Source: Nanohaloarchaea archaeon B1-Br10_U2g1 (lineage in GTDB: Archaea > Nanohalarchaeota > Nanosalinia > Nanosalinales > Nanosalinaceae). Taken from it: a stretch of DNA of 64,000 nt. Positions 1-64,000 of this stretch are shown here, piece after piece; position 1 is the first letter of the stretch, and each line of letters starts with the position of its first letter. The stretch is taken from positions 11,324 through 75,323 of the forward strand of contig LKMN01000002.1 in NCBI GenBank assembly GCA_001563875.1, written 5' to 3'. Under the pieces are notes generated by a model. It made no database searches. It saw only the letters and a list, made by a program, of their open reading frames with translations, and was not told where the DNA came from. The translations under genes were made by a program, and so were the position numbers.

Positions 1-9
1 GGTCCGGTA

Positions 10-846
10 TCACTCTTCCATATAGACAGTTCTGATAGGATAAGGAATGTCTATGCCTTCTCTATCAAACTTCTCTTTAACCAGCTGTGTTACCTCGGAA
101 GAGGCCTTTACAACGCTTGCCCTACCGGTATCGGTCCATCCTCTAAGCCTTAAGTCTACGGATGAACCTCCGAGTTCGTCTGTCAGTATCTGAGGCTCGG
201 GCTCGGACTCAACCGTTTCAGCATCATCAAGTGTCTCCCTTGCAAGATCTCTAGCTTTCTGTATATTGTCGTCGTAACTTATTCCTACCACCACATCAAA
301 TCTTCTTTTCTCGTAGCCTGTGTTGTTAACAACAGTTTCGTTGTACAGTTTGGAGTTAGGAACAATGACCTTTCTACCGTCAAAAGTCTTTATATCGGTA
401 GCTCTAACCCTTATATCCTCTACAGTACCTGCTTCATCTTCTGCGGCTATCTGATCTCCTATCTTGAAAGGACGGTTTATCATTATCATAAGTCCCGAGA
501 TAAAGTTAGCAATCATTTCTCTAAGCGCAAAAGATATACCTAAGCCTATAAGACCTACAGCTGTACCTAAGGCTGACGGAGGGACTCCGAAAACTCCTAA
601 AATCACTATGAAAGCTACTGAATATATTAAGTATGAAGTAAGTTTTTTAGCTGTCGCTGAAGCGTGCTTTGTCCCATTGCTATGCTCTATTGATCTTTCA
701 ACTATCTTGTTTGAAGCTCTATCCACTACCAGCGCAAGAGCTAAAACAACTGCAGCCCAAGCTACCGCTTGTAAAGTTATATCAGGCGGAAGAAGCTGTG
801 CTACATCCTCCGATACTAGCTCTCCTGTAGAAGCAATCGAATCCAT
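10..846 (-). CDS. mscS: Small-conductance mechanosensitive channel (MscS family)
   Basis: 3 TM helices, 'GLGISFALREMIANFISG', 'PFKIGDQI', 'IVPNSKL', C-terminal 'GIDIPYP'. Confidence 0.92.
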   Translation of the reverse strand: MDSIASTGELVSEDVAQLLPPDITLQAVAWAAVVLALALVVDRASNKIVERSIEHSNGTKHASATAKKLTSYLIYSVAFIVILGVFGVPPSALGTAVGLIGLGISFALREMIANFISGLMIMINRPFKIGDQIAAEDEAGTVEDIRVRATDIKTFDGRKVIVPNSKLYNETVVNNTGYEKRRFDVVVGISYDDNIQKARDLARETLDDAETVESEPEPQILTDELGGSSVDLRLRGWTDTGRASVVKASSEVTQLVKEKFDREGIDIPYPIRTVYMEE

Positions 847-909
847 AATCTAACATTAAATACAGGTTAAGGAATCTTAATAAAAATTCGGACACAGGAA
901 TGATTATCG

Positions 910-1845
910 ATGTACAGCCGTTTCACAGCCTTAACAGATTTTGAGGAGAAAGATCTCGAGAAGTTAAGAAACTGCAAAGTAGCTGTAGTAGGTTTAGGTG
1001 CCACAGGATCCGTTATAGCAGAGCATTTAGCCCGGCACGGCATCAATCTTCTGATCTTGGATAGAGACTACCTTGAGGAAAACGATGTGTACTCCTCCAA
1101 TATCTACACACCTGAAGACTGTCAAGATTCAATTCCAAAAGCTGTAGCAGCGGAAAAGTACCTAGAAAAATTCACAGGTATAGATTCAAGGGTTGCTAGT
1201 CTAAACCCTGAAAACGTCGATCTTCTTGACGGAACAGATTTAATAATTGACGGAACAGATAATCTGGAGACCCGTTTCCTAATAAACGAGTTCTCAAAGA
1301 AAGAGGAAATCCCTTGGATATACACCGCAGCAATTGGAGAGAAAGGATATTCAATGTTCTTCAAAGAAAAATGTTTCAACTGCGTGTTTGACGATATAAA
1401 TGCAGGATCCTTGGAGACATGTGAAGTAGCCGGAGTTTTAAGAGAGTCTTCTACTGCAGCAGCCTCTATAACCTCTACGAAAGCTGTAAAACACTTGACA
1501 GGACAGACTGTTGAAGAAACGCTTGACACTGTTGAAGGAGACAGCTTTCAGGTGGTTTCCTCGGGATGCGATGTGTGTAGAGATGGATCGTACAGCCGAC
1601 TTGGATCCTCCAGAAAAACTGTAGCGGTCTGCGGAGAAAACAAGTACCAGCTGGATACAGATATAGGAGCTGAAGGCAGAGAAAAAATTAGAGAACAAGG
1701 AAAAGTACTTTCCGATAACGAATATGTTCTGAGATCAAATATTAACGGTAAAGAGATATCAGTTTTCAGTTCAGGACGGATAATAGTTGAAGCAAATGAC
1801 AAAGGTCATGCTGAAAGCTTCGTTTCAGAGACGATAGGGGTTTAA
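910..1845 (+). CDS. ThiF/MoeB/HesA family E1-like adenylyltransferase
   Basis: GxGxxG (GLGATG), 'DRDYLE', 'DGTDNLETRFLINE', CxxC...C...CxxC zinc/active-site pattern, plus a C-terminal extension. Confidence 0.88.
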   Translation: MYSRFTALTDFEEKDLEKLRNCKVAVVGLGATGSVIAEHLARHGINLLILDRDYLEENDVYSSNIYTPEDCQDSIPKAVAAEKYLEKFTGIDSRVASLNPENVDLLDGTDLIIDGTDNLETRFLINEFSKKEEIPWIYTAAIGEKGYSMFFKEKCFNCVFDDINAGSLETCEVAGVLRESSTAAASITSTKAVKHLTGQTVEETLDTVEGDSFQVVSSGCDVCRDGSYSRLGSSRKTVAVCGENKYQLDTDIGAEGREKIREQGKVLSDNEYVLRSNINGKEISVFSSGRIIVEANDKGHAESFVSETIGV

Positions 1846-1876
1846 ATTTCTCTAGTTCTTATCTATCCCTAGAAAA

Positions 1877-2722
1877 ATGGATTTAGAAGAAGATTATGTA
1901 AAGTATGCAGGACAGTTCTCACTTACGCTCTTAGCTGTATCTGCCACTTACTTCTTTGATCCGGCCAATGCCTATAGCTACGGAACCTTTCTAGGTGTGA
2001 CTGTACTATTTGGTTATACAGCCTATATTTCACGTGAAGGCTTCCAGTCATCCGCCTTCCTAGCTTTTGCTGCATTGATATTTCTACCTTTAAACGCTCA
2101 GATGGCTGCTACATCCATAGTTGTAAGCTTTGGAAACGTTCTGATATCTTTCTTCTCTAAAGGATCAAGCTTTAGAAGTTATTACGGCACAGTATCTTTG
2201 CCTATGCTTTTTACCGGTGCAATACTAGGTATAGCTTTCTTCTACGGTGCTAGCCTGCAACCTGAGATAGCGGAAGATCTAGGAGAGCAGTTTTCAGGCG
2301 CTACTGCCGAAAAAACAGGTCTATTAGTTGAGCAAGCGGAGATAATAGAGGTTCAGCAGGACCAACAGACAGACATGATTGAGGACTCTGTAACCGGGAC
2401 AGTTATGCTAACAAGAGAATATGTCACGAGTGAGACCGAAGGAGAGCTTAGTGCCGAAGACCAACAGGTCATAATTGAAGCTTTTGAAGGAGCCGAGCAG
2501 AACATATCACAAGAGTTTAGGGAAGAGACAGACGACAGTATGGACGATATTGAGATGGCAGGGCAGGTAGAAAAAGTGGTTCAGAATCTGATTGAAGGTA
2601 ACGAAGTCTTATACCTAGCGCCTATACTAGCGGTGGGTTTATACGCCTTACATCCGTTTATAGGAATTCTAACCGCGATTTCTGCAGTCTCGTTTCAAAG
2701 GTTTGACAGAAAGTCAGAGTAA
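1877..2722 (+). CDS. Hypothetical multi-pass membrane protein with acidic helical loop
   Basis: Several hydrophobic segments at both ends and an acidic central region; fits operon spacing. Confidence 0.7.
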   Translation: MDLEEDYVKYAGQFSLTLLAVSATYFFDPANAYSYGTFLGVTVLFGYTAYISREGFQSSAFLAFAALIFLPLNAQMAATSIVVSFGNVLISFFSKGSSFRSYYGTVSLPMLFTGAILGIAFFYGASLQPEIAEDLGEQFSGATAEKTGLLVEQAEIIEVQQDQQTDMIEDSVTGTVMLTREYVTSETEGELSAEDQQVIIEAFEGAEQNISQEFREETDDSMDDIEMAGQVEKVVQNLIEGNEVLYLAPILAVGLYALHPFIGILTAISAVSFQRFDRKSE

Positions 2723-2761
2723 TCTTTCAGGCTATTAAAGTTTGTAATGAATAAGCTGTTT

Positions 2762-5458
2762 ATGACCGAGATAAAATTTGTAGACGATTCTGATGCTTCT
2801 CAGAAGCTTCCAAGAGACTTTGAACCATACGTTAAAGACTGGTTTAACTCAGAGTTTCCAGGGCTGAGCGAGCCCCAGAAATACTCTTTCGACCTGATAC
2901 ATAGAGAGGAGAACTCTCTTATCTCTGCACCTACAGGATCTGGTAAGACGTTGTCAGCCTTCATGTCAGCGTTGAACGAGGTTTTCAGGATGGGTAACGA
3001 GGACGAACTAGAAGATAAAGTCTACGTGCTGTACGTTTCTCCACTGAGAGCGCTCAGTAACGATATCAAAAGGAATCTTCAGGACCCTCTAGAAGGAATT
3101 AAGCAGAAGGCAGAGGAGAACGGCTACGAAGTTCCTGAGGTTCGTAGTGCGGTCAGAACAGGAGATACAACAGATTCAGAGAAGAGTAAGATGCGTGAAA
3201 AACCTCCTCATATAATGATAACCACACCTGAATCACTGGGTATCATACTTGACTCTCCAAAGTTTAGAGAAAAGTTCAGAGACATAAAGTACGTTATAGT
3301 TGATGAGATACATAGCCTGTCTGAAAACAAGAGAGGTGTACACCTATCGCTTTCTCTTGAAAGACTTGAAGAGATGGTAAACGGATCTCCTACACGGATA
3401 GGTCTATCAGCAACTCAGGCGCCTATAGATGAGATAGCAAAGTATCTGGTCGGATATGAGAACAGTAACGAAAGTTCAACCAAGATAACAGAAAGAGGCG
3501 ACGAGATAAAGACCGAGGAGTTAAGCTCCGAACAAGAATACCGTTCCAGAGGCTGTAATATCGTAGATGTTGCAGCATCGAAGGAGATTGATCTAGAAAC
3601 TATATCGCCGGTTAAGGATCTTATCTATACAGACCCTTCGAAAATCAATAACGAGATGTACGAGAGGATTCACAGCCTCATACAAGACCACGAGTCCACC
3701 ATAATTTTTACCAATACACGTAGCGCTACCGAAAGAGTCGTGAACAACCTTAAGGAACGGTTTCCTGAAAGTTACGATGATAACATAGGCGCACACCACT
3801 CCTCAATGTCACGAGAGGAAAGACTAAAGGTAGAGGAGAAACTGAAGAAAGGCGAGATGAAGGTCGGAGTAACCTCAACCTCTCTAGAGCTTGGGGTAGA
3901 TATCGGTACAGTAGATTTAGTGCTACAGCTGGGATCTCCTAAAGGCGTTGCAAGAGGTATACAGAGGATAGGAAGGTCCGGCCACCAGATAGGAGAAAAA
4001 GCTAAAGGAAAGATGATAGTCGTGGACAGAGATGATGCCAAAGAGTGTTCAGTACTTACCAAATGTGCTAAAGAAGACGAACTGGACAAGATACAGATAC
4101 CCAGAAACTGTTTAGATGTCTTAGCTCAGCATATAGTTGGTATGGCCTGCAACAGGAAATGGGATATTGATCAAGCCTTCAACATGATCAGGAAAAGTTA
4201 CTGTTACCAGGAGCTGGACCTAGGAGAGTACGAGGACGTATTGAAATATCTGGCCGGAGAGTACGAGCTAGAGGATCAGAACGTCTACAGAAAGATCTGG
4301 ATAGACCACGAGGAAGAAATATTCGGCAGAAGCGGTAAAATGACAAGAGTCATCTACATGACCAATATAGGGACCATACCAGACGAGTCGGGCTACGACG
4401 TCGTAACACGTGGCGATAAAAACTATGTAGGGACTCTGGACGAAGAGTTCTTAGACCGGCTTACGAAAGGAGATATATTCACCCTAGGAGGATCAACTTA
4501 CGAGTTCCGTTATGCTAGAGGCATGAAAGTCTATGTTGATCCTCGGCCTAAGAAACAGCCCACAGTACCTTCTTGGTACTCTGAAAGACTTCCTCTGAGC
4601 TACGATCTAGGCGTCAAGATCGGCGAGTTCCGGCAAAGCGTTGAAAAACAGATAGAGTTAGGTGCCGAAGACGAAGACATCGTAGAGTGGATTATGCAAA
4701 ACTACTATCTCGATAGGAATACTGCGGAAGCCATCTACCAGTACATAAATGAACAGAAAAGATTTCTTGGCAAGGTTTCAAACCACGAAAGCATCACTGT
4801 AGAGAGGTATATTGACGAGGAGAACCGTCAAAACTTCATATTCCACACAATCTATGGACGGAGAACTCACGATGCATTGGCCCGTATACTCTCCCACATA
4901 CTTCAGAAGCGAATCGGTTCGAACATAGGAATGATAATAGACGATAACGGTTTTGTTATAGTTACACCGAGAAGGCCTGTTGACATCGAAAGACTGTTAG
5001 ACCAGTTAAAAGACTGCAATCTTGAGGAAGAGCTACGTAACGCAATAAGTAAGACAGAGCTGATGAAGAGAAGATTTCGTCACGTCGCAGGGCGTTCTCT
5101 AATGATACTGAGGAACTATGGAGGGAATTCGAAGACTGTAGGCCAACAGCAGATGAAAGGCCACTTCTTACTCTCAACAATTAGAAACGAGCACAGTGAA
5201 GAATTCCCTATGATAAAAGAGACTTACAGAGAAATAATGGAGGACGCTATGGATATAAAACACACTAGAGAAGTTGTAAAAAACCTAGAAGGCGGCAAGA
5301 TAGATTTAGAGGTAATTGAATCTGATATACCCTCTCCTTTCAGTCACAACTTGATTCTACAGGAGAGTACTGACGTCATCCGTGTAGAAGATAAGAAAGA
5401 AAGACTTCAACAGCTTCATAAACAAGTGATGGAAAGAATAGAACAGAAAGAGAATTAG
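2762..5458 (+). CDS. lhr: ATP-dependent Lhr-family SF2 helicase
   Basis: APTGSGKT, SPLRAL, DEIH, SAT, HHSS, 'SLELGVDIG', QRIGRSGH, 'DVLAQH', 'GTIPD', 'PSPFSH'. ORF track starts at 2747; the second ATG (2762) is preferred. Confidence 0.93.
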   Translation: MTEIKFVDDSDASQKLPRDFEPYVKDWFNSEFPGLSEPQKYSFDLIHREENSLISAPTGSGKTLSAFMSALNEVFRMGNEDELEDKVYVLYVSPLRALSNDIKRNLQDPLEGIKQKAEENGYEVPEVRSAVRTGDTTDSEKSKMREKPPHIMITTPESLGIILDSPKFREKFRDIKYVIVDEIHSLSENKRGVHLSLSLERLEEMVNGSPTRIGLSATQAPIDEIAKYLVGYENSNESSTKITERGDEIKTEELSSEQEYRSRGCNIVDVAASKEIDLETISPVKDLIYTDPSKINNEMYERIHSLIQDHESTIIFTNTRSATERVVNNLKERFPESYDDNIGAHHSSMSREERLKVEEKLKKGEMKVGVTSTSLELGVDIGTVDLVLQLGSPKGVARGIQRIGRSGHQIGEKAKGKMIVVDRDDAKECSVLTKCAKEDELDKIQIPRNCLDVLAQHIVGMACNRKWDIDQAFNMIRKSYCYQELDLGEYEDVLKYLAGEYELEDQNVYRKIWIDHEEEIFGRSGKMTRVIYMTNIGTIPDESGYDVVTRGDKNYVGTLDEEFLDRLTKGDIFTLGGSTYEFRYARGMKVYVDPRPKKQPTVPSWYSERLPLSYDLGVKIGEFRQSVEKQIELGAEDEDIVEWIMQNYYLDRNTAEAIYQYINEQKRFLGKVSNHESITVERYIDEENRQNFIFHTIYGRRTHDALARILSHILQKRIGSNIGMIIDDNGFVIVTPRRPVDIERLLDQLKDCNLEEELRNAISKTELMKRRFRHVAGRSLMILRNYGGNSKTVGQQQMKGHFLLSTIRNEHSEEFPMIKETYREIMEDAMDIKHTREVVKNLEGGKIDLEVIESDIPSPFSHNLILQESTDVIRVEDKKERLQQLHKQVMERIEQKEN

Positions 5459-5499
5459 GAGAAAAACGTTAAACTCTCACATTCAAAACTATATGGTAG

Positions 5500-7218
5500 A
5501 TGGTTTCGATTAATCAGATCTTAAGTACACTTGGAAGCTATTTCTTAAGTCCAGTAGGGCTTTTAGCTCTTTTAGGAGTTATACCTCTAGTACTGTTCTA
5601 TTTGATTAAGCGAAAACCAGAAAAAGAGATAATGCCCTCCATGATGTTCTTTATGAAGGATAAAAGAGAGGGTAAAGCTAGCAAAGCCTTTAGAAAGCTA
5701 CAGAGAAACAATCTGCTTTTATTACACATTCTTATTATCTCTTTATTAGCTGTTGCAATGGCTCAACCATTTCTTGAGACAGAGGAATCTTCTGAAAACG
5801 CAGTTATTATTTTAGATAGATCAGCCAGCATGGCAAATCAGATGGATAATGCTAAAGATTTTATAGAGGAAAATAAAGGTTCTTCAAACACCCTGATATT
5901 GGCAGATAGTGGTACCGAAGTTTTAGCTGAAGATTCTTCGTCAACCCAGGTCAGCTCCCATATTAATGACGTAGAGCCAACTCATCTGCCCGGAGACCCT
6001 GCCAGGGCGTTGGAACTGGCCTCTATGTATGACGGAGATATGGTTGTAGCCAGCGATTTACAGCATTCACAGGATCAGAGACCTCCTGAGGAAGTTGTAG
6101 AAGACCTTAGAAACGACGGCAGAGACGTCCAAATCTTTGAACCAGAACCCGATAACTCTTGGGGTATAGTAGATGTTGATCCTGGTGAGGAAGAAAGCTC
6201 TCTAGACATAATGAACTTTGAGGATACTGAAAGAGAGATAACTATAGAGAAAGATGGGGAAGAAACCGTTCAGTCCGTCGAACCAAGAGCTGTTGAGACA
6301 GTAACCTTCTCAACCTCGCCCGGAGAAAATGTCTTATCACTTGACTCAGACGGATTCGCTCCGGATAATACCGCTTACATATCAGTACCGGAGAGGGAGG
6401 TATACGACGTACTTTTCATATCTGATGAAGAAAATCCTTATCTAGAGACTGCGTTTGATCTCATCGACTTTGTAGAGATGGAGACAGAGAGTCCTCCTCT
6501 AGACAATGATATGGACGCAGATATATACATGGTAGGAGAGACAGAGAATATCCTCTCAGAGACTGTCAACGAAATCGAGGAGCAGGTAGAGGAAGGCTCT
6601 TCACTAGTTGTCTTTGGCCATGAAACTGTATTCGACACCGGTTTCGATTCTTTACCGGTAGAGAGTTCCTATGACATAAAGGAAACACCGGTTGAGATCT
6701 ATGAACCTCATATAACAAGTTTAGAGACAACTATCCTAGACACAAATAAGACAGATGGCGAATCTTACGCCGAACCAGAGGAATCACTGGTTAAAGCTGG
6801 CTATGGCGACGGAGAAGTATTTTTCTACAACATTAACGATAAAGATTTCCGTAACAGACTCAACTACCCTCTCATGTGGCAGACCGTTCTGAGAGATCTT
6901 GTTGATCAGCCTTCTTTAGAGGAGCTGAACCTCCAGACAGGGGACGAGATAGACCACTCATCTATCGAGACTGCCTCAGGAGATGAGGAGGAAGGACTCA
7001 CCGAGTTAACAGAGACGGGATTCTATGAAGCAGATGACAGGGTTTATGCTGCGAATCTTGAGAGTATAGATGAGTCAGACTACCAGGAACCAAGTATTGA
7101 AGCCGAGACAGGAGATGAAGAGATGACCGAAGAAGAAGTTCAAAACCTTGTAATCCTACTTATAGGGCTTTTAATCTTGGGAGAAATAATCTACCTAAGA
7201 TATATAGGTGAGATATAG
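5500..7218 (+). CDS. BatA-domain / vWA membrane protein
   Basis: N-terminal BatA-like 'LLALLGVIPLVLFYLIKRKP...PSMMFF', 'LAVAMAQPF', MIDAS-like DRSASM, C-terminal TM. Confidence 0.85.
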   Translation: MVSINQILSTLGSYFLSPVGLLALLGVIPLVLFYLIKRKPEKEIMPSMMFFMKDKREGKASKAFRKLQRNNLLLLHILIISLLAVAMAQPFLETEESSENAVIILDRSASMANQMDNAKDFIEENKGSSNTLILADSGTEVLAEDSSSTQVSSHINDVEPTHLPGDPARALELASMYDGDMVVASDLQHSQDQRPPEEVVEDLRNDGRDVQIFEPEPDNSWGIVDVDPGEEESSLDIMNFEDTEREITIEKDGEETVQSVEPRAVETVTFSTSPGENVLSLDSDGFAPDNTAYISVPEREVYDVLFISDEENPYLETAFDLIDFVEMETESPPLDNDMDADIYMVGETENILSETVNEIEEQVEEGSSLVVFGHETVFDTGFDSLPVESSYDIKETPVEIYEPHITSLETTILDTNKTDGESYAEPEESLVKAGYGDGEVFFYNINDKDFRNRLNYPLMWQTVLRDLVDQPSLEELNLQTGDEIDHSSIETASGDEEEGLTELTETGFYEADDRVYAANLESIDESDYQEPSIEAETGDEEMTEEEVQNLVILLIGLLILGEIIYLRYIGEI

Positions 7219-7222
7219 GAAG

Positions 7223-9430
7223 ATGATAGGATTTGAGAGACCTGAAGTACTGATTCTGCTTTTAGGAGTGCTACCTATGCTCTATGCGGGCTTAAAGGCA
7301 GATAAAAGATTTAAAGAAGGTTTATGGGCTTCAAAGATACTTACGTTTAGCCTTATAGTTTTAGCTTTAACCTATCCTTTCATAGAAACCTCTTCTCAGC
7401 TGACAGAAGATCCCGAGCTCGAAGTTTTAGAGGACCGTTCAATGTCGACAGAAATCCTTGAAGATCCAGAACTAGAGTTTGAGGACGTCGAGAAAACCAG
7501 CCGTGTAATAGCTTCGGGAAACAGCTCTAACCTCAAGGACGGAATAGTCAGAAATATTGAGAGGAACGGGAACTACCTGCTTAAGACCGATCTACAGTCA
7601 GACCAAAGCCTAGAAGGTTTAGAAGACAAGATTAACGAAAGAAACGCAACCCTAAATCTGCTGAAGACTGATACCAAGGACGATATATCCGTCAGTATAA
7701 ACGGACCTGACTCAACAGTTCCAGGGGCCGACAACCGTTACAAGGTAGAGACATACTCTACGGTTGACTCGGAGCTTGAACCTTCAGTAAAAGTTAACGG
7801 AGAGCCTGTAGGCCTTGAAGACACAGATGAAGGAAGATGGTCTTTCGAGGAAAGCTTTGAAAACGAGGGCGTGCAGACGATAGAGGCTGAGATAGATTAT
7901 GATGGATACTTCAACAGCAACCAAAAATACTACAAAGCGGTAGATGTAAGAGAAAAACCTGAAACACTGATACTTGGAGAACGAGGCTCTTTAGGAGAAC
8001 AGCTCGAAACATTTTATAACGTCGAGCATACTTCGAGTCTGCCTGAAGACCTCTCGGACTACCACAGTGTTATTGCCAAACAGGATTTCGATGAGACAGA
8101 GCTAGTCGACTACGTTGCAGAAGGTAACGGACTTGTACATACCGGAGATCTCGAGGAAGATTACGACATCTTACCGGTATCCCCCACAGGAGAGGATCAG
8201 GATACTGACGGAGCACAGATAATGCTTGTAATTGATGCATCTCACACCACAGGTACAGAAGGTCCTACAGGAAACATCGAAGAGTCCATAGATATTGCGT
8301 ACGCCCTTGTAGATCAGCTTCCCGGAAATAATGAGGTAGGTGCTGTAGCATATCAACAAGAAGCTTACCTAATCAGTGAGCCTGAACCTCTTGTATACAA
8401 CCGCGAAAACTTGAAAGAAGATATAAGCAGGATAGAGACCGAAGGCAATACCTTCCACCATAAAGGTTTGAAAGGAGCTGAAGACGCCCTAGGCGACGAG
8501 GAAGGCAATATAATAATGATAAGTGACGGTATAATACATCCACTAGGAGAGGAAGAGAATACTTATGAAAAAGCCAGTGATATAGCTTCCCGACTCTCTC
8601 AGCAGTTGATAACTGTAGGAGTAGGGGAGGACACAAACGAAGAGTTCTTAAGAGAGCTTTCAAATCTTGGAGGCGGAACCTACATGGACGCAGAAGAGTC
8701 CTCACAACTTAATTTCATGTTTGATGCCGGAGGAGCTGAGACAGGAACCGGAGAGTTAGGAGTACTTGATTCAACACATTTCATAACCGAAAATCTTGAA
8801 GTCTCAGCGCAAGTACTAGGCTTTAATCCTGTAGAACCTAAGACCGGTTCAGATAGACTAGTTGCTTCTGCGGACGGAGAACCATTCCTCACTACCTGGA
8901 ACTATGGAGTTGGGAGAGTGGCCTCTTTCACCGGAGATGATCCAGACCTCAGCAATCTTATGTCACAGGAACCATCTCTAGTTACCAGAACTTTAAGCTG
9001 GACAGTTGGAGACCCTGAAAGAAATAGAGAGGAATGGCTCAACATAGAGTCAGCTCGGGAAGGAGAGACTGTAGATGTAAGGTCTTCTGAAAACTTTGAA
9101 AAACTAACAAGAGAAGGAGATAATCTCTATACAGGAGAAATTGAGCCCAAGAGCACAGGTTTCCATAATTTTGAAGGGAAGACATACTCTTACAATTACA
9201 ACAAGCAGATAGAGCGTATAGGCTACAACGAGGAAAATAAGGATATCATATCAAGGACCGGCGGACACATCTACGAGCCGGGTGACGAAGAGGATATAGT
9301 ATCAGACCTAGAGACTCACGCTGAAAGAGAAGTAACAACTGAAAAATCTTTAACCGGCTACCTGCTACTTCTGATACTGGTTATCTTTTTATCAGAGGTA
9401 GGATACAGAAAGTATAGAGGTAAGAAATAA
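7223..9430 (+). CDS. vWA domain-containing membrane protein with glutamine-amidotransferase-like segment
   Basis: 'DRSMST', 'VIDASHT', 'IIMISDG', 'VGVG', 'GGGTY', 'WNYGVGRVASF'; TM at both ends. ATG at 7223 follows GGTGA. Confidence 0.82.
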   Translation: MIGFERPEVLILLLGVLPMLYAGLKADKRFKEGLWASKILTFSLIVLALTYPFIETSSQLTEDPELEVLEDRSMSTEILEDPELEFEDVEKTSRVIASGNSSNLKDGIVRNIERNGNYLLKTDLQSDQSLEGLEDKINERNATLNLLKTDTKDDISVSINGPDSTVPGADNRYKVETYSTVDSELEPSVKVNGEPVGLEDTDEGRWSFEESFENEGVQTIEAEIDYDGYFNSNQKYYKAVDVREKPETLILGERGSLGEQLETFYNVEHTSSLPEDLSDYHSVIAKQDFDETELVDYVAEGNGLVHTGDLEEDYDILPVSPTGEDQDTDGAQIMLVIDASHTTGTEGPTGNIEESIDIAYALVDQLPGNNEVGAVAYQQEAYLISEPEPLVYNRENLKEDISRIETEGNTFHHKGLKGAEDALGDEEGNIIMISDGIIHPLGEEENTYEKASDIASRLSQQLITVGVGEDTNEEFLRELSNLGGGTYMDAEESSQLNFMFDAGGAETGTGELGVLDSTHFITENLEVSAQVLGFNPVEPKTGSDRLVASADGEPFLTTWNYGVGRVASFTGDDPDLSNLMSQEPSLVTRTLSWTVGDPERNREEWLNIESAREGETVDVRSSENFEKLTREGDNLYTGEIEPKSTGFHNFEGKTYSYNYNKQIERIGYNEENKDIISRTGGHIYEPGDEEDIVSDLETHAEREVTTEKSLTGYLLLLILVIFLSEVGYRKYRGKK

Positions 9431-9442
9431 GGTGAAAACCGT

Positions 9443-9934
9443 TTGAGAACTCCTATGCTTAAAAGACAACTTAATCCATTTTTGCTGGTTACTACCGTCC
9501 TAGTGCTTTCCCTGCTTGCTGGATTATCAGTCATATACCAAGACCAGCTTGATACTGTTCTTTCAGACAATCAGGAGCTGCATGATGAGATCGATGATAA
9601 ATCGGAGGAGATAAACAGTCTGGAGGAAGACCGTTCAAACCTAGAAGACGATCTCTCAGACACAGAGGACGATCTACAGAACTTTATTGACGAATCTGAA
9701 AGCCTGGAAAGCGAGGTAGATAGTCTTGAAATAGATATAGATGGTTTAGAGACAGATTTATCTGTTCTTGAGGAGGAGAAGGAGAATATTTCAGAGGAAA
9801 AAGAGGAGATTGAGATAGATCTTACCAGAGTGAACAGCACCTTGGGAGATATCTGTGAGAACAGCAACAACGAGATTGAGAACGGAAGCCAGGAATGTTC
9901 TGAATGGGGTCACACATACGAAGGTGAGAATTAA
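9443..9934 (+). CDS. Membrane-anchored acidic coiled-coil protein
   Basis: N-terminal TM, heptad repeats, GGTGA SD at 9431; TAATG overlap with the next gene. Confidence 0.75.
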   Translation: MRTPMLKRQLNPFLLVTTVLVLSLLAGLSVIYQDQLDTVLSDNQELHDEIDDKSEEINSLEEDRSNLEDDLSDTEDDLQNFIDESESLESEVDSLEIDIDGLETDLSVLEEEKENISEEKEEIEIDLTRVNSTLGDICENSNNEIENGSQECSEWGHTYEGEN

Positions 9935-10692
9935 TGCGTGTTGAAAAGCTTCTGAAAAGGCTTAAGAGAGAGTTTATAAAAGTAAATGTTTTACAGGCTA
10001 GTTTAGACTCAATAATATTCTTTTTAACGGTTAACTTAACTCTTTTCCTGTTTTCACTACAGCTTATTGAAGGCTTCTCAAATATAGAGGCTTTAGCAGC
10101 TCTGACACTGGTATTTTTCCTGATAGATCTGGCATACAGGACGAAAAATTACCGATTGGAGATTTACGAAGAGAAAAATCCGGAGCTACAAGAAGTGCTA
10201 AGAACTGCTAGAGACAACCTAGACTCGAACAACATAGTTTCCCAGGCTCTCTTTGATGACTTGCTTGAAAGATCACGATCAGTCACTTCTGAAAGCATTG
10301 TTCCTAGCAAAATAATAATACAAAAATCTATAGCAGTAGGTATACTAAGTTTTCTTACTGTTTTGTCCGGCGTAGCAGGTTTCCATGTACAGGCAAATGG
10401 AGGAGAAGTCTTGCCAGGTATGGAGTCAGTTCAAGAGTTTGTGGGAGACGAACCGGACGAAGAATTTGAGCTGCAGAACAGTACAGATATTTTTGGAGAT
10501 CCTGAGGACATAGGAGAACCTGGAAGCGTAGTAGACTTTGAGATAGAAGGAGAAGGAAATGCATCTGAATCAGAACCATCTTACCGCGAGCTTGACGAAG
10601 AAGATGTCTTCATGGAGGTATCGGGACCTGAGACAGACGAAGATATTGATCTAGCTAAGGAATATATGCTTGAGATTAGAGAGTTCCGCTGA
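9934..10692 (+). CDS. Hypothetical membrane protein of the MoxR/vWA cluster
   Basis: 2 TMs, 'IYEEKNPELQEVLRTARD', a third TM and an acidic tail; typical partner of archaeal MoxR clusters. Confidence 0.75.
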   Translation: MRVEKLLKRLKREFIKVNVLQASLDSIIFFLTVNLTLFLFSLQLIEGFSNIEALAALTLVFFLIDLAYRTKNYRLEIYEEKNPELQEVLRTARDNLDSNNIVSQALFDDLLERSRSVTSESIVPSKIIIQKSIAVGILSFLTVLSGVAGFHVQANGGEVLPGMESVQEFVGDEPDEEFELQNSTDIFGDPEDIGEPGSVVDFEIEGEGNASESEPSYRELDEEDVFMEVSGPETDEDIDLAKEYMLEIREFR

Positions 10693-10731
10693 GATTAAAC
10701 CGATTTAAATCTAGAAGTCACAGATTCCTGT

Positions 10732-11697
10732 ATGAAGTTGAAGGCTAGAGATGAAGCGGGAAAGTATGATAGAGCAAATGAGAAACTTAATCAAGTGATT
10801 GAAGAGACCGGAAAAGTAATAGTAGGGCAGGATGAAGTGCTGAAGAACACTCTTATATCCATACTTTGTGACGGAAACGTTTTACTCGAATCGTACCCCG
10901 GTCTAGGGAAGACGAAAATGACCAGAACCCTTTCGGAAGTTTTAGGACTTGAATTCTCACGTATACAGAACACTCCTGACCTGATGCCTACAGACATAAC
11001 AGGAACACAGATTATAAACGATAATGCTGACGGTAAAGAGTTCAAGTTTCAAGAAGGACCTATCTTCGCTAATATGGTTCTTGCAGATGAGATAAACAGG
11101 GCCACGCCTAAAACACAGGCAGCGCTTCTCGAGGCCATGGAAGAGAAACAGGTTACCGCAGGTAATACCTCCTATGAGCTGGAGAAACCTTTCTTCGTGA
11201 TCGCAACACAGAACCCTATAGACCAGGAAGGTACTTATCCTCTCCCTGAAGCCCAGACAGATCGATTCCTCATGAAACTGAGACTTGACTACCCACCGAG
11301 AGAGGATGAAGAAGAGATAGTAGACCGTTTCACCTCAGAGCTTGATTACTCCCCGAAACTTGAGACAGTTCTTTCCAAGCCATCTCTCATCAAGCTTCAA
11401 GAGTTCACCCGTAGTGTCCCTATAGCCGACGATATACGTGAGAGAGCCGTTGAGATAGTAGCCGAAACCCGTAAGAACGACAAACTTGACTTTGGGGCCT
11501 CTCCAAGAGCATCCATGAGCCTTGTGCTGACCTCGAAAGCGAACGCATTAATAGAGGGTCGGAACTATGTCTCTGCCAGAGATATTGACTCCATGGCCAA
11601 ACCTGTTTTGAGGCATCGTATAGGACTTAACTTCAAAGCCGAGAAGGAAGGTCTTTCTACCGACGATGTTGTAGAGGAGATAATCAGCAACGTATGA
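10732..11697 (+). CDS. moxR: MoxR family AAA+ ATPase
   Basis: PGLGKT, 'RIQNTPDLMPTDITG', 'LADEINRA', 'ATQNPIDQEGTYPLPEAQTDRF', 'GASPRA'. Confidence 0.95.
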   Translation: MKLKARDEAGKYDRANEKLNQVIEETGKVIVGQDEVLKNTLISILCDGNVLLESYPGLGKTKMTRTLSEVLGLEFSRIQNTPDLMPTDITGTQIINDNADGKEFKFQEGPIFANMVLADEINRATPKTQAALLEAMEEKQVTAGNTSYELEKPFFVIATQNPIDQEGTYPLPEAQTDRFLMKLRLDYPPREDEEEIVDRFTSELDYSPKLETVLSKPSLIKLQEFTRSVPIADDIRERAVEIVAETRKNDKLDFGASPRASMSLVLTSKANALIEGRNYVSARDIDSMAKPVLRHRIGLNFKAEKEGLSTDDVVEEIISNV

Positions 11698-12551
11698 TAG
11701 AGATAGATTTCATAGACCAGTTAGACCGGTTCAACCTAGTTCTGAAGAAGAACTCCTCAGAGATAAATGAAGGGCAACAGAAAAGCAACTTCTCCGGTCA
11801 GGGAATGATCTTTGAGGACCATAAGAAGTATGTGCCCGGTGACGACATACGTAAGATGGACTGGAAAGCGTATGCACGTACAGAACAGTTCTATATCAAA
11901 CGTTTCGAGCAGGAGAAAAGTCTTACATTACATATCCTTGTAGACCGTTCAAGCTCTATGGATTACGGAGAGAACAATAAGTACGATTATGCAGCCAAGC
12001 TCGGTTTAGCGACCGCTTACATGGCTTCGAACACTAACGACCGTTTCCGTTACTCGGTCTTCTCAGAAACTATTACAGATATTTCCTCGGCAAGAAGAAA
12101 TCCTAATCTGGCTGCTATGGTTGAAACACTGAACAATCTTCGGAAGACGCCTGATAGTCTTATAGAAGAATGTATAACCGAGTACAGTAAACGTATTCGG
12201 AACAAATCGGCCGTTATTATCTTCTCAGACTTCCTCACTGACTTAGAACAGATCGAATCCGCTCTTAAAAGACTGAAAGACACCGAGACTATACTAGTGA
12301 ATACTTTAGCCGCACAGGAGTTAGATCCTGACCTTCAAGGAGATAAAATTCTTCTAGATCCTGAGTCAGATTCCCGCATCAGAACTTACCTATCAAAAAA
12401 GACTCGTAAAGATTATAGGAAAGATTTAGAGGAACACACCTCTAATATAGAGGAGTTAACTAACCGTTACAACGCCAAGTACGTCAAAATATCTACAGAA
12501 GAGGAAGTATTCGACTCTTTTCTAAAAGTTTGGAGAGCGTTGAACAGTTAA
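11694..12551 (+). CDS. DUF58 domain-containing protein
   Basis: 'FEDHKKYVPGDDIRKMDWKAYAR', 'DRSSSMDYG', 'IFSDF'; directly after MoxR. Confidence 0.93.
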   Translation: MIEIDFIDQLDRFNLVLKKNSSEINEGQQKSNFSGQGMIFEDHKKYVPGDDIRKMDWKAYARTEQFYIKRFEQEKSLTLHILVDRSSSMDYGENNKYDYAAKLGLATAYMASNTNDRFRYSVFSETITDISSARRNPNLAAMVETLNNLRKTPDSLIEECITEYSKRIRNKSAVIIFSDFLTDLEQIESALKRLKDTETILVNTLAAQELDPDLQGDKILLDPESDSRIRTYLSKKTRKDYRKDLEEHTSNIEELTNRYNAKYVKISTEEEVFDSFLKVWRALNS

Positions 12552-12581
12552 ACAAAAAGATTACTATCCGAATATATCTTC

Positions 12582-13316
12582 ATGAATATACACGGTTTTG
12601 AAACCGTTGACAGTTTGCCCTGTCTATACCAGCCGGATACAGATATCTTAATCGTCTCCGATCTACACCTCGGTTTAGAGGGAACTATGACCTCTGACGG
12701 CAACTACGTCCCTAGACACCAACTGAAAGGTATCAAAGAAGATATTGAAGAGGCGAGAGACCTTACAGAAGCTTCAAGGATACTTATTAACGGAGACATG
12801 AAGAATGAGTTCAAGACACGCTACTCCGAGACAAGAGAGATAGAAAAGCTTCTAAAGTTCTTAGAAAATCTCTTCAAAGAAGTAATAGTCGTCAAAGGGA
12901 ACCACGACACCTTTCTAGAATCAACTCTAAAAAAGTTCGGTATAGAACTAAAGGATCACCATCTAGAGAACAGGACACTGTTTATACATGGAGACAGAGA
13001 GATAGAAGAACTGCAAACAGATGGTTTTGATAAAATTGTTATAGGTCATGAACATCCTGCTCTTATACTCAAGGACGACATAGGTGTTAGAGAGAAGATA
13101 CCTTGCTTCTTGTATGGCAAAACAGCTGAAGACGAGAGAATTACCGTACTTCCCGCGTTCTCAAACATTTCAAAAGGTACAGGAATAAACGAAGTTCCGG
13201 AGAACCAGCTTCTATCACCGATAATAAAGAACAGAACAGACAAAGACAACCTGAAGGCAGTAGGCGTGTCACGTGAGGCAGGACTTTTCAAGTTCCCCAA
13301 GCTGAAAAAGATCTAG
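12582..13316 (+). CDS. Metallophosphoesterase (ICC-like, Lhr-associated type)
   Basis: SDLHLG, NGD, KGNHD, IHG, GHEHP, 'VLPAFS'. Confidence 0.9.
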   Translation: MNIHGFETVDSLPCLYQPDTDILIVSDLHLGLEGTMTSDGNYVPRHQLKGIKEDIEEARDLTEASRILINGDMKNEFKTRYSETREIEKLLKFLENLFKEVIVVKGNHDTFLESTLKKFGIELKDHHLENRTLFIHGDREIEELQTDGFDKIVIGHEHPALILKDDIGVREKIPCFLYGKTAEDERITVLPAFSNISKGTGINEVPENQLLSPIIKNRTDKDNLKAVGVSREAGLFKFPKLKKI

Positions 13317-14488
13317 TTCCTCGAAGCAACCAGAGTAATAACAAATATTAGAGCAGCCACGAAAGCAGCGCCAAAGAAGGAAACATTGATACTCCAGACC
13401 GAAGCTATAGTTCCTGCCATTATAGGTCCTGCAGCCTGACCTATATGCTTAGAAAACTCCCAAAAACCTGTCAGCTCTCCCTCAATTTCCTCAGGAGCTC
13501 TGGAGTCAAAGAATGCGTGTAATGCTGGCGAAATACCGTCAGAAAGTAACCTTGCAACAAGGAAGAACACTGCAACAGCGTATATACTGGTTGTTAATCC
13601 CATTAAGACAAGTACAGGAACTAAAAGCAGAGATAGAATTGACACCGTTCTTAACCATCCTACCTTATCAGCCCATCTAGCGAATAGGAACTGGAATACG
13701 CTTGGAAGAGCTGCAAATCCGAATACTATACCCATTAACTCATAACTAGCGCCTATATCGTCCAAAAGCAGAGGTACGGCCAACCAGAAAAAGGTGAATA
13801 TTATTGAGTAGAGAAAAATAAGCAGCAGAGGAAACTTGATATTATGCCAGTTGTCTTCAAGGTGCTGTAGATCGTTAGCATATGTTTTTCTATTTAATAG
13901 ATCTTCCATAGAGTCAAAAAATCCTCTCTTACCTTCCAAACCTATGTATAGATAGAAAACTAGCACAGCAAGCCAGGCCGTCAATATCCATAAAGCAAAG
14001 GTTACGTCAAACCCTCTAGAAGCTATCAGAAAACCTCCTATCATAGGTCCTACAACTGCAGCAAGGTTAGCGCCTAGCAAGAACACCGACTGGGTTTCTG
14101 ACTCATTGTCTTCATCACCACTTTTTAGAGACATGCTCCAGCCCCCGTTCCATATCATTGACTTGACTATTCCTTCAAACGCTCTTCCAACCACAATAAA
14201 CAGAGGTGCACCTGTCAAGTAGAAGAGACCAGGCATCAGCTGTAGAACTAGCCCTACAAATATCACTACTTTCTCTCCAGCTCTCTGGACTAGGTTACCC
14301 ATAGGTATATCCAGAAACAGCGCCAGCAAAGGCGGTAGGGAAGTAAGTACCCCTACTAAGAATACGTTAGCTATATGTTTCTCAAAGAATATCGGCAGAA
14401 ACATCCATACAGTGTTGCTTCCCAACCAGGTAAGCATGAATACTAGAGATAGATGCTTGGCTATGGAAGGAACCTTGTCGAACTGCAT
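13313..14488 (-). CDS. MFS transporter
   Basis: About 12 hydrophobic helices; motif A-like 'GNLVQRAGEK' and 'ARWADKVGW'. Confidence 0.9.
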   Translation of the reverse strand: MQFDKVPSIAKHLSLVFMLTWLGSNTVWMFLPIFFEKHIANVFLVGVLTSLPPLLALFLDIPMGNLVQRAGEKVVIFVGLVLQLMPGLFYLTGAPLFIVVGRAFEGIVKSMIWNGGWSMSLKSGDEDNESETQSVFLLGANLAAVVGPMIGGFLIASRGFDVTFALWILTAWLAVLVFYLYIGLEGKRGFFDSMEDLLNRKTYANDLQHLEDNWHNIKFPLLLIFLYSIIFTFFWLAVPLLLDDIGASYELMGIVFGFAALPSVFQFLFARWADKVGWLRTVSILSLLLVPVLVLMGLTTSIYAVAVFFLVARLLSDGISPALHAFFDSRAPEEIEGELTGFWEFSKHIGQAAGPIMAGTIASVWSINVSFFGAAFVAALIFVITLVASRN

Positions 14489-14507
14489 TACATTAAAAAC
14501 AAGTTGT

Positions 14508-14750
14508 TCAGTGAGTTATAAAGACGTCGTCTTCGTCATCCTCTTCCTGTTCTGTCTCCTCTTGAGCTCTTTCTTCTTGACGGCGTACGAACTCTTCTTT
14601 GGCCTCTTTCTTTATTTCTTGAAACCTTTTCTCGGCCATTGACTTGTCTTCAGTACCTGCCTCTTCCTTCTTCAGCTTCTCATACCTTTCACTGCTGGAC
14701 TCTTTCTCATCGTTGCCGTCAGAGTTTATAGCGTTCAAGAAGTCGTTCAT
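14508..14750 (-). CDS. Small acidic hypothetical protein
   Basis: 80 aa charged helix; overlaps the upstream gene by 4 nt. Confidence 0.6.
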   Translation of the reverse strand: MNDFLNAINSDGNDEKESSSERYEKLKKEEAGTEDKSMAEKRFQEIKKEAKEEFVRRQEERAQEETEQEEDDEDDVFITH

Positions 14751-14968
14751 TTATTTTTACCTCCGACGAAAGGCAGTATACGTGCGATAGTTGTTAGATC
14801 TTCAACCGTTTCCGCAGTATGCTCTAGCGACTCTGCAGATTTCTCTAGAGACCTTATTGTCTTATCGATATTTCTCAGCATCAGAAGCGTGAAGACCAGT
14901 ATCACTACCAGTAAAGTCTTAAGGATAATATTCAGAGCTAGGTCTAGAGCTACAAGTTCTGATGTCAC
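14747..14968 (-). CDS. Small membrane protein (TM plus coiled coil, DUF948-like)
   Basis: GGAGG SD before the GTG start; one TM followed by heptads. Confidence 0.6.
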   Translation of the reverse strand: MTSELVALDLALNIILKTLLVVILVFTLLMLRNIDKTIRSLEKSAESLEHTAETVEDLTTIARILPFVGGKNK

Positions 14969-15053
14969 ACCTCCTTATTGTCATGCCTTGGTTTTATAGC
15001 TGGCGGTTGGAAACCCTTAAAAGCTTCTAAACCGACAATTTTTACGTGATAAC

Positions 15054-15395
15054 ATGGTAAACATACCAGATGAAGTCGAGGTATCTGAACTACCTTTCAC
15101 TCATGCAAGAGTAAAAAGGATGGTTAGAGAAAAAGCAGATGACGGACAGTACGTCCGAAGCGAAGTGTACTACGGTTTAAACCTTTTACTGGGCGAGATT
15201 GCTGATGAGATAATTGAGAGGATGATGAACACCGAGTCCGCTTATGTAGAGAAGTACGATCTTGACAGAGCGTCAAGAAAGTACGAGAAGGTTGAAAACA
15301 TTATCAAAGAGAAGGAAAGAGTTTCACGCAAGCTTGATGCTCTAGCAGCAGATGTAGAACATCTGTCTCGCGAAGTACAACAAGCAGACCACTAG
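15054..15395 (+). CDS. Histone-fold protein with C-terminal coiled-coil helix
   Basis: 'ELPFTHARVKRMVRE...VRSE...LLGEIADEI...YVEKYDLDRA' aligns by eye with HMf alpha1-L1-alpha2-L2-alpha3, followed by a ~35 aa heptad helix. Confidence 0.75.
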   Translation: MVNIPDEVEVSELPFTHARVKRMVREKADDGQYVRSEVYYGLNLLLGEIADEIIERMMNTESAYVEKYDLDRASRKYEKVENIIKEKERVSRKLDALAADVEHLSREVQQADH

Positions 15396-15420
15396 AAAAG
15401 AGGGTTTCAAAACCTCTTTC
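15395..15420. terminator. Hairpin immediately after the histone-like gene (possible terminator)
   Basis: GAAAAGAGGGTTT-CA-AAACCTCTTTC imperfect inverted repeat with T/C-rich 3' side. Confidence 0.4.
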
Positions 15421-15512
15421 TATCTCGTATTCTTACTGATTTTGTTATTATCTTTAGGTTGAACTGATTGGCCTTTATCTCTTAGAAATGGTTTCACTGA
15501 GCTCTCGTAAAA

Positions 15513-15531
15513 TTTATAACAGCGTTATAAA
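15513..15531. promoter_or_regulatory. Perfect palindrome TTTATAAC-AGC-GTTATAAA (candidate operator or back-to-back TATA)
   Basis: 8-bp inverted repeat 40 nt upstream of an HTH regulator gene. Confidence 0.55.
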
Positions 15532-15570
15532 AAGTAGGTTCTGAAAAAGCTTATAGAGGTAAAAGGAAGA

Positions 15571-15915
15571 ATGAGGTTCGAATCCGAAGTTGTCGCAGAA
15601 AACATACTTCCCGCCATAAGAAAGATACTGGCAGTCTCTCTGAGCACAGACTACGGTCTCACCCAGAGAGATATCTCTCAGAAACTCGCAGTTACACAAC
15701 CCGCCGTAAGCCAGTATCTAAAAGGAAAAAGGGCAGACAAAAATGTGGTAGAAAAACTTGAGGATGACCCTCAAATCAATATACTTATAGAAGACGCAGT
15801 AGCCAAAGCCGCAAAAGATGAGGACTTCTCAGACGAGATAAGACAGATAATACAGACCTCAAGAGACAAAGGGTTGTTCAAGGAAAAGTTTAGAGACACC
15901 AAACGCTGCCTCTAA
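15571..15915 (+). CDS. Archaeal HTH transcriptional regulator (COG2522 / ThiR N-domain-like)
   Basis: 'EVVAENILPAIRKILAVSL...GLTQRDISQKLAVTQPAVSQYLKGKR'. Confidence 0.88.
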   Translation: MRFESEVVAENILPAIRKILAVSLSTDYGLTQRDISQKLAVTQPAVSQYLKGKRADKNVVEKLEDDPQINILIEDAVAKAAKDEDFSDEIRQIIQTSRDKGLFKEKFRDTKRCL

Positions 15916-18050
15916 TCCCTAAAACCGTCCCAAGAGAACTCTTCAGCCTCATCTTCATTCTTCAGAACAGCGTTTACACGGCTCTCAATACCTTCCAAAG
16001 AGTTTACGGAGATATCTGAATCGACAACGCTTTCAAGATCAAAGTCATACTCCTCACTGTAGGCGAAAAATCCTACAGCACCTATACCACCTACTCCAAT
16101 TAGGACCAGCAATACCATCAACATTCTTGTACGCTGGGAGGAAATATGATCTGATCTGACCTCTTCATAGGTCTGTTCTGCCTCTGAGAAGTCAGAGCTT
16201 ATACCTGAAAGTGCTTCATCAGCCTTATAGTACTCACCATCTTCAATAGCTCTTTCAGCTTCATCCATTCTCTCTTCAAAGGATGCCATAGCTGCCTCTG
16301 CTTCTTCAGATCTCTCTTCAGAGAGGCCGTCCTCTTCAAGCTCTGTAATATTAGATCTCAGAGCGTCAAGACTTTGATCGTGACCTGAGAACTGTTGATC
16401 AATCTCCTGTTTCTGGTCCTCGTTCGCAGTTACCAAAAGCTCCGACTCAGCACTGTATGAAGGACCTTCAGAGGATATCTCTAAATCATGAGAACCTAAA
16501 TCTTCATCCTCAGTTTCAATCTCCCAAGTCAAGGACACCACACTACCATTATCAAGATGTGAAACAGTTTCGGACTGGTTGAATATATCCTCAACATGAC
16601 CTTCAATCTCCAGATCTTCTATTATGAACATTCCTGTGTTTTCAACACTTAAGTCAAAATCTCCTGTACTTCCCGCTTCTACCTCAAACTGTTCAGGAGT
16701 ATCTATCTCTACTTCAGGACCATCATCAGGATAGTACTCAAAGTCTAGATTCTGTGGTGTGCTCCACTGACCTAGATTGTCTTGCGCTCTAACATATAGT
16801 GTGTGTTCACCATCATCAAGTTCTGAAGGATCTATATCTAGACTTATTGTTCCGTCAGACTCGCTTGACCTCGTTCCGTCACCTGCACCATCAAAATCAA
16901 AGTAGTACTCTACCTGATCTACTCCGGAAGTATCATCCAAAGCCTCAAACTCTACCTCAAACTCATCATTGAAAATATAGTGTCCTGATACCGTATCAAG
17001 ATCCAAGACTGTTGGAGGACTACCGTCAAAAGTATATTCTTCGGAATCACTTTCCTCGCAGTGACCGGCCTCATCACAGACCTCTACGTAGATATCTACG
17101 GTAGAATCACCGTAATCCGACATATCAACATCACAGTAGAACTCTACTTCATCTTCACCATCTAAGCTTTCGAAACCGTCGCTATCAATCTCATCATCTG
17201 AATCATCTTTACATATAACTTCTTTTTCAGATACCTCATCACCTGTCTCATACACAGTTATCTCAAGTTCTTCATTGTAGTCGTCTTCAAACTCGTCTTC
17301 AGTGTATAAGCCTCCACTTGGATCAAAGTCGACATCTTCATCCCCTTCGAAACTGGTTGTTACTGTGAAACTCCATTCGTCATCCCATTCCTCATCCTCC
17401 CAGTTACCTCTATCGTTTCCCAAAGTGTCGTTAACCCACCATTCAACATAGTAGGTTTCTGTATCATTAAGGTCGGTATCGAGTTCCGGATTATCTGTCT
17501 CTCCAAAGGTATAGTCAACCAGGTCTTCTCTATCACTGTCCTCATAGACCGTTAAGTTAGTGTAATGGACTCCAGAACGGTCATCCTCAAACTCCGCTTC
17601 GACTGTCGGAGAATCATCCGATATGTATTCACCGTTGCTAGGACTTTTAGAATCAATTACGGGCCCTGTTTTGTCAAGGGTAACCTCTATTGTTTGATTC
17701 CTGTCTGTATTGTTGATATTGGTTGCGTTAAGATAATATTCTCCGGAAGATTCAGTATCTTCCCATGTAGGTGTGACGTAGCCATCCTCATCAATCTGTT
17801 CAACACTTATCTCCTCCCAAGTTTCATTGTCTTCACTGAAAGTCACGTTTATCTCTTCGTTCTCGTCACCCTCTTCTTCAATTACTCCTGCTGGATCTGA
17901 AATATTGAAATCAGGAGTATCAGGAATGAATTCTCCGTCTTCAGGCTCTATCCACTCAAGTTCATCTTCTGCAGATCCTAGTCCTAGTAATAGCGTGGTG
18001 ATTATGAGAAATGTTGTAAGTCGTAATGCTTTACGGTTGAGAATGGTCAA
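15912..18050 (-). CDS. Large acidic cell-surface protein (Ig-like/CARDB-like domains, helical stalk, C-terminal TM)
   Basis: Signal peptide, 'DKTGPVI' and 'DGSPPTV' Ig-like boundaries, 'HTLYVRAQDNLGQWS', many N-x-S/T sequons, C-terminal TM and cytoplasmic tail. Confidence 0.8.
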   Translation of the reverse strand: MTILNRKALRLTTFLIITTLLLGLGSAEDELEWIEPEDGEFIPDTPDFNISDPAGVIEEEGDENEEINVTFSEDNETWEEISVEQIDEDGYVTPTWEDTESSGEYYLNATNINNTDRNQTIEVTLDKTGPVIDSKSPSNGEYISDDSPTVEAEFEDDRSGVHYTNLTVYEDSDREDLVDYTFGETDNPELDTDLNDTETYYVEWWVNDTLGNDRGNWEDEEWDDEWSFTVTTSFEGDEDVDFDPSGGLYTEDEFEDDYNEELEITVYETGDEVSEKEVICKDDSDDEIDSDGFESLDGEDEVEFYCDVDMSDYGDSTVDIYVEVCDEAGHCEESDSEEYTFDGSPPTVLDLDTVSGHYIFNDEFEVEFEALDDTSGVDQVEYYFDFDGAGDGTRSSESDGTISLDIDPSELDDGEHTLYVRAQDNLGQWSTPQNLDFEYYPDDGPEVEIDTPEQFEVEAGSTGDFDLSVENTGMFIIEDLEIEGHVEDIFNQSETVSHLDNGSVVSLTWEIETEDEDLGSHDLEISSEGPSYSAESELLVTANEDQKQEIDQQFSGHDQSLDALRSNITELEEDGLSEERSEEAEAAMASFEERMDEAERAIEDGEYYKADEALSGISSDFSEAEQTYEEVRSDHISSQRTRMLMVLLVLIGVGGIGAVGFFAYSEEYDFDLESVVDSDISVNSLEGIESRVNAVLKNEDEAEEFSWDGFRD

Positions 18051-18129
18051 TCACTATTTATTCGATGGGATTCGAATGTTTAAGTAAATTTTTCGGTGAG
18101 GACAGGCTTTTTTCTTCCCTGTTTCAGGT

Positions 18130-18732
18130 TCACCGGTTTTGGCTTTGAAGGAACTGTTCCAGGTCGTTCAGAGATGTAGTGTATCCTCCTTCAGACGATT
18201 TTGCAGTGACTATTCCATGTATATCGTCTTCTTGATCTACTAGAGGTCCGCCACTGTTTCCTGGCCGAATCTCTGCATCTGTGAAAACCATGTCTGTAAA
18301 TACTTTGTTCTCTTGTTGAAGCTCTAAGGTTACTCCTGTTTCTAGTACTTTTCCTTCTGTTATATCGAGTTCGGACGCGTATGGATAACCTATAGCTGCT
18401 ACTTCTTGGTTTACCGTTGTTTCATCAGCAAGCTCCAACGGTTGTAACTGCTCAGGTATATCTGCCTCCAGCAAGGCTAGATCGGTAGAGCTTTCTCCCG
18501 CTAGGTTGTCGGCCTCAACAGTCTCTCCTGTACTGAAAGCTACCTCTAAATCTTCTGAGTCCTCAACAACATGGTAAGAAGTTATGATATAGTCTTCATA
18601 GATTACTCCGGATCCGAACTCGTGGTCTCCTTGGTTGACCAGAACTATTGAGTCTGCGGCGTCTTCAAAGCTTGCTTCCGCGGCGACCGACATTAAAAAA
18701 ATCGGTATCAGAACCAGTAGAGCCTTCTTCAT
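18130..18732 (-). CDS. Secreted trypsin-like (S1C/HtrA-type) serine protease without PDZ
   Basis: Signal peptide; triad 'TSYHVV', 'TDLALL', 'PGNSGGPL'. Confidence 0.9.
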   Translation of the reverse strand: MKKALLVLIPIFLMSVAAEASFEDAADSIVLVNQGDHEFGSGVIYEDYIITSYHVVEDSEDLEVAFSTGETVEADNLAGESSTDLALLEADIPEQLQPLELADETTVNQEVAAIGYPYASELDITEGKVLETGVTLELQQENKVFTDMVFTDAEIRPGNSGGPLVDQEDDIHGIVTAKSSEGGYTTSLNDLEQFLQSQNR

Positions 18733-18771
18733 AGGACGGAAATAGACATTGAGCCTTGAAATACAGTTATG

Positions 18772-20175
18772 TTATTCTCTGACATCTTCGAATCTCTGGA
18801 TAGATTTCTCTCTCTGTTGGGAGTGGTCAACTATAGGTCTTGGATAGTCTTCTCCTATCTCGCATCCGGACTCTTCCTGTATCTCTTCAGGCATTTCAAA
18901 CGGTTTATGGATATGCTCTTTTGGTACGTCTCCCAGCTCCGGAACCCATCTCCGTATATACTTCCCGTCAGGATCGTATCTTTCTCCCTGTGTCCAAGGA
19001 TTGAAAACCCGGAAGTATGGCTGTGCATCGGTACCTATACTGTATGCCCACTGTATTCCTCCCACCATTGAAGCTAGCTCCGCGTCTACGAACACTCTAC
19101 TGAAGTAGCTGTGTAGATCTCTCCAGTCTAGCCACAAATCCTTACATGCAAAACTAGTTGTAACCATTCTAAGCCGGTTGTGCATCCAGCCTGTTTCTTT
19201 TAACTGTCTCATTCCTGCGTCAACAAACGGAAAACCTGTTTTACCGTTCACAAATCTTTTCCAGTCTTCCGACGCCTGTTTCTTCGTTCTCCATTCGATA
19301 TCTTGGTACTGTTTTTGGAAGGGCTGGTTCACGGTTTCGGGATAGTTCCATAGCAGCTGCAGGTAGAAGTCTCTCCAGGCCAGTTCCTCTTGCCATGTTT
19401 TGGGTCCCTCAGAGTCCGGATTCCTCGCCTTCATTCTTTCAGCCATCCAGAACACCTCTCTGATGCTTACTGTTCCAAACTTTAGATGCGGCGATAGCTT
19501 GCTGGTAGAGTCCTTCCATGCGTAGTCTCTGTCCGAGTCGTAATCAGAGATTTTCTCTTTGAACCTCTCCATACGCTCTAAGCCTTTTTTTCGGCCTCCT
19601 TCCCATACATTCATTCCTGGATCTTCAAATCCTAGCTCTTGAAGCGAAGGAAGTTGATCAGACTCTACGTCCGGTACAGCATATTTGGAGGGTTTTTGCG
19701 GTCTTCTTTTCTGCTTGTCAAACCATTTCTTTGCGTAGTAGCTGTATACCTTGTAAGGGTCTCCGGAGTTGGTTAGTATCTCTCTCTTCTCAAACATTAC
19801 GTTATCTTTGAAGGTTTCAACTTCTACGGAAAGGTTTTCTCTGACTTCTCTGTCTCTTCTCTTCGAGTAAGGCGAGTAGTCTCTATTGAAGTAAATTTTT
19901 TCTGGGTTCAGCTCTTCCACGATTTTTCCAACCTGTTCTACAGGTTTACCTTTTCTTAGAACTAGGTCTTTTCCTTTGTCCTGTAGATTCTGTCTAAGTC
20001 TCTGTACAGAGTCTCTCCAGAACTTTACACGAGGATAACCTAGGTCAGCGTTTTCGAAGTAGCTGTCATCAACAACGTAGAAAGGTACAACCTCCTCATA
20101 CTCTTCTGAAGCCTGTACTAAAGCGGTGTTGTCTTCTTCTCGAAGCGATCTCCGGATCCAAACTACAGCAGTCAC
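18772..20175 (-). CDS. phrB: Deoxyribodipyrimidine photolyase (class I CPD)
   Basis: 'WIRRSLREEDNTAL', 'TSKLSPHLKFG', 'WRDFY', 'GKTGFPFVDAGMRQL', 'GWMHNRLRM', 'DAQPYFRVFNP'. Confidence 0.95.
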   Translation of the reverse strand: MTAVVWIRRSLREEDNTALVQASEEYEEVVPFYVVDDSYFENADLGYPRVKFWRDSVQRLRQNLQDKGKDLVLRKGKPVEQVGKIVEELNPEKIYFNRDYSPYSKRRDREVRENLSVEVETFKDNVMFEKREILTNSGDPYKVYSYYAKKWFDKQKRRPQKPSKYAVPDVESDQLPSLQELGFEDPGMNVWEGGRKKGLERMERFKEKISDYDSDRDYAWKDSTSKLSPHLKFGTVSIREVFWMAERMKARNPDSEGPKTWQEELAWRDFYLQLLWNYPETVNQPFQKQYQDIEWRTKKQASEDWKRFVNGKTGFPFVDAGMRQLKETGWMHNRLRMVTTSFACKDLWLDWRDLHSYFSRVFVDAELASMVGGIQWAYSIGTDAQPYFRVFNPWTQGERYDPDGKYIRRWVPELGDVPKEHIHKPFEMPEEIQEESGCEIGEDYPRPIVDHSQQREKSIQRFEDVRE

Positions 20176-20209
20176 GTATGAAGAATTGGGTGCTAAGCTT
20201 TTACAGTTA

Positions 20210-20869
20210 TTACTGGTGTTTGAAGTACTTATTGAGCTGTTCTTTTCTGTCCGAAGGACCTACCAGAAGAAGGTTGTCCCCTACATCAAGACCTACGTTC
20301 ATATCCTTGGTTATAGTCTTACCTCCCTGAAGTATAGATACGATCTTGAAACGTTCAGGAAAAGAGTCTTCTCCTGTTATCTCGTCGACAGTTTTACCTC
20401 TAAGATCAGAGTTCTTCCTTACAGAAGCCTTTACAACCTCGTTTTCCTCCGAAAGGTTAGCAAGCTTCACAAGGTAGGGATGCTCTATACTGCTCATAAA
20501 CTCTGAAAGCATCAGACCTGTATGCGCTATAGTTTCGGCCTCTATCAGTTCAAAGGCCTCCATATACTCGTCGTTGACAACCTTGGATATAACTTTAGGA
20601 ACGCCGTACTTCTTCGCTAAGGAACAGACAACCATGTTCTCGTTATCATTGTTTAAAACAGATATAAGCGCGTCGGCCTCGGTTACTCCCGCATCCTCTA
20701 AAGCGGAAAGGGTTGCAGGATCTTTGTTTATCACTGTTGCTCCTGAAGACGCGTACAATCTTTCACATTTATCCTGATCCTCATCTATAACCACTACGTC
20801 ATGCCTGTCCTCAAGCTGTTTGACAAGCCTTCTTCCAAGAGTGGTTATCCCTGATACGATTATGTACAT
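20210..20869 (-). CDS. trkA: TrkA family K+ uptake regulatory subunit (RCK N+C)
   Basis: Degenerate Rossmann fold 'SGITTLG', 'DVVVIDED', 'LEDAGV'; adjacent to trkH. Confidence 0.85.
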   Translation of the reverse strand: MYIIVSGITTLGRRLVKQLEDRHDVVVIDEDQDKCERLYASSGATVINKDPATLSALEDAGVTEADALISVLNNDNENMVVCSLAKKYGVPKVISKVVNDEYMEAFELIEAETIAHTGLMLSEFMSSIEHPYLVKLANLSEENEVVKASVRKNSDLRGKTVDEITGEDSFPERFKIVSILQGGKTITKDMNVGLDVGDNLLLVGPSDRKEQLNKYFKHQ

Positions 20870-20871
20870 CT

Positions 20872-22320
20872 CTATTCAGAGTCTTTGAACAGCTCGCTAT
20901 TAAATATTGCCAGAAGCGGTATCATCTCAAGTCTTCCCGCAATCATGACTATAATCCATGTAAACTTGGTGACAGCGGAGAGATCAACCATTTCACTACC
21001 CTCCATGTAGACCGGTCCCATGTTCCCTGCCGCGGAAACCGTCCCTGACAACGCCGCCATAAGATTTGTGCCCTCGGCGTAAAGCACGATAAGCGTTCCT
21101 AAGAAGATTATGGATACCCAGCTGAAGAACAGTACTGAGATCGTTCTTATCATAGAGCTGTCCAGTATCTCTCCGTCTATCTTCACCTCGTTAATAGCCG
21201 ACTTAGGAAGCTTGTATGATCTCAAATGTGTTCTGAGAAGCTCTATCATAGCTTTCAAACGGAAAATCTTGAAACCTCCTGAAGTCGATCCAAGAGAGCC
21301 TCCTACAAACATTACGCCTATGAATGCTGCCTGTAAGCCAACTGTAAGCGATGTAAGTGTTATAGTTGAGTGTCCTGTTGAGGAAACCACTGCTGCAGAC
21401 GTGAAAACTCCATCAAAAACCGCTCTCTCCGGTGTAAAGCCCTGACGAATCAGCTCAAAACAGGTAAGCACAGACATAACTAGGAAAACCTTGAAGTAGA
21501 GCTTGAACTCTGCGCTTCTAAGGAATGATCCGTAATCCGTTCTAAGGAACCTGTAAAGAAGTACGAAGTTAACACCTCCCAGAAACATTAAGAGAATTGT
21601 AGCAGCTTCTATAGGAGTAGAGTTGAATCCTGCTATGCTTTCACCCATTGTAGAAAACCCTCCTGTCGAAATTCCGGAGAAAGAATGTAGAACAGAATCG
21701 AATGCCGGCATACCAAGCAGCACGTAGATACCTGCAAACAAGGCAGTTATGAAACCGTAAACTCTCCATAAGTCAGCTATGGATTTTGTCAGAGAAGGTC
21801 TTATAGAACCTGCATCTGTTTTATGGGACTCGGCAGAGTAAAGACTTCTTGTTGCAGCACCAGACTCTCTAATAACCACTATGAAGAATGTTAGTATCCC
21901 TAAACCTCCTATCCACTGCATGAAAGATCTCCAGAAAAGTATTGAACTTGGTAAGGTCTCTGGTGCTAAAACTATAGATATTCCTGTAGTTGTGAGACCG
22001 GCTGTAGCCTCAAAGACCGCATCTATTATATTTAAGTGTGTTAGAAATGGTATTGCTCCGAATACAACCGCAAGCACCCATCCAAGAACCGTGGCAAACA
22101 TCGCCTCGGATATATCCGGATTTCTAGAGCTTTCACCCTGTTTACCAGACATATAGATTGAATATCCCAGCACTAAAGAGGAGACGGAGGCAACTATAAA
22201 TCCCGAGATCTGAGCCAGACTTTCTCCATAGTAAACACCGACTATTATTGGCAGAGCTACTAAAACAGCGAAAATCTGGAGGAAAGCACCTACAATCCTC
22301 AGAATTACCGAGCTCCTCAT
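20872..22320 (-). CDS. trkH: TrkH family K+ uptake membrane protein
   Basis: 'FEATAGLTTTG', 'QWIGGLG', 'STGGFS', 'GSTSGGFK', 'GNMGP', 'GRLE'. Confidence 0.95.
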   Translation of the reverse strand: MRSSVILRIVGAFLQIFAVLVALPIIVGVYYGESLAQISGFIVASVSSLVLGYSIYMSGKQGESSRNPDISEAMFATVLGWVLAVVFGAIPFLTHLNIIDAVFEATAGLTTTGISIVLAPETLPSSILFWRSFMQWIGGLGILTFFIVVIRESGAATRSLYSAESHKTDAGSIRPSLTKSIADLWRVYGFITALFAGIYVLLGMPAFDSVLHSFSGISTGGFSTMGESIAGFNSTPIEAATILLMFLGGVNFVLLYRFLRTDYGSFLRSAEFKLYFKVFLVMSVLTCFELIRQGFTPERAVFDGVFTSAAVVSSTGHSTITLTSLTVGLQAAFIGVMFVGGSLGSTSGGFKIFRLKAMIELLRTHLRSYKLPKSAINEVKIDGEILDSSMIRTISVLFFSWVSIIFLGTLIVLYAEGTNLMAALSGTVSAAGNMGPVYMEGSEMVDLSAVTKFTWIIVMIAGRLEMIPLLAIFNSELFKDSE

Positions 22321-22372
22321 AACTACGGCTTAGAATTTCTCTGAATAAAAAGGGTGTTCGAGACGAAAGATG

Positions 22373-22436
22373 TTTATAAAGTTTGTATACGCATCTCCGA
22401 ACTGCTCGGAACGAAAACTGACTGAGCAAAGGTGAA
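22373..22436 (+). promoter_or_regulatory. TATA box, K-turn-like hairpin leader and SD of the rps6e operon
   Basis: TTTATAAA 22373-80; TGCTCGG-AAC-GA-AAACT-GA-CTGAGCA 22403-28; GGTGA 22431-35. Confidence 0.55.
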
Positions 22437-22443
22437 ACTAATA

Positions 22444-22815
22444 ATGAAGATTACAGTAGGAGATACAGACGGTAAAACACACCAAATCGAACTAGAAGAA
22501 AGCTCAAAAGTAGTTGGAAAGAAGATTGGAGACAGCTTTGAAGGAGGAATAGTAGGCTTAGACGGCTACAAACTTGAGATAACCGGTGGAAGCGACAAAC
22601 AAGGGTTCCCTATGAGAGAAAGTATCGAAGGAACAGGTAGAAGAAGTATACTACTCAAAAAAGGATCCGGAATAGACGAGGAAGAAAACGTTAGAAAGAG
22701 AAAAACCGTTAGAGGAAACACAGTCTCCGACGAAATAGAACAGCTAAACACCAAAGTTGTAGAAGAAGGAAATGAATCTGTAGAAGATCTTCTATCAGAA
22801 GAGGAAGAGGAGTAA
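22444..22815 (+). CDS. rps6e: 30S ribosomal protein S6e
   Basis: 'LEITGGSDKQGFPMR', 'RKRKTVRGN', 'QLNTK'; ATG 22444 after GGTGA. Confidence 0.96.
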   Translation: MKITVGDTDGKTHQIELEESSKVVGKKIGDSFEGGIVGLDGYKLEITGGSDKQGFPMRESIEGTGRRSILLKKGSGIDEEENVRKRKTVRGNTVSDEIEQLNTKVVEEGNESVEDLLSEEEEE

Positions 22816-22853
22816 AAACCTTTTCAACCCTGTAAAAAGGAGTTAAAACTATA

Positions 22854-24041
22854 ATGACTGAGATACCTGAGGCCAACATCGGACTAGTAGGACACGTCGA
22901 CCACGGAAAAACAACTTTAACGAACGCATTATCCGGTAAATGGACCGACGAACACTCTGAAGAACTGAAAAGAGGCATCACCATAAGACTAGGTTACGCC
23001 GATATAACCTATTACAGAGATAGTGACGGAAACCTCAACGTAAAAGAAGAAGGTGACGCCGAGAGAACTATTTCTCTGGTAGACGCTCCAGGACACGAAA
23101 CACTGATGGCCAACGTGCTTTCAGGAGCAGCAATAATGGACGGAGCAATACTTCTAGTCGCTGCAGATGAAGAGTGTCCTCAACCTCAGACAAGAGAGCA
23201 TTTAGCGGCTCTAAATATTGCAGGAGTTGAGAATATAGTAGTTGTACAGAACAAGATCGATAAAGTTTCTAAAGAAGAAGCTAAAGACAATTACAGACAG
23301 ATAAAAGAGTTCTTGAAAGGTTCTGTTGCCGAAGACGCTCCTATAGTACCTATATCAGCACAACAGGAGATTAACATCGATGCTCTTCTGGAAGCTGTAG
23401 ATGAAGAGATATCTACACCAGACAGAGATAGAGATGCGGACCCGAAGATGTTGTTAGCGCGTTCATTCGATATAAACAAGCCCGGAACTAAGACAGAAGA
23501 TCTGAACGGCGGCGTAATCGGCGGAAGCCTTGTTAAAGGAGAGTTAGAAGTAGGAGATAAAATTGAGGTAAGGCCCGGAGTACGTATCGGCGGAAAATGG
23601 AAGCCTGTTAAGACAAAGGTAAGAAGTATACTACAAGGAGGAAAACCAGTAGAGAAAGGAAGTCCAGGGGGATTACTGGCTGTAGAGACAGAACTGGATC
23701 CTGCTCTGGCTAAGTCCGATGGATTATCTGGAAACGTTTTGGGCGTTGAAGACAAGCTTCCTGATACTTTAGATGAGATAGAGGTTGAGGTAGAGCTTAT
23801 GGAGAGACTTGTTGGTTCAGAAGACGAGAAGGAGATTGAGAATATCAAGAAGAAAGAACCTTTGATGCTTAACGTTGGAACAGGTAAGTCCGCAGGGATA
23901 GTAACAGGTCTAGGTAAAACCGTTGAACTCAACCTTAAAGCACCCGTCTGTGCCGAGGAAGGAGACCGAATCGCGATTTCGAGGCAGATAGGCTCTAGAT
24001 GGAGGCTTATTGGCCACGGCAAAATTGTGTCTACACAGTAG
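22854..24041 (+). CDS. eif2g: Translation initiation factor aIF2 gamma
   Basis: GHVDHGKT, 'RGITIRLGYA', DAPGH, QPQTREH, NKID, 'RSFDINKPG', 'WRLIGHG'. Confidence 0.97.
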   Translation: MTEIPEANIGLVGHVDHGKTTLTNALSGKWTDEHSEELKRGITIRLGYADITYYRDSDGNLNVKEEGDAERTISLVDAPGHETLMANVLSGAAIMDGAILLVAADEECPQPQTREHLAALNIAGVENIVVVQNKIDKVSKEEAKDNYRQIKEFLKGSVAEDAPIVPISAQQEINIDALLEAVDEEISTPDRDRDADPKMLLARSFDINKPGTKTEDLNGGVIGGSLVKGELEVGDKIEVRPGVRIGGKWKPVKTKVRSILQGGKPVEKGSPGGLLAVETELDPALAKSDGLSGNVLGVEDKLPDTLDEIEVEVELMERLVGSEDEKEIENIKKKEPLMLNVGTGKSAGIVTGLGKTVELNLKAPVCAEEGDRIAISRQIGSRWRLIGHGKIVSTQ

Positions 24042-24072
24042 GCTACCGGGTTTTTTATACTGTAGAACGTGA

Positions 24073-25638
24073 ATGATGGTTATGGTAGACTTTCTAACTC
24101 CTTTAATTGATTTTATAAGCAGAGATCAAGCCACGGTACAAATACTAGTTACTCTTTCAATTTTGGTTCTAGGCCATCTACTCACGAAATTTGTTAAGAC
24201 GGTCGGTAGAAGGGTCTGGGTAGCAAGAGAAGGCATCACAAAAAAGGAGTTAAGGAGAAGACAGGAAGGACTGAAATATGTAGGGTATATCATAGATGCA
24301 TCCGCCATATCAGTAGCTCTACTTTACCTAAATACAGGCATAACAGGTTCAGTAGTTGAGCAGGCAGCCGAGTTTGCACCAAACCTGCTTTCAGCGATGC
24401 TTATCGCAGTCCTTGGAATACTAACGATACAGATAGTTACACGTGCTGGAGAGAACTTCCTAAGAACGATGGGAGTTCAAAACTACTTCAGAGAGTTAGG
24501 AGTCTCCTACAACGGAATTAGAATTATAACAGGTTTCTTCAAGGCTTTCCTATACCTACTGCTTCTCCAAGTGGCGCTAGACCAGCTTGGGGTAGGAGAC
24601 AGCTTTGTAAGAGAACTTATTACAGCCTCATCATGGGCAGCAGCGTTCCTAGTAGCAGGACTACTCATATACGGTTTTAAAGATCTTATAGCAAACTTCG
24701 CAGCAGGTATCTACCTAAAGAGTTCAAGACTAGTCAAACCTGGAGAGAAAGTGTATCTTGAGGAAGATTCTGGTGAGATACGTAGCGTAGATCTTTTCAG
24801 CACCGAAATAGGTACCGGAGAAGGATACAATCTTGTGACACAGAACAAGAACATTATGAATGCAGATCTCAAGTTCAAGAGAACCAAAGGAGATCTAAAC
24901 ACCTTAGAAGATATCAAGAGATACTTCACAGCCCAAGATCCTTCTTACTGCGGTCCTGCATCCGCAGAGATGGCGTTAAACATCTTCGGATACCGTTTCA
25001 ACCAGCAGGAGATAGGAGATATGGCCGGTACAGAGAAAGGGGTTGGAACAATGCCGGACGAATTAATAGAGGTTGTAGAGAACTTGACTGACGAAGAAGT
25101 TAGAGGTGCTTACGTAGAGTACGACAAGATAACGGATCTATCAGACGAGTTCAAGACCTGGTTTAACGACGGAGCTCTAATAATACCTAACTTTGCGAAG
25201 CCGGTACTTTTCCCTCAGGCAGATACAGCGCATTACAGCCTATGTGTGGCCGTAGAAGGAGATGAGCTACTGGTAGTTGATCCTAGCGCCAACACTGTTT
25301 CAGGCGGGGTATACTACGCGGACAGCTCGGAGATGCTGGAAGCTATGGGAGAGTTCGAAGGCCGTACCAGAGGATATATCGTACTGGCTCCAGAGGATAC
25401 AACCGCGTACTGGAGAATCAAAGAGGACCTTATTTACTCGGACGAGAACCTGTACGACCATATAAATAAGAACATGGAGCTTCAGCTCCGTAGAATCCTG
25501 AGACAGGGCAGAATACTGAAGAATGTTCTACCGGAAGATCTTCAGGACTACATAGAGAAGTGGGAGAAGGATGAAAAAGTTGGAAGGGTATGGAAGCCTG
25601 ACGGAGGGGAAGAAGATGAAGACACTGATACTAGGTAA
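24073..25638 (+). CDS. MscS-channel / phytochelatin-synthase(C39)-like papain-fold fusion protein
   Basis: ~5 TMs and an MscS beta-domain ('FAAGIYL...VKPGEKV...GEIRSVDLFSTEI'), then 'FTAQDPSYCGPAS', 'AHYSL', 'LVVDPS', 'LEAM...GRTRGYIVL' (Cys293/His387/Asp403). Confidence 0.8.
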   Translation: MMVMVDFLTPLIDFISRDQATVQILVTLSILVLGHLLTKFVKTVGRRVWVAREGITKKELRRRQEGLKYVGYIIDASAISVALLYLNTGITGSVVEQAAEFAPNLLSAMLIAVLGILTIQIVTRAGENFLRTMGVQNYFRELGVSYNGIRIITGFFKAFLYLLLLQVALDQLGVGDSFVRELITASSWAAAFLVAGLLIYGFKDLIANFAAGIYLKSSRLVKPGEKVYLEEDSGEIRSVDLFSTEIGTGEGYNLVTQNKNIMNADLKFKRTKGDLNTLEDIKRYFTAQDPSYCGPASAEMALNIFGYRFNQQEIGDMAGTEKGVGTMPDELIEVVENLTDEEVRGAYVEYDKITDLSDEFKTWFNDGALIIPNFAKPVLFPQADTAHYSLCVAVEGDELLVVDPSANTVSGGVYYADSSEMLEAMGEFEGRTRGYIVLAPEDTTAYWRIKEDLIYSDENLYDHINKNMELQLRRILRQGRILKNVLPEDLQDYIEKWEKDEKVGRVWKPDGGEEDEDTDTR

Positions 25639-26425
25639 AGACTTCGAGACAGAGATGTTTGAGGAACACTTTGAGGAGGTAGAGGAAAAATCTCTCGCAG
25701 ACACCATGATAACTATGAACGGTGGCAGCGAGGTCTTGATAAACGGAGAAGATATAGAGACCTGGGACGCTGTCTATATCCAGCCAGAGTCAAAGGCTGT
25801 ACAGTTCTCAAGAGTCTTGATGGAGACACTTTCTCTCAAAGAGATACACTGTAATCTGAATACCTCTGTATTCATACCTGTAAAAAAGCCTTACCTACTA
25901 CAGGTACTTTCAGAAAAAGAGGTTAAAACCCCTGTTCAGACAAGTATCTCGACAGAGAAAGGTCTCACCGAGATCGAAAAAGAGGTTGAGTTCCCGGTTG
26001 TAACTAAAAAATACAGGAATCTAGATCTTGAGGAGACAAAGATATTTGATAATTTTGAGAATCTTAAGAAGTTCTGTGAAAATACCGAACACGGAGAAAG
26101 CTTTGTAGTAATCCAAGAGTATTCCGAAGAAGATGTTTTCGATATACTGTATATAGACGGAGATATTATCTCTCTAAAGCTAGAGGATAATCCTTGGAGC
26201 TCCGAAGAAGTAGTAACCGGAAAGTACCACAGTCTTTCAGACAAGCAGAAAGAGGTTGTAAAAGATGCTGTCTCAGCTATAGGCCTTAAGATATGTAGTT
26301 TAAGATTAAACGGTACAGAGGTCATGGATGTTAAAAACGATCCTCAGCTCGAAAGATTCAGAGAAGAGAGCGGTAAAAACGTTTATGGAAGAGTTGCATC
26401 AATGTTAGAAGGTGATCAAGATTAA
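25616..26425 (+). CDS. Degenerate RimK-like ATP-grasp protein
   Basis: 'KKPYLLQVL...VKTP', 'FPVVTK', 'VIQEY' retained; Gly-loop, DxR, D and EVN motifs altered. GGAGG SD supports ATG 25616. Confidence 0.72.
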   Translation: MKTLILGKDFETEMFEEHFEEVEEKSLADTMITMNGGSEVLINGEDIETWDAVYIQPESKAVQFSRVLMETLSLKEIHCNLNTSVFIPVKKPYLLQVLSEKEVKTPVQTSISTEKGLTEIEKEVEFPVVTKKYRNLDLEETKIFDNFENLKKFCENTEHGESFVVIQEYSEEDVFDILYIDGDIISLKLEDNPWSSEEVVTGKYHSLSDKQKEVVKDAVSAIGLKICSLRLNGTEVMDVKNDPQLERFREESGKNVYGRVASMLEGDQD

Positions 26426-27296
26426 GTGTGCAGTAATATACGGAAGCAAGTCAGCACAACACCAGTACTTCATAGAGAAAGGTAAAGAGTACTTCGACAA
26501 AGTTCTCGGCGTTCCTCTAGAAGGTGTGAGAACGGTTTATGATGGAGATGGCGCTCATTTAATGTACAAGAACACCGATCTATGTGAGTTCGATGCCGTA
26601 TACCTAAGGCTTCTAGGAAACGACTTGATGTACGGCGAACATCTACCTGAAATACTGGATGAGAACAATGTATACACCCAGCTTGAATCGGAAGCTCTAG
26701 CAATAGCCTCTAACAAGTTCCATATGATGAAGGTCCTAGGAGAGTCAGGTCTGCCTGTCCCCGATTCAATCTACACTCTTTCAACAGAAGAAACCGAAAG
26801 AGCAGGAGAAACATTAGGATACCCCAACATAATCAAGATAATATCAGGTTATGGAGGGAAAGGAGTAATCAAAGCAAACTCTGAATCCGATATAGGACCC
26901 ATAACTGATGCTTTAACACTTTTCGAACAGGAAATCTGTGTACAGGAGTATATTGACAATCCTGGCGAAGACATACGTATAACGGTAGTAGGAGACGAAA
27001 CATTCGCATACAAAAGGGTTGGAGGAGAAGAAGAGTTCCGTTCAAATATATCTGCAGGAGGCAACAGAGAATCCTTTGAACCTTCTGAAGAAATGAAAGA
27101 ATCTGCCATAAACGCTGCAAGACTCTGCGGCCTGGACATCGCAGGAATAGACATAATTGAGGATGAGAAAACCGGCGAAATTTATCTTGGAGAGGTAAAC
27201 GCTTCGCCCGGCGTCGAAGGAACAGAAGAAGTTTTGGAAGTTGATATGGCCAAAAAGATAATGGCTTTTATCAAAAAGAAGGCCGCGGAGCGGTAA
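26412..27296 (+). CDS. RimK family ATP-grasp amino acid (glutamate) ligase
   Basis: 'ASNKF', 'GLPVP', 'IIKIISGYGGKGV', 'VQEYI', 'DIRITVVG', 'FRSNISAGG', 'AGIDII', 'EVNASPG'. Confidence 0.92.
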   Translation: MIKIKCAVIYGSKSAQHQYFIEKGKEYFDKVLGVPLEGVRTVYDGDGAHLMYKNTDLCEFDAVYLRLLGNDLMYGEHLPEILDENNVYTQLESEALAIASNKFHMMKVLGESGLPVPDSIYTLSTEETERAGETLGYPNIIKIISGYGGKGVIKANSESDIGPITDALTLFEQEICVQEYIDNPGEDIRITVVGDETFAYKRVGGEEEFRSNISAGGNRESFEPSEEMKESAINAARLCGLDIAGIDIIEDEKTGEIYLGEVNASPGVEGTEEVLEVDMAKKIMAFIKKKAAER

Positions 27297-28320
27297 ACTC
27301 CTCAAAGCTTTGAGCCAGTATCTCTTTAGCCTCAGTCATCTCCTCCTCTGAGAAAGCGTTCAAAGCCGGAACCCCTACATAATCTTCTACAGTATCTTTC
27401 CCAACGGTCGTATCAGTAATCGGTCCTGACATAAACGAGAGCTCGTAATCCAGATCAGTTAAAACCTTTTTTAGGCCGTATGCTCCCATAACATCTAAGC
27501 TTACACCACAAATACTGAATATTGAGTTCTTTACATCTAGATCTCTTAGAACTTCTTGGACATGGTAGTTACTGATCAGCCCTGCACCAAACTCTATAAC
27601 TATGAAGTCAAGATCTTCGTTCCAAGCATGGTTGATCAAGCCTTTAGCAGAGGATATAACTATCTCAGGATCATCTACAGTTGAAGGCAGTCCTGCATCA
27701 ACAAAATCCAGTGATATCTCTGAACCGGATTCAAACATGCTTACTCGGTCTCTTTCTCTTGCGGAACCAGTAAGTTTCAAGGAACCAACTTCATACTCCT
27801 CTGAAAGGTTTTCAATTATCTTCGTAGCCAGTGTTGTCTTTCCTGCATCCATCCTGGTCGAGACAACGCCCACCAGTCTTGGCTCTCCTTCAATCTCTTC
27901 AACTCTTTCAATACCATAATCTTTCATGTTCAAGATCTTTTCGTCCTGTGAGACGTATCCAAGAAACTCTGCCTCACATGGCTCTCCTAAATTCTTTGCA
28001 GCGCTTAAACAGTCTCCGAAAACGCCTCCCGAGCCTATGAAATCTATTCGATCGCCTTCACTGACTTCATCAGGCACTTCTCCAATATATCCTTTGACTC
28101 CTGCCCGGTTTCCAAACGTTCCAAGGACTATATCTCCCTCTTCAATCTCTACGAGCTCTCCTCCAGGGAGATCCAGTTCGTTGTAGTCGCCTTTTTTCTC
28201 TGTTATCTTTACTGCTACAACATCCCCTACCTGAGGTCTATGTCCGCTTTCAACTATCTCTGAACTATCTGTTATCTCTATCCTTTTCAGGCACGAGGCC
28301 TTGTAATCATGTCTAACCAT
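27271..28320 (-). CDS. DUF1611-family P-loop protein
   Basis: 'PQVGDVV', 'GNRAG', 'STRMDAGKTT', 'KLTG', 'DFVDAGLPST', 'SGPITD'. Confidence 0.75.
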   Translation of the reverse strand: MVRHDYKASCLKRIEITDSSEIVESGHRPQVGDVVAVKITEKKGDYNELDLPGGELVEIEEGDIVLGTFGNRAGVKGYIGEVPDEVSEGDRIDFIGSGGVFGDCLSAAKNLGEPCEAEFLGYVSQDEKILNMKDYGIERVEEIEGEPRLVGVVSTRMDAGKTTLATKIIENLSEEYEVGSLKLTGSARERDRVSMFESGSEISLDFVDAGLPSTVDDPEIVISSAKGLINHAWNEDLDFIVIEFGAGLISNYHVQEVLRDLDVKNSIFSICGVSLDVMGAYGLKKVLTDLDYELSFMSGPITDTTVGKDTVEDYVGVPALNAFSEEEMTEAKEILAQSFEEFTAPRPSF

Positions 28321-28383
28321 AAGTTTTGGAGTGACGTGGAGTTTATTTAATACTTCTTGAAGCTTGAGCTTTAACAGTACGTT

Positions 28384-28770
28384 ATGACTAAGGAAATAAT
28401 ACTTGACACCAACTTTTTGGTAGCTCCTTTCCAGCTATCGATCAGTCTTTTTGAGGATATAGAGGAGCTGTATCCTTTTGCAGAGATATACACTATAGAC
28501 GACGCTGTTGAAGAGTCCAAAAGCATTAAGTCAGGTAAATACGGCGACTTAGTGGAAAAGCTTATTGATACACAAGGAATCAAAGTCTTGGAGACCGAAG
28601 GAGAAGGCAGTGTCGATGATCTTCTTGTAAAGCTTTCTGACGAATACATTGTGGCTACTAACGACAAAGAGCTGAAACAGAGAGTACTGGACAGAAACAA
28701 TCCTGTGATGATCATAAGGTCAAGAAGCCATCTAGAAGTTGTTAAAGGCCGAGAGCACGACCTCGGCTAA
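28384..28770 (+). CDS. PIN-domain protein (Utp24/Fcf1-like)
   Basis: 'ILDTNFL', 'VDD', 'VATNDKELKQR'; conserved position before rpo7. Confidence 0.9.
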   Translation: MTKEIILDTNFLVAPFQLSISLFEDIEELYPFAEIYTIDDAVEESKSIKSGKYGDLVEKLIDTQGIKVLETEGEGSVDDLLVKLSDEYIVATNDKELKQRVLDRNNPVMIIRSRSHLEVVKGREHDLG

Positions 28771-28848
28771 ACCCTTCTCCAGACTATAAAAACAAACACA
28801 ATTTAAAACTTGCGAAGAATCCTGTAATTAGTTCTAGGTCGAGAAAAT

Positions 28849-29421
28849 ATGTACAAAAGGCTGACAATAGAAGACAAGGTCCGGGTGCCGCCTCAGCACT
28901 TCGGTGAAGATGTAGAGGACAGCGTTAAAGCAGGACTCGAATCAGAAGTAGAGGGAACAATAAACTCTGAGATAGGAGTAGTAATAGCTGTAGAAAAAGT
29001 TAACAGTATCGAAGGAGGCGATATAGAGCCGGAAGATGCAGGAGTACACTACGATGTAGAGTACGAAGCTATAGTATACGAACCAGAGCTACACGAAGTC
29101 GTAAACGGAGAGGTAGTCGATATAACAGAGTTCGGAGCATTCGTAAGAATCGGTCCTTTCGACGGTCTATGCCACGTCAGCCAGGTAATGGACGACTACG
29201 TTAACTACGATGAAGAGAACGCAATGCTTGTATCCGACGAAGAACAGTTCACACTGGAAATCGGGGACGTACTCACAACAAGAATAATCGCGGTCTCACT
29301 CGACAAACAGGATACCAACAAAGTAAACCTGACAATGAGACAGCCAGGTCTAGGAAAACAGGAATGGATTGAAAAATACGAAGAAGAACAAGAAGAAGCC
29401 GAAGAGGCAGAAACTGAATAA
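28849..29421 (+). CDS. rpo7: RNA polymerase subunit Rpo7 (E')
   Basis: 'DKVRVPP', S1 domain 'FGAFVRIGPFDGLCHVSQ', 'LTMRQPGLGK'. Confidence 0.97.
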   Translation: MYKRLTIEDKVRVPPQHFGEDVEDSVKAGLESEVEGTINSEIGVVIAVEKVNSIEGGDIEPEDAGVHYDVEYEAIVYEPELHEVVNGEVVDITEFGAFVRIGPFDGLCHVSQVMDDYVNYDEENAMLVSDEEQFTLEIGDVLTTRIIAVSLDKQDTNKVNLTMRQPGLGKQEWIEKYEEEQEEAEEAETE

Positions 29422-29434
29422 GGTGAAAATTTGA

Positions 29435-29623
29435 ATGGCCGAAAAAGCGTGTAAGGAATGTAACAGAATTGTAGAGGACTCTGACGAGTGCCCTGTATGT
29501 AAGAACAACGATCTTTCAACATCTTGGAGCGGGCTAGTAGTTATTTACGACTCTGAAGACTCTGAGATAGCTGAAAAACTGGAGATTAAAACACCTGGAA
29601 AATACGCTATAAGAACGAGGTAA
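29435..29623 (+). CDS. spt4: Transcription elongation factor Spt4 (RpoE'')
   Basis: 'ACKEC', 'CPVC', 'WSGLVVI', 'SEIAEKL', 'PGKYAIR'. Confidence 0.96.
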   Translation: MAEKACKECNRIVEDSDECPVCKNNDLSTSWSGLVVIYDSEDSEIAEKLEIKTPGKYAIRTR

Positions 29624-29630
29624 AAATATT

Positions 29631-30068
29631 ATGGAAACTGAAATTGTATCTGTAAGAGAGAACCCTCTATTAGAGAGGAGAAAAGTAAAACTAAAAGTCA
29701 GTCACGATGGAGAACCAACACCAAGCGAAGAGGATATCGTTGACCGACTGGCAGCAGAACAAGATCTTGGAGCCGATGAAATCGAAGTTCTAAGCATCTA
29801 CACAGGTTACGGAAGTAACACATCGGAAGCAACTCTAAACGTTTACGAAGAGTTCGAGTACGATGAAGAAGTCGAGAAAGATCCTGCAGAAGAACAAGGA
29901 GAAGAAGTAGAAGTAACAGCAGAATACGAAGAAATCGTCTCAGGAACCATTACAGAAGCTAAAGAAGCACTAGGAGAGATGGAAAGCCCTGACTACAAGG
30001 CAGCTATTGAAGCAGAAAAAGCTAACAAAAACCGTACAACCTTAATCGATTGGCTTGAAAGCCAGTAG
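29631..30068 (+). CDS. rps24e: 30S ribosomal protein S24e with C-terminal extension
   Basis: 'ENPLLERR', 'HDGEPTPS', 'TGYG'; syntenic position. Confidence 0.9.
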   Translation: METEIVSVRENPLLERRKVKLKVSHDGEPTPSEEDIVDRLAAEQDLGADEIEVLSIYTGYGSNTSEATLNVYEEFEYDEEVEKDPAEEQGEEVEVTAEYEEIVSGTITEAKEALGEMESPDYKAAIEAEKANKNRTTLIDWLESQ

Positions 30069-30077
30069 GTGAATAAT

Positions 30078-30227
30078 ATGGCTAAACATGAGAAGGTTTC
30101 TCGACACGAGAAGTACAGTGAAGATGGAAGCTATGAAGGAGAAAAATGCCCAAGATGCAGCTCCTTCCTAGCCGAACACGAAGACCGTAAAAGCTGCGGT
30201 AAATGCGGATACACAAAACACGAATAA
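30078..30227 (+). CDS. rps27ae: 30S ribosomal protein S27ae (absent from the ORF track)
   Basis: Translated by hand: [49 protein letters not shown]; CPRC/CGKC zinc finger, GGTGA SD, syntenic. Confidence 0.95.
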
Positions 30228-30269
30228 CCTTCGTGTTTAAACTTTTCACTATTTAACTGTATTTCTATA

Positions 30270-31268
30270 ATGATAGTCCTTGGAATTGAGTCTACAGCCC
30301 ATACTTTAGGGATTGGTATAGTCAGAGAGGAAAAAGTAGGAGTTAATAAGAAATGGGACTGTCTTGCCAGCCAGAAATCAATGTTTGAACCAGACCAAGG
30401 AGGCATACATCCTAGGAAGGCTGCGGAACACCATTATCAACATGCTTTGGAGCTTCTTAACAATGCCGAACAGGAAGCTGGTATAGATATCTCTGAGGTT
30501 GACGGAATAGCGTTCTCACAAGGACCTGGTATCCCTCAGTGTCTTGATACGGGAGCTGTAATCGCGAGAAGTTTAGCAGAAAAACACGGTATCCCTCTTA
30601 TAGGTGTGAACCACTGTCTCTCACACATTTCTATAGGTACTAGGACTACGAAAGCGGACAACCCGACAACCCTGTACGTATCCGGAGGGAACAGCCAGAT
30701 AATAGACTACCGTAAAGGCCGGTACCGAGTAATAGGAGAGACACAAGACATTGCATTAGGAAATGCATTGGACAAGCTAGCTAGAACAATGGGATATCCT
30801 CATCCTGGAGGACCAGAGATTGAAAGACTCGCAGAACAGACAGATGAAATCGTGGAGCTTTCATATCCCGTTAAAGGTATGGACTTTTCATTCTCGGGTA
30901 TAGTGACAGAGACACAGAGAACGGTTGGAGACCTAGAGGACCAGGTTTTAGCAAACAGCTTCCAAGAGCACGCATACGCCGTAGTGGTTGAGGCTCTTGA
31001 GAGAGCGATGAGTCAAGAAGACTCAGAAGAAGCACTACTGACAGGAGGGGTAGCTATGAACTCCCGGTTAAGAGAAATGGTGAGAACAATGTGCGAACAA
31101 CGAGGAGCTAAAGCTTACTTCCCACCTAAAGAGTACTGTATGGACAATGGAGTCATGATAGCGGAACAAGGACTTCTAGAACTTAAGGCCGGAAGTAAAA
31201 CAAGGATAGAAGAGTCTACAAAGAAGCCTAACTGGAGACCTGACGAGGTAGAAGTAGAATGGATCTAG
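30270..31268 (+). CDS. kae1: tRNA N6-adenosine threonylcarbamoyltransferase Kae1
   Basis: 'LGIESTAHT', 'GGIHP', 'SQGPG', 'VNHCLSHI', 'VSGGNSQ', 'YCMDNGVMIA'. Confidence 0.97.
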   Translation: MIVLGIESTAHTLGIGIVREEKVGVNKKWDCLASQKSMFEPDQGGIHPRKAAEHHYQHALELLNNAEQEAGIDISEVDGIAFSQGPGIPQCLDTGAVIARSLAEKHGIPLIGVNHCLSHISIGTRTTKADNPTTLYVSGGNSQIIDYRKGRYRVIGETQDIALGNALDKLARTMGYPHPGGPEIERLAEQTDEIVELSYPVKGMDFSFSGIVTETQRTVGDLEDQVLANSFQEHAYAVVVEALERAMSQEDSEEALLTGGVAMNSRLREMVRTMCEQRGAKAYFPPKEYCMDNGVMIAEQGLLELKAGSKTRIEESTKKPNWRPDEVEVEWI

Positions 31269-31861
31269 ATAAAGCAAAAAAAGTGATTCAAGAAGGCGGA
31301 ATAGTAATTTATCCGACAGAGACAGCTTACGGCATAGCTGCAGATGCAATGAACTCGGAAGCTGTACGAAAAGTTTTTGAGGCGAAAAATCGCCCGAGAG
31401 ACAAAGGATTAACTGTAATAGTAGACAGCTTAGAGACCGCTGAGAGGTATTCAGAGCTTTCAGAAAAGGAGAGAAACATTGTGAAAGAGTTTATGCCCGG
31501 TCCTTTAACACTTGTTACAGAGAAAAAAGATTCTGTACCCGATGTTCTAAACGAGAAATTTGTTTTCCGTATATCTTCCAGTCCTATAGCAAGAAAACTT
31601 GCTGAAAACGGACCTATAACCGCTACAAGCGCCAATATTTCTGGAGAAGATACAAGTTATTCTGTTGGAGATATCTCTGAAGAATTAAAAACAAGTGCAG
31701 ACTACGTTATAGATACAGGGCTCTTAGAGCAGAAACCTACGTCTACCATAGTAGAGATACAGGTAGAAGAAATTAAGATACATCGTAAAGGCCCTATAAG
31801 CAAGGAACAAATTGCAGACGTGTTAAAGAATGACAGCAGGGATAACGGCATTAGTAACTGA
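31259..31861 (+). CDS. L-threonylcarbamoyladenylate synthase (TsaC/YrdC type, no Sua5 C-domain)
   Basis: 'YPTETAYG', 'KNRP', 'PGPLT', 'TSANISG', 'STIV'. Confidence 0.93.
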   Translation: MDLDKAKKVIQEGGIVIYPTETAYGIAADAMNSEAVRKVFEAKNRPRDKGLTVIVDSLETAERYSELSEKERNIVKEFMPGPLTLVTEKKDSVPDVLNEKFVFRISSSPIARKLAENGPITATSANISGEDTSYSVGDISEELKTSADYVIDTGLLEQKPTSTIVEIQVEEIKIHRKGPISKEQIADVLKNDSRDNGISN

Positions 31862-33527
31862 TTTTGCACTTCTAATAGCGACAGCAACTTTGCTAGGCAT
31901 ATTTGCTAAAAAGACGAAACAACCTACTATAATCGCCTATATTCTGACCGGTCTGGTTTTGGGACCTGTAGTCTTCGGAGTAGTAGGAGAATCAGAACTA
32001 ACCTATCTTATGTCTGAACTTGGTTTGGGGCTCTTACTCTTCTTACTGGGAATTGAGATGAACTTGAAGGAAATAAAAGATATTTTACGCCCTGTAACCA
32101 GTATTGCAATATGGCAAACTGTTTTACAAACCTCTCTAGCCTTCATAATACCTTTATTTTTAGGCTTCACAATTATGGAAACTATAATCATTGCTCTATG
32201 TACTGTTTTCGGAGCTACTCCCGTAATTGTCAAATTGTTAACAGATAAAGACGAAATAACTAGTTTACCAGGAAAAATCGATGTCGGAGTGCTGATACTT
32301 CAAGATATCTACTTAGTGATTATATTAGCTCTGCTTGCGGCAGACATATTCTCGAACCCCGATCTTGCAGGCATTGGACTTACATTAGGAAAAATTTTCC
32401 TTCTAATGGGCATGATAACTGTGCTAAGTCTTGCATCTTCAAAATACATCCTGCCCGGATTATTCCGGATATCTGCATCGAATAAACACACATTATTCAT
32501 TCACGGAATTACATGGGCTTTCCTTTTCATATCTCTGGCCTTAGCACTGGATCTATCTGTAGAGGTAGGCGCGTTCTTAGCAGGGCTAGGCCTGGGACAG
32601 ATACCTTATAGAGAGGAGCTTAAGGAACGTGTAAGGCCCTTAACCGACTTCTTCATGGTGATATTTTTCTCAAGTATAGCGCTGACTATAAACCGAGATA
32701 ATCTTTTCGCTTACTGGCAAGAAGCCATAGTAGCATCTATAATCCTCATGGTTGGTAATTTCCTAATAATGTTCTATCTTATTGATAGGCAGCATTTTAC
32801 ACCAAAAACCAGCTTTTTAGGAAGCTTGAACATGACACAGGTTTCCGAGTTCTCATTAGTTGTAGGAGCCTTAGCGGTTAGTCAAGACTATGTTGGTAAC
32901 GATATACTAGGCTACCTGTCACTTATGGCTTTACTGACTATGTCTACATCATCTTACTTAATCCAGTATAACCAGGAGATTTACCAGAAAGCTGCGCCTT
33001 ATCTGAAGAGGTTTGAAGCCGAACATAAGAAAGATGTAGAGCTCAGAACACTGGATAACCACATAGTTATCGTAGGATACAACCAGATTTCTAAACAGGT
33101 AATTTCTATACTAAAAGAATCTGATAAAGATATAGTGGTAGTTGACAGAAACAGCGATAATACGGCGCAACTAGAGTCTAGAGACGATATAGACTACATA
33201 TACGGCGATATACAGCACAGCGAGATAAGAAAGACTGCAGGAGTGAAAAGAGCAGACCTTGTATTTTCTCTAAGTCCTGAGTACGAGATAAACAAGAAGA
33301 TCGCTATTGAAAGCCCTGATGCAGCTCTATTTGTTAAAGCCAGAAGATTTGAAGAGGCGGCAGAACTTTACGAAGCCGGAGCACATTATGTACTACTGAA
33401 ATCGGAAATCGCATCAGATCAGATAGTCGAATATCTAGAAGCTTACCTAGAGGACAAGTCTCTCTTCCTAGAAATGACAGAAACCGATAAAGAACGAATA
33501 AGGTGGAGTGAAAAAGAAAAATGGTAG
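31830..33527 (+). CDS. CPA2/Kef-type cation:proton antiporter with RCK domain
   Basis: 'QPTIIAYILTG', 'LILQD', 'GAFLAG', 'QVSEFS', C-terminal 'IVGY...YIYGD'. Confidence 0.92.
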   Translation: MTAGITALVTDFALLIATATLLGIFAKKTKQPTIIAYILTGLVLGPVVFGVVGESELTYLMSELGLGLLLFLLGIEMNLKEIKDILRPVTSIAIWQTVLQTSLAFIIPLFLGFTIMETIIIALCTVFGATPVIVKLLTDKDEITSLPGKIDVGVLILQDIYLVIILALLAADIFSNPDLAGIGLTLGKIFLLMGMITVLSLASSKYILPGLFRISASNKHTLFIHGITWAFLFISLALALDLSVEVGAFLAGLGLGQIPYREELKERVRPLTDFFMVIFFSSIALTINRDNLFAYWQEAIVASIILMVGNFLIMFYLIDRQHFTPKTSFLGSLNMTQVSEFSLVVGALAVSQDYVGNDILGYLSLMALLTMSTSSYLIQYNQEIYQKAAPYLKRFEAEHKKDVELRTLDNHIVIVGYNQISKQVISILKESDKDIVVVDRNSDNTAQLESRDDIDYIYGDIQHSEIRKTAGVKRADLVFSLSPEYEINKKIAIESPDAALFVKARRFEEAAELYEAGAHYVLLKSEIASDQIVEYLEAYLEDKSLFLEMTETDKERIRWSEKEKW

Positions 33528-35170
33528 ATATTATCAACACACTCACACTAATATTTGTAGCGTCATCCTTAACACTGTTTATAGCTAAAAGAACAGGTCA
33601 TCCCGCAATACCTGCCTATATAATAGCAGGCATAATGTCTGGATACTTCATAACAGAACAAGAACAGCTTTTTACTCTTGTTCAGCTCGGCATAGCGTTT
33701 TTAGTATTCTTATTCGGGTTAAAGTTCGACCCTGAGAAGATTAGAGACGTTGCTGTAGACTCTCATATAGCCGTGCTAATCCAAGTTGTAGTAATAGGGC
33801 TTGTAGGGCTTCTGTCCGGTCTTATAATGGGTTTAGATATTTTCCACGCAACCATTTTTGCTCTAGCAGCAGCTTTAAGCTCAAGCTTAGTCGGAATAGA
33901 GCTCTTAGAGAAGGAAATTGACTTTAAACTCATACATGGCCGACTAACAGAATCTATGAATTTAGTCCAGGATTTGATTGCTATTCTTGCAATAATAATC
34001 CTTAGTAGCACGGCCTTCGATGTATCAACAGTATCAACAACCCTGTTTTATGGCGCAAGTATTCTACTGGCCGGATTCTTGGTTCGAAGATACTTAATGG
34101 AATTTATTGCTAGCCAGGCAGAGAGTTCAAACGAGCTTCTAATGTTGATAAGCATAACTATATTAACCGGTTTCATAGCGGTTTCAGAATATTTAGGACT
34201 TTCTATGATCGTAGGAAGCTTTGCAGCCGGTGTAGCGGTAGCCAGATATCCTTATAACTTAGAGATTCTTGATGCTATTTCTAGTTTAAAAGACTTTTTC
34301 TCAGCAATATTCTTTGTAACTCTGGGCGCATTATTGACGCTCCCTAATCTAAACGTGCTATTCTTGACCCTGCTCCTAGTTTTTCTAACAATCTTTATCC
34401 AGCCTTACCTAACCTCAGTGATACTTACTTATCTAGGATACGACTCACGTACAAGTTTTGCTACAGCAACAAGTACTGACCAAATCAGCGAGCTAGTGCT
34501 TATACTTGTTATACAACTCTATCTCGTAGGAAGCATTATCAGCGAACTTTACCAGGCAGTAATACTGGCGGCAACTATCACAATGGTAACCTCAAGCTAT
34601 ACTACTCAGCACGAACAAGAGCTTTTCACAAGATTGAAAAAATACAACTTCCCGCTCACCGACACCTCTAGCCAGAAAATCAGTATAAAGGAGAGACTTG
34701 AAGACCACACAATTCTTTTAGGATACGACATACAAGGGAAGAAAATAGCTAGACTTCTAGATAAAGAGGACGAGCCCTTCATAATTTTAGAGAACGATCC
34801 AGAAAAAATCGATGAAATCAAGAAGAAAAAGTACAACTACATTTATGGAAACGCCTTCCAAGAAGAGATATGGACCCAAGCAGAGTACGAGAGAGCCAAA
34901 CTAATTATCTCCACACCTCCATTCAGCAAAGTGTCTCAAAAAGTTGCCGAGCTTGAAACAGATGCGGATAAGATATTAACCGAGCAAGAGCTAGATAAGG
35001 CACGGGAGCTGCTACAGAAGAAAGATGTTATATATGTAAACGTTCCCGAGGTTGCTGCTGTAGACCAGATAACAGAACACTTGATCGGTACATTAAACGA
35101 TGTAAACTACAAAGAAAAACTGAGGAGGAAGTACATGTTAGACATAAGAAACTATCTAGAGTCAAACTAG
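33521..35170 (+). CDS. Second CPA2/Kef-type antiporter with RCK domain
   Basis: 'PAIPAYIIAG', 'LSSS', 'VQD', 'GSFAAG', 'KDFFSAIFF', 'QISE', RCK 'LLGY...ENDPE'. Confidence 0.92.
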   Translation: MVDIINTLTLIFVASSLTLFIAKRTGHPAIPAYIIAGIMSGYFITEQEQLFTLVQLGIAFLVFLFGLKFDPEKIRDVAVDSHIAVLIQVVVIGLVGLLSGLIMGLDIFHATIFALAAALSSSLVGIELLEKEIDFKLIHGRLTESMNLVQDLIAILAIIILSSTAFDVSTVSTTLFYGASILLAGFLVRRYLMEFIASQAESSNELLMLISITILTGFIAVSEYLGLSMIVGSFAAGVAVARYPYNLEILDAISSLKDFFSAIFFVTLGALLTLPNLNVLFLTLLLVFLTIFIQPYLTSVILTYLGYDSRTSFATATSTDQISELVLILVIQLYLVGSIISELYQAVILAATITMVTSSYTTQHEQELFTRLKKYNFPLTDTSSQKISIKERLEDHTILLGYDIQGKKIARLLDKEDEPFIILENDPEKIDEIKKKKYNYIYGNAFQEEIWTQAEYERAKLIISTPPFSKVSQKVAELETDADKILTEQELDKARELLQKKDVIYVNVPEVAAVDQITEHLIGTLNDVNYKEKLRRKYMLDIRNYLESN

Positions 35171-35178
35171 GTGTAGAG

Positions 35179-35754
35179 ATGATCGAATTAAAGGGTGCAG
35201 AAGCTACAATAGAGATTAGAGAAGACCGAGTTGTTAAGACCCGTCTACCGAAAAAATACCGTCACCCTGATATAGATAGCGAGATAAGAAGGGAGAGAAC
35301 CAGTTCTGAGAAAAGAATTATCGACCACGCCATCAAACACGGGGTTAATGCACCGGAGACAGAGAAAACCGGGGAAAACGTGCTTGAAATGCAGAAAATC
35401 TCAGGCAACACGTTAAGAGATATTTTGGAAGAAAAAGCTGGAAAAGCGGAAGAACTCGGTAAAAACGTTGCCTACCTTCATTCAGCAGATATTATACACG
35501 GCGACCTGACCACCAGCAACGTCTTAGTAAACGAAGACGTCTACCTGATAGATTTCGGTCTCTCGTTCAGATCTGACAGGGTTGAAGATAAAGCTGTAGA
35601 TATACATCTCCTCAAACAGGTTTTGAACAGCTCACATCCTGAAAAGGCAGAAACTGTTTGGCGCCACTTTTTAGACGGCTACAGTAGTTATGAGGAATAC
35701 GAAGAAGTTATGAGTCAGCTCAGTGAAGTTGAAAAACGAGGCCGTTACAAGTAG
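35179..35754 (+). CDS. bud32: KEOPS kinase Bud32
   Basis: 'GAEA', 'KTRLPKKYRHP', 'HGDLTTSN', 'IDFGL', 'EDKAVD', 'RGRY'. Confidence 0.96.
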   Translation: MIELKGAEATIEIREDRVVKTRLPKKYRHPDIDSEIRRERTSSEKRIIDHAIKHGVNAPETEKTGENVLEMQKISGNTLRDILEEKAGKAEELGKNVAYLHSADIIHGDLTTSNVLVNEDVYLIDFGLSFRSDRVEDKAVDIHLLKQVLNSSHPEKAETVWRHFLDGYSSYEEYEEVMSQLSEVEKRGRYK

Positions 35755-35762
35755 TCTGTTGA

Positions 35763-35836
35763 TTTAAAAGATTTCGTCTCGTACCTGTATCTTAGACCGG
35801 TGAGGTCGACAAGGCTTGAACCGGATCAGTAGGTGA
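35763..35836 (+). promoter_or_regulatory. Promoter and hairpin 5' leader of rps15
   Basis: TTTAAAA 35763-69; stem-loop 35795-35827; GGTGA SD. Confidence 0.5.
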
Positions 35837-35844
35837 ATCAAACA

Positions 35845-36279
35845 ATGGCAAAAATGCATTCTGACGGACGAGGAAGTTCTGGATCAGCTAAACCTGTAAA
35901 CAAGAAGACTCCTAGATGGGTTGACTACGATGAAGATGAAGTAGTTGATCTCGTCGTGAAACTTAGAAGAGACGACAACGATCCTTCTCAGATAGGTTTG
36001 AAACTTAGAGACCAGTACGGAATCCCTAGCGTAAAACAGATAACAGACAAAACAGTTACAGAAATTCTGGAAGAAGAAGGACTGGAACTTAACGTTCCAG
36101 AAGATCTTTCCAATCTAGTGGAGAAAGCAGAGTCAATTCAAGAACATCTTGAAGAGAATCCTAAAGACAGAGACGCAGAAAGAAGTCTGGAGCTGACAGA
36201 AGCAAGGATTCGAAGGCTTGCACAGTACCACAGAGATGAAGGGAACATTCCTGAAAACTGGAAGTACAGCCGAGAGTAA
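35845..36279 (+). CDS. rps15: 30S ribosomal protein uS15
   Basis: 'MAKMH...GSSGS', 'SQIGLKLRDQYGIP', 'PEDL', 'EARIRRL', 'WKY'. Confidence 0.97.
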   Translation: MAKMHSDGRGSSGSAKPVNKKTPRWVDYDEDEVVDLVVKLRRDDNDPSQIGLKLRDQYGIPSVKQITDKTVTEILEEEGLELNVPEDLSNLVEKAESIQEHLEENPKDRDAERSLELTEARIRRLAQYHRDEGNIPENWKYSRE

Positions 36280-36289
36280 GACCTCTCTT

Positions 36290-36847
36290 TTACAACTCTT
36301 TATTTCTATCTAAAGTTTCTTTATAATCTCTAAGAAGCTCTTCAGGAAGCTTATCTCTATTCAAGAGATGTTCTTGTACGTTCTTTACGGATAAGGAGTT
36401 CTCATAGTTGAACCTTGAGGACTGTTCTCTAGGGCCCGCCTCCGTAGAACCCTCAAACGTACCTGCAACCACATAGTATTCTGGCTGGTCATCAATCTCG
36501 GGGTAGAGAGCTTCGATCTCGTTAGACCATTCGTACAAACGCCACTTTCCTCTTTCACTAAACCCGTTGTGGTCCACTAGAATAGCATGGCAGACATAAG
36601 ATACCTCCCTATAATCTCTATTCACAAAGCTACCGAGTTTTGCAGCTTCCTGTAGAACACCTTGGTAAGCTCTTCCTTCCTCAATCTCCTTACCCGTCTC
36701 CTTTTCAGCTTTATCAAGCCAGTTCTTCACGTCCCGGGGATTAGTATCTCTTGAACCTTTTTGGACCAGTATATACTCTGATGAACCGTTAACTTCATTT
36801 TGCACCTTTGAAAACACCTTTACATTGTTTAAAGAGTCCTGAACCAC
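36290..36847 (-). CDS. Hypothetical protein (ORFan)
   Basis: 185 aa ORF filling the gap, with an AT-rich TATA-like upstream region. Confidence 0.6.
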   Translation of the reverse strand: MVQDSLNNVKVFSKVQNEVNGSSEYILVQKGSRDTNPRDVKNWLDKAEKETGKEIEEGRAYQGVLQEAAKLGSFVNRDYREVSYVCHAILVDHNGFSERGKWRLYEWSNEIEALYPEIDDQPEYYVVAGTFEGSTEAGPREQSSRFNYENSLSVKNVQEHLLNRDKLPEELLRDYKETLDRNKEL

Positions 36848-36979
36848 ATAAAAATAAGTATATATAACAGAACATCAAAAAACCACCATAACTACCTTCT
36901 TTTATAACAAGATTTCTCTGAAATAAATCAAAATGAATAAAAGATGAGAATCCGGATAGAGAGAATAGTGATCTAAACT

Positions 36980-38335
36980 TTGGTAGAAGATATTCTTAAC
37001 GAAGCAAAGCCTGCAGCGGAAAAACTGGAAAATTTTGAAGGCAAAATCCGTTTAATCGGTCAGTACGACGCTGATGGAATCTGCTCAACAGCTATAGCAC
37101 ACGAAATACTTGAAAGACTTGGAAAAGAGTTCGAATACGAAATCTTAAAGCAGCTGTACGAGGAAGACGTTAGAAGGTTAGCAGAAGAAGAGGAAGAGCT
37201 TCTGCTGTTTGTTGACATAGGATCAGGACAGTCAAAACATATACAGAAACTGATAATTGAAGAAACCGACAAAGAAGTAATAGTTTCAGATCACCACGAA
37301 CCACAGATAGAGGGAGACTTCATACATCTTAACCCTCATTTCCTCGGTCATGACGGAGGAGAAGCTATTTCCGCAGCAGGAATGACCTACCTTCTTGCTG
37401 AAGCAGTATCAGAGGAAAACTATGACCTAGTAACTTACGCACTTATAGGAGCTACCGGAGACGTACAGAAACAGGAAGGTGAGTTCCTAGGGCTGAACAA
37501 GGAACTTCTAGAGAGAGCTGAAGAACACGGACTTATCGATAAAAGACAGGGACTGGACCTGTATGGAAAAAGCACAAAGCCGTTACACAAAGCACTTATG
37601 TATACTTCCGATCCTTACCTCGAAGGTATCAGCAACAATGAGTCTGGCTCAATCCAGTTCTTAAAGTCTACAGGAGTCGATATACGAGAAAACGGGAGCT
37701 TCAAAACGCTCTCAGATCTGACGGAAGAGGAGGAAAAAAAGATTATTCACGGCCTGATAACCCAAGGATTCGATGCTGGAAAACTTGTCAACCCTGTCTA
37801 CATGCTTGACAACGGCCACGGAATAGACGAATACTCAACAATAATCAACGCATGCGGAAGGCTTGGAGAGCCTAAAACCGGAGTCAAGATCCTTCTAGAA
37901 AACGATTTGAAAGCCGCAAAGAAAATATCCCGGAAATATGGTCGTAAAATTTCTTCTGCTCTCCGATATGTAGAAGACAACAAAGACAATACCGATGTAA
38001 TCTATGAAGACGGTATAGGAGTTATTGATGGGAAAGACAAGATTGAGGATGACTTTATTGGAACCGTTACAACTATTTCGATGAGTAATGGCTTCTTCGG
38101 GGATGTACCTGTTATAGTTGGTGTTGCGGAAACCGAGAAAGACAAGATAAAGGCCTCCTGTAGAGCCACAAAGACAGCGGTAGACGAAGGACTGAATCTA
38201 GGAGAGATCATAGAAAGTATATGCGAAGAGATTGACGGCGAAGGAGGAGGACACAATGTAGCTGCAGGAGCAAAGTTTCCTCAGACGAACAAAGAAGAGT
38301 TTATAGAACAGTTAAGCTCTGAGGTAGCTCGTTAA
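36980..38335 (+). CDS. DHH-family RecJ-like (GAN/Cdc45-like) nuclease
   Basis: DADG, 'DIGSG', DHH, 'LNP', 'GATGD', 'NACGR', 'GGGHNVAAGA'; lies between rps15 and rps3ae. Confidence 0.93.
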   Translation: MVEDILNEAKPAAEKLENFEGKIRLIGQYDADGICSTAIAHEILERLGKEFEYEILKQLYEEDVRRLAEEEEELLLFVDIGSGQSKHIQKLIIEETDKEVIVSDHHEPQIEGDFIHLNPHFLGHDGGEAISAAGMTYLLAEAVSEENYDLVTYALIGATGDVQKQEGEFLGLNKELLERAEEHGLIDKRQGLDLYGKSTKPLHKALMYTSDPYLEGISNNESGSIQFLKSTGVDIRENGSFKTLSDLTEEEEKKIIHGLITQGFDAGKLVNPVYMLDNGHGIDEYSTIINACGRLGEPKTGVKILLENDLKAAKKISRKYGRKISSALRYVEDNKDNTDVIYEDGIGVIDGKDKIEDDFIGTVTTISMSNGFFGDVPVIVGVAETEKDKIKASCRATKTAVDEGLNLGEIIESICEEIDGEGGGHNVAAGAKFPQTNKEEFIEQLSSEVAR

Positions 38336-38341
38336 TATTGT

Positions 38342-39001
38342 TCAGCAGTACTCTTCTAGAGAAACAAAATCTGAGCCCTCGAAAACAGACTCAATATCTT
38401 CAATGTTCCTCAGATCTTCATCGAGATAAAAGCTTCTGACGACGTTGTCCTCTTCAACAAGACTTATCTGTATATCTATATCTGTATGGTTGTCTTCTAT
38501 CTCCTCTACGAACTGCTGTAGATCTGAACCCTCAACGGCCTCTCTATAAAGACCTGCAGCCACATAACCCGGGCGTTTAACAGGCTCTTCTGACAGAAAC
38601 TCGTCTTCAACCACAACATAGTCATACGTCTTTAGTTCTTCCTCAAAGCTTGAGTTCGACTCCTCCAGTTTTTGGGCCTGACTCCAAAGCCTTCTTCTCT
38701 CTGAAACATCAGAGAAACCGTGCTCTATAAGCTTGTAGCTTCCGTAAAGTCCTGCAGCAAACCCGGCTAAGGCAAATGCCGGCATAGACATGCCTGGCTC
38801 ATGGGAAGATTCAAGGACCCCAAAGTTTTCCAGCCCATAGTTAAGAGCTCCTGCAAAACCTGCGGAGGCAACAGGAATAGCCAGCATCTTATTGTAGCTG
38901 TATTCTAGCTCCGGATAGTCTTCCCCTACATAATCCAAGATATCGCTGTGCGACCTCGGAACCTCTTTCTCATAGACAGGGAAGAGTTCATGCTCAGTCA
39001 T
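38342..39001 (-). CDS. Hypothetical 2-TM protein (ORFan)
   Basis: Two glycine/alanine-rich hydrophobic segments and an acidic C-domain. Confidence 0.6.
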   Translation of the reverse strand: MTEHELFPVYEKEVPRSHSDILDYVGEDYPELEYSYNKMLAIPVASAGFAGALNYGLENFGVLESSHEPGMSMPAFALAGFAAGLYGSYKLIEHGFSDVSERRRLWSQAQKLEESNSSFEEELKTYDYVVVEDEFLSEEPVKRPGYVAAGLYREAVEGSDLQQFVEEIEDNHTDIDIQISLVEEDNVVRSFYLDEDLRNIEDIESVFEGSDFVSLEEYC

Positions 39002-39095
39002 AACGACAGAATAACCGGTAATTCATATATTGGTTATCTAATCGTCACAGGAATAGACCTATTGTTTATAAAGTTTTGATTCGAGGTTAGGTTCT

Positions 39096-39650
39096 ATGGC
39101 TAAGGCAGTTATTCAGAAAAACTGGTACGAACTCAAGGTACCCGATATATTCAGTGTTGATACTATAGCAGAGACGCCGGCAGAAAAAGACTCCCAGGTA
39201 ATGGGAAGAACTGTCAAAGAAAGTCTTACAGAAATAATGGAGGACGCAGACAAGTACTACGTTGATGTAGAATTTGTTGTAAACGATGTAGAAGGTAACA
39301 ACGCTTTCACAGAAATCAAAGGAATGGCTTGCTCCTCCGAGTTCGTCTCAAGAATGATAAGAAAAAGAAGCAACCGTATGGATCTCGTAGAAGACTTCGA
39401 GACATCCGACGGAAGAAAAGTAAGAGTCAAAGTTGTGGGAGCAACTGTGAAAAAGGCTTCAGGAAAAGCAATGAGAGACGCAAGAAAAGAGATTAAAGAA
39501 GTCATCGAAGAGAAGGCTTCAGAACAGTCTTACAACGAGTTCATGGAGAACATCTTCCTAGACAAGATCCAGACAGAAGCTAGAGACAAGGTAAACAAGA
39601 TCTATCCTTTCAGAGAGCTCGAAGTTCGTAAAACCGAACTACTAGAGTAA
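39096..39650 (+). CDS. rps3ae: 30S ribosomal protein S3Ae (eS1)
   Basis: 'KNWYELKVP', 'ETPA', 'GRTV', 'KIYPFRELEVRKTE'. Confidence 0.95.
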   Translation: MAKAVIQKNWYELKVPDIFSVDTIAETPAEKDSQVMGRTVKESLTEIMEDADKYYVDVEFVVNDVEGNNAFTEIKGMACSSEFVSRMIRKRSNRMDLVEDFETSDGRKVRVKVVGATVKKASGKAMRDARKEIKEVIEEKASEQSYNEFMENIFLDKIQTEARDKVNKIYPFRELEVRKTELLE

Positions 39651-39738
39651 ACCGTCTTTACCCATCTATCTTTCCATTTAATTTTAACTTAGACCAACGT
39701 TTCTGTTTAAAAAACTCTATACCCTCATCTTAACTATA

Positions 39739-39821
<83 letters not shown>

Positions 39822-39877
39822 AAAAAACTTGTACAATACTACAGTTTTTTAACTCGGAGAACCTAAGAATTAATTTA

Positions 39878-41041
39878 ATGGGCGAGAAAAAAGCTTTTTC
39901 ACGGGTTTCATCCGGTGAAGACGAGCAAACAAACAGTGAGGACCTTGAACAGTCTATTGACGAAGCCCTTGAAGACCAGAAGGAAGAGCTGAACCAGGTC
40001 TTTGCAAAGTATCAGATGCAACAACAAAATTTACGGACCAAGGCCATGGAGGAAGCTCAGAAAGTAGTTCTAAGACAGGTTGTAGGCGACATAAAGGAGC
40101 TTATAAATTCTGAAACTGAGGACCTCGAACAGAAGCTTGAGCAGCGACTCATAGATGCAGAGCAAAGTCTTGAGGACAAAATATCTGAAAACAGGACGCG
40201 TATAAGCGATACTGAACAGAAAATTGAAAATATACAAGAGAGCTCCAGTAAAGAGTTAAAAAATGCTGAGGAAGACAGAGAAAGTCTTCGAAAGGAAATT
40301 AGCGATGTTAAAAGCGATCTTGAAGAAGAAATCAAATTCAATACATCTATCTTCAACGAAGATTTAGAAGAGATATCAGAGAAGATATCCGAACTTGAGG
40401 ACACCTCAATAAATTCCAATATAGAAGAACTGAAACAGAATTTTGAGACATCCGATAAGAAGCTTGAAGAGTTCGAGAAAAGTCTTGAAACAATAAACTT
40501 GAAGTTCGAAGATAGGAGCGAGAGGCTGGAAAAACTGGAAAACAAGGTGAGGTCAGAAGAAACCTCTCCCGGGAAGAGCCCCAAAGATATTGAAGAGAGA
40601 ATAGGCCAAATACAGGAAAAATTAGCGGACCTAGAAAGCAAGATAAATATCATCAATAATGAAAGTGTTGAATCTGTTCAAGAAACCTCTGAAACCGTAA
40701 AGGAAACAGTAACAGATGATGAGAAAGATGTAGAATTAGAAGACGAAGAATCTGGAACCATTGAAGACAAAGATCTTTCCTCTAAAGAGAGCGAAGACAC
40801 AACAAGTTCCAAGAACTCTACACTTCTACCTGAAGAAGTAAACAGTAGTCTAGAGGGAGAAGAAATCCGAATAAGAGGTAAACTCGACCATAGAAAGGAA
40901 ACCTCTAAACACCACTTTTACAAACTTTCTGCGGGCGGAGACCAGATAATTGTGAGATCGGTTGACAAAATCCCTGAAGGCAACAGAATACTGAAAGGAG
41001 AAGTAGAGGAAATTAAAGGAAATCTCTGTATCGTAGTTTAA
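39878..41041 (+). CDS. Coiled-coil protein with C-terminal OB-fold-like beta domain (paralog of 43392)
   Basis: Heptads, acidic linker, C-terminal ~75 aa beta-rich domain. Confidence 0.75.
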   Translation: MGEKKAFSRVSSGEDEQTNSEDLEQSIDEALEDQKEELNQVFAKYQMQQQNLRTKAMEEAQKVVLRQVVGDIKELINSETEDLEQKLEQRLIDAEQSLEDKISENRTRISDTEQKIENIQESSSKELKNAEEDRESLRKEISDVKSDLEEEIKFNTSIFNEDLEEISEKISELEDTSINSNIEELKQNFETSDKKLEEFEKSLETINLKFEDRSERLEKLENKVRSEETSPGKSPKDIEERIGQIQEKLADLESKINIINNESVESVQETSETVKETVTDDEKDVELEDEESGTIEDKDLSSKESEDTTSSKNSTLLPEEVNSSLEGEEIRIRGKLDHRKETSKHHFYKLSAGGDQIIVRSVDKIPEGNRILKGEVEEIKGNLCIVV

Positions 41042-41064
41042 ATGTTCTATAAACAGAAACCTGA

Positions 41065-41125
41065 TTTATAAAGATTAACTTCGTTTTTGTAGTCACAGCC
41101 TGTAGTGGCTTTATGCCGCGAGGTA
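41065..41125 (+). promoter_or_regulatory. Promoter and two-hairpin leader of the rpl18e operon
   Basis: TTTATAAA 41065-72; AGTCAC/GTGGCT stem; TGCC-GCGA-GGTA GNRA hairpin. Confidence 0.45.
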
Positions 41126-41132
41126 GATCAAA

Positions 41133-41483
41133 ATGGATAAAAAAGCAGACCCAACCAACCCAGTACTTTTGAATACTATAGAGCTTCTCCAGAAACAGGA
41201 CGCAGCTGTCTGGAACGAAGTAGCTGAAAACCTTGGAAAAGTAAACCGGAAAAGACCGGAAGTAAACCTTTCAGATATAGAAAGGATAGCTGAAGAAGGA
41301 GACACCGTAATTGTACCCGGAAAAGTTCTAGGATCCGGAAGAATCACTAAAGAGGTAAAAGTTGCAGCCTTCAAAGCATCAAGATCCGCGAAGAACAAGA
41401 TAAAAGAAGAAGGCGATTTCATGTTTATCGAAGATCTTGTAGAAGACAACCCTGAAGGATCCGAGGTGAAAATAGTAAAATGA
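41133..41483 (+). CDS. rpl18e: 50S ribosomal protein L18e
   Basis: 'TNP', 'EVNLSDI', 'VPGKVLGSG', 'NPEGS'. Confidence 0.96.
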   Translation: MDKKADPTNPVLLNTIELLQKQDAAVWNEVAENLGKVNRKRPEVNLSDIERIAEEGDTVIVPGKVLGSGRITKEVKVAAFKASRSAKNKIKEEGDFMFIEDLVEDNPEGSEVKIVK

Positions 41484-41905
41484 TTATAAACGCAGAAAAC
41501 AGAGTGATCGGAAGACTAGCATCTAAGATAGCTCGAGAAGCAAAGAAAGGTGAAGAAGTACACGTAGTAAACTCCGAGAAATCAGTTATCTCTGGAGACA
41601 AAGAAAAAGTCTTTGAAGACTACAAACAGAAATACGAAAGAGGCGGGAGACATACCGGACCTCACTACCCGAAAAGACCTGACAAAATACTGAAAAGAAC
41701 GGTAAGAGGAATGCTCCCAACCAACAAAGAAGCCGGTAGAGACGCATTCTCAAACGTGAAAACCTACTTAGGAGTTCCTCTAAAGCTAGAGGAAGACGTT
41801 GAAGAAGTTGAAGTCAAACAGGGAGACGACTTAAAGAACAGGAACTATGTAAAACTTGGCGAAGTATCAAAGTTCATAGGCTGGACACCAAGAGGTGAAA
41901 AATAG
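41480..41905 (+). CDS. rpl13: 50S ribosomal protein uL13
   Basis: 'GRLAS', 'GPHYPKRPDKILKRTVRGMLP'. Confidence 0.96.
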   Translation: MIINAENRVIGRLASKIAREAKKGEEVHVVNSEKSVISGDKEKVFEDYKQKYERGGRHTGPHYPKRPDKILKRTVRGMLPTNKEAGRDAFSNVKTYLGVPLKLEEDVEEVEVKQGDDLKNRNYVKLGEVSKFIGWTPRGEK

Positions 41906-42307
41906 ATGCCAACACATACAAACGGAAAAAGAAAAACAGCTAAGGCACGTGCTACAGTGAAAGAAGGAGAAGGAACACTTAGAATTGACTCCCAGCCACT
42001 TAACACATGGCCGGAGATGCAGCAAAGAAACATTAAGGAACCTCTCGTAATAGCAGGAGAAGAAATAGTAGGAGATCTAGAGATAAATGTCTCTGTAAAC
42101 GGTGGAGGAAAAAGCAGTCAGGCAGAAGCTATAAGAATGGCGATAGCCAGAGGTCTTGTCGAACACACAGGAAGCGACGACCTTGAAAGAGATTTCAGAG
42201 ACTACGACAGAAACATGATGGTCGAAGATCCAAGAAGAACCGAGACAAGAAAACCTTCACAGTCGAGCAAAGGTGCCCGACACAAACAGCAGAAGTCTTA
42301 CAGGTGA
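41906..42307 (+). CDS. rps9: 30S ribosomal protein uS9
   Basis: 'GKRKTAKARA', 'GGG', 'QAEAIR', 'DPRRTE', 'QKSYR'. Confidence 0.97.
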   Translation: MPTHTNGKRKTAKARATVKEGEGTLRIDSQPLNTWPEMQQRNIKEPLVIAGEEIVGDLEINVSVNGGGKSSQAEAIRMAIARGLVEHTGSDDLERDFRDYDRNMMVEDPRRTETRKPSQSSKGARHKQQKSYR

Positions 42308-42312
42308 TTTAA

Positions 42313-42510
42313 TTGCAGTTTCCTGTTAGATGTTTAAGCTGTGGAAAGGTAATCGGAGATAAATGGGAAGAGTACCAGGAAAGAGTCGAAGACGGTGAAG
42401 ATGAGAAAGAGGTTCTCGACGACCTAGGGATCGAAAAGTACTGTTGTAGAACAATCTTCCTTACACACGTAGACAGTATAGACGAAGTTGGAGAACACAA
42501 AATAACATAA
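42313..42510 (+). CDS. rpoN: RNA polymerase subunit Rpo10 (N)
   Basis: 'PVRCLSCGKVI', 'VLDDLG', 'YCCR'; TTG start after GGTGA. Confidence 0.96.
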   Translation: MQFPVRCLSCGKVIGDKWEEYQERVEDGEDEKEVLDDLGIEKYCCRTIFLTHVDSIDEVGEHKIT

Positions 42511-42530
42511 ATCCTCTTTTTTCCTTATAA

Positions 42531-42908
42531 TTATTCTAATATTCTTCTTAGCGAAGGTTCAATCATCTTTAGATTAGGCGCTACTTCTACATCTTCTAAA
42601 TCCTCAGAGGTAAACCATTTCATATCCGTAGACCTATCTTCTTTAATCTCAGGATCACCGTTTAAATGAGCTATATATCCATGCCATAGATATATTTGAT
42701 CTTTATGATGGAACTCTCCACTGTAAAACGGTTTCTCAAGCTCAACTCTTACCTCTATCTCTTCTTCGGCTTCTCTCACAGCTGCTTCTGTCGGAGACTC
42801 TTTTTCCTTGACTTTTCCTCCAGGGACCTCCCAATGTTCTTCATCTTCCCTGTAAAGTAGCAGCAACCTGCCCTCCTCAATTATAATATTTCCTGAGACC
42901 TCTATCAT
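42531..42908 (-). CDS. NUDIX hydrolase
   Basis: Nudix box 'GGKVKEKESPTEAAVREAEEE'. Confidence 0.92.
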   Translation of the reverse strand: MIEVSGNIIIEEGRLLLLYREDEEHWEVPGGKVKEKESPTEAAVREAEEEIEVRVELEKPFYSGEFHHKDQIYLWHGYIAHLNGDPEIKEDRSTDMKWFTSEDLEDVEVAPNLKMIEPSLRRILE

Positions 42909-43306
42909 ATTTCAGACCTCAGTTTCTCAGCTATCTCCTCGCCATTTTCCAGCTCTGACCGGTCGTACTCTAGCTTAACCTCTTCTCCCGTATAACGCGG
43001 TGTTACATGGAAGTGTAGGTGAAATACTTCCTGTCCCGCAATAGAACCATTGTTCTGCGTTATGTTCACTCCCTCCGCTTCGAACGTGTCCTTGACACTG
43101 TTTGAAACATTAACTAAGACCTTCCAGAGATAGCTCATCTCTTCCGCCTCAAAAATATTCTCCACATGCTTCTTAGGTATGACGAGTGTGTGTCCTTTAG
43201 ACACCGGCTCATTATCTAGGAATGCCAAGATATTTTCATCTTCGTAAACTCGGTGACAAGGCAATTTTCCGTCGATTATCTTACAGAAGACGCAGTCATC
43301 TCTCAT
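42905..43306 (-). CDS. HIT family protein
   Basis: 'CVFCKI', 'GHTLVIPKKH', 'GQEVFHLHFH'. Confidence 0.95.
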   Translation of the reverse strand: MRDDCVFCKIIDGKLPCHRVYEDENILAFLDNEPVSKGHTLVIPKKHVENIFEAEEMSYLWKVLVNVSNSVKDTFEAEGVNITQNNGSIAGQEVFHLHFHVTPRYTGEEVKLEYDRSELENGEEIAEKLRSEI

Positions 43307-43391
43307 ACATTCATATTCTAGGGAACCGTTTCTTTTTCTATCTTACTCGAGGAATTATTTTTAAGGGAGCCAACCTCATTCTCAACTATAG

Positions 43392-46064
43392 ATGAAGGAC
43401 ATTCTAAGTAAGCTGCGAGGCGAAGATTCCGACTTCGAGAAGCAGTTAAAGGAGCTTCAGGAACAGGAAAAGAAGCGGGTTACTGAGGAGATGGAGAATG
43501 CCTTGAATGAGAAACTTCAAGAAACCGAGGAAGAGTGGCGTCAAGCCTTTGAGAGTTATAGAGCGAACGATCACGAACGTTTCTTGGAGATACTTGAAGA
43601 AGTAAGAGAAGAGATGATTGAAGAGACGGTAAGAAGCATTTCCAAGTTTCTGGAAGAAGAACAGGCAAAATTGAGAGACGTTACTTCATCCGAGCTGGAG
43701 GATAGAACTCAAGAGGTATTTACCGAGTTAGAGCATACTGAGCAGTCGTTGAAAAATGAGCTCTCAAACCAGTCAGAACAGATTGAATCAAACCTTAAAT
43801 CTAGCCTTAACAGACTTGACGAATCAACAGAGGAACGTATCAAGAAGTTGAATAAGAGCGAGGAGGCTTTAAAGAACAATATAGAGGAAAAGACTGAAGA
43901 TTTGAATAACGAAATTAGTAGGTTAGAGGCTGCGAAGGCGCAACAGGAAGCGTTGGAGGATCTAAGAGATAAAGTCACTGAAACCAGCTCCAAAATTCAA
44001 AGAGAGGAAGAAAAATTAAGAAACAGCGTTAAAGATAACAAAAAAAGGTTAAAAGACCATGAAGAGGCTCTAAACAATCTCCAAGAACAGTTGGAAGATC
44101 ATAAGAGCGCCATAAATAATAGAGTAAAGGATATAAGAAATGAAAGACAGGAGGCCATAGAAGGTTTACGATCTGAGCTACATAACCAAAAAGAAGAGAT
44201 AGCTCTTAGACTAGATTCTCTAGATGACGAGTTTGACAGCCTAAAAGAATGGATTGAGCATATAGATAGAGAGGAGCTTGAAGACGTTAGGAGACGTCTT
44301 GACGAGTTAGATGAAGGTCTGAATAAGAGAGTCGACACTATAGAGCAAGAACTTAAAGATTCTCTAGAGAACCAGAATAGTAGGATTGAAGCTCAGAAAG
44401 AGCAGTTAAACCAGATGGAAGAGGGTAATAACGAGATAGATCAGAAAATTGAGCGGCTGGACGAAAACCTGAATAAGCAGATAGAAAGCTCTACAGAGGA
44501 ACTAAGAAACAGGATAGACACTCTGGAAGAAGAGGACTTAGAAAGACTTGAAGATGATTTAAACAGGTCTATCAAAGAGGTTAGAAAAGATCTGGAATCT
44601 GTCTATGAGGAAGCAGAGCTTGATGTAAAATGGCTTGAAGAGAGAACAGAGGAGCATTCCCAGACCCTAGAATCGATAAAAGAACTTACCGAACAGAATA
44701 CGGAAAAAGTTGAGCAAACCGAAATCAACAGCGAGGACATAGAGCATCTTAAAAGCAGTCTCCAAGACCTGCGTGAAACCCTTCTGGACAAGCAAAGGGA
44801 ACAGGTCGATAAAATAAACTCAAAAAGAGATAAGTTAGAAAAAAAGCTTCTTGGACAAATTGAAGAGAGCTTAGGACCTATCAGAAACAAAGTTGAGAGC
44901 AAAGTAGATAGGAAGAACTTCGAAAATACAGTATCTGAGCTAGAGAATAGCCTAAAAGAAGAATTAGGATCTAAGGTTAGTCTCAAGAAATTTGAAAGAC
45001 TAGAAACCGGATTAGAGGACCTAAAACACAATTTTGAAGATCTAAAAGAGCTAGAAAATGATCTCTTAGAACACGAAAACGAATTTGAGAATGTAATCGG
45101 AGATGTGGAAAAAAGCCTAAGAAACAAAGCCGATTCTGAAGATCTAGAGCAACTAAGACAAGAGTTCGGGAAGAGCATAGAAGATTTTACTAGGATAGAC
45201 GATAGACTTGAGCAAGTAGCCAGTGATCTTGAAGATGAGCTGGAAGACGAAAAAGAAACACGTAAATCATATCAGAACGAGATCAATAAAGAGATAGAGA
45301 ACATTCGGTCCTCCCTCCAAACCACCGACAGGAAAGTTGAAGATCTAGATCAGGTTAACGAAAAAGTTGAAGGAAACAGAGAAAAACTGGAGTCTGTAAA
45401 GAAACTTTCAAGCCAAAATACAGATAGAATAGACGAAGCACAGAACCAGCTCCAAGAGAAAATTAAGAGCATAGAAGAGAATGAGAAAGGAGTGTTCAAA
45501 GAACTTGAAAAAGATTTAGCTGATCTGAAAGAAGAAAAGAGGAATCTAAAGAAAGAACTTTCTAGTAAAGCAGACAGTAACGAACTGAAAAAAATGAAGT
45601 CAAATATAGAATCTAAAATACAGGATAACAAAGAATCTGAAGAGATCTCCGACTTAAGGAACATATTAGACTCAATAGATCACAAGGTTGATGAAACGAC
45701 TAACAGAGTTAACAGCTTAGAGTCTCGCTTGAAATACGTAGAAGACGAGCTAGGATACAGTAAGGATGTAAGTAAATCTACAGAAGAAAATGCTGGGGTA
45801 GGCAAAACAGATAATGAAGCTGCAACTCAGACCTCAAAAAGCGTTTTACATCCAGAGGACCTGAATGAGAAATTCCTCAACAAAGAGGTAACAATTTCAG
45901 GAGAGCTTAAATTCCGTAGAGAAGTATCTAATAGCAAGCTCTATGCTTTAACAGGTAAGGACGACTGGGTAATAGTACGTTCAGACTCAGAACTGGATGA
46001 AGGTCAACAAGAGATAGATGGAACCGTAAAATCTCTTGAAGGCAAGTTATACCTAAGGGTTTAG
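43392..46064 (+). CDS. Very long coiled-coil protein with C-terminal OB-fold-like domain
   Basis: ~790 aa of heptads, no Walker motifs, no TM; C-domain homologous to 39878. Confidence 0.8.
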   Translation: MKDILSKLRGEDSDFEKQLKELQEQEKKRVTEEMENALNEKLQETEEEWRQAFESYRANDHERFLEILEEVREEMIEETVRSISKFLEEEQAKLRDVTSSELEDRTQEVFTELEHTEQSLKNELSNQSEQIESNLKSSLNRLDESTEERIKKLNKSEEALKNNIEEKTEDLNNEISRLEAAKAQQEALEDLRDKVTETSSKIQREEEKLRNSVKDNKKRLKDHEEALNNLQEQLEDHKSAINNRVKDIRNERQEAIEGLRSELHNQKEEIALRLDSLDDEFDSLKEWIEHIDREELEDVRRRLDELDEGLNKRVDTIEQELKDSLENQNSRIEAQKEQLNQMEEGNNEIDQKIERLDENLNKQIESSTEELRNRIDTLEEEDLERLEDDLNRSIKEVRKDLESVYEEAELDVKWLEERTEEHSQTLESIKELTEQNTEKVEQTEINSEDIEHLKSSLQDLRETLLDKQREQVDKINSKRDKLEKKLLGQIEESLGPIRNKVESKVDRKNFENTVSELENSLKEELGSKVSLKKFERLETGLEDLKHNFEDLKELENDLLEHENEFENVIGDVEKSLRNKADSEDLEQLRQEFGKSIEDFTRIDDRLEQVASDLEDELEDEKETRKSYQNEINKEIENIRSSLQTTDRKVEDLDQVNEKVEGNREKLESVKKLSSQNTDRIDEAQNQLQEKIKSIEENEKGVFKELEKDLADLKEEKRNLKKELSSKADSNELKKMKSNIESKIQDNKESEEISDLRNILDSIDHKVDETTNRVNSLESRLKYVEDELGYSKDVSKSTEENAGVGKTDNEAATQTSKSVLHPEDLNEKFLNKEVTISGELKFRREVSNSKLYALTGKDDWVIVRSDSELDEGQQEIDGTVKSLEGKLYLRV

Positions 46065-46106
46065 AGTACCCTTAAAAGTGTTAGAGGTTACAATAATTTC
46101 TACAAG

Positions 46107-46181
46107 GCGGCCGTGGTGTAGTCCGGCTAATCATTTCGGCCTTTCGAGCCGACGACCCGGGTTCAAATCCCGGCGGCCGCA
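46107..46181 (+). tRNA. tRNA-Glu(TTC)
   Basis: GCGGCCG/CGGCCGC acceptor, TCGGC-CTTTCGA-GCCGA anticodon arm, CCGGG-TTCAAAT-CCCGG T arm. Confidence 0.97.
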
Positions 46182-46212
46182 TCTAATTTAAATTTCTATA
46201 ATTCAGGTATTT

Positions 46213-46926
46213 CTAGAGTTTTAGCCAGAGATCTCTCAGGTACTGTTCGTTCTGCTCTTCGCCTTCATACTCCTTGAGAGAGGTTTTTAGAACTTCTTCA
46301 AGATACCTGTTTAGGTAGTGCTGGTTTCTATCTTTATTTTCTCTTTTTGAAGACTTACCTACCGGTATAGCTCCTTTAGGACTGTCTTCCAGAGTCTGAC
46401 CTGTATGGAGTTCAAACATAGAGCTGTAAGGCATTAACATATGCGATATCTTTGTTTCCTTGTCATAGTACTTCTCTGAAATATCTCTGATATCTTCTCC
46501 AAGCCTTTGAAACTCTTCTTTCAAAGTTTTGAGCTCTGTGTCCTCTCCTTCATCTGCCATAGACGGAAGGCTTTTATAGACGTCTTCCTCTTCAGATCCG
46601 TATACGAACAGCTCTACAGCCTGGTTAAGTCTCCTCTCCCTCTCTATGAGCTCTTCAAAGATGCTCTGGTAGACAGGCTCCTGGTAGTTAATGTTGTCCA
46701 TATCTAGTTCGATAAACGTGTTTTGAGATCCATCTATCTCTATACCCATTTTTCTAGAGTTCTTAGAACCTCTTACTTCAACAGTACCGTTTTTAGTCTT
46801 GACAGGACTGTATCCATGTCTTAGTAGATGGTTATAGAAGGTGTCAGGGTCGATAGCAGGAGTCTCTCCATCTCTAAACTCCAGCGGAGGGATTTTTTTA
46901 GTTAAAGGCCTATCTGACAGACTCAT
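46213..46926 (-). CDS. Hypothetical protein (ORFan)
   Basis: 237 aa ORF convergent on tRNA-Glu; acidic composition like host genes. Confidence 0.65.
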   Translation of the reverse strand: MSLSDRPLTKKIPPLEFRDGETPAIDPDTFYNHLLRHGYSPVKTKNGTVEVRGSKNSRKMGIEIDGSQNTFIELDMDNINYQEPVYQSIFEELIERERRLNQAVELFVYGSEEEDVYKSLPSMADEGEDTELKTLKEEFQRLGEDIRDISEKYYDKETKISHMLMPYSSMFELHTGQTLEDSPKGAIPVGKSSKRENKDRNQHYLNRYLEEVLKTSLKEYEGEEQNEQYLRDLWLKL

Positions 46927-47003
46927 GATACTTATACTACATTACAACCTTTTATCTTTGATTAACCTGTGTAGAAAGAATAATTGAGAAAAATGGATAG
47001 AAA

Positions 47004-47603
47004 CTAGTGTATATCCCTGTTTTTCTCCTTATCCCTACGTCTCAACGCGTTGTCAACAGGATCTTCAGAGTTCTTGGCCGCATCTATAATCTCTCTAACT
47101 CTTTCATTACCGGAAAACTTGGGTCTTAAGTCTCCTCTGAATACGTCTTCCAGATCCTCCCATTTCTCTCTTCTGATCATTTCCTGTACGTCTTCACGTT
47201 TCAAAGTATCGACCAGCTGTTCCCTGTCCATCTCTTCTATCTGTTCTACTATACCGCGGTCTTCCATCAGGTTCTGTTTCCGTTTAACCCCTATTAGACC
47301 GTTTAAAACTCTTAAAGCCTCCATCAGCTGGGCGTGTTCGTTATGGTATATAGCCATTTCGTCTTCGATTGCGGCTATATCTTCTGCTAATTCCTCCTCA
47401 AGAAGCTCATCATTCGAGTTTCTAAGTCTTCCGAATTTTTGACGTCTTTTTTCAGCAAGACCTTCGTGTTTATCTCTTTTTAACTCTAGATCAGCTTTCA
47501 GTTCTGATCTCTGTTCCCTAAGATCTTCTAGATCCATTCCTTCGATACTTACTTTGTCGTCGTGCGTGAACCTGTCGATTATATTGCTTAGTACGCTTAC
47601 CAT
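47004..47603 (-). CDS. Helical-hairpin protein, possibly PspA/ESCRT-III-like
   Basis: 199 aa, all-alpha; short amphipathic N-terminus then two long helices. Confidence 0.55.
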   Translation of the reverse strand: MVSVLSNIIDRFTHDDKVSIEGMDLEDLREQRSELKADLELKRDKHEGLAEKRRQKFGRLRNSNDELLEEELAEDIAAIEDEMAIYHNEHAQLMEALRVLNGLIGVKRKQNLMEDRGIVEQIEEMDREQLVDTLKREDVQEMIRREKWEDLEDVFRGDLRPKFSGNERVREIIDAAKNSEDPVDNALRRRDKEKNRDIH

Positions 47604-47636
47604 GTAAAAGAGAATTGTACAGCTTCTAAATAAAAC

Positions 47637-47948
47637 CTACCTGTATATCTGTCTGAAAGCCTTCCAACGGTACTCTAAGAGTTTGAAACATTCTTCAGGC
47701 CGGTCTCCATCTCGGAAGAACATCCGTTTCCATGTTCCATCTATCTTGAAAAGTATGTATGGGAAGATAGACTCGGGCTGGTACTTTAGATCTTCAATCT
47801 TAGAGAAATGGATTTTATCGACCAGCTCTTCGGAAGAGAAGTTTTCGGTTATCTTATCCCAGTCTTCAGAATCTCTACTCTCTCTTTCAACATGGTCTCT
47901 TGTAACGGCCACATCACCTAGCTCTGATTCGAACTCCTCATACTCCAT
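47637..47948 (-). CDS. Hypothetical protein (possible PH-like beta domain)
   Basis: Translationally coupled to the citryl-CoA lyase gene (TAATG overlap). Confidence 0.6.
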   Translation of the reverse strand: MEYEEFESELGDVAVTRDHVERESRDSEDWDKITENFSSEELVDKIHFSKIEDLKYQPESIFPYILFKIDGTWKRMFFRDGDRPEECFKLLEYRWKAFRQIYR

Positions 47949-48649
47949 TACTCGTCACCTACGTACTCGCCTTTCTGCCTTCTGAAAGGTTTTTCATCCA
48001 TCTCCTCTCTTACATGAGCTACTATTCCCGGAGTCCTTGCAATTATGAAGAATCCTTTGCCTAGTTCTGGCTCCCAGCCCATATCAGTCATGACGGCGGC
48101 AATGGCTCCATCAACATTTAAGACAAGATCGGTTTTTTGCTCAGCGAACCTATCTCTTATTCTAGTCATCTTTTCCGTTGCCTCTCCGGATAGACCGAGA
48201 TTATCTGCCTCCTCTAGTATCTTAGTTGCTCTTGGATCCTCTTCTCGGTAAATCTTATGCCCTATACCTGGTATACGGTTTTCATTCTCTAGATAGGTCT
48301 CAACTATTTTTTCCGGTGATCTGTTATCGCTAAGTATCTGCATAGCCTCCTCTATGGCTCCGCCATGTGAATTACCTAACGCCAGTATTCCTGCGGCCAC
48401 GCTCGTATTCATCTCGTTGCCCCCGCTCTGAACGGTTCTGGCAGAGACCGTACTAGGATTGCCTATACCGTGATCGATCGATGACGAAAGTATAGTGTTG
48501 AAAAGCTCTGACTCCTTTTCTGAAGGTTTTTCACCTTTTAGTATCAGCCATATTGCGTCAGAGAAATCCATATCCATTACGTCTTCCAAGGGTTTTCCTC
48601 TGATTACCGCGTCCTCTCCTTCAGAAGAAACAGATGTTTCCCAGCTCAT
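47948..48649 (-). CDS. Citryl-CoA lyase (citrate synthase-like domain)
   Basis: 'WETSVS', 'IRG', 'DHG', 'HGGAIE', 'IPGIGH', 'DPR', 'NVDGAIA', 'ARTPGIVAH'; short stand-alone form. Confidence 0.9.
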   Translation of the reverse strand: MSWETSVSSEGEDAVIRGKPLEDVMDMDFSDAIWLILKGEKPSEKESELFNTILSSSIDHGIGNPSTVSARTVQSGGNEMNTSVAAGILALGNSHGGAIEEAMQILSDNRSPEKIVETYLENENRIPGIGHKIYREEDPRATKILEEADNLGLSGEATEKMTRIRDRFAEQKTDLVLNVDGAIAAVMTDMGWEPELGKGFFIIARTPGIVAHVREEMDEKPFRRQKGEYVGDE

Positions 48650-48710
48650 ACTATTTTCTTGAGAACCTTGTCCGTAAATATTTAACCAAGATAGGCCTTA
48701 GTTTTCTTCA

Positions 48711-49871
48711 GTGGTATGGGACAAGAATACTGTGGTTTACCAAGTTTTTATCGATCGTTTTGCCGGTTTCGAATCTGAAGAAGGCTGGGACGAACCAGAG
48801 TTTCTTGGAGGTAGTTTAGAAGGTGTCTATAATAAACTGGATTATTTGGAAGATCTACGTGTTGATGTTATCTGGCTTTCACCTTTTTACGAGACCAGTG
48901 CCTACCACGGATACCATATAACAGATTTCTTCAGTGTTGATCCCAATTTTGGAACAGAAGAGGATTTGGAAAACATTATTGAAGAGGCTCATAGTAGAGA
49001 TATTGAAGTTATCGCAGACTTTGTTCCTAACCATTTATCGCATAAACATCCTTACTTTGTAGAAGCGCAGGAAAACCTAGACAGCGAATATCATGACTGG
49101 TTTTACTGGAATGACTGGCCGGACAACTATCTCTGTTTCCTAGAGTTTGAAGAGTTACCTAAGATAAATTTGGATAATACTGAAGCTCGAGAACATATCA
49201 TCAAAGCTGCAGAGTACTGGCTAGATAAAGGATTGGACGGTTACAGGCTCGACCATGTAGAAGGACCTAGTAACAATTTCTGGGAAGAATTCCACACACG
49301 TCTAAAACAAGAGTATCCTGACAGAACTTTTATCGGAGAGGTATGGATGAGAGGTATCAAGTATAGAGAGCTTGAAACACTTCTTACCTCGTATAAGCGA
49401 TTTAAATGGTTTGTACAGCAGTTTGTCGGCGCTCCACCAACTTTCCACCAGAAAAGCTACATAGGCTTGATGGATGGTTTACTAGACTTTAGAGCTAAAA
49501 GACTGATAGATAGGTACGTACGATACAACTCCAAAATTACCAAAAAAGTTGTTAAAACGGCGTTGAAGCTTCATTACTCAAGATTTCCTGACAACTTCTA
49601 TCTACCTGTCTTCTTGGATAACCATGATATGAACCGGTTTCTCTACAGGTTTGAAGACGATAAAGATAAGCTAGTTGAAGCTTTAGAGCTACAGCTAGAT
49701 CTTGGTCAGCCTACAATAATTTATTACGGTACTGAAGTAGGTCTCTCACATAGTAAGGGACTGGAAGAGGGTGAAGAGCATGGAGATTTACAGGCTAGAA
49801 GGCCGATGAAATGGGAAGACCAGGATGAAGAACTTCTAAAATCCTTCAGAGACAGACTAAACAGAGATTAA
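48711..49871 (+). CDS. GH13 alpha-amylase / neopullulanase-like glycosidase
   Basis: 'YQVFIDRF', 'YHGY', 'DFVPNH', catalytic 'RLDH', 'GEVW', 'FLDNHD', 'YYGTE'. Confidence 0.93.
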   Translation: MVWDKNTVVYQVFIDRFAGFESEEGWDEPEFLGGSLEGVYNKLDYLEDLRVDVIWLSPFYETSAYHGYHITDFFSVDPNFGTEEDLENIIEEAHSRDIEVIADFVPNHLSHKHPYFVEAQENLDSEYHDWFYWNDWPDNYLCFLEFEELPKINLDNTEAREHIIKAAEYWLDKGLDGYRLDHVEGPSNNFWEEFHTRLKQEYPDRTFIGEVWMRGIKYRELETLLTSYKRFKWFVQQFVGAPPTFHQKSYIGLMDGLLDFRAKRLIDRYVRYNSKITKKVVKTALKLHYSRFPDNFYLPVFLDNHDMNRFLYRFEDDKDKLVEALELQLDLGQPTIIYYGTEVGLSHSKGLEEGEEHGDLQARRPMKWEDQDEELLKSFRDRLNRD

Positions 49872-50761
49872 TCCAAGATCTTCTCTAAACTACTGCCTAT
49901 CCTGTGATGGAGATCAACTACATGTGCCCCAGCACTTTCTAAGGCTTTTTTCTTGTTGCTTGGGTTTCCTCTGTCTCCTCTGATTATGGCTCCGGCATGG
50001 CCGTAACTTCTTGAGGGTAACTCTTCCGTGAACTCTCCTGCGATAAAACAGACTAAGGGCTTTGTGAACTTTCCAGCTTCAAGAAGCTCTGCAGCTTTTT
50101 CTTCGTATGTGCCTCCGAGCTCTCCATACATTACTACCGCTTCAGTCCGGTCATCGTCTTCAAACAGTTTTAGCGCATCTTCAAACGTAGTGCCTGAGAT
50201 TACATCTCCTCCAAGACCTATGGCTGTTGATATGCCGTATCCTTTCTGTCTTAAAACCCAGGCGGTTTCTGTCGTCATTCCCCCGCTTTTGGAGATTACA
50301 CCGATCTTTCCAGGCTTGTAAACTTTCTCAGGTTCAGAGCCGCCTATCGGGCCGATCTTTGTCTTTCCTGGAGATATTATCCCTATTGACGAAGGACCAA
50401 CCACCCGGACCTCTTTTTCCTGTGCTCTTCTGTATATTTCCCAGGTGTCTTTGACCGGTATTCTCTCCGTTATTATATTGATTAAAGGTATTTCGTTTTC
50501 TATTGCTTCCAGTGCTGCATCTTTTGCGGCAAAATTTGGAACATAGATAAGTGAGGCATTGATCTCCGGATGGCTGTCTAAGGCCTCCCGGACCGTGTTG
50601 TAAACAGGCACACCTTCAACTTCTTGCCCTGCTTTACCCGGAGTGACGCCTGCAACTACCTCGGTCCCGTATTCTTGCATTTCCGGCACCTTTTCTCTTG
50701 CCTCTCTTCCTGTTATTCCTTGAACAAGTAGACGTATATCTTCTTCAGCCAGTATACTCAA
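49868..50761 (-). CDS. CoA-binding alpha subunit (SucD / AclA N-part / citryl-CoA synthetase small subunit)
   Basis: 'QGITG', 'GVTPGK', 'GPSSIG', 'SKSGGM', 'GELGG', phospho-His 'GHAGA'. Confidence 0.88.
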   Translation of the reverse strand: MSILAEEDIRLLVQGITGREAREKVPEMQEYGTEVVAGVTPGKAGQEVEGVPVYNTVREALDSHPEINASLIYVPNFAAKDAALEAIENEIPLINIITERIPVKDTWEIYRRAQEKEVRVVGPSSIGIISPGKTKIGPIGGSEPEKVYKPGKIGVISKSGGMTTETAWVLRQKGYGISTAIGLGGDVISGTTFEDALKLFEDDDRTEAVVMYGELGGTYEEKAAELLEAGKFTKPLVCFIAGEFTEELPSRSYGHAGAIIRGDRGNPSNKKKALESAGAHVVDLHHRIGSSLEKILD

Positions 50762-51401
50762 CCTTTTTCTCCTCCAGTTTTTGAATTGAGTTTCTTACAG
50801 ATTTAACCGTTGGAACCTTTATTGAGACTTTGTCATATTCTGTTCCGAAAGTATTGTATCCTCTTACCCATACAAAATTCATTCCTACATCTTGAGCCGC
50901 TTTATCACGAACTACATTGTTTCCGAAGTAGACAAATTTTTCTGAGTGTTCTTTTCTCTTCTCCAAGAAAGCTTGGAATATTTCCTTATCAGGCTTTTCA
51001 ACTCCAACCTCCTCTGAAACCACAAAACCGTTGTAAGGAACTTTGTTTTCCTCTAAAAGCCTCCGAAACCATTTCTTTCCTTTAATAGAGTTGTCGCTTA
51101 TGAACCCTATTTCTCCAAACTCTTTGGAACAGTTTTTCAGGAACCTGAAGACATTGTTCCGTTTCAGGAAATTTTCTTCCTTATTTTTGTAACGTTTGAC
51201 TATCTTTTCAGCGCTGGCTCCTACACCGTTTTTATCGAGGTATCTTCTCACGTCAGAAGTGTTGTATATTCTAAAGTTGTTTACGTCGAACTCTGGAGGT
51301 TCACCTCCATTCTCTTCAACTACTTCTTTTACTGTCTCGTTTTGAAGTCTGTAACACGGCATTAACGTGTCCCCTATATCGAAAACCGGTATTTTACTCA
51401 T
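50745..51401 (-). CDS. HAD family hydrolase
   Basis: 'FDIGDTL', 'ISDN', 'SEEVGVEKPDKEIF', 'GNNVVRD'. Confidence 0.85.
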   Translation of the reverse strand: MSKIPVFDIGDTLMPCYRLQNETVKEVVEENGGEPPEFDVNNFRIYNTSDVRRYLDKNGVGASAEKIVKRYKNKEENFLKRNNVFRFLKNCSKEFGEIGFISDNSIKGKKWFRRLLEENKVPYNGFVVSEEVGVEKPDKEIFQAFLEKRKEHSEKFVYFGNNVVRDKAAQDVGMNFVWVRGYNTFGTEYDKVSIKVPTVKSVRNSIQKLEEKKVEYTG

Positions 51402-52515
51402 TTTTTATCATCCTCATCAATGTTTCAGCAGTCTCAGTCATAGTTGTGTCGTTCCTGTAAAGTTTCATATTAAGATCTAGCTCTTCTCGGGTTTTACGTA
51501 AAAGTTTGAATGCTTTGTCTGCGTTTGGCCCATCTCTTCTTACAACTATAGGATAATCCGGCTCTTCTTCTCTGAGAGCTTGACAGAACCCTTTCATCGT
51601 CCTGTGTATATCGGTGTTGTTGGCTGTACCTCCTACATGCCATAAACCTTTCAGACCTTGTCTAGAGATTATAATCTTTGAAAGACGGTATATCTTCTCC
51701 GTTGGAGGGTTTCCGCCGTACTCTGTATAGTTAGCTGGTTTTCCGCCATACTGTATCAAAGCATCCATATTAGTTAGCGATGCCCCGCCTCCCGCCAACA
51801 TCATACCTATATTGCCTTCTAGCTCAGTATATTTTCCTGCTATACCTCTGTGATCATTCTCATCTATTTTTTCTGCTTCTACCTCTCTTTCCGTTTTTTC
51901 ACGCGGAAACTCTGAGCGTTCCGGGAATTCCCGGCTGTGACGGTAAGCTGCATCACTATCGAGGTCCATCATTGCGTCCAGAACCTTGAAGCCTTCTTCT
52001 GTCTTTGCTAAGGGATTTATCTCTATCATACGAGCATCTTCCTCAAAGAAACATTTACATGCACGGTAAACTGTGTCTGAAAGCTTTCTGAGATCTTTAT
52101 TATCTACTTTTATTTGGTTCAGAAACTGTCTGATTCTATGTCTCTCTAGTTCTTCAATCTCAAGCCTTTCAACCTCTCTCTTCTCGACACCGGTTCCTCC
52201 TTCTCTACCGAATACAATTACCGGTTTCCTAACATCTGTATCGTATAGAACGGCTAGATATAGCTCGTTTTCATGCTCTATTTTTTCCTCTATAAGGACA
52301 TCTTCTACATTATAGCCTTTGATAGAGGAGCCTTTCATTTCTTCAGCAATCTTTTCCGCGTCTTTCCTGCTGTCCGCAAACTTTATACCGCCATGTTTCT
52401 TCCTGTTCTCGGTTAATACCTGTGCCTTTACTACAAAGCTTTCTCCTTCTTTACCCGGAGTTTCAAGCCCGTATCTATCAAGTAGTTTCTTAGCCTCGTA
52501 CTCGTAAAGCCTCAC
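51394..52515 (-). CDS. ATP-grasp beta subunit with ATP-citrate-lyase citrate-binding domain (AclB-like)
   Basis: 'LYEYEAK', 'EINPL', then ACL-type 'AGGGAS', 'ANYTEYGGNP', 'GGTANNTD', 'VRRDGPN'. Confidence 0.85.
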   Translation of the reverse strand: MRLYEYEAKKLLDRYGLETPGKEGESFVVKAQVLTENRKKHGGIKFADSRKDAEKIAEEMKGSSIKGYNVEDVLIEEKIEHENELYLAVLYDTDVRKPVIVFGREGGTGVEKREVERLEIEELERHRIRQFLNQIKVDNKDLRKLSDTVYRACKCFFEEDARMIEINPLAKTEEGFKVLDAMMDLDSDAAYRHSREFPERSEFPREKTEREVEAEKIDENDHRGIAGKYTELEGNIGMMLAGGGASLTNMDALIQYGGKPANYTEYGGNPPTEKIYRLSKIIISRQGLKGLWHVGGTANNTDIHRTMKGFCQALREEEPDYPIVVRRDGPNADKAFKLLRKTREELDLNMKLYRNDTTMTETAETLMRMIKNE

Positions 52516-52566
52516 ATATAGATCTAAATCTCAAAATGTATAAAGTCTCTAGAACTGAGTTTCTCT

Positions 52567-53079
52567 ATGGTCTATACAGGTAGAGGTGATAGAGGTAGGA
52601 CTGACTTGTCTTCAGGAGAGCGTGTTTCAAAAAACTCTGAAAGGATTGACGCTTATGGAACTTTAGATGAGCTGAACTCTATCCTAGGTCTCTGTGCAGT
52701 ATATGGTAAACAAGACGGAGTTGAAAAAATCCAAAACGAGCTACATATACTACAGGCAGAGCTTGCTAACCGTGAGCCAGATACCAAGATAACCCAGGAA
52801 GATGTTGATAGATTAGAAGACCGCTGTGATTACTACCAGAGAGAATGTCCTCCTCTAAGGGACTTTATCCTGGCAGGTGGCTGTGAGTCCGCAGCTCACT
52901 TACACCACGGCAGAAGTGTAGCCCGAAGAGCAGAAAGACGTATAGTGGCACTTGATGAAAAGGAACAGGTAAGGGAAGAGGTTTTGACCTATATTAACAG
53001 GCTTAGCGATCTTCTGTTTCTTATGGCGCGTCATGAAAACTCTCTGAAAGACGTTGAAGAGAAGAATCCTGACTACTAA
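52567..53079 (+). CDS. PduO-type cob(I)alamin adenosyltransferase
   Basis: 'YTGRGDRGRT', 'AYGTLDELNS', 'FILAGG', 'RRAERR', 'NRLSDLLF'. Confidence 0.93.
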   Translation: MVYTGRGDRGRTDLSSGERVSKNSERIDAYGTLDELNSILGLCAVYGKQDGVEKIQNELHILQAELANREPDTKITQEDVDRLEDRCDYYQRECPPLRDFILAGGCESAAHLHHGRSVARRAERRIVALDEKEQVREEVLTYINRLSDLLFLMARHENSLKDVEEKNPDY

Positions 53080-53111
53080 GGACTGGTCAATATGAGACTC
53101 CGTTCATCTCA

Positions 53112-53858
53112 TTAAAGCTGCTTGTTCCATTCTTCCGTGGAAAACTTGTTCTCTGCTAGTTTTTTAGCCTCTTCTATCTCTTCTTGTGTGAGAGAGCCTT
53201 CTTCCCAGTTCTTATTCTCTGTAAATTTCTCAATAAGTTTCTGTACTACTTCCTCTCGAGAATGGTCTGTATGGTCGGAGATCCTTGAAACTCTTTTCTC
53301 TGCTGATTTAATGGCTTTATCAGATACTTTTTCTTTACCTATTCTTAGTGCTTTGAGCATTCTCTTAGTGTTTAAATCGTAGCTCATCATAGTGTGGTGT
53401 AGAACCGCGTTTCCTTTACGTGTTTGAGCTGCTCCCCCAAGTTTGCCTTCCGGATGCTCTATATCATTTAAAGGCTTGTACTCTGCCGCTACTCCAAGCT
53501 CGTTAAGTGCTCTTACCGCAAACTTGTCAAGCTCTTGGTAGCTTTTCTCTATGTCTCCGTCCACTTCGTCTCTAGGGACATATATCGAGTAGGTGATAAC
53601 GTTTCCAGGTTCTGAGAACATTGCACCTCCTCCTGTAATTCTTCTAACGACTTCTATACCATTCTCGTCTACATAATCTTGCTGTACCTCATCACGGTAT
53701 GACTGGAATCTTCCCATAGGTATACTCGTGTTTTCTCGGTACCAGAACCTTAGAGTAGGTTGTATTTCTCCTTCATCTATTTTATTGGTTAAAACTTCCT
53801 CTATCGCCTGATGCATTGGTTCAGAGTATTTGCCTTCGTTTATAACTCTCCATTTCAT
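53112..53858 (-). CDS. Lipoate-protein ligase catalytic subunit (LplA-N)
   Basis: 'PTLRFW', 'GRFQS', 'RRITGGGA', 'PLND', 'KLGGAAQ', 'LHH'. Confidence 0.92.
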   Translation of the reverse strand: MKWRVINEGKYSEPMHQAIEEVLTNKIDEGEIQPTLRFWYRENTSIPMGRFQSYRDEVQQDYVDENGIEVVRRITGGGAMFSEPGNVITYSIYVPRDEVDGDIEKSYQELDKFAVRALNELGVAAEYKPLNDIEHPEGKLGGAAQTRKGNAVLHHTMMSYDLNTKRMLKALRIGKEKVSDKAIKSAEKRVSRISDHTDHSREEVVQKLIEKFTENKNWEEGSLTQEEIEEAKKLAENKFSTEEWNKQL

Positions 53859-54130
53859 TTTTCGTCACCTACAGACTGTTTAACTGCTTCCGCTATATCT
53901 TTTCTCGAGAAACCTATTAGTTCGGCTTCAACAGTTTCCAGTTTTTCAACCATCCTTTCCTTACTGCAACCTTTATTTAAACCCTTTAGACTGTTCTCTA
54001 GTTCTTGGAGTGCTTCTGGAGGTTCGATAAAGAAATCTCCTCTTATTTTGACATCTTGAAAACTGTTTTCGCCCTCTGTTTCAACGTTCACCAGTTTACC
54101 GTCCGGAACTTTTACCGAAGCCTTTCCCAT
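53855..54130 (-). CDS. Lipoate-protein ligase accessory C-terminal subunit (LplB-like)
   Basis: 'KVPDGKLV', 'IRGDFFIEP', 'LENSL'; ATGA overlap with LplA-N. Confidence 0.88.
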   Translation of the reverse strand: MGKASVKVPDGKLVNVETEGENSFQDVKIRGDFFIEPPEALQELENSLKGLNKGCSKERMVEKLETVEAELIGFSRKDIAEAVKQSVGDEK

Positions 54131-54185
54131 AGAGTACTGTAAAATTAGCGGAACTATTATACTTTAGTAAATCTCTCGGTTCTAT

Positions 54186-54938
54186 ATGCCCAAAGTAGGA
54201 GACGAGATATTCTATGAAAAAATGAAGGGTGAAGGACGTCCTCTAGTATTCATACACGGATGGTTAGGATCTCATAAATCTTGGAAAATGGTTGACAAAA
54301 ATCTAGACCTAGATAATCCACGAATTTTCTACGATCTCAGATGTCACGGTAATTCACGGTGCACAACGTTCAGTTTTGAAACACTGGCAGAAGATCTAGA
54401 AAAACTTCTGGACACCTTAGATATTGATAACCCTGTTTTAATCGGTCACTCTATGGGCGGAATGGTTGCATTAACATATACAACGATTTACGACAATTTT
54501 TCCGGCCTCTTCCTTGTAGGAACCTCTGCTTCCACACCAGAACCTGAGAACAAGTCTCCTCGTTTCTTCCTCGAAAAGTTCGGATCAATCAACAGAACCA
54601 CATGGGCAGAACTAATTGTTGAAAACTATGCTCCGGAAACCGAGCACCCTGAACTTAAAAGCATGGTTCTTAGAGAACTCGTACACGCTAATGATACAGA
54701 GATAATCTATTCTCTGGGATCGATGCTAGAGTACGATGTAAGAGAGGAAGTCAGTGAGATCGAAGAGCCTAAAACTGTTGTAGCTGGAGAGAATGACGGA
54801 GCGATAACAATGGATAAGTCAAGGGAGCTCGCAAATCTTTTAGACTGTCCTCTGAAAAAGATAGACTCTTCTCATCTCATGTTACAGGAGAAACCCGGAG
54901 AAGTTGCAGAACTGCTTGAAGAGTTTCTAAGTCAGTAG
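54186..54938 (+). CDS. Alpha/beta hydrolase
   Basis: 'FIHGW', 'DLRCHG', nucleophile GHSMGG, 'GEND', 'SSH'. Confidence 0.92.
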   Translation: MPKVGDEIFYEKMKGEGRPLVFIHGWLGSHKSWKMVDKNLDLDNPRIFYDLRCHGNSRCTTFSFETLAEDLEKLLDTLDIDNPVLIGHSMGGMVALTYTTIYDNFSGLFLVGTSASTPEPENKSPRFFLEKFGSINRTTWAELIVENYAPETEHPELKSMVLRELVHANDTEIIYSLGSMLEYDVREEVSEIEEPKTVVAGENDGAITMDKSRELANLLDCPLKKIDSSHLMLQEKPGEVAELLEEFLSQ

Positions 54939-55744
54939 AATCCTTTCTCATCTCTTTCAACAAAGCAGTGTCCTTTATTTTCATCAAGACACTGATCAGA
55001 ACGTTTAATCCATGATTCATTACCGTACTTTGTCTCCACTAATTCTTCAACTCTTTCAGAGTATTCTTCTACAGGGTTGAGGTATTCGAAGTTGTCTCCA
55101 GCGAACCTGTCGATAAGAATATCTGTAACCTCATATCTGTCAGCTTTGCCGGTTTCAGTTTTTACGGAGGGAAGACTTTCTATGAACTCGGCTTCATCCT
55201 CTCTTAGCGACATATTCTGTTCTAAAAGCTGTGTATCCCATGAATCCAAACAAATCACTCCGTGACAGAGTATTGATCCGTTCTTTCTCCATAAACTGTT
55301 ACCGACAACAGTCTTGTTCAGCTGTTCTCTTTTACCGTAACGTATTGCCGAGTACTTTTTCTCAACCTCAAGAAGATCTTCCTCAAACCCTAGACCGGAC
55401 AGAACTTCTCTCAACTCCTGTCCGACAACATCTTTGAAGAACTGGTCCTTATCACTGTAGCTTGTGGGCACACTCACACTATAAGCTAAACCATTCTCCA
55501 GACACGGTATGGTAGATCCAGCGGTTTCACACCGGGTATAATCAAAACCTGACTCTACAGCCTTTTCTATATCCTTGTAAGGAGTTCTACGCGCAAGCAC
55601 AAATGAAGGTTCTTCAAAACCCATAACCCTGAGATAACTCTCCTTCTCACTACGTGTTCTTTCCAGAACTAGTTCCTCTATAGCCATGTTTGTAGCGGCA
55701 TCGTAGGTACCTACATCAACATACTCTATATCCTCAAATCCCAC
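54932..55744 (-). CDS. Divergent BPL/LplA/LipB-family protein
   Basis: 'NMAIEE', 'YLR', 'RCETAGS', 'KTVVGNS', 'LCHG', 'KYGNESW'. Confidence 0.7.
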   Translation of the reverse strand: MGFEDIEYVDVGTYDAATNMAIEELVLERTRSEKESYLRVMGFEEPSFVLARRTPYKDIEKAVESGFDYTRCETAGSTIPCLENGLAYSVSVPTSYSDKDQFFKDVVGQELREVLSGLGFEEDLLEVEKKYSAIRYGKREQLNKTVVGNSLWRKNGSILCHGVICLDSWDTQLLEQNMSLREDEAEFIESLPSVKTETGKADRYEVTDILIDRFAGDNFEYLNPVEEYSERVEELVETKYGNESWIKRSDQCLDENKGHCFVERDEKGFY

Positions 55745-55851
55745 TAATACAGGAGAACAATCTTAAGATTAAAAATAAGCTACCAATAAAGTTCGAACAC
55801 CTTACTCAACCTGTTATAAAAATAATTATCCAACCCGTAAACAACAGTTAA

Positions 55852-55934
55852 GCGAGGGTAACCAAGTGGTCAAAGGTGCAGCGTTGAGGGCGCTGTCTCG
55901 TAGGAGTTCCGGGGTTCGAATCCTCGCTCTCGCA
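55852..55934 (+). tRNA. tRNA-Leu(GAG)
   Basis: GCGAGGG/CTCTCGC acceptor, CAGCG-TTGAGGG-CGCTG anticodon arm, long variable arm, TTCGAAT. Confidence 0.95.
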
Positions 55935-55975
55935 TCAGATATTTCTACCGTTACTTCCCACCGACTTGTAGAGGA

Positions 55976-56332
55976 CTACCAGAGAGACCAGTTATCATAC
56001 CATTCGTCTATGGCTTCTTCGAAGTTGAGTCCGTATGGGCTTGCATTAGACGGAAAGCTGTCCAGAGACATTCCTTGGGACTCTCTCTTGTACAGTAGTT
56101 CTCTATCTACAAGATCCTTCAATCCTTCTCTCTTTTCGTTATTGTTCTTACTGACAATTTCAAGCAACTCTTTTTTCATTTGCTCGTCTTGTTTCTCTAG
56201 TAGATAGTCTACAACTTCTTCCTGATATCTATCTAGTTGATGTTCCTCTAGTTCTTCTCTGTATTCTTCTTCTGTCTCCTCTATAGGTTCGAGCTTGAAC
56301 CTTTGGTAAGGAGTTACTTTATCTGACATCAT
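55976..56332 (-). CDS. Hypothetical acidic protein (ORFan)
   Basis: 118 aa, convergent on tRNA-Leu(GAG). Confidence 0.6.
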   Translation of the reverse strand: MMSDKVTPYQRFKLEPIEETEEEYREELEEHQLDRYQEEVVDYLLEKQDEQMKKELLEIVSKNNNEKREGLKDLVDRELLYKRESQGMSLDSFPSNASPYGLNFEEAIDEWYDNWSLW

Positions 56333-56457
56333 CTCATACGACCTCTCAGTTTGTATTGTTGACCAAATAGTAGTAAAGAATTTAAAGTGTTTCGTCTCTC
56401 GGATCTTTACATTAAGACACCATCCATTTTCTTATACTTGTTAACTGAACCAATTTC

Positions 56458-56838
56458 ATGGGCGAGCTGCCTGAACCTTTCGAGAAAGCAATCTTTTACG
56501 AGGACGACCTCCTCTATTCCTGTCTAGCGAACTACCCTAAAGCTGAAGGACATTCCGTTGTTGTATGGAAAAAGAGCGTTGACGACCTGAACCTGCTTTC
56601 ACGTGGAAATTACGAACATCTAATGGATACTGTAGACGACGTCAGAGACGCAATGATGAAGGTTTTAGACGTAGAAAAAGTTTATCTGGTTTACATGGAT
56701 GAGACTAACCACGTCCACTGGCATCTCATACCTCGTTACAACAACAAGGGATATGCTGTTCTAGAGCAGGAGCCTAACGAACTCGAAGATTTCAGTCTTG
56801 CGCAAAAGATGGAGAATGTTTTACAGGACGTCAAGTAA
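56458..56838 (+). CDS. Second HIT family protein
   Basis: 'GHSVVV', 'HVHWHLIPRY'. Confidence 0.88.
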   Translation: MGELPEPFEKAIFYEDDLLYSCLANYPKAEGHSVVVWKKSVDDLNLLSRGNYEHLMDTVDDVRDAMMKVLDVEKVYLVYMDETNHVHWHLIPRYNNKGYAVLEQEPNELEDFSLAQKMENVLQDVK

Positions 56839-56883
56839 TCCTGTACTGAACTTCTGCCAAATCAGGAAACTTTTCTGTAAGTT

Positions 56884-57636
56884 CTAGACCTTTTCTACTA
56901 TAAGATCTTGAAGACTGTCAGGAAGTTTTAGAAGAATCTTATCCAGCAGCCACGCCTCTCTTGTAATAGTATACCTAGGTTTTCCGCCTTTCTCAACTAT
57001 TTTTGCAAGCTTCTTTCCTGCTTTTCCGGGCTCCAAGCCTTTTCTTTCAGTCCCAAGTTTCTCCCTGTACTCGTCAGAATGTTCTGAGTACTCCACGAAC
57101 TTTTCTAGGTTGTCCACACCTCTCTGGTTGAAGCCTGTTTTCACCCTTCCTGGCTCCACCAGAACGACTGATACATCCTCTAGCTCACGTCTCAACGAGT
57201 CCGTAAAACCTTCGACCGCGAACTTGCTGGCAGAGTAGCCGGACAAGTATGGTAAAGCTACTTTCCCTGCTATAGAGGAAACGTTGACTATCTTACCACT
57301 TTTTTCCTTTAAGCCTGGTAAGGCTGCTTTAACCGTGTTTACGGTACCGATGAAGTTTGTTTCAATATGTTCCTCGAACTCTTTTACAGGAGCGTCTTCT
57401 ACAGCACCTTGTTTCTGTACTCCTGCACAGTTTACAAGCACATCGACTTCTCTATCTGAAAATACTTTTTTTACCTGGTTTCTGTCTGTTATATCCAGCT
57501 CTATCTTTTCTAACCTCTCCGGAAGCTTTTGTAGAGACCCCGGGTCCCTATCTATAACGGTTACGTTATGGTCTTCCAGTCTAAGAGCCGTCTCTTTACC
57601 TATGCCTTTTGCTCCTCCAACAACGACTACGTTCAT
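56884..57636 (-). CDS. Short-chain dehydrogenase/reductase
   Basis: 'GGAKGIG', 'VNCAG', 'NVSS', YSASK, 'VEPG'. ATG at 57636 overlaps the VKOR stop (TGATG). Confidence 0.93.
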   Translation of the reverse strand: MNVVVVGGAKGIGKETALRLEDHNVTVIDRDPGSLQKLPERLEKIELDITDRNQVKKVFSDREVDVLVNCAGVQKQGAVEDAPVKEFEEHIETNFIGTVNTVKAALPGLKEKSGKIVNVSSIAGKVALPYLSGYSASKFAVEGFTDSLRRELEDVSVVLVEPGRVKTGFNQRGVDNLEKFVEYSEHSDEYREKLGTERKGLEPGKAGKKLAKIVEKGGKPRYTITREAWLLDKILLKLPDSLQDLIVEKV

Positions 57637-58655
57637 CAGTGTAGAGGACTCCATTCAGGTAGGTCGTCGTCCGCTCTAAGCTTCATAACTCTGTTCAGAG
57701 CTACTCCAAACAGAGAGACAATCATTAGGCCTAGAAGGTATAGAGCTACGACTTCTCCTGGCTCCAAAGGATTTTCTGTAAGCTGGATCAGTAGTAGTGA
57801 TGCCCAGGAGTAAAGCGATGTTGCTGCAAGCACCACCACATATTTATCTAGGTTGTAAGGAACTTCTTCGTCGCCCTCTCTGTATCTTACATCTGTTATC
57901 TTCTCTGATACATAGAGACTGTGAACAGAGTCGTTCAGAATCAGGAATCCTGCTGCAAGCGCTGCACCGATGAAAGATGCCTCTGTTAGAAGTGAGGAAT
58001 CTCCTATTGCAAGTGCTGCGCCCGACACAACTACTGCTGCAAGTGCTGCCCATGTTAACTGGTTTACAGTGTTTAGTGTTTTGGCTTGGATCTCCGAGAT
58101 TTCAAAGTCTCTTAGAGAGTCAAATAGCAGCGTGTTGTACGAAAGTGCTGTACCTAATCCGGACGCCGCAGCTATTATTGCTGCCCAGAACAGTATTCCG
58201 GAGTACTGTGCCATCAGCGCTGTCAGACCTACTGTTGCTGCAGGTACTGCAACCACAAGTATTCCTAGTGATATCGAGGCCGATACTAGACACCAAGTAC
58301 ACCACATCTTCAACGTCACTCCCTGTATATATGTCAGGTAAGCCGAGAAAAGTACAGCTATAATACTTGACATAATTACACCGAAGACAAACCAGCTGGG
58401 AGTTACCTGCGGCGTTAAAACGAATATACTGTAAGCAACTACTATTATACTGTAGTAGAGTATTCCGAGTATTTCTACATCGAAACCTAGAAACTTGGAG
58501 TATTTACTTGTTATAACATCTTCACACGAACCGTCCATAGGACAGGCCATGCCTTCTACGGTAGTTTTTTTCTGATAATGTAGATATATCGATATTCCGA
58601 GTCCTGCAAGACCTAGAACTATTATAGCTGCCTGAAATACTGCTTGAGATAACAT
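57636..58655 (-). CDS. Vitamin K epoxide reductase (VKOR) family protein with extra C-terminal TM domain
   Basis: Loop cysteines 'CPMDGSCEDVITSKYS' and active-site 'WCTWC'. Confidence 0.88.
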   Translation of the reverse strand: MLSQAVFQAAIIVLGLAGLGISIYLHYQKKTTVEGMACPMDGSCEDVITSKYSKFLGFDVEILGILYYSIIVVAYSIFVLTPQVTPSWFVFGVIMSSIIAVLFSAYLTYIQGVTLKMWCTWCLVSASISLGILVVAVPAATVGLTALMAQYSGILFWAAIIAAASGLGTALSYNTLLFDSLRDFEISEIQAKTLNTVNQLTWAALAAVVVSGAALAIGDSSLLTEASFIGAALAAGFLILNDSVHSLYVSEKITDVRYREGDEEVPYNLDKYVVVLAATSLYSWASLLLIQLTENPLEPGEVVALYLLGLMIVSLFGVALNRVMKLRADDDLPEWSPLH

Positions 58656-58733
58656 ATAATTAACCTCAATATCTGGAGCACTAAATAAGTTTACGGTACA
58701 GTTTATGAAACTCGGCCGTTAAAATCGTTCTTA

Positions 58734-58800
58734 GATGATGAGAAAGTTAGTAATGTCTGATCGAGAAAATCGAGATGATGACACGAACACCCACTGACAA
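58734..58800 (+). ncRNA. Box C/D guide sRNA
   Basis: C ATGATGA 58735-41, D' CTGA 58757-60, TCGA-GAAAA-TCGA hairpin, C' ATGATGA 58775-81, D CTGA 58794-97; TATA-like TTTATGAA at 58702. Confidence 0.88.
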
Positions 58801-58850
58801 AACCATACAGTTCAGTTAAAAAGGTTTTATACAGTATAAGTTTTTACATC

Positions 58851-58925
58851 GGTGGAGGTAGGTTAGCTGGTCCATACTCCGACCTTGTGGCGGTCGGGAC
58901 GCGGGTTCGAATCCCGCCCTCCGCC
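58851..58925 (+). tRNA. tRNA-His(GTG) with encoded G-1
   Basis: G-GTGGAGG/CCTCCGC-C acceptor, CGACC-TTGTGGC-GGTCG anticodon arm, GCGGG-TTCGAAT-CCCGC T arm. Confidence 0.95.
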
Positions 58926-59065
58926 CTATTACAGACTGTTTTTCCCAAACCCTTCTCAGAAATTATTTCAGATACCTACCAAACCTCGTAACTGTTTTAA
59001 CAAGAATGGTTTTTCAGAACGTTTATGAAAGTCTTCTAATCTACTCTCAAAATCGATTGATATAG

Positions 59066-60076
59066 TTAAGCTGTCGGGTAGATTGGCTCTCCATCCAGTC
59101 TTGACATATGAATTACATCAGGCGAAGAGTTATGAGAGACATGCTCCTCATCCGATTTAATTACATTAATACCATATTTTCCATCTTCCGGTCTTGTATA
59201 GCTTATGCATCCGCTTTCCTCATATTTCTCTTCCATACGCGCTTCATGTACTAAAGCTCTTCCTTCCAATGAACCTATTTTAATATCCAAGTTATCTTCC
59301 TTTGCTCTTTGCCTATATTCCTTCAACTCACTTTTTGGTATGTAGATACTCATTTCTTCTTCAGGAACATAACTCGTACATACTTCGTTGAGGAATGAAG
59401 CATCTAGCTCATTATGGTCTAGGTGCTCAAAAAATCCGTACTTCATCAAAATTTCAGGATTTATTTTTTCATCGTTTAAGAGAGAGTAGCCAGCTTCCTG
59501 AGCACTCTCATCCCCATCTTCTACATCAGCTATTATTCCGTCCTCGTCGTAGTCAAAAAACTCACTTAGCGGATATTCGTCGTTAGGGCCTTGTTCACAT
59601 GCCTCCGACACCACTGATGCGTGATAACGATTAAGATCTGCTCCTAATGTTTCCCTTATTGCATTAACATTTTTGCTATCTATTTTTATACTGTCAAAAC
59701 TTCTAAGAGGAATTTCAACAACCATTGGAGACTCCAAAGTGCCTACATTCACATTTTCCAACTCCGGATTTCGAAGATAGTCATTAGCTTCTGTAACCTC
59801 TGCATATCTCAATGCGATTGAATATGAAGTGGAAAAACAGACATCTTCGTGGTTTGATAACTCTCCTGTTTCAGCATCATTTTCTTTTCCAGGAACTAAT
59901 CCCTCCTCTACTATATCTTCAAAGTTTGTCGTGTCAGTGCCGTGTTTTAGCGTCGTTTCTTCTAATTCCCGAGTGTATAAGCCCCAGTTTGAACTTACTT
60001 CGTCTGATATTTCGTGAAAACCCTCATTATCAGTAGAATTTGCTCTTTCATTTAGTTTTTCACGAACCGATTCCAT
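59066..60076 (-). CDS. Hypothetical protein with ADP-ribosyltransferase-like motifs
   Basis: 'LKHGT...IVEEGLVP', 'VCFST...ALRYA', 'PMVVEI', 'NEV...VPEE'. Confidence 0.6.
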   Translation of the reverse strand: MESVREKLNERANSTDNEGFHEISDEVSSNWGLYTRELEETTLKHGTDTTNFEDIVEEGLVPGKENDAETGELSNHEDVCFSTSYSIALRYAEVTEANDYLRNPELENVNVGTLESPMVVEIPLRSFDSIKIDSKNVNAIRETLGADLNRYHASVVSEACEQGPNDEYPLSEFFDYDEDGIIADVEDGDESAQEAGYSLLNDEKINPEILMKYGFFEHLDHNELDASFLNEVCTSYVPEEEMSIYIPKSELKEYRQRAKEDNLDIKIGSLEGRALVHEARMEEKYEESGCISYTRPEDGKYGINVIKSDEEHVSHNSSPDVIHMSRLDGEPIYPTA

Positions 60077-60236
60077 ACATGTTACTTATTCGTGACAACA
60101 TATAAATGTTTGGTTCGATTAAATTCGCCAAGAACCCGAAGCTGAATCAGAGTTATATTTACAAGTTTGCTAATTAGCCCTATCATAATAATCTGAACAG
60201 TTCTTTGGAGGTGCACACCCCCCGCCCACTCAACAA

Positions 60237-61568
60237 TTATTCTTCAGGAGTTAACTTTCCAACACCGTAGCCGTCTCCGAACAGGTAAAGGGAGCCTTCA
60301 TGGAACTCTACGTTCCTTAGCCGGTTGTCGATTTCTTCCGTTTCCCTTATGTAGAACACTTCGCCTTCCGTTTCTTCACCATCTAAGTCGATTGCATAAA
60401 CCATGCTTCCTCTAAGTCCTGTTACGAAGTAGTATCCGTACCAAGGATGTTTTTTATCGTCGACGAAAGTTGTTCCTGAGGGAGCTAGAGTCCATTCATC
60501 GAAACAGTAGACCGGATCTGTAGTGTTTTCAGCCTCAACTGTTTCTTCGTAGGGCTCTCCACATCTTTCTGCAGGCCAGCCGTAGTTAGCCCCAGGCTCT
60601 ATCCTGTTTACCTCATCATATCTCCATGGTCCGTGCATCGAAACGTATGGATCTCCTGTTTCCGGATGGAAATCTATTCCTTGAGGGTTTCTCAAGCCTT
60701 TGGCGTATACGTAACTGTCTTTAGGATTGGTTTCAGGTATTTCTCCGTCAAGCGTTGTTCTCAAGACCTTTCCTCCTAAGAAATCTGGTTCCTGTGCTTT
60801 ACCGTACAGTTCCTCATAGTCGGACTTAAGAAACTCTGAATCGCCTGTAGTGACGTAGAGGTACCCTTCAGGGTCTATATCTATTCTTCCTCCGGAATGT
60901 CCGGAGCTTCCATCTATATCATCTATCAGTACTTCTTCATCGGTTAGTTCGCCGTTTTCATAGGTGAAACGGGAGACTCTGTTGTATATAGGATCTACGT
61001 CTTCGGAAGGATCAGGATCTAACTCCTGCCACTCTCCTTTGTAGTAGTATAGGTATACATAACGGTTCTCTTCAAACTCTGGATCGGCAGCTACTCCTAA
61101 TAGACCTGTATTCCCGAACTTCTCCGTCCCTACTTCTGCAGAGTCTATCTCGTTCTCACCGTCGTGGTGAACAAGTTTTCCGTCAAGCTCGGTGTAGAGG
61201 AACGTACCGTTATCTAGGAACTCTGCGTCCCATGCAGCATTATCTCCTACATCCAGAGATTCAACACTGTACTCCTCATCAGTCATAGGTGCTTTAACAT
61301 AGTTGACCTGGTCTGTAAACATTGAGACCTCTTCAATACCTTCACTTGTGTACTCACAGTTTGTATCTCCTTCTTCACAGTCTTGGTACTCTGTTATCTC
61401 GGTCTGGATACATGTGTCCTTATCCGTAAATGTACAGTCCCATACAGAGTAACTATCACCGCCTTCATCCGTTAACACCACAGCAGTAGTAGCTGCAACA
61501 ACAAAAACAAGTAATGTTAGAGAAAACAGGTATCTTCTTTCCTTGAACTTTTCTACATCAAAATCCAT
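60237..61568 (-). CDS. Membrane-anchored PQQ-dependent sugar dehydrogenase (GSDH/YliI family)
   Basis: 'GLLGVAADPEF', 'HSGGRI', 'LYVTTGD', 'GKVLR', 'GLRNPQG', 'DEVN', 'NYGWP', 'APSG', 'RLR'; N-terminal TM. Confidence 0.92.
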   Translation of the reverse strand: MDFDVEKFKERRYLFSLTLLVFVVAATTAVVLTDEGGDSYSVWDCTFTDKDTCIQTEITEYQDCEEGDTNCEYTSEGIEEVSMFTDQVNYVKAPMTDEEYSVESLDVGDNAAWDAEFLDNGTFLYTELDGKLVHHDGENEIDSAEVGTEKFGNTGLLGVAADPEFEENRYVYLYYYKGEWQELDPDPSEDVDPIYNRVSRFTYENGELTDEEVLIDDIDGSSGHSGGRIDIDPEGYLYVTTGDSEFLKSDYEELYGKAQEPDFLGGKVLRTTLDGEIPETNPKDSYVYAKGLRNPQGIDFHPETGDPYVSMHGPWRYDEVNRIEPGANYGWPAERCGEPYEETVEAENTTDPVYCFDEWTLAPSGTTFVDDKKHPWYGYYFVTGLRGSMVYAIDLDGEETEGEVFYIRETEEIDNRLRNVEFHEGSLYLFGDGYGVGKLTPEE

Positions 61569-61666
61569 AGTATACTTTCTTTTATGGAACAACCTTTTAG
61601 TTAATTTGACCTGTACTCAACAGTCTACTTCCGTCTTTAAGTAGAAAGACTACAAATTTCTCTACA

Positions 61667-62881
61667 ATGTCAGAGCTTGAAGACGCCAGGGAGAACCTTA
61701 GAGAAGCACTCAAATCGATAGGAAAGGAAGAATACTACAGGCGTTTAAAAAGCCCTGAACGTTTTGTAGAGGTTAACTTTCCTGTAAAGCTTGACTCCGG
61801 GAAAACAAAGATGTTCAAAGGATACCGTTCACAGCATTCAACATTGAGAGGGCCTGCGAAAGGAGGTATAAGGTTCTCAGAGAACGTTACAGAGGACGAG
61901 GTTAAAGCTTTGTCTATATGGATGTCTCTGAAATGTGCTGTAGCCGGTCTTCCGTTTGGAGGCGGTAAAGGAGGCGTAGCGGTTGATACCGGCGAGCTCT
62001 CAAAATCAGAGGAGGAACGTCTCTCCCGGCGATACATAGATTCAGTAGCCGAATTAATAGGAGAGAACAAAGATATACCTGCTCCCGACATGAATACTTC
62101 TGCCCGACATATGGCATGGATGATGGATGAGTACAGCCAAGACGAAAGAGAGCTGAAACCAGCCGTAATAACAGGTAAACCTGTAGAGTTGTTCGGAAGC
62201 AAAGGAAGGAAAGAAGCTACCGGCTACGGCGCAGCATATATAATAGAAGATATAATGGAACGGGAAAATCTTGAAGACCCTACCGCTGCAGTCCAAGGCT
62301 TTGGAAACGCTGCAGCTCCCGCAGTAAGAAAGCTGGAAGAGATTGGAGTGAAGGTGGTCGCTGTCTCTGATAGCTCGGGAACTGCCTATGACGAAAACGG
62401 TTTAGACCACAGCAATCTTGTAGAGTGCCGGAGAGATCATGGAGAAGTCTGTCTTGCCGGAGAGAGACTTGAACCAGAGGAGGTGCTAGAGCTTGACGTA
62501 GACTTCCTAGTTCCTGGAGCGATAGCCGGAGTAATAAACAAGGAGAACGTTGAACGCGTTAAAGCAGATTATATCGTGGAGATAGCGAACGGACCTACGA
62601 CTAGAGAGGCCGACAAGGTTCTGGAAGAGAAAGGTATAGAGATGGTGCCGGACATACTTGCGAACTCGGGAGGAGTGACCGCTTCATACTACGAATGGGT
62701 TCAGAACCGTACAGGAGAGTACTGGAAGAAGGAAGAAGTCCTGGAGAAGCTAAAGAAAAGTTTACAGGAAGCCTACAGACAGTTCGAGGATGTGAGGAAG
62801 GAGAAAGAGTTGTATGGACGAGAGGCAGCCTACGTGATAGCAGCCAAGAAGCTGGTTAGCTCTAGTGAGTCCATGGAATAA
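61667..62881 (+). CDS. gdhA: Glutamate dehydrogenase (Glu/Leu/Phe/Val DH family)
   Basis: 'GPAKGGIR', 'GGGKGG', 'DIPAPD', 'TGKP', 'ATGYG', 'QGFGN', 'EIANGP', 'PDILANSGGV'. Confidence 0.95.
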   Translation: MSELEDARENLREALKSIGKEEYYRRLKSPERFVEVNFPVKLDSGKTKMFKGYRSQHSTLRGPAKGGIRFSENVTEDEVKALSIWMSLKCAVAGLPFGGGKGGVAVDTGELSKSEEERLSRRYIDSVAELIGENKDIPAPDMNTSARHMAWMMDEYSQDERELKPAVITGKPVELFGSKGRKEATGYGAAYIIEDIMERENLEDPTAAVQGFGNAAAPAVRKLEEIGVKVVAVSDSSGTAYDENGLDHSNLVECRRDHGEVCLAGERLEPEEVLELDVDFLVPGAIAGVINKENVERVKADYIVEIANGPTTREADKVLEEKGIEMVPDILANSGGVTASYYEWVQNRTGEYWKKEEVLEKLKKSLQEAYRQFEDVRKEKELYGREAAYVIAAKKLVSSSESME

Positions 62882-62947
62882 GAGCCGGTGGTTCCAGACC
62901 CTCGCCTAGTACGCGTTCTTTTTAAGGAGAAACGAGTTAACAGTGTT

Positions 62948-63604
62948 ATGATAGTAGCTGGTAAATGTCCGCCGGAAAAAGAAGAGCTTAGATACGCGGC
63001 AGAAAGAGGTTTTGAACATGTAGAGCTCTACCTCGAGAAGAAACATCTGGACCAGATAGAGGAAACTGTTGAAAACGTTAAAAAATCAGATGTAGAGGCT
63101 GTATCCGTTCATACACCTCATGTGAGTCTGGACAACAGAGGATATCTGAAGCTTGCCGACTACCTGGCCTCAGAGCTCAATGCATATCTCGTGTTTCACT
63201 CCCAGTTCCTTCACCATACACATATACCTGAGCTGGAGAAGCTGAATATAAAATCGTCTTACGGCTATGAAAACAATCCGGGTGTAAGCAAAACGTTTCT
63301 GGAGAAAGGTATAGTAGAACAGGGCCACGAACTGGTTCTTGACACCGCTCATTTCTTTCTTGGAGATCACAGCTCAGAAGATTTCAGAAGTTTCTTGGAG
63401 ACAAATATAGAATGCATAGAGCTAATCCATCTATGCGACTCAAGCTGGACTAAAGACGGTCTTCCGTTCGGAGAGGGAGATATGGATATGGAGAGATTCT
63501 GCCAAGATATCGATGACTCTGGCTTCGACGGCATACTTGTCTTCGAAGTCATGCCCGACCACCAGGAAGATGCGTTTGAGAAATGGAAGGACTACACCAG
63601 ATAA
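62948..63604 (+). CDS. Xylose isomerase-like TIM barrel (AP endonuclease 2 family) protein
   Basis: 'VELY', 'VHTP', 'VFH', 'YEN', 'LDTAH', 'IHLCD', 'GEGDMD', 'VFE'. Confidence 0.85.
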   Translation: MIVAGKCPPEKEELRYAAERGFEHVELYLEKKHLDQIEETVENVKKSDVEAVSVHTPHVSLDNRGYLKLADYLASELNAYLVFHSQFLHHTHIPELEKLNIKSSYGYENNPGVSKTFLEKGIVEQGHELVLDTAHFFLGDHSSEDFRSFLETNIECIELIHLCDSSWTKDGLPFGEGDMDMERFCQDIDDSGFDGILVFEVMPDHQEDAFEKWKDYTR

Positions 63605-63612
63605 TCGAACCC

Positions 63613-63974
63613 TATTTAAAGTTTTGAGCTGATTGTATGGATGCGGACAGAGAGATCATTCTATGAAGTCCGCGAGACCAGTCTAACCATTTATAAGATT
63701 TAACACAGACTGTTTTGTTACCCGTTCACGAGAGTGTCCGGGTGAAAGCCTGAGAGGGCCAAGATGAGCGTAATACTTTTTACGTGATGTAGGAGAGACG
63801 GACCCGAAAGTACATTCTATGTACTTTCATTCGAAAGTGTATTACACTTTCAACACTATGTAGCTGCACACATTCAATTGTGTGCGGTGTGTGATGGAAC
63901 CTATGGATGGTTCCGCTTGAGAAGATTTTCTTGAAAATCTTCGACCCGTCACAACCCTCCATTTCGATGGAGCA
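63613..63974 (+). promoter_or_regulatory. rRNA operon promoters and 5' external transcribed spacer
   Basis: TATTTAAA 63613-20 and TTTATAAG 63690-97; hairpins GGAACC/GGTTCC (63896-914) and GAAGATTTTC/GAAAATCTTC (63921-42). Confidence 0.7.
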
Positions 63975-64000
63975 ATTCCGGTTGATCCTGCCGGAGGCTA
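63975..64000 (+). rRNA. rrs: 16S rRNA, 5' end (truncated by window edge)
   Basis: ATTCCGGTTGATCCTGCCGGA is the canonical archaeal 16S 5' terminus. Confidence 0.96.

Follow-up and report, generated by a model that had tools for sequence, protein, structure and literature searches.

An MscS-like channel core joined to a predicted papain-fold peptidase domain and accompanied by two RimK-type ligase genes in Nanohaloarchaeota

Nanohaloarchaeota, obligate symbionts living at saturating salt, possess a near-universal, single-copy gene for a protein in which the core of an MscS-type channel is followed by a papain-fold cysteine peptidase domain. MscS-family channels serve as a textbook case of mechanosensing, and a role in filtering and regulating ion flow is ascribed to their cytoplasmic cage. 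Here the cage domain is exchanged for what appears, as predicted from sequence, to be an active peptidase, an arrangement not described for the family in the literature searched. In the 64,000-nucleotide stretch of the genome of Nanohaloarchaea archaeon B1-Br10_U2g1 that was analysed (contig LKMN01000002.1, positions 11,324 to 75,323; hereafter the window), the corresponding open reading frame occupies positions 24073 to 25638 of the plus strand (521 aa from ATG 24073), as a preceding sequence-only reading had given it. The fusion pattern is not a chance product: 50 other genome loci encode full-length relatives, which occur in 64 of the phylum's 70 genomes. Literature searches, covering texts apart from supplements that may list the family, revealed neither an MscS-peptidase fusion nor a channel-enzyme of this kind. 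As far as the accessible text of the sources goes, the novel MscS-linked gene of Afararchaeaceae (10.1101/2023.07.03.547478) is a different one, and the C39 locus of PMC6393860 is unrelated to the fusion.

A database protein identical to the fusion protein (P0001, 100% identity) is 518 aa long, and a TATA-box-like hexamer, TTTATA, can be read at 24055-24060 (plus strand), about 25 nt 5' of ATG 24082. For these two reasons, the real start is probably ATG 24082 (518 aa) rather than ATG 24073, from which residues are numbered here. The hexamer is possibly the gene's own promoter, and the mRNA would then be leaderless. The upstream genes (22432-24041) are on the same strand and encode ribosomal protein S6e (22432-22815), with the C-terminal end ..LLSEEEEE, and eIF2-gamma (22854-24041); in 38 of 50 loci, eIF2-gamma directly precedes the fusion gene in the same orientation.

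The membrane region (24073-24681) contains five predicted transmembrane helices, as judged from hydropathy, charge count, the AF2 model and a PF05552 match; hydropathy and the AF2 model place them at approximately aa 21-41, 68-90, 102-125, 149-172 and 181-202. The loop 42-67 carries nine Lys/Arg residues, and therefore the N-terminus is predicted to be outside and the C-terminus in the cytoplasm, in agreement with the cytoplasmic position proposed earlier for the enzyme domain. MS_channel_1st_1 (PF05552) matches at aa 95-137 (29.8 bits, cut-off 22) and MS_channel_2nd (PF00924) at aa 204-264 (21.8 bits, cut-off 20.2). The MscS core, i.e. the TM3-equivalent pore helix and the beta-domain (24613-24864; beta-domain, aa 204-264), is recognized by profile, PF00924 and Foldseek. 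In the family profile, aa 183-264 align to residues 94-175 of E. coli MscS (E 1.2e-10), and the NLAAG, FRxGE and FSTT..G..PN motifs are in register; the first of them reads NFAAG in the fusion (aa 208-212), and N208, A210, Y214 and L215 are invariant across the family. Foldseek matches the model to MscS structures (E about 1e-6, 20-22% identity), and a PDB search with the whole-protein profile returned MscS chains only and no peptidase.

Compared with E. coli MscS and its family (solved heptamers such as 2vv5, 2oau and 6rld), the fusion protein shares the pore helix with its NxAAG motif, the beta-domain and a C-terminal part in the cytoplasm (by predicted topology in the case of the fusion), but it has five transmembrane helices instead of three. 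Furthermore, in the ungapped register of the alignment, Gly196 and Tyr200 stand at the gate positions occupied by Leu105 and Leu109 in E. coli. The cage domain and the C-terminal barrel of MscS are missing: PF21082, the C-terminal alpha/beta domain, has no match in the fusion at E<=1, and a peptidase domain of ~170 aa followed by a helical tail of ~65 aa takes its place. The replacement of the usual C-domain by a papain-fold domain, proposed from the letters of the sequence, is thus corroborated by Pfam (PF21082 absent, PF13529 present), Foldseek and VIA-align. The same genome encodes a separate canonical MscS, present in the window at 10-846, with PF21088, PF00924 (80.6 bits) and PF21082 (43.8 bits) and the C-terminal end GIDIPYP. 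This canonical gene is located on the minus strand, a detail that the first reading had not given.

The core is connected to the enzyme domain by a conserved linker, RTKGDLNTLEDIKRYF (24865-24927; alignments and AF2 model), in which D274, T277, E279 and F285 are invariant and aa 266-276 have low pLDDT. The papain-fold domain of the C39/phytochelatin synthase (PCS)/Pei type (aa 286-442, 24928-25398) is modelled with pLDDT 84-94. Peptidase_C39_2 (PF13529) matches at aa 288-404 with 29.4 bits (cut-off 24), and PF03412 remains below its cut-off (16.8 bits vs 22). When aligned by hhalign with six standalone PF03412-positive C39 peptidases (99.65%, E 3.7e-25), the Gln, Cys, His and Asp of the fusion fall into the invariant columns Q8, C14, H97 and D113 of that set, so that the Cys-His-Asp triad postulated earlier, together with the Gln, does occupy the catalytic columns of a papain fold. 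From these alignments and the AF2 model, Cys293 (24949-24951; in AQDPSYCGPAS, aa 287-297), at the N-terminus of helix 290-305, is the predicted nucleophile; His387 (25231-25233; in AHYS), at the start of a beta-strand, is the predicted general base; and Asp403 (25279-25281; in VVDP), invariant in 49 of 49 sequences, is the predicted third member of the triad. Gln288 (24934-24936), which corresponds to the Gln that never varies in the C39 set, is the predicted oxyanion-hole residue, and His387 and Asp403 lie on adjacent strands of the model. The positions of all these motifs, and of LEAM..GRTRGYIVL, coincide with those reported before.

Beyond the peptidase domain there is a conserved helical tail (aa 443-508, 25399-25596) that is evident from the alignments and has low confidence in the monomer models. 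Its invariant residues are W447, R448, Y455, Y461, K466, E469, R477, G479, W497 and W507; its mean pairwise identity is 0.59-0.67, and it is kept in distant relatives as well. The protein ends in an acidic peptide, ..DGGEEDEDTDTR (25597-25635), which in sequence comparisons corresponds to C-termini such as DETSEDN, LDEFTDTDE, GGLDEFIDDN or a short ..WSPEE in relatives.

C39 enzymes usually cleave Gly-Gly leaders, and phytochelatin synthases cleave gamma-Glu-Cys-Gly. The fusion domain is, judged by its sequence, a clan-CA peptidase of the C39 type that shows PCS-like features, rather than a PCS, because the Peptidase_C39_2 model passes its cut-off and the phytochelatin synthase model fails (PF05023, 12.7 bits vs 24.9, aa 282-308 only). 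By fold, C39 domains, the Nostoc PCS Alr0975 and PeiR are about equally close: Foldseek ranks Alr0975 at the top (E 1.2e-8; TM 0.64, target-normalised; 19-21% identity), with PCAT1 at 2.6e-6 and ComA at 9.6e-6, and VIA-align gives Z scores of 17.9 for PeiR, 15.7 for Alr0975, 15.6 for PCAT1 and 15.4 for ComA (rmsd 2.1-2.6 over 132-153 residues), a spread of about 2.5 Z units. The resemblance to PCS motifs noticed in the first reading is partly supported. Alr0975 is, besides its rank in Foldseek, the only PDB match of the C-domain profile (E 0.0013; the aligned motifs are Gln/Cys, Asp, AM and RGY/RGF), but the C39 profile match is far stronger and two residues typical of PCS, Lys206 and Tyr207, are not kept. 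According to the available text of PMC3855540, Arg173, Lys206 and Tyr207, which line the second-substrate cavity of NsPCS, are strictly conserved in PCS; in our HMM alignment, Lys206 and Tyr207 correspond to a variable residue and to a Gly of the DPSxxxGGVYY motif of the fusion family, and the position next to Arg173 is that of Lys376, which is nearly invariant. Furthermore, no GCS2-type gamma-Glu-Cys ligase and no glutathione pathway were found in the source genome, which is 96.75% complete.

Each of the three structural neighbours differs from the fusion domain in its own way. Alr0975 (2btw, 2bu3, 6th5) shares the Gln-x5-Cys, Asp, AM and RG(Y/F) motifs and, with 153 residues aligned, a comparable helical insertion placed after the Cys helix and before the sheet, whereas the fusion is membrane-tethered, besides lacking the PCS features discussed above. 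The C39 domains of PCAT1 (8vp3/7n87) and ComA (3k8u/5xe8) have the same papain fold with equivalent Gln, Cys, His and Asp columns (Z 15.4-15.6, rmsd 2.1-2.3 in VIA-align) and are likewise joined to a membrane conduit on the cytoplasmic side. However, they stand N-terminal to an ABC exporter and not C-terminal to a channel, and the fusion domain has a sub-threshold PF03412 match, an extra helical insert and a tail, and no double-glycine substrate gene nearby. PeiR (8z4h) gives the best VIA-align score (rmsd 2.3, 145 residues, 22% identity), but neither Pfam nor the PDB profile search revealed a sequence-level match to it, and it is by name a cell-wall isopeptidase, whereas the fusion domain is predicted to be cytoplasmic.

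Downstream of the fusion gene there are two genes of the RimK type on the same strand. The first one, ORF284 (25616-26425), encodes a divergent RimK-like ATP-grasp paralog (full-length profile match to Pseudomonas RimK 7qyr, E 1e-7). The second one (26412-27296) encodes a RimK-family alpha-L-glutamate ligase, assigned by PF08443 (123.9 bits), TIGR00768 (155.8 bits, cut-off 143.4) and its conserved position, and is the only PF08443 match in the source genome. The ATG of ORF284 lies 23 nt inside the end of the fusion gene, and ORF284 and the RimK gene overlap by 14 nt. The order fusion, ORF284, RimK on one strand is found in 49 of 49 loci, i.e. in all those of the 50 loci that include downstream DNA, among them five (L036-L039, L043) without a same-strand eIF2-gamma match upstream. 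ORF284 is present in 65 of 70 genomes, and its presence or absence agrees with that of the fusion gene in 69 of 70. A complex prediction from the alignments of the C-domain and ORF284 gave no answer either way (score 0.00 vs a mark of 0.32).

The fusion gene is carried by 27 of the 28 high-quality genomes of the phylum. The complete Gln-Cys-His-Asp set is retained in 35 of 49 sequences, including that of the window; in the other 14 (about 29%), Cys and/or His are lost, with the domain, Asp403-Pro404 and the tail preserved. These losses correspond to at least two changes on a quick IQ-TREE tree. The invariant RimK-type neighbours, the conservation throughout the phylum and these losses had escaped the first reading. 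In the inactive lineages the loss affects Gln, Cys and His jointly and spares Asp, as expected of one functional unit. In triad-intact sequences conservation is highest in the papain domain (mean identity 0.62 vs 0.35 for the transmembrane region), whereas in the lineages with lost residues the values are nearly equal (0.52 vs 0.50). This lower relative conservation argues that catalysis is under selection in sequences that have the residues, as far as can be judged from the sequences. The RimK pair is kept also in loci whose fusion lacks Cys/His, and RimK function is therefore not strictly dependent on peptidase catalysis. Distant non-acidic relatives (24-28% identity) possess the MscS part, the papain-like domain and the tail but no Cys/His, which points to a common non-catalytic role. 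For one of these relatives, P0168, the closest protein with a name is 68% identical and labelled as coming from a Woesearchaeota MAG; two metagenome scans yielded no locus for this distant group. Homologues of the C-domain also exist as standalone proteins (P0172, P0175).

The gene neighbourhood suggests a tentative function, which we prefer to the others considered below while regarding it as somewhat short of an even chance: the channel-tethered peptidase and the RimK pair may act together on alpha-glutamyl chains, as a functional analogue of RimK-RimB. By analogy with other MscS proteins the fusion would form heptamers, and seven peptidase domains with their tails would then build a cytoplasmic vestibule beneath the pore. 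The peptidase would hydrolyse or transfer glutamyl chains made by RimK, the candidate substrate being free poly-alpha-glutamate or glutamate tails on the C-terminus of a protein. Its tethering to an osmotically gated channel could couple the turnover of glutamyl peptides to membrane tension, or else place the freed glutamate at an efflux pore, and in the Cys/His-less lineages the domain might be retained in the vestibule for a structural or binding role. In the accessible part of PMC11957791, the Pseudomonas RimK-RimB(-RimA) system likewise has a RimK-family alpha-L-glutamate ligase beside a dedicated peptidase, RimB, which removes glutamates from polyglutamylated protein, and peptidase fusions to another component of the module occur there too. 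RimB, however, is a retropepsin-like aspartic protease, whereas the fusion domain has a papain fold, and the two are thus analogous in function alone; moreover, the nanohaloarchaeal peptidase is part of a channel protein and is accompanied by two RimK paralogs, and bacterial S6, the target of the Pseudomonas system, has no homologue here. A more specific proposal, that membrane tension on the MscS core controls seven peptidase domains trimming RimK-made poly-alpha-glutamate, would have as its substrate either the free polymer or chains on the Glu-rich S6e tail or on the channel's own acidic tail; we consider it improbable in this full form. If true, an osmotically silent polyanion would be turned, directly at the efflux pore, into releasable glutamate with its K+ counter-ions, and an enzymatic osmotic relief valve would be a core trait of these salt-in DPANN archaea.

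The papain-like domain and the tail could mainly rebuild the cytoplasmic vestibule and/or bind a ligand or partner that tunes gating, as other appended C-terminal domains do in MscS relatives, with catalysis being accessory or vestigial. The persistence of the domain, Asp403-Pro404 and the tail in the 14 sequences without Cys and/or His, the full architecture of the distant Cys/His-less relatives and a tail as conserved as the enzyme domain all fit this explanation; the complete catalytic set in the remaining 35 sequences and the stronger conservation of the papain domain where the triad is intact speak against it, and on balance we regard it as rather unlikely. If, on the other hand, the MscS-derived half did not conduct at all and served only to tether and oligomerise a cysteine peptidase on the cytoplasmic side of the membrane, the low PF00924 score of the beta-domain compared with that of the canonical MscS encoded in this genome, Gly196 and Tyr200 at the gate positions and the very availability of that second channel would be readily understood. 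Such an anchor is doubtful, as the TM3b/beta-domain motifs are conserved, including the four invariant residues and FSTT..G..PN; furthermore, solved MscS-family entries of 171-174 residues contain 7 chains each, so assembly is still possible for a core that lacks the alpha/beta domain.

Two further explanations take their cue from the relatives of the enzyme domain. A gamma-glutamylcysteine dipeptidyl (trans)peptidase of the PCS type, acting at the channel mouth on glutathione-like thiols (e.g., host-derived gamma-Glu-Cys), would agree with the Foldseek and profile matches to Alr0975 and with the weak match of the neighbouring ATP-grasp protein to glutathione synthetase models (PF02955, 51 bits). 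It is nevertheless very unlikely in view of the sub-threshold PF05023 score, the far better C39 match, the failure of VIA-align to separate PCS from C39 or Pei and the gene complement, which includes no detected GCS2-type ligase and, next to the fusion, a RimK-type alpha-ligase; the exchange of Lys206/Tyr207 (residues described in the accessible text of PMC3855540) points the same way. Hardly probable, too, is a C39 leader-peptide protease that, by analogy with PCAT/ComA, would cut a double-glycine leader and let the peptide leave through the MscS-like pore. C39 is the best-matching family by sequence (PF13529 and hhalign), all top named atlas clusters are C39, and PCAT1 and ComA, by their structure titles, join a C39 domain to a membrane exporter. 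However, the syntenic genes with matches across the 50 loci include neither an ABC transporter nor a conserved gene for a small peptide, the conserved partners are two RimK-type ligases, and PF03412 remains under its cut-off. The passage of a peptide through an MscS-type pore is doubtful in any case.

Genomes that retain the fusion gene are only about 0.5-1.7 Mb in size. Its conservation in such small genomes and its fixed association with two RimK-type ligases make it likely that the protein is important to the biology of Nanohaloarchaeota. The fusion offers a testable link between osmosensing and the turnover of peptides or protein tails, and it represents a natural experiment on the purpose of the MscS cage domain. 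Together with the RimK pair it would be, in terms of functional analogy, a second, non-homologous case of the ligase-plus-eraser logic of bacterial RimK-RimB.

A conserved P-loop protein, ORF349 (27271-28320, minus strand), is encoded convergently to the RimK gene in 22 of 50 loci; whether it belongs to the fusion-RimK module is uncertain. It matches no Pfam or NCBIfam family above threshold and has only weak MobB-type P-loop matches; its atlas leads are feature-only and comprise hypothetical and DUF1611-like clusters.

The fusion gene (24073-25638, plus strand; a 521-aa ORF) encodes an MscS-family protein with an enzyme as its cage domain, in a conserved module with RimK-type ligases. The ORF is real and carries the motifs at the codons named by the sequence-only reading (Cys293, nt 24949; His387, nt 25231; Asp403, nt 25279). 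Its true start is probably ATG 24082, because the identical database protein has 518 aa and a TTTATA hexamer is present at 24055-24060. This hexamer follows a six-T run in the 31-nt spacer after the eIF2-gamma gene (24042-24072), and these elements could act as a TATA box for a near-leaderless transcript from ATG 24082, as a terminator-like T-run, or as both. In Pfam, the protein matches MS_channel_1st_1 (aa 95-137, 29.8 bits; curated cut-off 22), MS_channel_2nd (aa 204-264, 21.8 bits; curated cut-off 20.2) and Peptidase_C39_2 (aa 288-404, 29.4 bits; curated cut-off 24); Peptidase_C39 (16.8 vs 22 bits) and Phytochelatin (12.7 vs 24.9 bits, covering aa 282-308 only) stay below their cut-offs. 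The usual cage domain is indeed missing, as had been proposed: the Pfam scan gave no match to the MscS C-terminal domain PF21082 at E≤1, whereas the canonical MscS of the window (10-846, minus strand; PF21088; PF00924, 80.6 bits) possesses it (43.8 bits) together with the C-terminal GIDIPYP. In the 709,831-bp, 96.75%-complete genome, these two proteins are the only ones matching PF00924, and the fusion alone matches PF13529. Sequences of the fusion family are public and auto-annotated; in the full-text literature searched (supplements aside), no description of an MscS-peptidase fusion was found.

A profile built from 30 family members matched TM3 and the beta-domain of E. coli MscS (residues 94-175; E 1.2e-10), with the NLAAG, FRxGE and FSTT..G..PN motifs aligned, and Foldseek matched the fusion model to MscS chains (~1e-6, 20-22% identity). 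From hydropathy and the AF2 model, the fusion has five predicted TM helices, and the nine Lys/Arg residues of loop 42-67 place the N-terminus outside; in this topology, the beta-domain and all downstream parts are cytoplasmic, as in MscS. In an ungapped alignment register, Gly196 and Tyr200 stand where E. coli MscS has its gate residues Leu105 and Leu109, and MscS-like conduction should therefore not be assumed. Deposited MscS-family entries of only 171-174 residues contain seven chains each, so assembly remains possible for a core that lacks the alpha/beta domain; we infer that the fusion forms a heptamer and conducts ions.

Both AF2 models, that of the full fusion (mean pLDDT 73.6) and that of aa 270-521 alone (72.3), contain a confident papain-like domain (pLDDT 77-95 across aa ~290-449), with Cys293 at a helix N-terminus and His387 and Asp403 on adjacent strands. 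Foldseek ranked the Nostoc primitive phytochelatin synthase (PCS) Alr0975 first (E 1.2e-8, 19-21% identity in the nine best rows), followed by PeiR, the PCAT1 peptidase domain and ComA. Aligned to 48,161 representatives with VIA-align, the enzyme domain matched PeiR (Z 17.9, rmsd 2.3 Å, 145 residues), lyase 22oc (Z 16.4), Alr0975 (Z 15.7, rmsd 2.6 Å, 153 residues), PCAT1 (Z 15.6) and ComA (Z 15.4, rmsd 2.1 Å, 132 residues). The predicted fold does not discriminate between small clan-CA families of the PeiR, Alr0975, PCAT1 and ComA types.

The likeness to PCS motifs pointed out in the sequence-only reading is supported at the sequence level. Apart from the Foldseek ranking, Alr0975 is the only PDB match (E 0.0013) of a 49-sequence profile of the C-domain (aa ~270-521, papain-fold domain plus helical tail), and the two share aligned Gln/Cys, Asp, AM and RGY motifs. 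However, a far stronger match (99.65% probability, E 3.7e-25, 151 columns) came from profile-profile alignment to six small, standalone C39 peptidases, themselves weak non-fusion matches of the exhaustive C-domain search; in it, Gln288, Cys293, His387 and Asp403 fall in the invariant Gln8, Cys14, His97 and Asp113 columns. In the atlas lead, C39 clusters occupy the top ranks and a PCS cluster stands at rank 24. Furthermore, the PCS-specific residues Lys206 and Tyr207, called strictly conserved in PMC3855540, have a variable residue and a glycine as their counterparts in the fusion family. For these reasons, the enzyme domain was filed as a C39-type clan-CA peptidase with PCS-like traits, and its identification as a PCS, also below the Pfam cut-off, was rejected. 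The interpretation given in the sequence-only reading is thereby supported in part, with the proposed ring and its coupling as hypotheses.

The whole-protein search gave 255 matches; the 120 listed have 424-533 aa, those named come from Nanohaloarchaea, and their auto-names are 'C39 family peptidase' or 'mechanosensitive ion channel domain-containing protein'. A scan with one genome per species revealed 50 loci, and the C-domain is present in 64/70 genomes of the phylum (27/28 high-quality ones), essentially as a single full-length copy. The exhaustive search with aa 270-521 (1.84 billion representatives) returned only 72 matches at E≤0.001, mostly fusions of ~440-545 aa. Among 49 sequences (48 loci and the window; the incomplete L042 and L053 were left out), Gln-Cys-His-Asp is intact in 35, Cys and/or His, usually with Gln, is lost in 14, and Asp403 is always present. 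On a quick tree of 46 full-length rows (three partial rows dropped), the losses require at least two changes, all inside one 24-row clade, and the window's fusion belongs to an all-intact clade. Mean identity in the intact group is highest in the papain domain (0.62; tail 0.59, beta-domain 0.54, TM region 0.35), an advantage gone in the Cys/His-lost group (0.52 vs 0.50 for TM). In distant representatives of 439-508 aa (24-28% identity), MscS, papain-like domain and tail persist without Cys/His, and one of these proteins, P0168, has a 68%-identical relative labelled Woesearchaeota MAG; the scaffold therefore appears to be older and wider than Nanohaloarchaeota and to have a catalysis-independent role. 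The distant representatives (P0164, P0167-P0169, P0174, P0178) are not acidic, and the standalone C-domain homologues P0172 and P0175 (232-236 aa) keep Gln/Cys/His/Asp. Note that the records of L036-L039, L043 and L049, with the same module, are titled 'Candidatus Aenigmatarchaeota'; on the tree, five of the six form one clade beside Nanohalarchaeota-labelled rows. Label and gene content conflict. The last 7-10 residues of the fusions (window 25597-25635, L004-L052) are clade-specific conserved acidic motifs (..DETSEDN, ..KLDEFTDTDE, ..GGLDEFIDDN), suggesting partner recognition; most Cys/His-lost lineages end soon after ..RLWSPEE instead.

Wherever downstream DNA is available (49/49 loci; L042 is cut), ORF284 (25616-26425) and then the RimK-type ATP-grasp gene (26412-27296) come after the fusion on the same strand, with overlaps of 23 and 14 nt in the window. 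The latter passes TIGR00768, RimK-family alpha-L-glutamate ligase (155.8 vs 143.4 bits), and is the only PF08443 match of the genome (123.9 bits). ORF284 has no Pfam match of its own, and its family profile matches Pseudomonas RimK 7qyr over the full length (E 1e-7) as well as the adjoining RimK genes (E 1e-17 to 1e-26); by these profile matches, it is a divergent RimK paralog. It occurs in 65/70 genomes, agreeing with the presence or absence of the fusion in 69/70; five genomes (completeness 93, 61, 88, 86 and 75%) have neither. Upstream on the same strand are S6e and eIF2-gamma, the latter matched in 38/50 loci, and the fusion/ORF284/RimK order is also found in five loci (L036-L039, L043) without such an eIF2-gamma match. 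The divergent TrkA and TrkH potassium-uptake genes (20210-22320, minus strand) precede S6e/eIF2-gamma, a position kept in most related loci, so that potassium uptake and an MscS-type valve adjoin across the phylum.

To our knowledge, only one partner in a RimK operon is understood biochemically, and it is a dedicated peptidase. By analogy, we infer an activity and a substrate for the peptidase domain: in the best-supported, still tentative proposal, the RimK-type ligases and the fusion peptidase would work as one module on alpha-glutamyl chains, the peptidase being welded to a putative osmotically gated channel. The known operon peptidase differs in fold from the one here. In the main rival reading, which is somewhat unlikely, the enzyme domain may chiefly be a vestibule or regulatory module with accessory catalysis; the Cys/His losses in 14/49 sequences and the distant relatives devoid of both residues speak for it. 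That the fusion is a non-conducting membrane anchor is quite improbable. A true PCS-type gamma-Glu-Cys enzyme is very unlikely, the genome search for a GCS2-type gamma-Glu-Cys ligase having given no match, and a leader-peptide protease acting with export is the least probable reading.

Bacterial RimK lengthens the C-terminal Glu tail of S6, which is unrelated to S6e. The S6e gene (22432-22815, plus strand), which precedes the RimK operon by two genes, encodes a Glu/Asp-rich tail (..LLSEEEEE), and nearly all of 36 tails listed from L004-L052 (L045 masked) are likewise Glu/Asp-rich, most ending with Glu or Asp (e.g., ..ELLEEE, ..LLGEEEEE). RimK may act on this tail, or the tail may simply reflect halophile acidity. 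Convergent with the RimK-type gene in 22/50 loci is ORF349 (27271-28320, minus strand), a 349-aa P-loop protein (..SRMDAGKTT..) whose family search gave nothing above threshold, only weak MobB-type matches and feature-only DUF1611-like leads; in every ORF349-bearing locus with a readable fusion gene, Cys/His/Asp are intact. At 15912-18732 (minus strand), a 712-aa protein with the bacterial Ig-like domain Big_7 lies beside a 200-aa trypsin-like serine peptidase; the two have no link to the fusion and possibly work as a pair at the surface or in host interaction.

What the first reader, a model, noticed from the sequence alone, without database searches (positions are those of the whole stretch)
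24073..28320. Candidate novel system: MscS-phytochelatin-synthase-like fusion + dead/live RimK ATP-grasp pair + DUF1611, inserted in a core operon
Seen: three overlapping co-oriented genes plus a convergent DUF1611 gene whose 3' end overlaps by 26 nt. The block sits exactly between aIF2-gamma and the PIN gene, which are normally neighbours in the archaeal rps6e-aIF2g-PIN-rpo7 cluster. Known: RimK ligases add glutamates; phytochelatin synthases are gamma-glutamyl-peptide transpeptidases; DUF1611 includes DgcN, a D-glutamate N-acetyltransferase; haloarchaea use gamma-Glu-Cys as their main thiol. Inference: the enzymes converge on glutamyl-peptide chemistry, and one is physically attached to a tension-gated channel. 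That suggests synthesis, trimming or transpeptidation of a glutamyl peptide (osmolyte, thiol or polymer) coupled to import from the host or to release. It would parallel C39-ABC (PCAT) exporters but use MscS. I do not know of a described system like this.
Basis: partly seen in the sequence, partly recalled or inferred. Interest (0 to 1): 0.9.

Follow-up and report, generated by a model that had tools for sequence, protein, structure and literature searches.

The report
Channel-tethered peptidase with glutamate-ligase cassette
Salt-loving nano-sized archaea carry, inside a core translation gene cluster, a conserved cassette joining a pressure-release membrane channel fused to a peptidase-like domain with a glutamate-adding ligase pair, probably to make and trim glutamate chains, though what it makes has not been tested.

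Summary
A (24073-25638) is an MscS channel core fused to a cytoplasmic papain-fold domain (Pfam Peptidase_C39_2). B is a catalytically dead RimK paralogue and C an intact RimK-family ligase. D is a convergent P-loop protein, only remotely DUF1611-like.

A-B-C is not peculiar to this genome. B and C occur in 65 of 70 Nanohaloarchaeota genomes and A in 64. In 20 of 20 loci examined they lie directly after S6e-aIF2gamma. D is accessory, present in 19 of 70.

The slot after C is variable and holds other amidoligases and carboxypeptidases: GCS2, TTL/YheCD-type ATP-grasp, MATCAP and AstE/AspA. A's catalytic Q-C-H-D set is intact here and in 32 of 64 genomes. It is lost in 31, and 22 of those carry a MATCAP gene in the cassette, against 0 of 32 intact ones.

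The cassette moved as a unit: it matches another genus better than its congener, unlike the flanking genes.

Best reading: a new archaeal variant of RimK-type ligase/peptidase systems (RimBK, RloABC), anchored on a tension-gated channel. Glutamyl chemistry is supported by family membership. Product, target and the osmotic link are inferred. Structure and complex predictions could not be run.

The parts
24073..25638 (+). Gene A: MscS-type channel core fused to a papain-fold (Peptidase_C39_2-like) cytoplasmic domain, 521 aa. Predicted transmembrane region covers about aa 1-207, the MscS beta domain aa 208-267, the C39-like core aa 268-430, a conserved extension aa 431-505 and an acidic tail aa 506-521.
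   Evidence: Pfam matches. PDB MscS chains at E 3e-4 to 1.5e-3 align to aa 100-265 only. The hydropathy scan passed four peaks at the threshold (aa 20-40, 105-123, 151-169, 182-207); a fifth helix at about aa 68-88 is my reading of a weaker hydrophobic stretch. The loop aa 41-72 holds 10 K/R. From this I infer N-terminus out and C-terminus in. 43-sequence alignment with invariant N208, A210, Y214, L215, M300, D403, P404, W447, R448.
24934..25281 (+). Span holding the codons of the papain-type catalytic set of A: Q288 (24934-24936), C293 (24949-24951), H387 (25231-25233), D403 (25279-25281).
   Evidence: Intact here. Intact in 91 of 120 database orthologues and in 32 of 64 phylum genomes. D403 is invariant.
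25571..26425 (+). Gene B: catalytically dead RimK-like ATP-grasp paralogue, 284 aa from ATG 25571 or 269 aa from the likelier start at ATG 25616.
   Evidence: No Pfam hit. Its family profile hits RimK structures 7qyr at 7.7e-11 and 4iwx at 4.7e-7. hhalign to C's family gives probability 99.5. The Gly-rich loop, D-x-R, R-S-N, and the Mg-binding D and E-x-N motifs are all replaced. GGAGG lies upstream of 25616.
26412..27296 (+). Gene C: RimK-family alpha-L-glutamate ligase, 294 aa, with all ATP-grasp catalytic motifs intact.
   Evidence: PF08443 at 7.5e-36. TIGR00768 at 155.8 bits against cut-off 143.4. E. coli RimK structures at E 4e-31. Invariant K142, G146/G148/G149/G151, Q178, D187, R189, R210-S211-N212, D247, E261, N263 in 17 orthologues. 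It is the only RimK-family gene in the genome.
27271..28320 (-). Gene D: accessory P-loop (SIMIBI/MobB/dethiobiotin-synthetase-like) protein, 349 aa, with Walker A around G160-K161-T162-T163. It is a remote relative of the DUF1611 C-terminal domain.
   Evidence: No Pfam family at E<=0.01; weak MobB at E 0.024. Invariant M157, G160, K161, T162 in 79 relatives. 20 of 79 relatives hit DUF1611_C and 28 of 79 hit MobB. Present in 19 of 70 genomes, always convergent next to C.
22432..24041 (+). Upstream flank: ribosomal protein S6e (22432-22815) and aIF2gamma (22854-24041), co-oriented with A-B-C.
   Evidence: Pfam. The same order is seen in 20 of 20 loci.
24051..24059 (+). T6 run plus a TTTATA box-like element between the aIF2gamma stop codon and A. 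It lies about 26 nt before ATG 24082 (Met4 of A). This may be a terminator and an own leaderless promoter for A; that is inference only.
   Evidence: Sequence read directly. The database copy of A is 518 aa, which starts at Met4.
28384..29421 (+). Downstream flank: PIN_9 protein (28384-28770) and Rpo7 (28849-29421), followed by Spt4, S24e, Kae1 and Sua5.
   Evidence: Pfam. The names of the further genes are my own, from the translations. PIN is seen beyond the variable slot in 18 of 20 loci.

Best explanation
This is the minimal form (A, B, C and D) of a cassette conserved across Nanohaloarchaeota. It belongs to the RimK-centred 'amidoligase plus peptidase' systems.

C is the only RimK-family ligase in the genome. 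It most likely adds alpha-linked glutamates, ATP-dependently, to a carboxylate acceptor, either a free peptide or a protein C-terminus. B, its dead paralogue, most likely serves as a non-catalytic partner.

A is an MscS-type tension-gated channel. The usual alpha-beta domain of its cytoplasmic part is replaced by a papain-fold domain, here with an intact Q-C-H-D set. That would place seven peptidase sites under the pore if A is a heptamer like other MscS channels, on the same side of the membrane as the ligases. I read this domain as the trimming or hydrolysing counterpart of C, as RimB is to RimK. I read the channel as tying glutamate/oligoglutamate turnover to membrane tension, that is to osmotic state, and possibly to efflux of the small products.

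D, judged from its relatives' place in bacterial arginine operons, probably acts on the amino group of glutamate (N-acylation) and would feed or cap the chain.

Shown: architecture, motif states, conservation, synteny, co-transfer, and the alternation of accessory genes. Inferred: glutamate as substrate, the nature of the product, B-C and A-B/C contacts, and the osmotic link.
For: 1. Families and motifs. C passes the RimK-family cut-off and keeps every catalytic motif. B is homologous but lacks them. A has the MscS pore helix and beta domain plus a C39_2 domain, with the catalytic set intact.

2. Co-occurrence. B and C are each found in the same 65 of 70 genomes, and A in 64 of these. The exception, G007, has a contig that ends at B. 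All three are absent from G001, G002, G006, G051 and G054. A-B-C are co-linear after aIF2gamma in 20 of 20 loci.

3. Co-transfer. Against congener G021, aIF2gamma is 87% and Rpo7 90% identical, but A is 53%, B 33% and C 43%. Against G058, of another genus, aIF2gamma is 73% and Rpo7 69%, but A is 65%, B 57%, C 77% and D 68%. On the tree of A, G000 joins that genus (support 99*).

4. The variable slot holds only amidoligases and carboxypeptidases or deacylases: GCS2, TTL/YheCD ATP-grasp, a third RimK-like gene, MATCAP and AstE/AspA.

5. Peptidase alternation. Of 32 genomes with the catalytic set intact, 0 have a MATCAP gene in the cassette. Of 31 with it lost, 22 do. All 13 cassettes with GCS2 and all 18 scorable cassettes with D have the set intact.

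6. Topology. The papain-fold domain is predicted to be cytoplasmic.

7. Precedent. [quoted passage not shown]

8. D. Its bacterial relatives lie between argR/argG and argC-argD-argF-argB in 35 of 35 loci of at least 4.5 kb. ArgC is seen downstream in 32 of them; the other 3 show none in the fetched stretch.
Against: - No experiment or transcript data exist. No RNA run was listed.
- C is not an equivalog of any characterised RimK-family enzyme: RimK 124.7 bits against cut-off 331, MptN 133 against 350, LysX 114 against 276. Glutamate as substrate rests on family membership alone.
- The C39-like core is net acidic, -12 per 100 residues. That is not what a polyglutamate binder would be expected to look like, although the conserved extension aa 431-505 is close to neutral and arginine-rich.
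- Half of the phylum keeps the domain without its catalytic residues, so its universal role cannot be catalysis.
- The MATCAP alternation rests on few independent events. There are 4 independent pairs, sign test median p 0.25. Nine genomes with an intact set have a different MATCAP elsewhere. G007, whose A is not assembled, has MATCAP next to D.
- D's relatives have no ATP-grasp neighbours in 0 of 35 bacterial loci, so the D-C link is specific to this phylum.
- Neither a fold nor a complex could be predicted.
Confidence: 0.5

Rival explanations
1. Protein-tail editing. C, helped by B, glutamylates the acidic C-terminus of a specific protein, for example ribosomal protein S6e or another product of the surrounding translation/transcription cluster. 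A's domain removes the added residues. The channel part only localises or regulates the eraser. This would be an archaeal counterpart of bacterial S6 glutamylation or of the tubulin tail code.
For: - The cassette lies directly after S6e-aIF2gamma, on the same strand, in 20 of 20 loci.
- RimK's known protein target is a ribosomal protein with a Glu-ending tail (PMC11957051, passages).
- S6e here ends in ...SEEEEE, and all 20 orthologues have acidic tails.
- Relatives' cassettes add TTL-like ligases, MATCAP and AstE/AspA. The eukaryotic counterparts of these edit tubulin tails (MATCAP family: PMC10499314, start of abstract only).
- An ATP-grasp protein, CDC123, binds eIF2gamma in eukaryotes (PMC4431377, abstract and passages).
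Against: - Archaeal S6e is unrelated to bacterial S6 (established knowledge).
- The last residue of S6e is not conserved; it is E, A, S or G among the 20.
- Acidic tails are common in this proteome: Rpo7 and S24e have net charge -19 per 100 residues.
- B and C are RimK-like, not of the CDC123/R2K clade.
- A TATA-like box and a T-run in front of A suggest a transcription unit of its own.
- Tethering an eraser of ribosome marks to a channel has no precedent.
Confidence: 0.2
2. Thiol-peptide metabolism. The papain-fold domain works like a phytochelatin synthase or prokaryotic PCS-like hydrolase on gamma-Glu-Cys-type peptides, and the ligases build such peptides.
For: - Phytochelatin-synthase clusters are structural neighbours of an orthologue's domain (TM 0.54-0.57).
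- PF05023 is among the precomputed Pfam hits of P0058, P0071 and P0076, 3 of the 120 orthologues listed, and of 3 of the 22 fragments.
- 13 genomes carry a GCS2 (glutamate-cysteine ligase family 2) gene directly after C, and all 13 have the catalytic set intact.
- The TTL-like ATP-grasp genes also hit the glutathione-synthetase ATP-grasp model.
Against: - This genome has no GCS2 and no YheCD/TTL-type ATP-grasp.
- A itself does not match PF05023. C39_2 clusters are equally close structural neighbours.
- RimK-family enzymes make alpha- rather than gamma-linkages (established for RimK).
- GCS2 is a broad carboxylate-amine ligase family.
Confidence: 0.1
3. PCAT-like maturation and export. The C39-like domain cleaves a leader from a peptide, and the MscS pore lets the product out.
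For: - The C39_2 match.
- The domain is on the cytoplasmic side of a pore-forming protein, as in PCAT exporters (recalled).
Against: - There is no room for a precursor gene. The gaps are 31 nt before A and 63 nt after D, and the genes overlap.
- Peptidase_C39 proper is below its cut-off (16.8 against 22 bits).
- There is no ABC or other energised transporter.
- The catalytic set is lost in 31 of 64 genomes while the fusion is kept.
- PADLOC gives no hit.
Confidence: 0.05
4. No common function. An MscS variant, a ligase pair and a P-loop enzyme merely share an insertion hot spot.
For: - The slot after C is plainly a variable region.
- D's relatives work in another context, arginine operons.
Against: - A, B and C are present or absent together in 69 of 70 genomes. 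The one exception is a contig end.
- The genes overlap.
- The cassette is exchanged as a unit between lineages.
- Accessory content co-varies with A's catalytic state.
Confidence: 0.05

Closest known systems
RimK with RimB (rimABK of Pseudomonas; RimK of E. coli)
   Same: A RimK-family ATP-grasp ligase is encoded next to a dedicated peptidase. In the known system the ligase makes poly-alpha-L-glutamate and glutamylates a protein tail, and the peptidase removes glutamates and modulates the ligase (PMC11957791, abstract). C is most similar to E. coli RimK among solved structures (E 4e-31).
   Different: - The peptidase here is papain-fold and fused to a channel, not a soluble retropepsin. No PF05618 gene is in the genome.
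- There is an extra dead paralogue, B.
- Archaea lack the bacterial S6 target.
- C is below the RimK equivalog cut-off.
rloABC operon of Pseudomonas aeruginosa
   Same: An ATP-grasp ligase related to RimK sits beside a membrane protein carrying a papain-superfamily domain that may be catalytically inactive, plus a peptidase for acidic stretches. The phenotype is hypo-osmotic stress tolerance (PMC11957051, passages). Here the membrane part is itself an osmotic-shock channel, and the papain-fold domain is inactive in about half of the phylum.
   Different: - RloB is a 7TM protein with a periplasmic inactive transglutaminase domain. A is an MscS core with a cytoplasmic C39_2-like domain, active-looking in this genome.
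- There is no retropepsin here.
- I did not test homology between A and RloB.
Amidoligase gene neighbourhoods described by Iyer, Abhiman, Burroughs and Aravind 2009 (Mol Biosyst 5:1636)
   Same: Combinations of ATP-grasp and GCS2-type ligases with peptidases, predicted to make peptides or peptide tags. This matches the content of the variable slot in relatives.
   Different: I saw the paper only as a reference-list entry. It is not held, so its content is recalled. I cannot say whether an MscS fusion is mentioned there.
PCAT exporters (C39 peptidase fused to an ABC transporter)
   Same: A papain-fold C39-type domain is fused to the cytoplasmic side of a membrane conduit. Degenerate, non-catalytic C39-like domains also exist there (recalled).
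   Different: The partner is a passive tension-gated channel. There is no ATPase and no precursor peptide, and Peptidase_C39 proper is below its cut-off.
MscS-family channels with replaced or added cytoplasmic domains (for example the glutamate-exporting MscCG of Corynebacterium; recalled)
   Same: The pore helix and beta domain are conserved. MscS-type channels are known to pass glutamate (recalled).
   Different: The match to MscS ends at the beta domain (aa 265). The rest is a peptidase-like domain plus a 75-residue conserved extension. In the literature I searched, I found no described MscS with such a domain.
Tubulin tail enzymes (TTL/TTLL ligases, MATCAP and M14-type carboxypeptidases)
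   Same: Relatives' cassettes combine RimK-type and TTL-like ATP-grasp ligases with MATCAP-family and AstE/AspA-family hydrolases. This is the same enzyme families as, or sister families to, those that add and remove residues on acidic tails.
   Different: The window's own cassette has none of these accessories. One unlinked AstE/AspA-like gene lies on another contig. No tubulin-like target is known here.

Membership tests
MscS channel family (PF00924/PF05552) | Pore-lining last transmembrane helix followed by the beta domain | tested here: met
   PF05552 at 29.8 bits (cut-off 22) and PF00924 at 21.8 bits (cut-off 20.2). E. coli MscS chains align to aa 100-265 at E about 1e-3. N208, A210, Y214 and L215 are invariant in 43 orthologues.
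MscS channel family (PF00924/PF05552) | Cytoplasmic alpha-beta domain and C-terminal barrel that close the vestibule | tested here: not met
   No MscS match beyond aa 265 to 266. The region is occupied by the C39_2-like domain.
MscS channel family (PF00924/PF05552) | Heptameric, tension-gated conductance | not testable with these tools
Peptidase_C39_2 / papain-fold clan | Sequence match over the curated cut-off | tested here: met
   PF13529 at 29.4 bits (cut-off 24), aa 288-404. For orthologue P0056, C39_2 clusters are structural neighbours at TM 0.54-0.70.
Peptidase_C39_2 / papain-fold clan | Gln-Cys-His-Asp catalytic set | tested here: met
   Q288, C293, H387 and D403 are present in the window protein. 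Which positions are catalytic is inferred from motif position and recalled papain-fold knowledge, not from a structure.
Bacteriocin-processing Peptidase C39 (PF03412) / PCAT | Match over the cut-off, fusion to an ABC transporter, double-glycine precursor nearby | tested here: not met
   PF03412 at 16.8 bits, below cut-off 22. There is no ABC domain in A and no space for a precursor gene.
Phytochelatin synthase (PF05023) | Sequence match to the family model | tested here: not met
   No hit at E<=0.01 for the window protein. There is only structural neighbourhood of an orthologue (TM 0.54-0.57), and precomputed PF05023 on P0058, P0071 and P0076, 3 of the 120 orthologues listed.
RimK family alpha-L-glutamate ligase (TIGR00768, PF08443) | Family match over the cut-off and a complete set of ATP-grasp catalytic motifs (gene C) | tested here: met
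   155.8 bits against cut-off 143.4. Motifs are invariant in 17 orthologues and aligned to E. coli RimK.
RimK proper (ribosomal protein S6--L-glutamate ligase, PRK10446) | Equivalog-level score; bacterial S6 as target | tested here: not met
   124.7 bits against cut-off 331. Bacterial S6 has no archaeal homologue (established knowledge).
RimK family (gene B) | Catalytic motifs of the ATP-grasp fold | tested here: not met
   Homology is clear. However, the Gly-rich loop, D-x-R, R-S-N and the Mg-binding residues are all replaced in the alignment.
DUF1611 (PF07755 with PF17396; DgcN-type) | Match to the C-terminal P-loop model and to the N-terminal domain model | tested here: not met
   - No hit for D at E<=10.
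- 1 of 9 orthologues hits at E 0.067, and 20 of 79 wider relatives hit DUF1611_C (best 1.9e-6).
- No DUF1611_N hit was listed.
- No PDB DUF1611 chain was found with the family profile.
- No NCBIfam family other than weak MobB matches.
D is a remote relative, not a member.
RimBK / RloABC-type ligase-peptidase systems | RimK-type ligase genetically coupled to a dedicated peptidase, with or without a membrane papain-fold protein | tested here: met
   A-B-C are coupled in 64-65 of 70 genomes and exchanged as a unit. The peptidase and the membrane protein are one polypeptide here.
RimBK / RloABC-type ligase-peptidase systems | Retropepsin-like protease (PF05618) | tested here: not met
   0 matches in the 96.75%-complete genome.

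The most novel reading that the evidence does not exclude
The cassette is a mechano-chemical osmostat. It would be a heptameric tension-gated channel whose cytoplasmic cage is built from seven peptidase (or peptide-binding) domains. This cage works with a RimK pair to interconvert osmotically silent, possibly N-acylated, oligo-glutamate and free glutamate, and to vent the products. Membrane tension would then directly set the balance between polymer and osmolyte. That would be a principle of osmoregulation not described before, kept by almost a whole phylum of tiny salt-in symbionts and wired into their core translation gene cluster.
Probability: 0.15. Interest if true: 0.85.

Novelty: new variant of a known kind. 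Interest (0 to 1): 0.65.

Why it matters
Nanohaloarchaeota have genomes of 0.5-1.7 Mb; this one is 0.71 Mb. Yet 65 of 70 keep this cassette, next to genes for translation and transcription. So it is likely central to their physiology, and nothing is known about it.

It offers three things. First, it is a natural fusion of a mechanosensitive channel with an enzyme domain, a way to ask whether membrane tension can control chemistry. Second, it is an archaeal branch of the RimK-type ligase/peptidase systems, whose products and targets are still debated in bacteria. Third, it is a natural experiment: three cassette flavours in which an active papain-fold site alternates with a MATCAP-type metallopeptidase.

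In passing, it also points to a candidate for the missing first enzyme of arginine synthesis in a group of soil bacteria.

Tried and rejected
- Structure prediction of D and of A's C-terminal domain was not accepted. No fold search was possible.
- Complex prediction (B, C and A aa 268-521) was never queued because the queue was full. No result exists, so nothing can be said about binding.
- The ESM Atlas does not hold the window's own A or D. I used orthologues P0135 and P0056 instead.
- The search for related loci in genome contigs with A gave only 4 loci. I used the genome search instead.
- The alignment A4 was too diverse for a metagenome scan. The scan was therefore run with a bacterial subset, A5. 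It samples one bacterial clade only.
- No RNA holder was listed for the region.
- No stand-alone relatives of A's C-terminal domain were found, only fragments of the same fusion.
- No Rfam family lies in the cassette. There are no PADLOC hits.
- S6e as a RimK-like target: the acidic tail is conserved, the terminal residue is not. I kept this only as a rival.
- CDC123-like link to aIF2gamma: B and C are RimK-like, not R2K-like. I kept this only as a remark.
- 'MATCAP replaces the dead peptidase' was softened. A different MATCAP subfamily exists elsewhere in 9 genomes with an intact catalytic set, and beside D in G007. Only 4 independent contrasts exist.
- Literature. No paper holds both Nanohaloarchae* and RimK, or both DUF1704 and ATP-grasp. 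Searches were swamped by unrelated meanings of MSCs and DGCN. Supplements were not consulted.

Full report
**Observation**

The region holds four ORFs exactly as described.
- A is at 24073-25638 (+, 521 aa).
- B is at 25571-26425 (+, 284 aa).
- C is at 26412-27296 (+, 294 aa).
- D is at 27271-28320 (-, 349 aa).

C and D converge and overlap by 26 nt. B and C overlap by 14 nt. A and B overlap by 68 nt. That overlap is 23 nt if B starts at ATG 25616. ATG 25616 is preceded by GGAGG, and most orthologues begin to align there.

Upstream lie S6e and aIF2gamma. Downstream lie a PIN_9 protein and Rpo7. Homologue names place the organism in the Nanohaloarchaeota. The assembly has 709,831 bases in 26 contigs and is 96.75% complete.

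**What the four proteins are**

*Protein A.* A matches the MscS 'conserved TM helix' and beta-domain models, then Peptidase_C39_2 at aa 288-404. All three matches are above their cut-offs. Peptidase_C39 proper is below its cut-off, and phytochelatin synthase is not hit. Solved MscS chains align only to aa 100-265. So the usual alpha-beta domain of MscS is replaced.

A hydropathy scan passed four peaks at its threshold, and I read a fifth, weaker hydrophobic stretch at about aa 68-88 as a helix. The loop aa 41-72 holds 10 K/R. From this I infer five helices, the N-terminus outside and the papain-fold domain in the cytoplasm. The set Q288, C293, H387, D403 is intact. After the core comes a strongly conserved 75-residue extension with invariant W447, R448, R477 and W497, then an acidic tail.

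For orthologue P0056, the structural neighbours of the Atlas model of this domain are C39_2 and phytochelatin-synthase clusters alike (TM 0.54-0.57). The top neighbour is a cluster of MscS-C39_2 fusions labelled Woesearchaeota.

*Protein C.* C is a RimK-family ligase: PF08443 at 7.5e-36, TIGR00768 at 155.8 bits against cut-off 143.4, and E. coli RimK at 4e-31. All ATP-grasp motifs are invariant in 17 orthologues. It is below the equivalog cut-offs of RimK, MptN, LysX and CofF.

*Protein B.* B has no Pfam hit. Its family profile finds RimK structures (7.7e-11) and aligns to C's family at probability 99.5. The glycine loop, D-x-R, R-S-N and the metal-binding residues are all replaced. The 'dead/live pair' is therefore confirmed.

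*Protein D.* D is a P-loop protein of the MobB/dethiobiotin-synthetase kind. It has no DUF1611 hit of its own. Its ~345-aa family includes bacterial members at 33-38% identity. More distant members carry PF07755. Of 79 aligned members, 20 match DUF1611_C and 28 match MobB. The Atlas neighbours of an orthologue are clusters with DUF1611 on 11-16% of members. NCBIfam gives no family other than weak MobB matches. D is thus a remote relative of DUF1611, not a member.

**Distribution**

Among the 70 genomes of the phylum held, B and C are each found in the same 65. A is found as a strong match (E 1e-75 or better) in 64 of these. The tool's tally of 67 for A includes three genomes with only plain-MscS-level hits. 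G007 lacks A because its contig ends at B. G001, G002, G006, G051 and G054 lack all three. D is in 19 of 70, always convergent beside C.

In 20 loci fetched from three families, the order S6e-aIF2gamma-A-B-C is kept in 20 of 20. PIN-Rpo7-Spt4-S24e follows beyond a variable slot in 18 of 20.

In a library of 1.84 billion representatives, 54 clusters match A at E<=1e-30. Nearly all are full-length fusions of 436-544 aa. Beyond them come only plain MscS proteins. The C-terminal domain alone finds only fragments of the same fusion. The insertion into the core cluster is therefore old and phylum-wide, not a peculiarity of this genome.

**The variable slot and the state of A's active site**

The genes between C and PIN in relatives fall into these families:
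- D, sometimes with an AstE/AspA-family hydrolase.
- GCS2 with a TTL/YheCD-type ATP-grasp.
- One to three TTL-like ATP-grasp genes, or a third RimK-like gene, with a MATCAP-family metallopeptidase and sometimes AstE/AspA.

I scored A's four catalytic positions in all 64 genomes.

| Catalytic set | Genomes | MATCAP in cassette | MATCAP elsewhere or on another contig | No MATCAP found |
|---|---|---|---|---|
| Intact | 32 | 0 | 9 | 23 |
| Lost | 31 | 22 | 4 | 5 |
| Not scorable (G034) | 1 | | 1 | |

All 13 cassettes with GCS2 directly after C have the set intact. So do all 18 scorable cassettes with D.

On a tree of 61 A proteins, the state changes at least 4-5 times. In the 4 independent contrasts, in-cassette MATCAP goes the opposite way (3.3 on average, never the same way). 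Four pairs cannot reach significance (median p 0.25).

Three caveats apply.
- The nine 'elsewhere' MATCAPs belong to a higher-scoring subfamily. In the five of them whose surroundings I fetched, the MATCAP gene lies beside a ~900-970-aa ORF.
- G007, whose A is unassembled, has that subfamily next to D.
- Related genomes are not independent samples.

Even so, the pattern fits a peptidase role that is carried either by A's own domain or by a cassette-encoded metallopeptidase. The domain itself is always retained: D403, P404 and M300 are invariant. This suggests a second, non-catalytic role in the channel's cage or in binding.

**The cassette moves as a unit**

| Compared with | aIF2gamma | Rpo7 | A | B | C | D |
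|---|---|---|---|---|---|---|
| G021 (same genus) | 87% | 90% | 53% | 33% | 43% | absent |
| G058 (another genus) | 73% | 69% | 65% | 57% | 77% | 68% |

G021's A has lost the catalytic set. On the tree of A, the window joins G058's genus (support 99*). Replacement in place of the whole cassette is independent evidence that A, B, C and D work together.

**A lead on D**

Eighty metagenome loci were found with a profile of bacterial D relatives. These are named Acidobacteriota, Pyrinomonadaceae, Gracilibacteria and Peregrinibacteria. Thirty-five of the loci are at least 4.5 kb.

In 35 of 35, the D homologue lies inside an arginine operon: argR, often argG, then D, then argC-argD-argF and an amino-acid kinase. 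ArgC is seen downstream in 32, and the other 3 show none in the fetched stretch. None of the 35 has an ATP-grasp neighbour. The scan's hits form one related set.

I saw no gene for the first step, N-acetylation of glutamate, in the loci examined. So the family is a candidate glutamate N-acyltransferase or a functional substitute. In Nanohaloarchaeota the same kind of enzyme beside a glutamate ligase suggests an N-blocked glutamyl product. That RimK-like enzymes can extend N-acetylated acidic amino acids is recalled knowledge, not tested here.

**How it most likely works**

C, with B as a non-catalytic partner, builds alpha-glutamyl chains in the cytoplasm. D may supply or cap an N-acyl-glutamate end. 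A's cytoplasmic papain-fold sites cleave these chains. A's MscS core links the process to membrane tension and may vent glutamate or short products.

The closest described systems have the same logic.
- The rloABC operon combines an ATP-grasp, a polyglutamate-cleaving protease and a membrane protein with an inactive papain-superfamily domain, and is needed under hypo-osmotic stress. Its authors discuss glutamate/polyglutamate homeostasis (PMC11957051, passages).

In this window a Trk potassium-uptake pair lies just upstream and a Kef-type gene downstream. These are my names, from the translations. In two other families a plain MscS gene sits beside S6e. This fits an osmotic theme but proves nothing.

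Points against this reading:
- The papain-fold core is net acidic.
- C is not an equivalog of RimK.
- Half the phylum has an inactive domain.
- There are no expression, fold or complex data.

I give this reading 0.5.

**Rivals**

- Editing of an acidic protein tail, with S6e or a neighbour as target: 0.2.
- Thiol-peptide chemistry of the phytochelatin type: 0.1. This is more plausible for the GCS2-type cassettes than for this one, whose genome has no GCS2.
- PCAT-like export: 0.05.
- No common function: 0.05.

**Novelty**

The parts are known families, and the logic (ligase, eraser, membrane papain-fold protein) has bacterial precedents. So this is a new variant of a known kind.

What I did not find described:
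- the MscS-peptidase fusion;
- its obligate pairing with a dead/live RimK pair;
- its near-universal place in the core gene cluster of a phylum;
- the three cassette flavours.

My searches found no paper with both Nanohaloarchae* and RimK. Nothing relevant came up for mechanosensitive plus C39 plus Nanohaloarchaeota. Iyer et al. 2009 could not be read, and supplements were closed, so earlier mention there cannot be excluded.

Noticed in passing
L055-L134 (metagenome loci), e.g. L116:5977-7038 and L101:5959-7110: Bacterial relatives of D (33-38% identical) lie inside arginine operons (argR, often argG, then the D homologue, then argC-argD-argF-argB) in 35 of 35 loci of at least 4.5 kb. ArgC is seen downstream in 32; the other 3 show none in the fetched stretch. 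I saw no N-acetylglutamate synthase gene in the loci examined, so this uncharacterised ~345-aa family is a candidate for that missing step.
   Followed up: partly
window 24073-28320 against G021:C34 and G058:C1: The whole A-B-C-D cassette of this genome resembles that of another genus far more than that of its congener, while the flanking aIF2gamma and Rpo7 show the opposite. This points to in-place cassette exchange between lineages. The congener's A has lost the catalytic set and it has no D.
   Followed up: yes
L135:6474-7817, L136:6713-7855, L138:6666-7796, L139:6651-7766, L140:6145-7350: A second, higher-scoring MATCAP subfamily (E 1e-44 to 1e-53) lies outside the cassette in several genomes with an intact catalytic set. 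It is always near a ~900-970-aa ORF of unknown identity. In G007 (L137:1137-2282) it sits between an AstE/AspA-like gene and D.
   Followed up: partly
G000:C14, L164:5677-6450: The window's genome has one AstE/AspA-family gene (257 aa, PF24827 at 3e-13). It is unlinked to the cassette and lies between phosphoglycerate kinase and a class I Trp/Tyr-tRNA synthetase. It could act in trans on N-acyl-Glu or acidic tails.
   Followed up: partly
window 18772-22320 and 31830-33527; L041:11078-11935, L042:11835-12725, L044:14748-15671: Ion-homeostasis genes surround the cluster. Trk-type potassium uptake genes lie divergently upstream of S6e, and a Kef-type antiporter-like gene lies downstream (my names, from the translations). 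In two other families a plain ~290-aa MscS gene sits between S6e and the Trk genes.
   Followed up: no
window 24051-24059: A T6 run followed by TTTATA sits between the aIF2gamma stop and A, about 26 nt before the third in-frame ATG, at 24082 (Met4 of A). This suggests a terminator and an own leaderless promoter for the cassette.
   Followed up: no
A orthologues of families f4 and f5, e.g. L039-L046 (C-terminal tails): The acidic C-terminal tail of A carries a conserved motif (K/Q)(L/I)DEFT followed by acidic residues in two families. In the window's group it is replaced by a looser E/D/T-rich tail. Its function is unknown. It could be a recognition element or a substrate tail.
   Followed up: no
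ESM Atlas cluster seen from P0056; P0269-P0309: MscS-C39_2 fusions also occur in a 73-member cluster labelled Woesearchaeota, and in representatives only 26-36% identical to A. Most of those examined keep Q-C-H-D (31 of 46 examined). The architecture may therefore extend beyond Nanohaloarchaeota. Their gene neighbourhoods could not be fetched.
   Followed up: partly
window 30270-31861; 39739-39821, 46107-46181, 58852-58925: Overlapping Kae1-like and Sua5-like genes (my names, from the translations) follow the S24e gene. There are three tRNA genes elsewhere in the window (Rfam) and no other RNA family hits.
   Followed up: no
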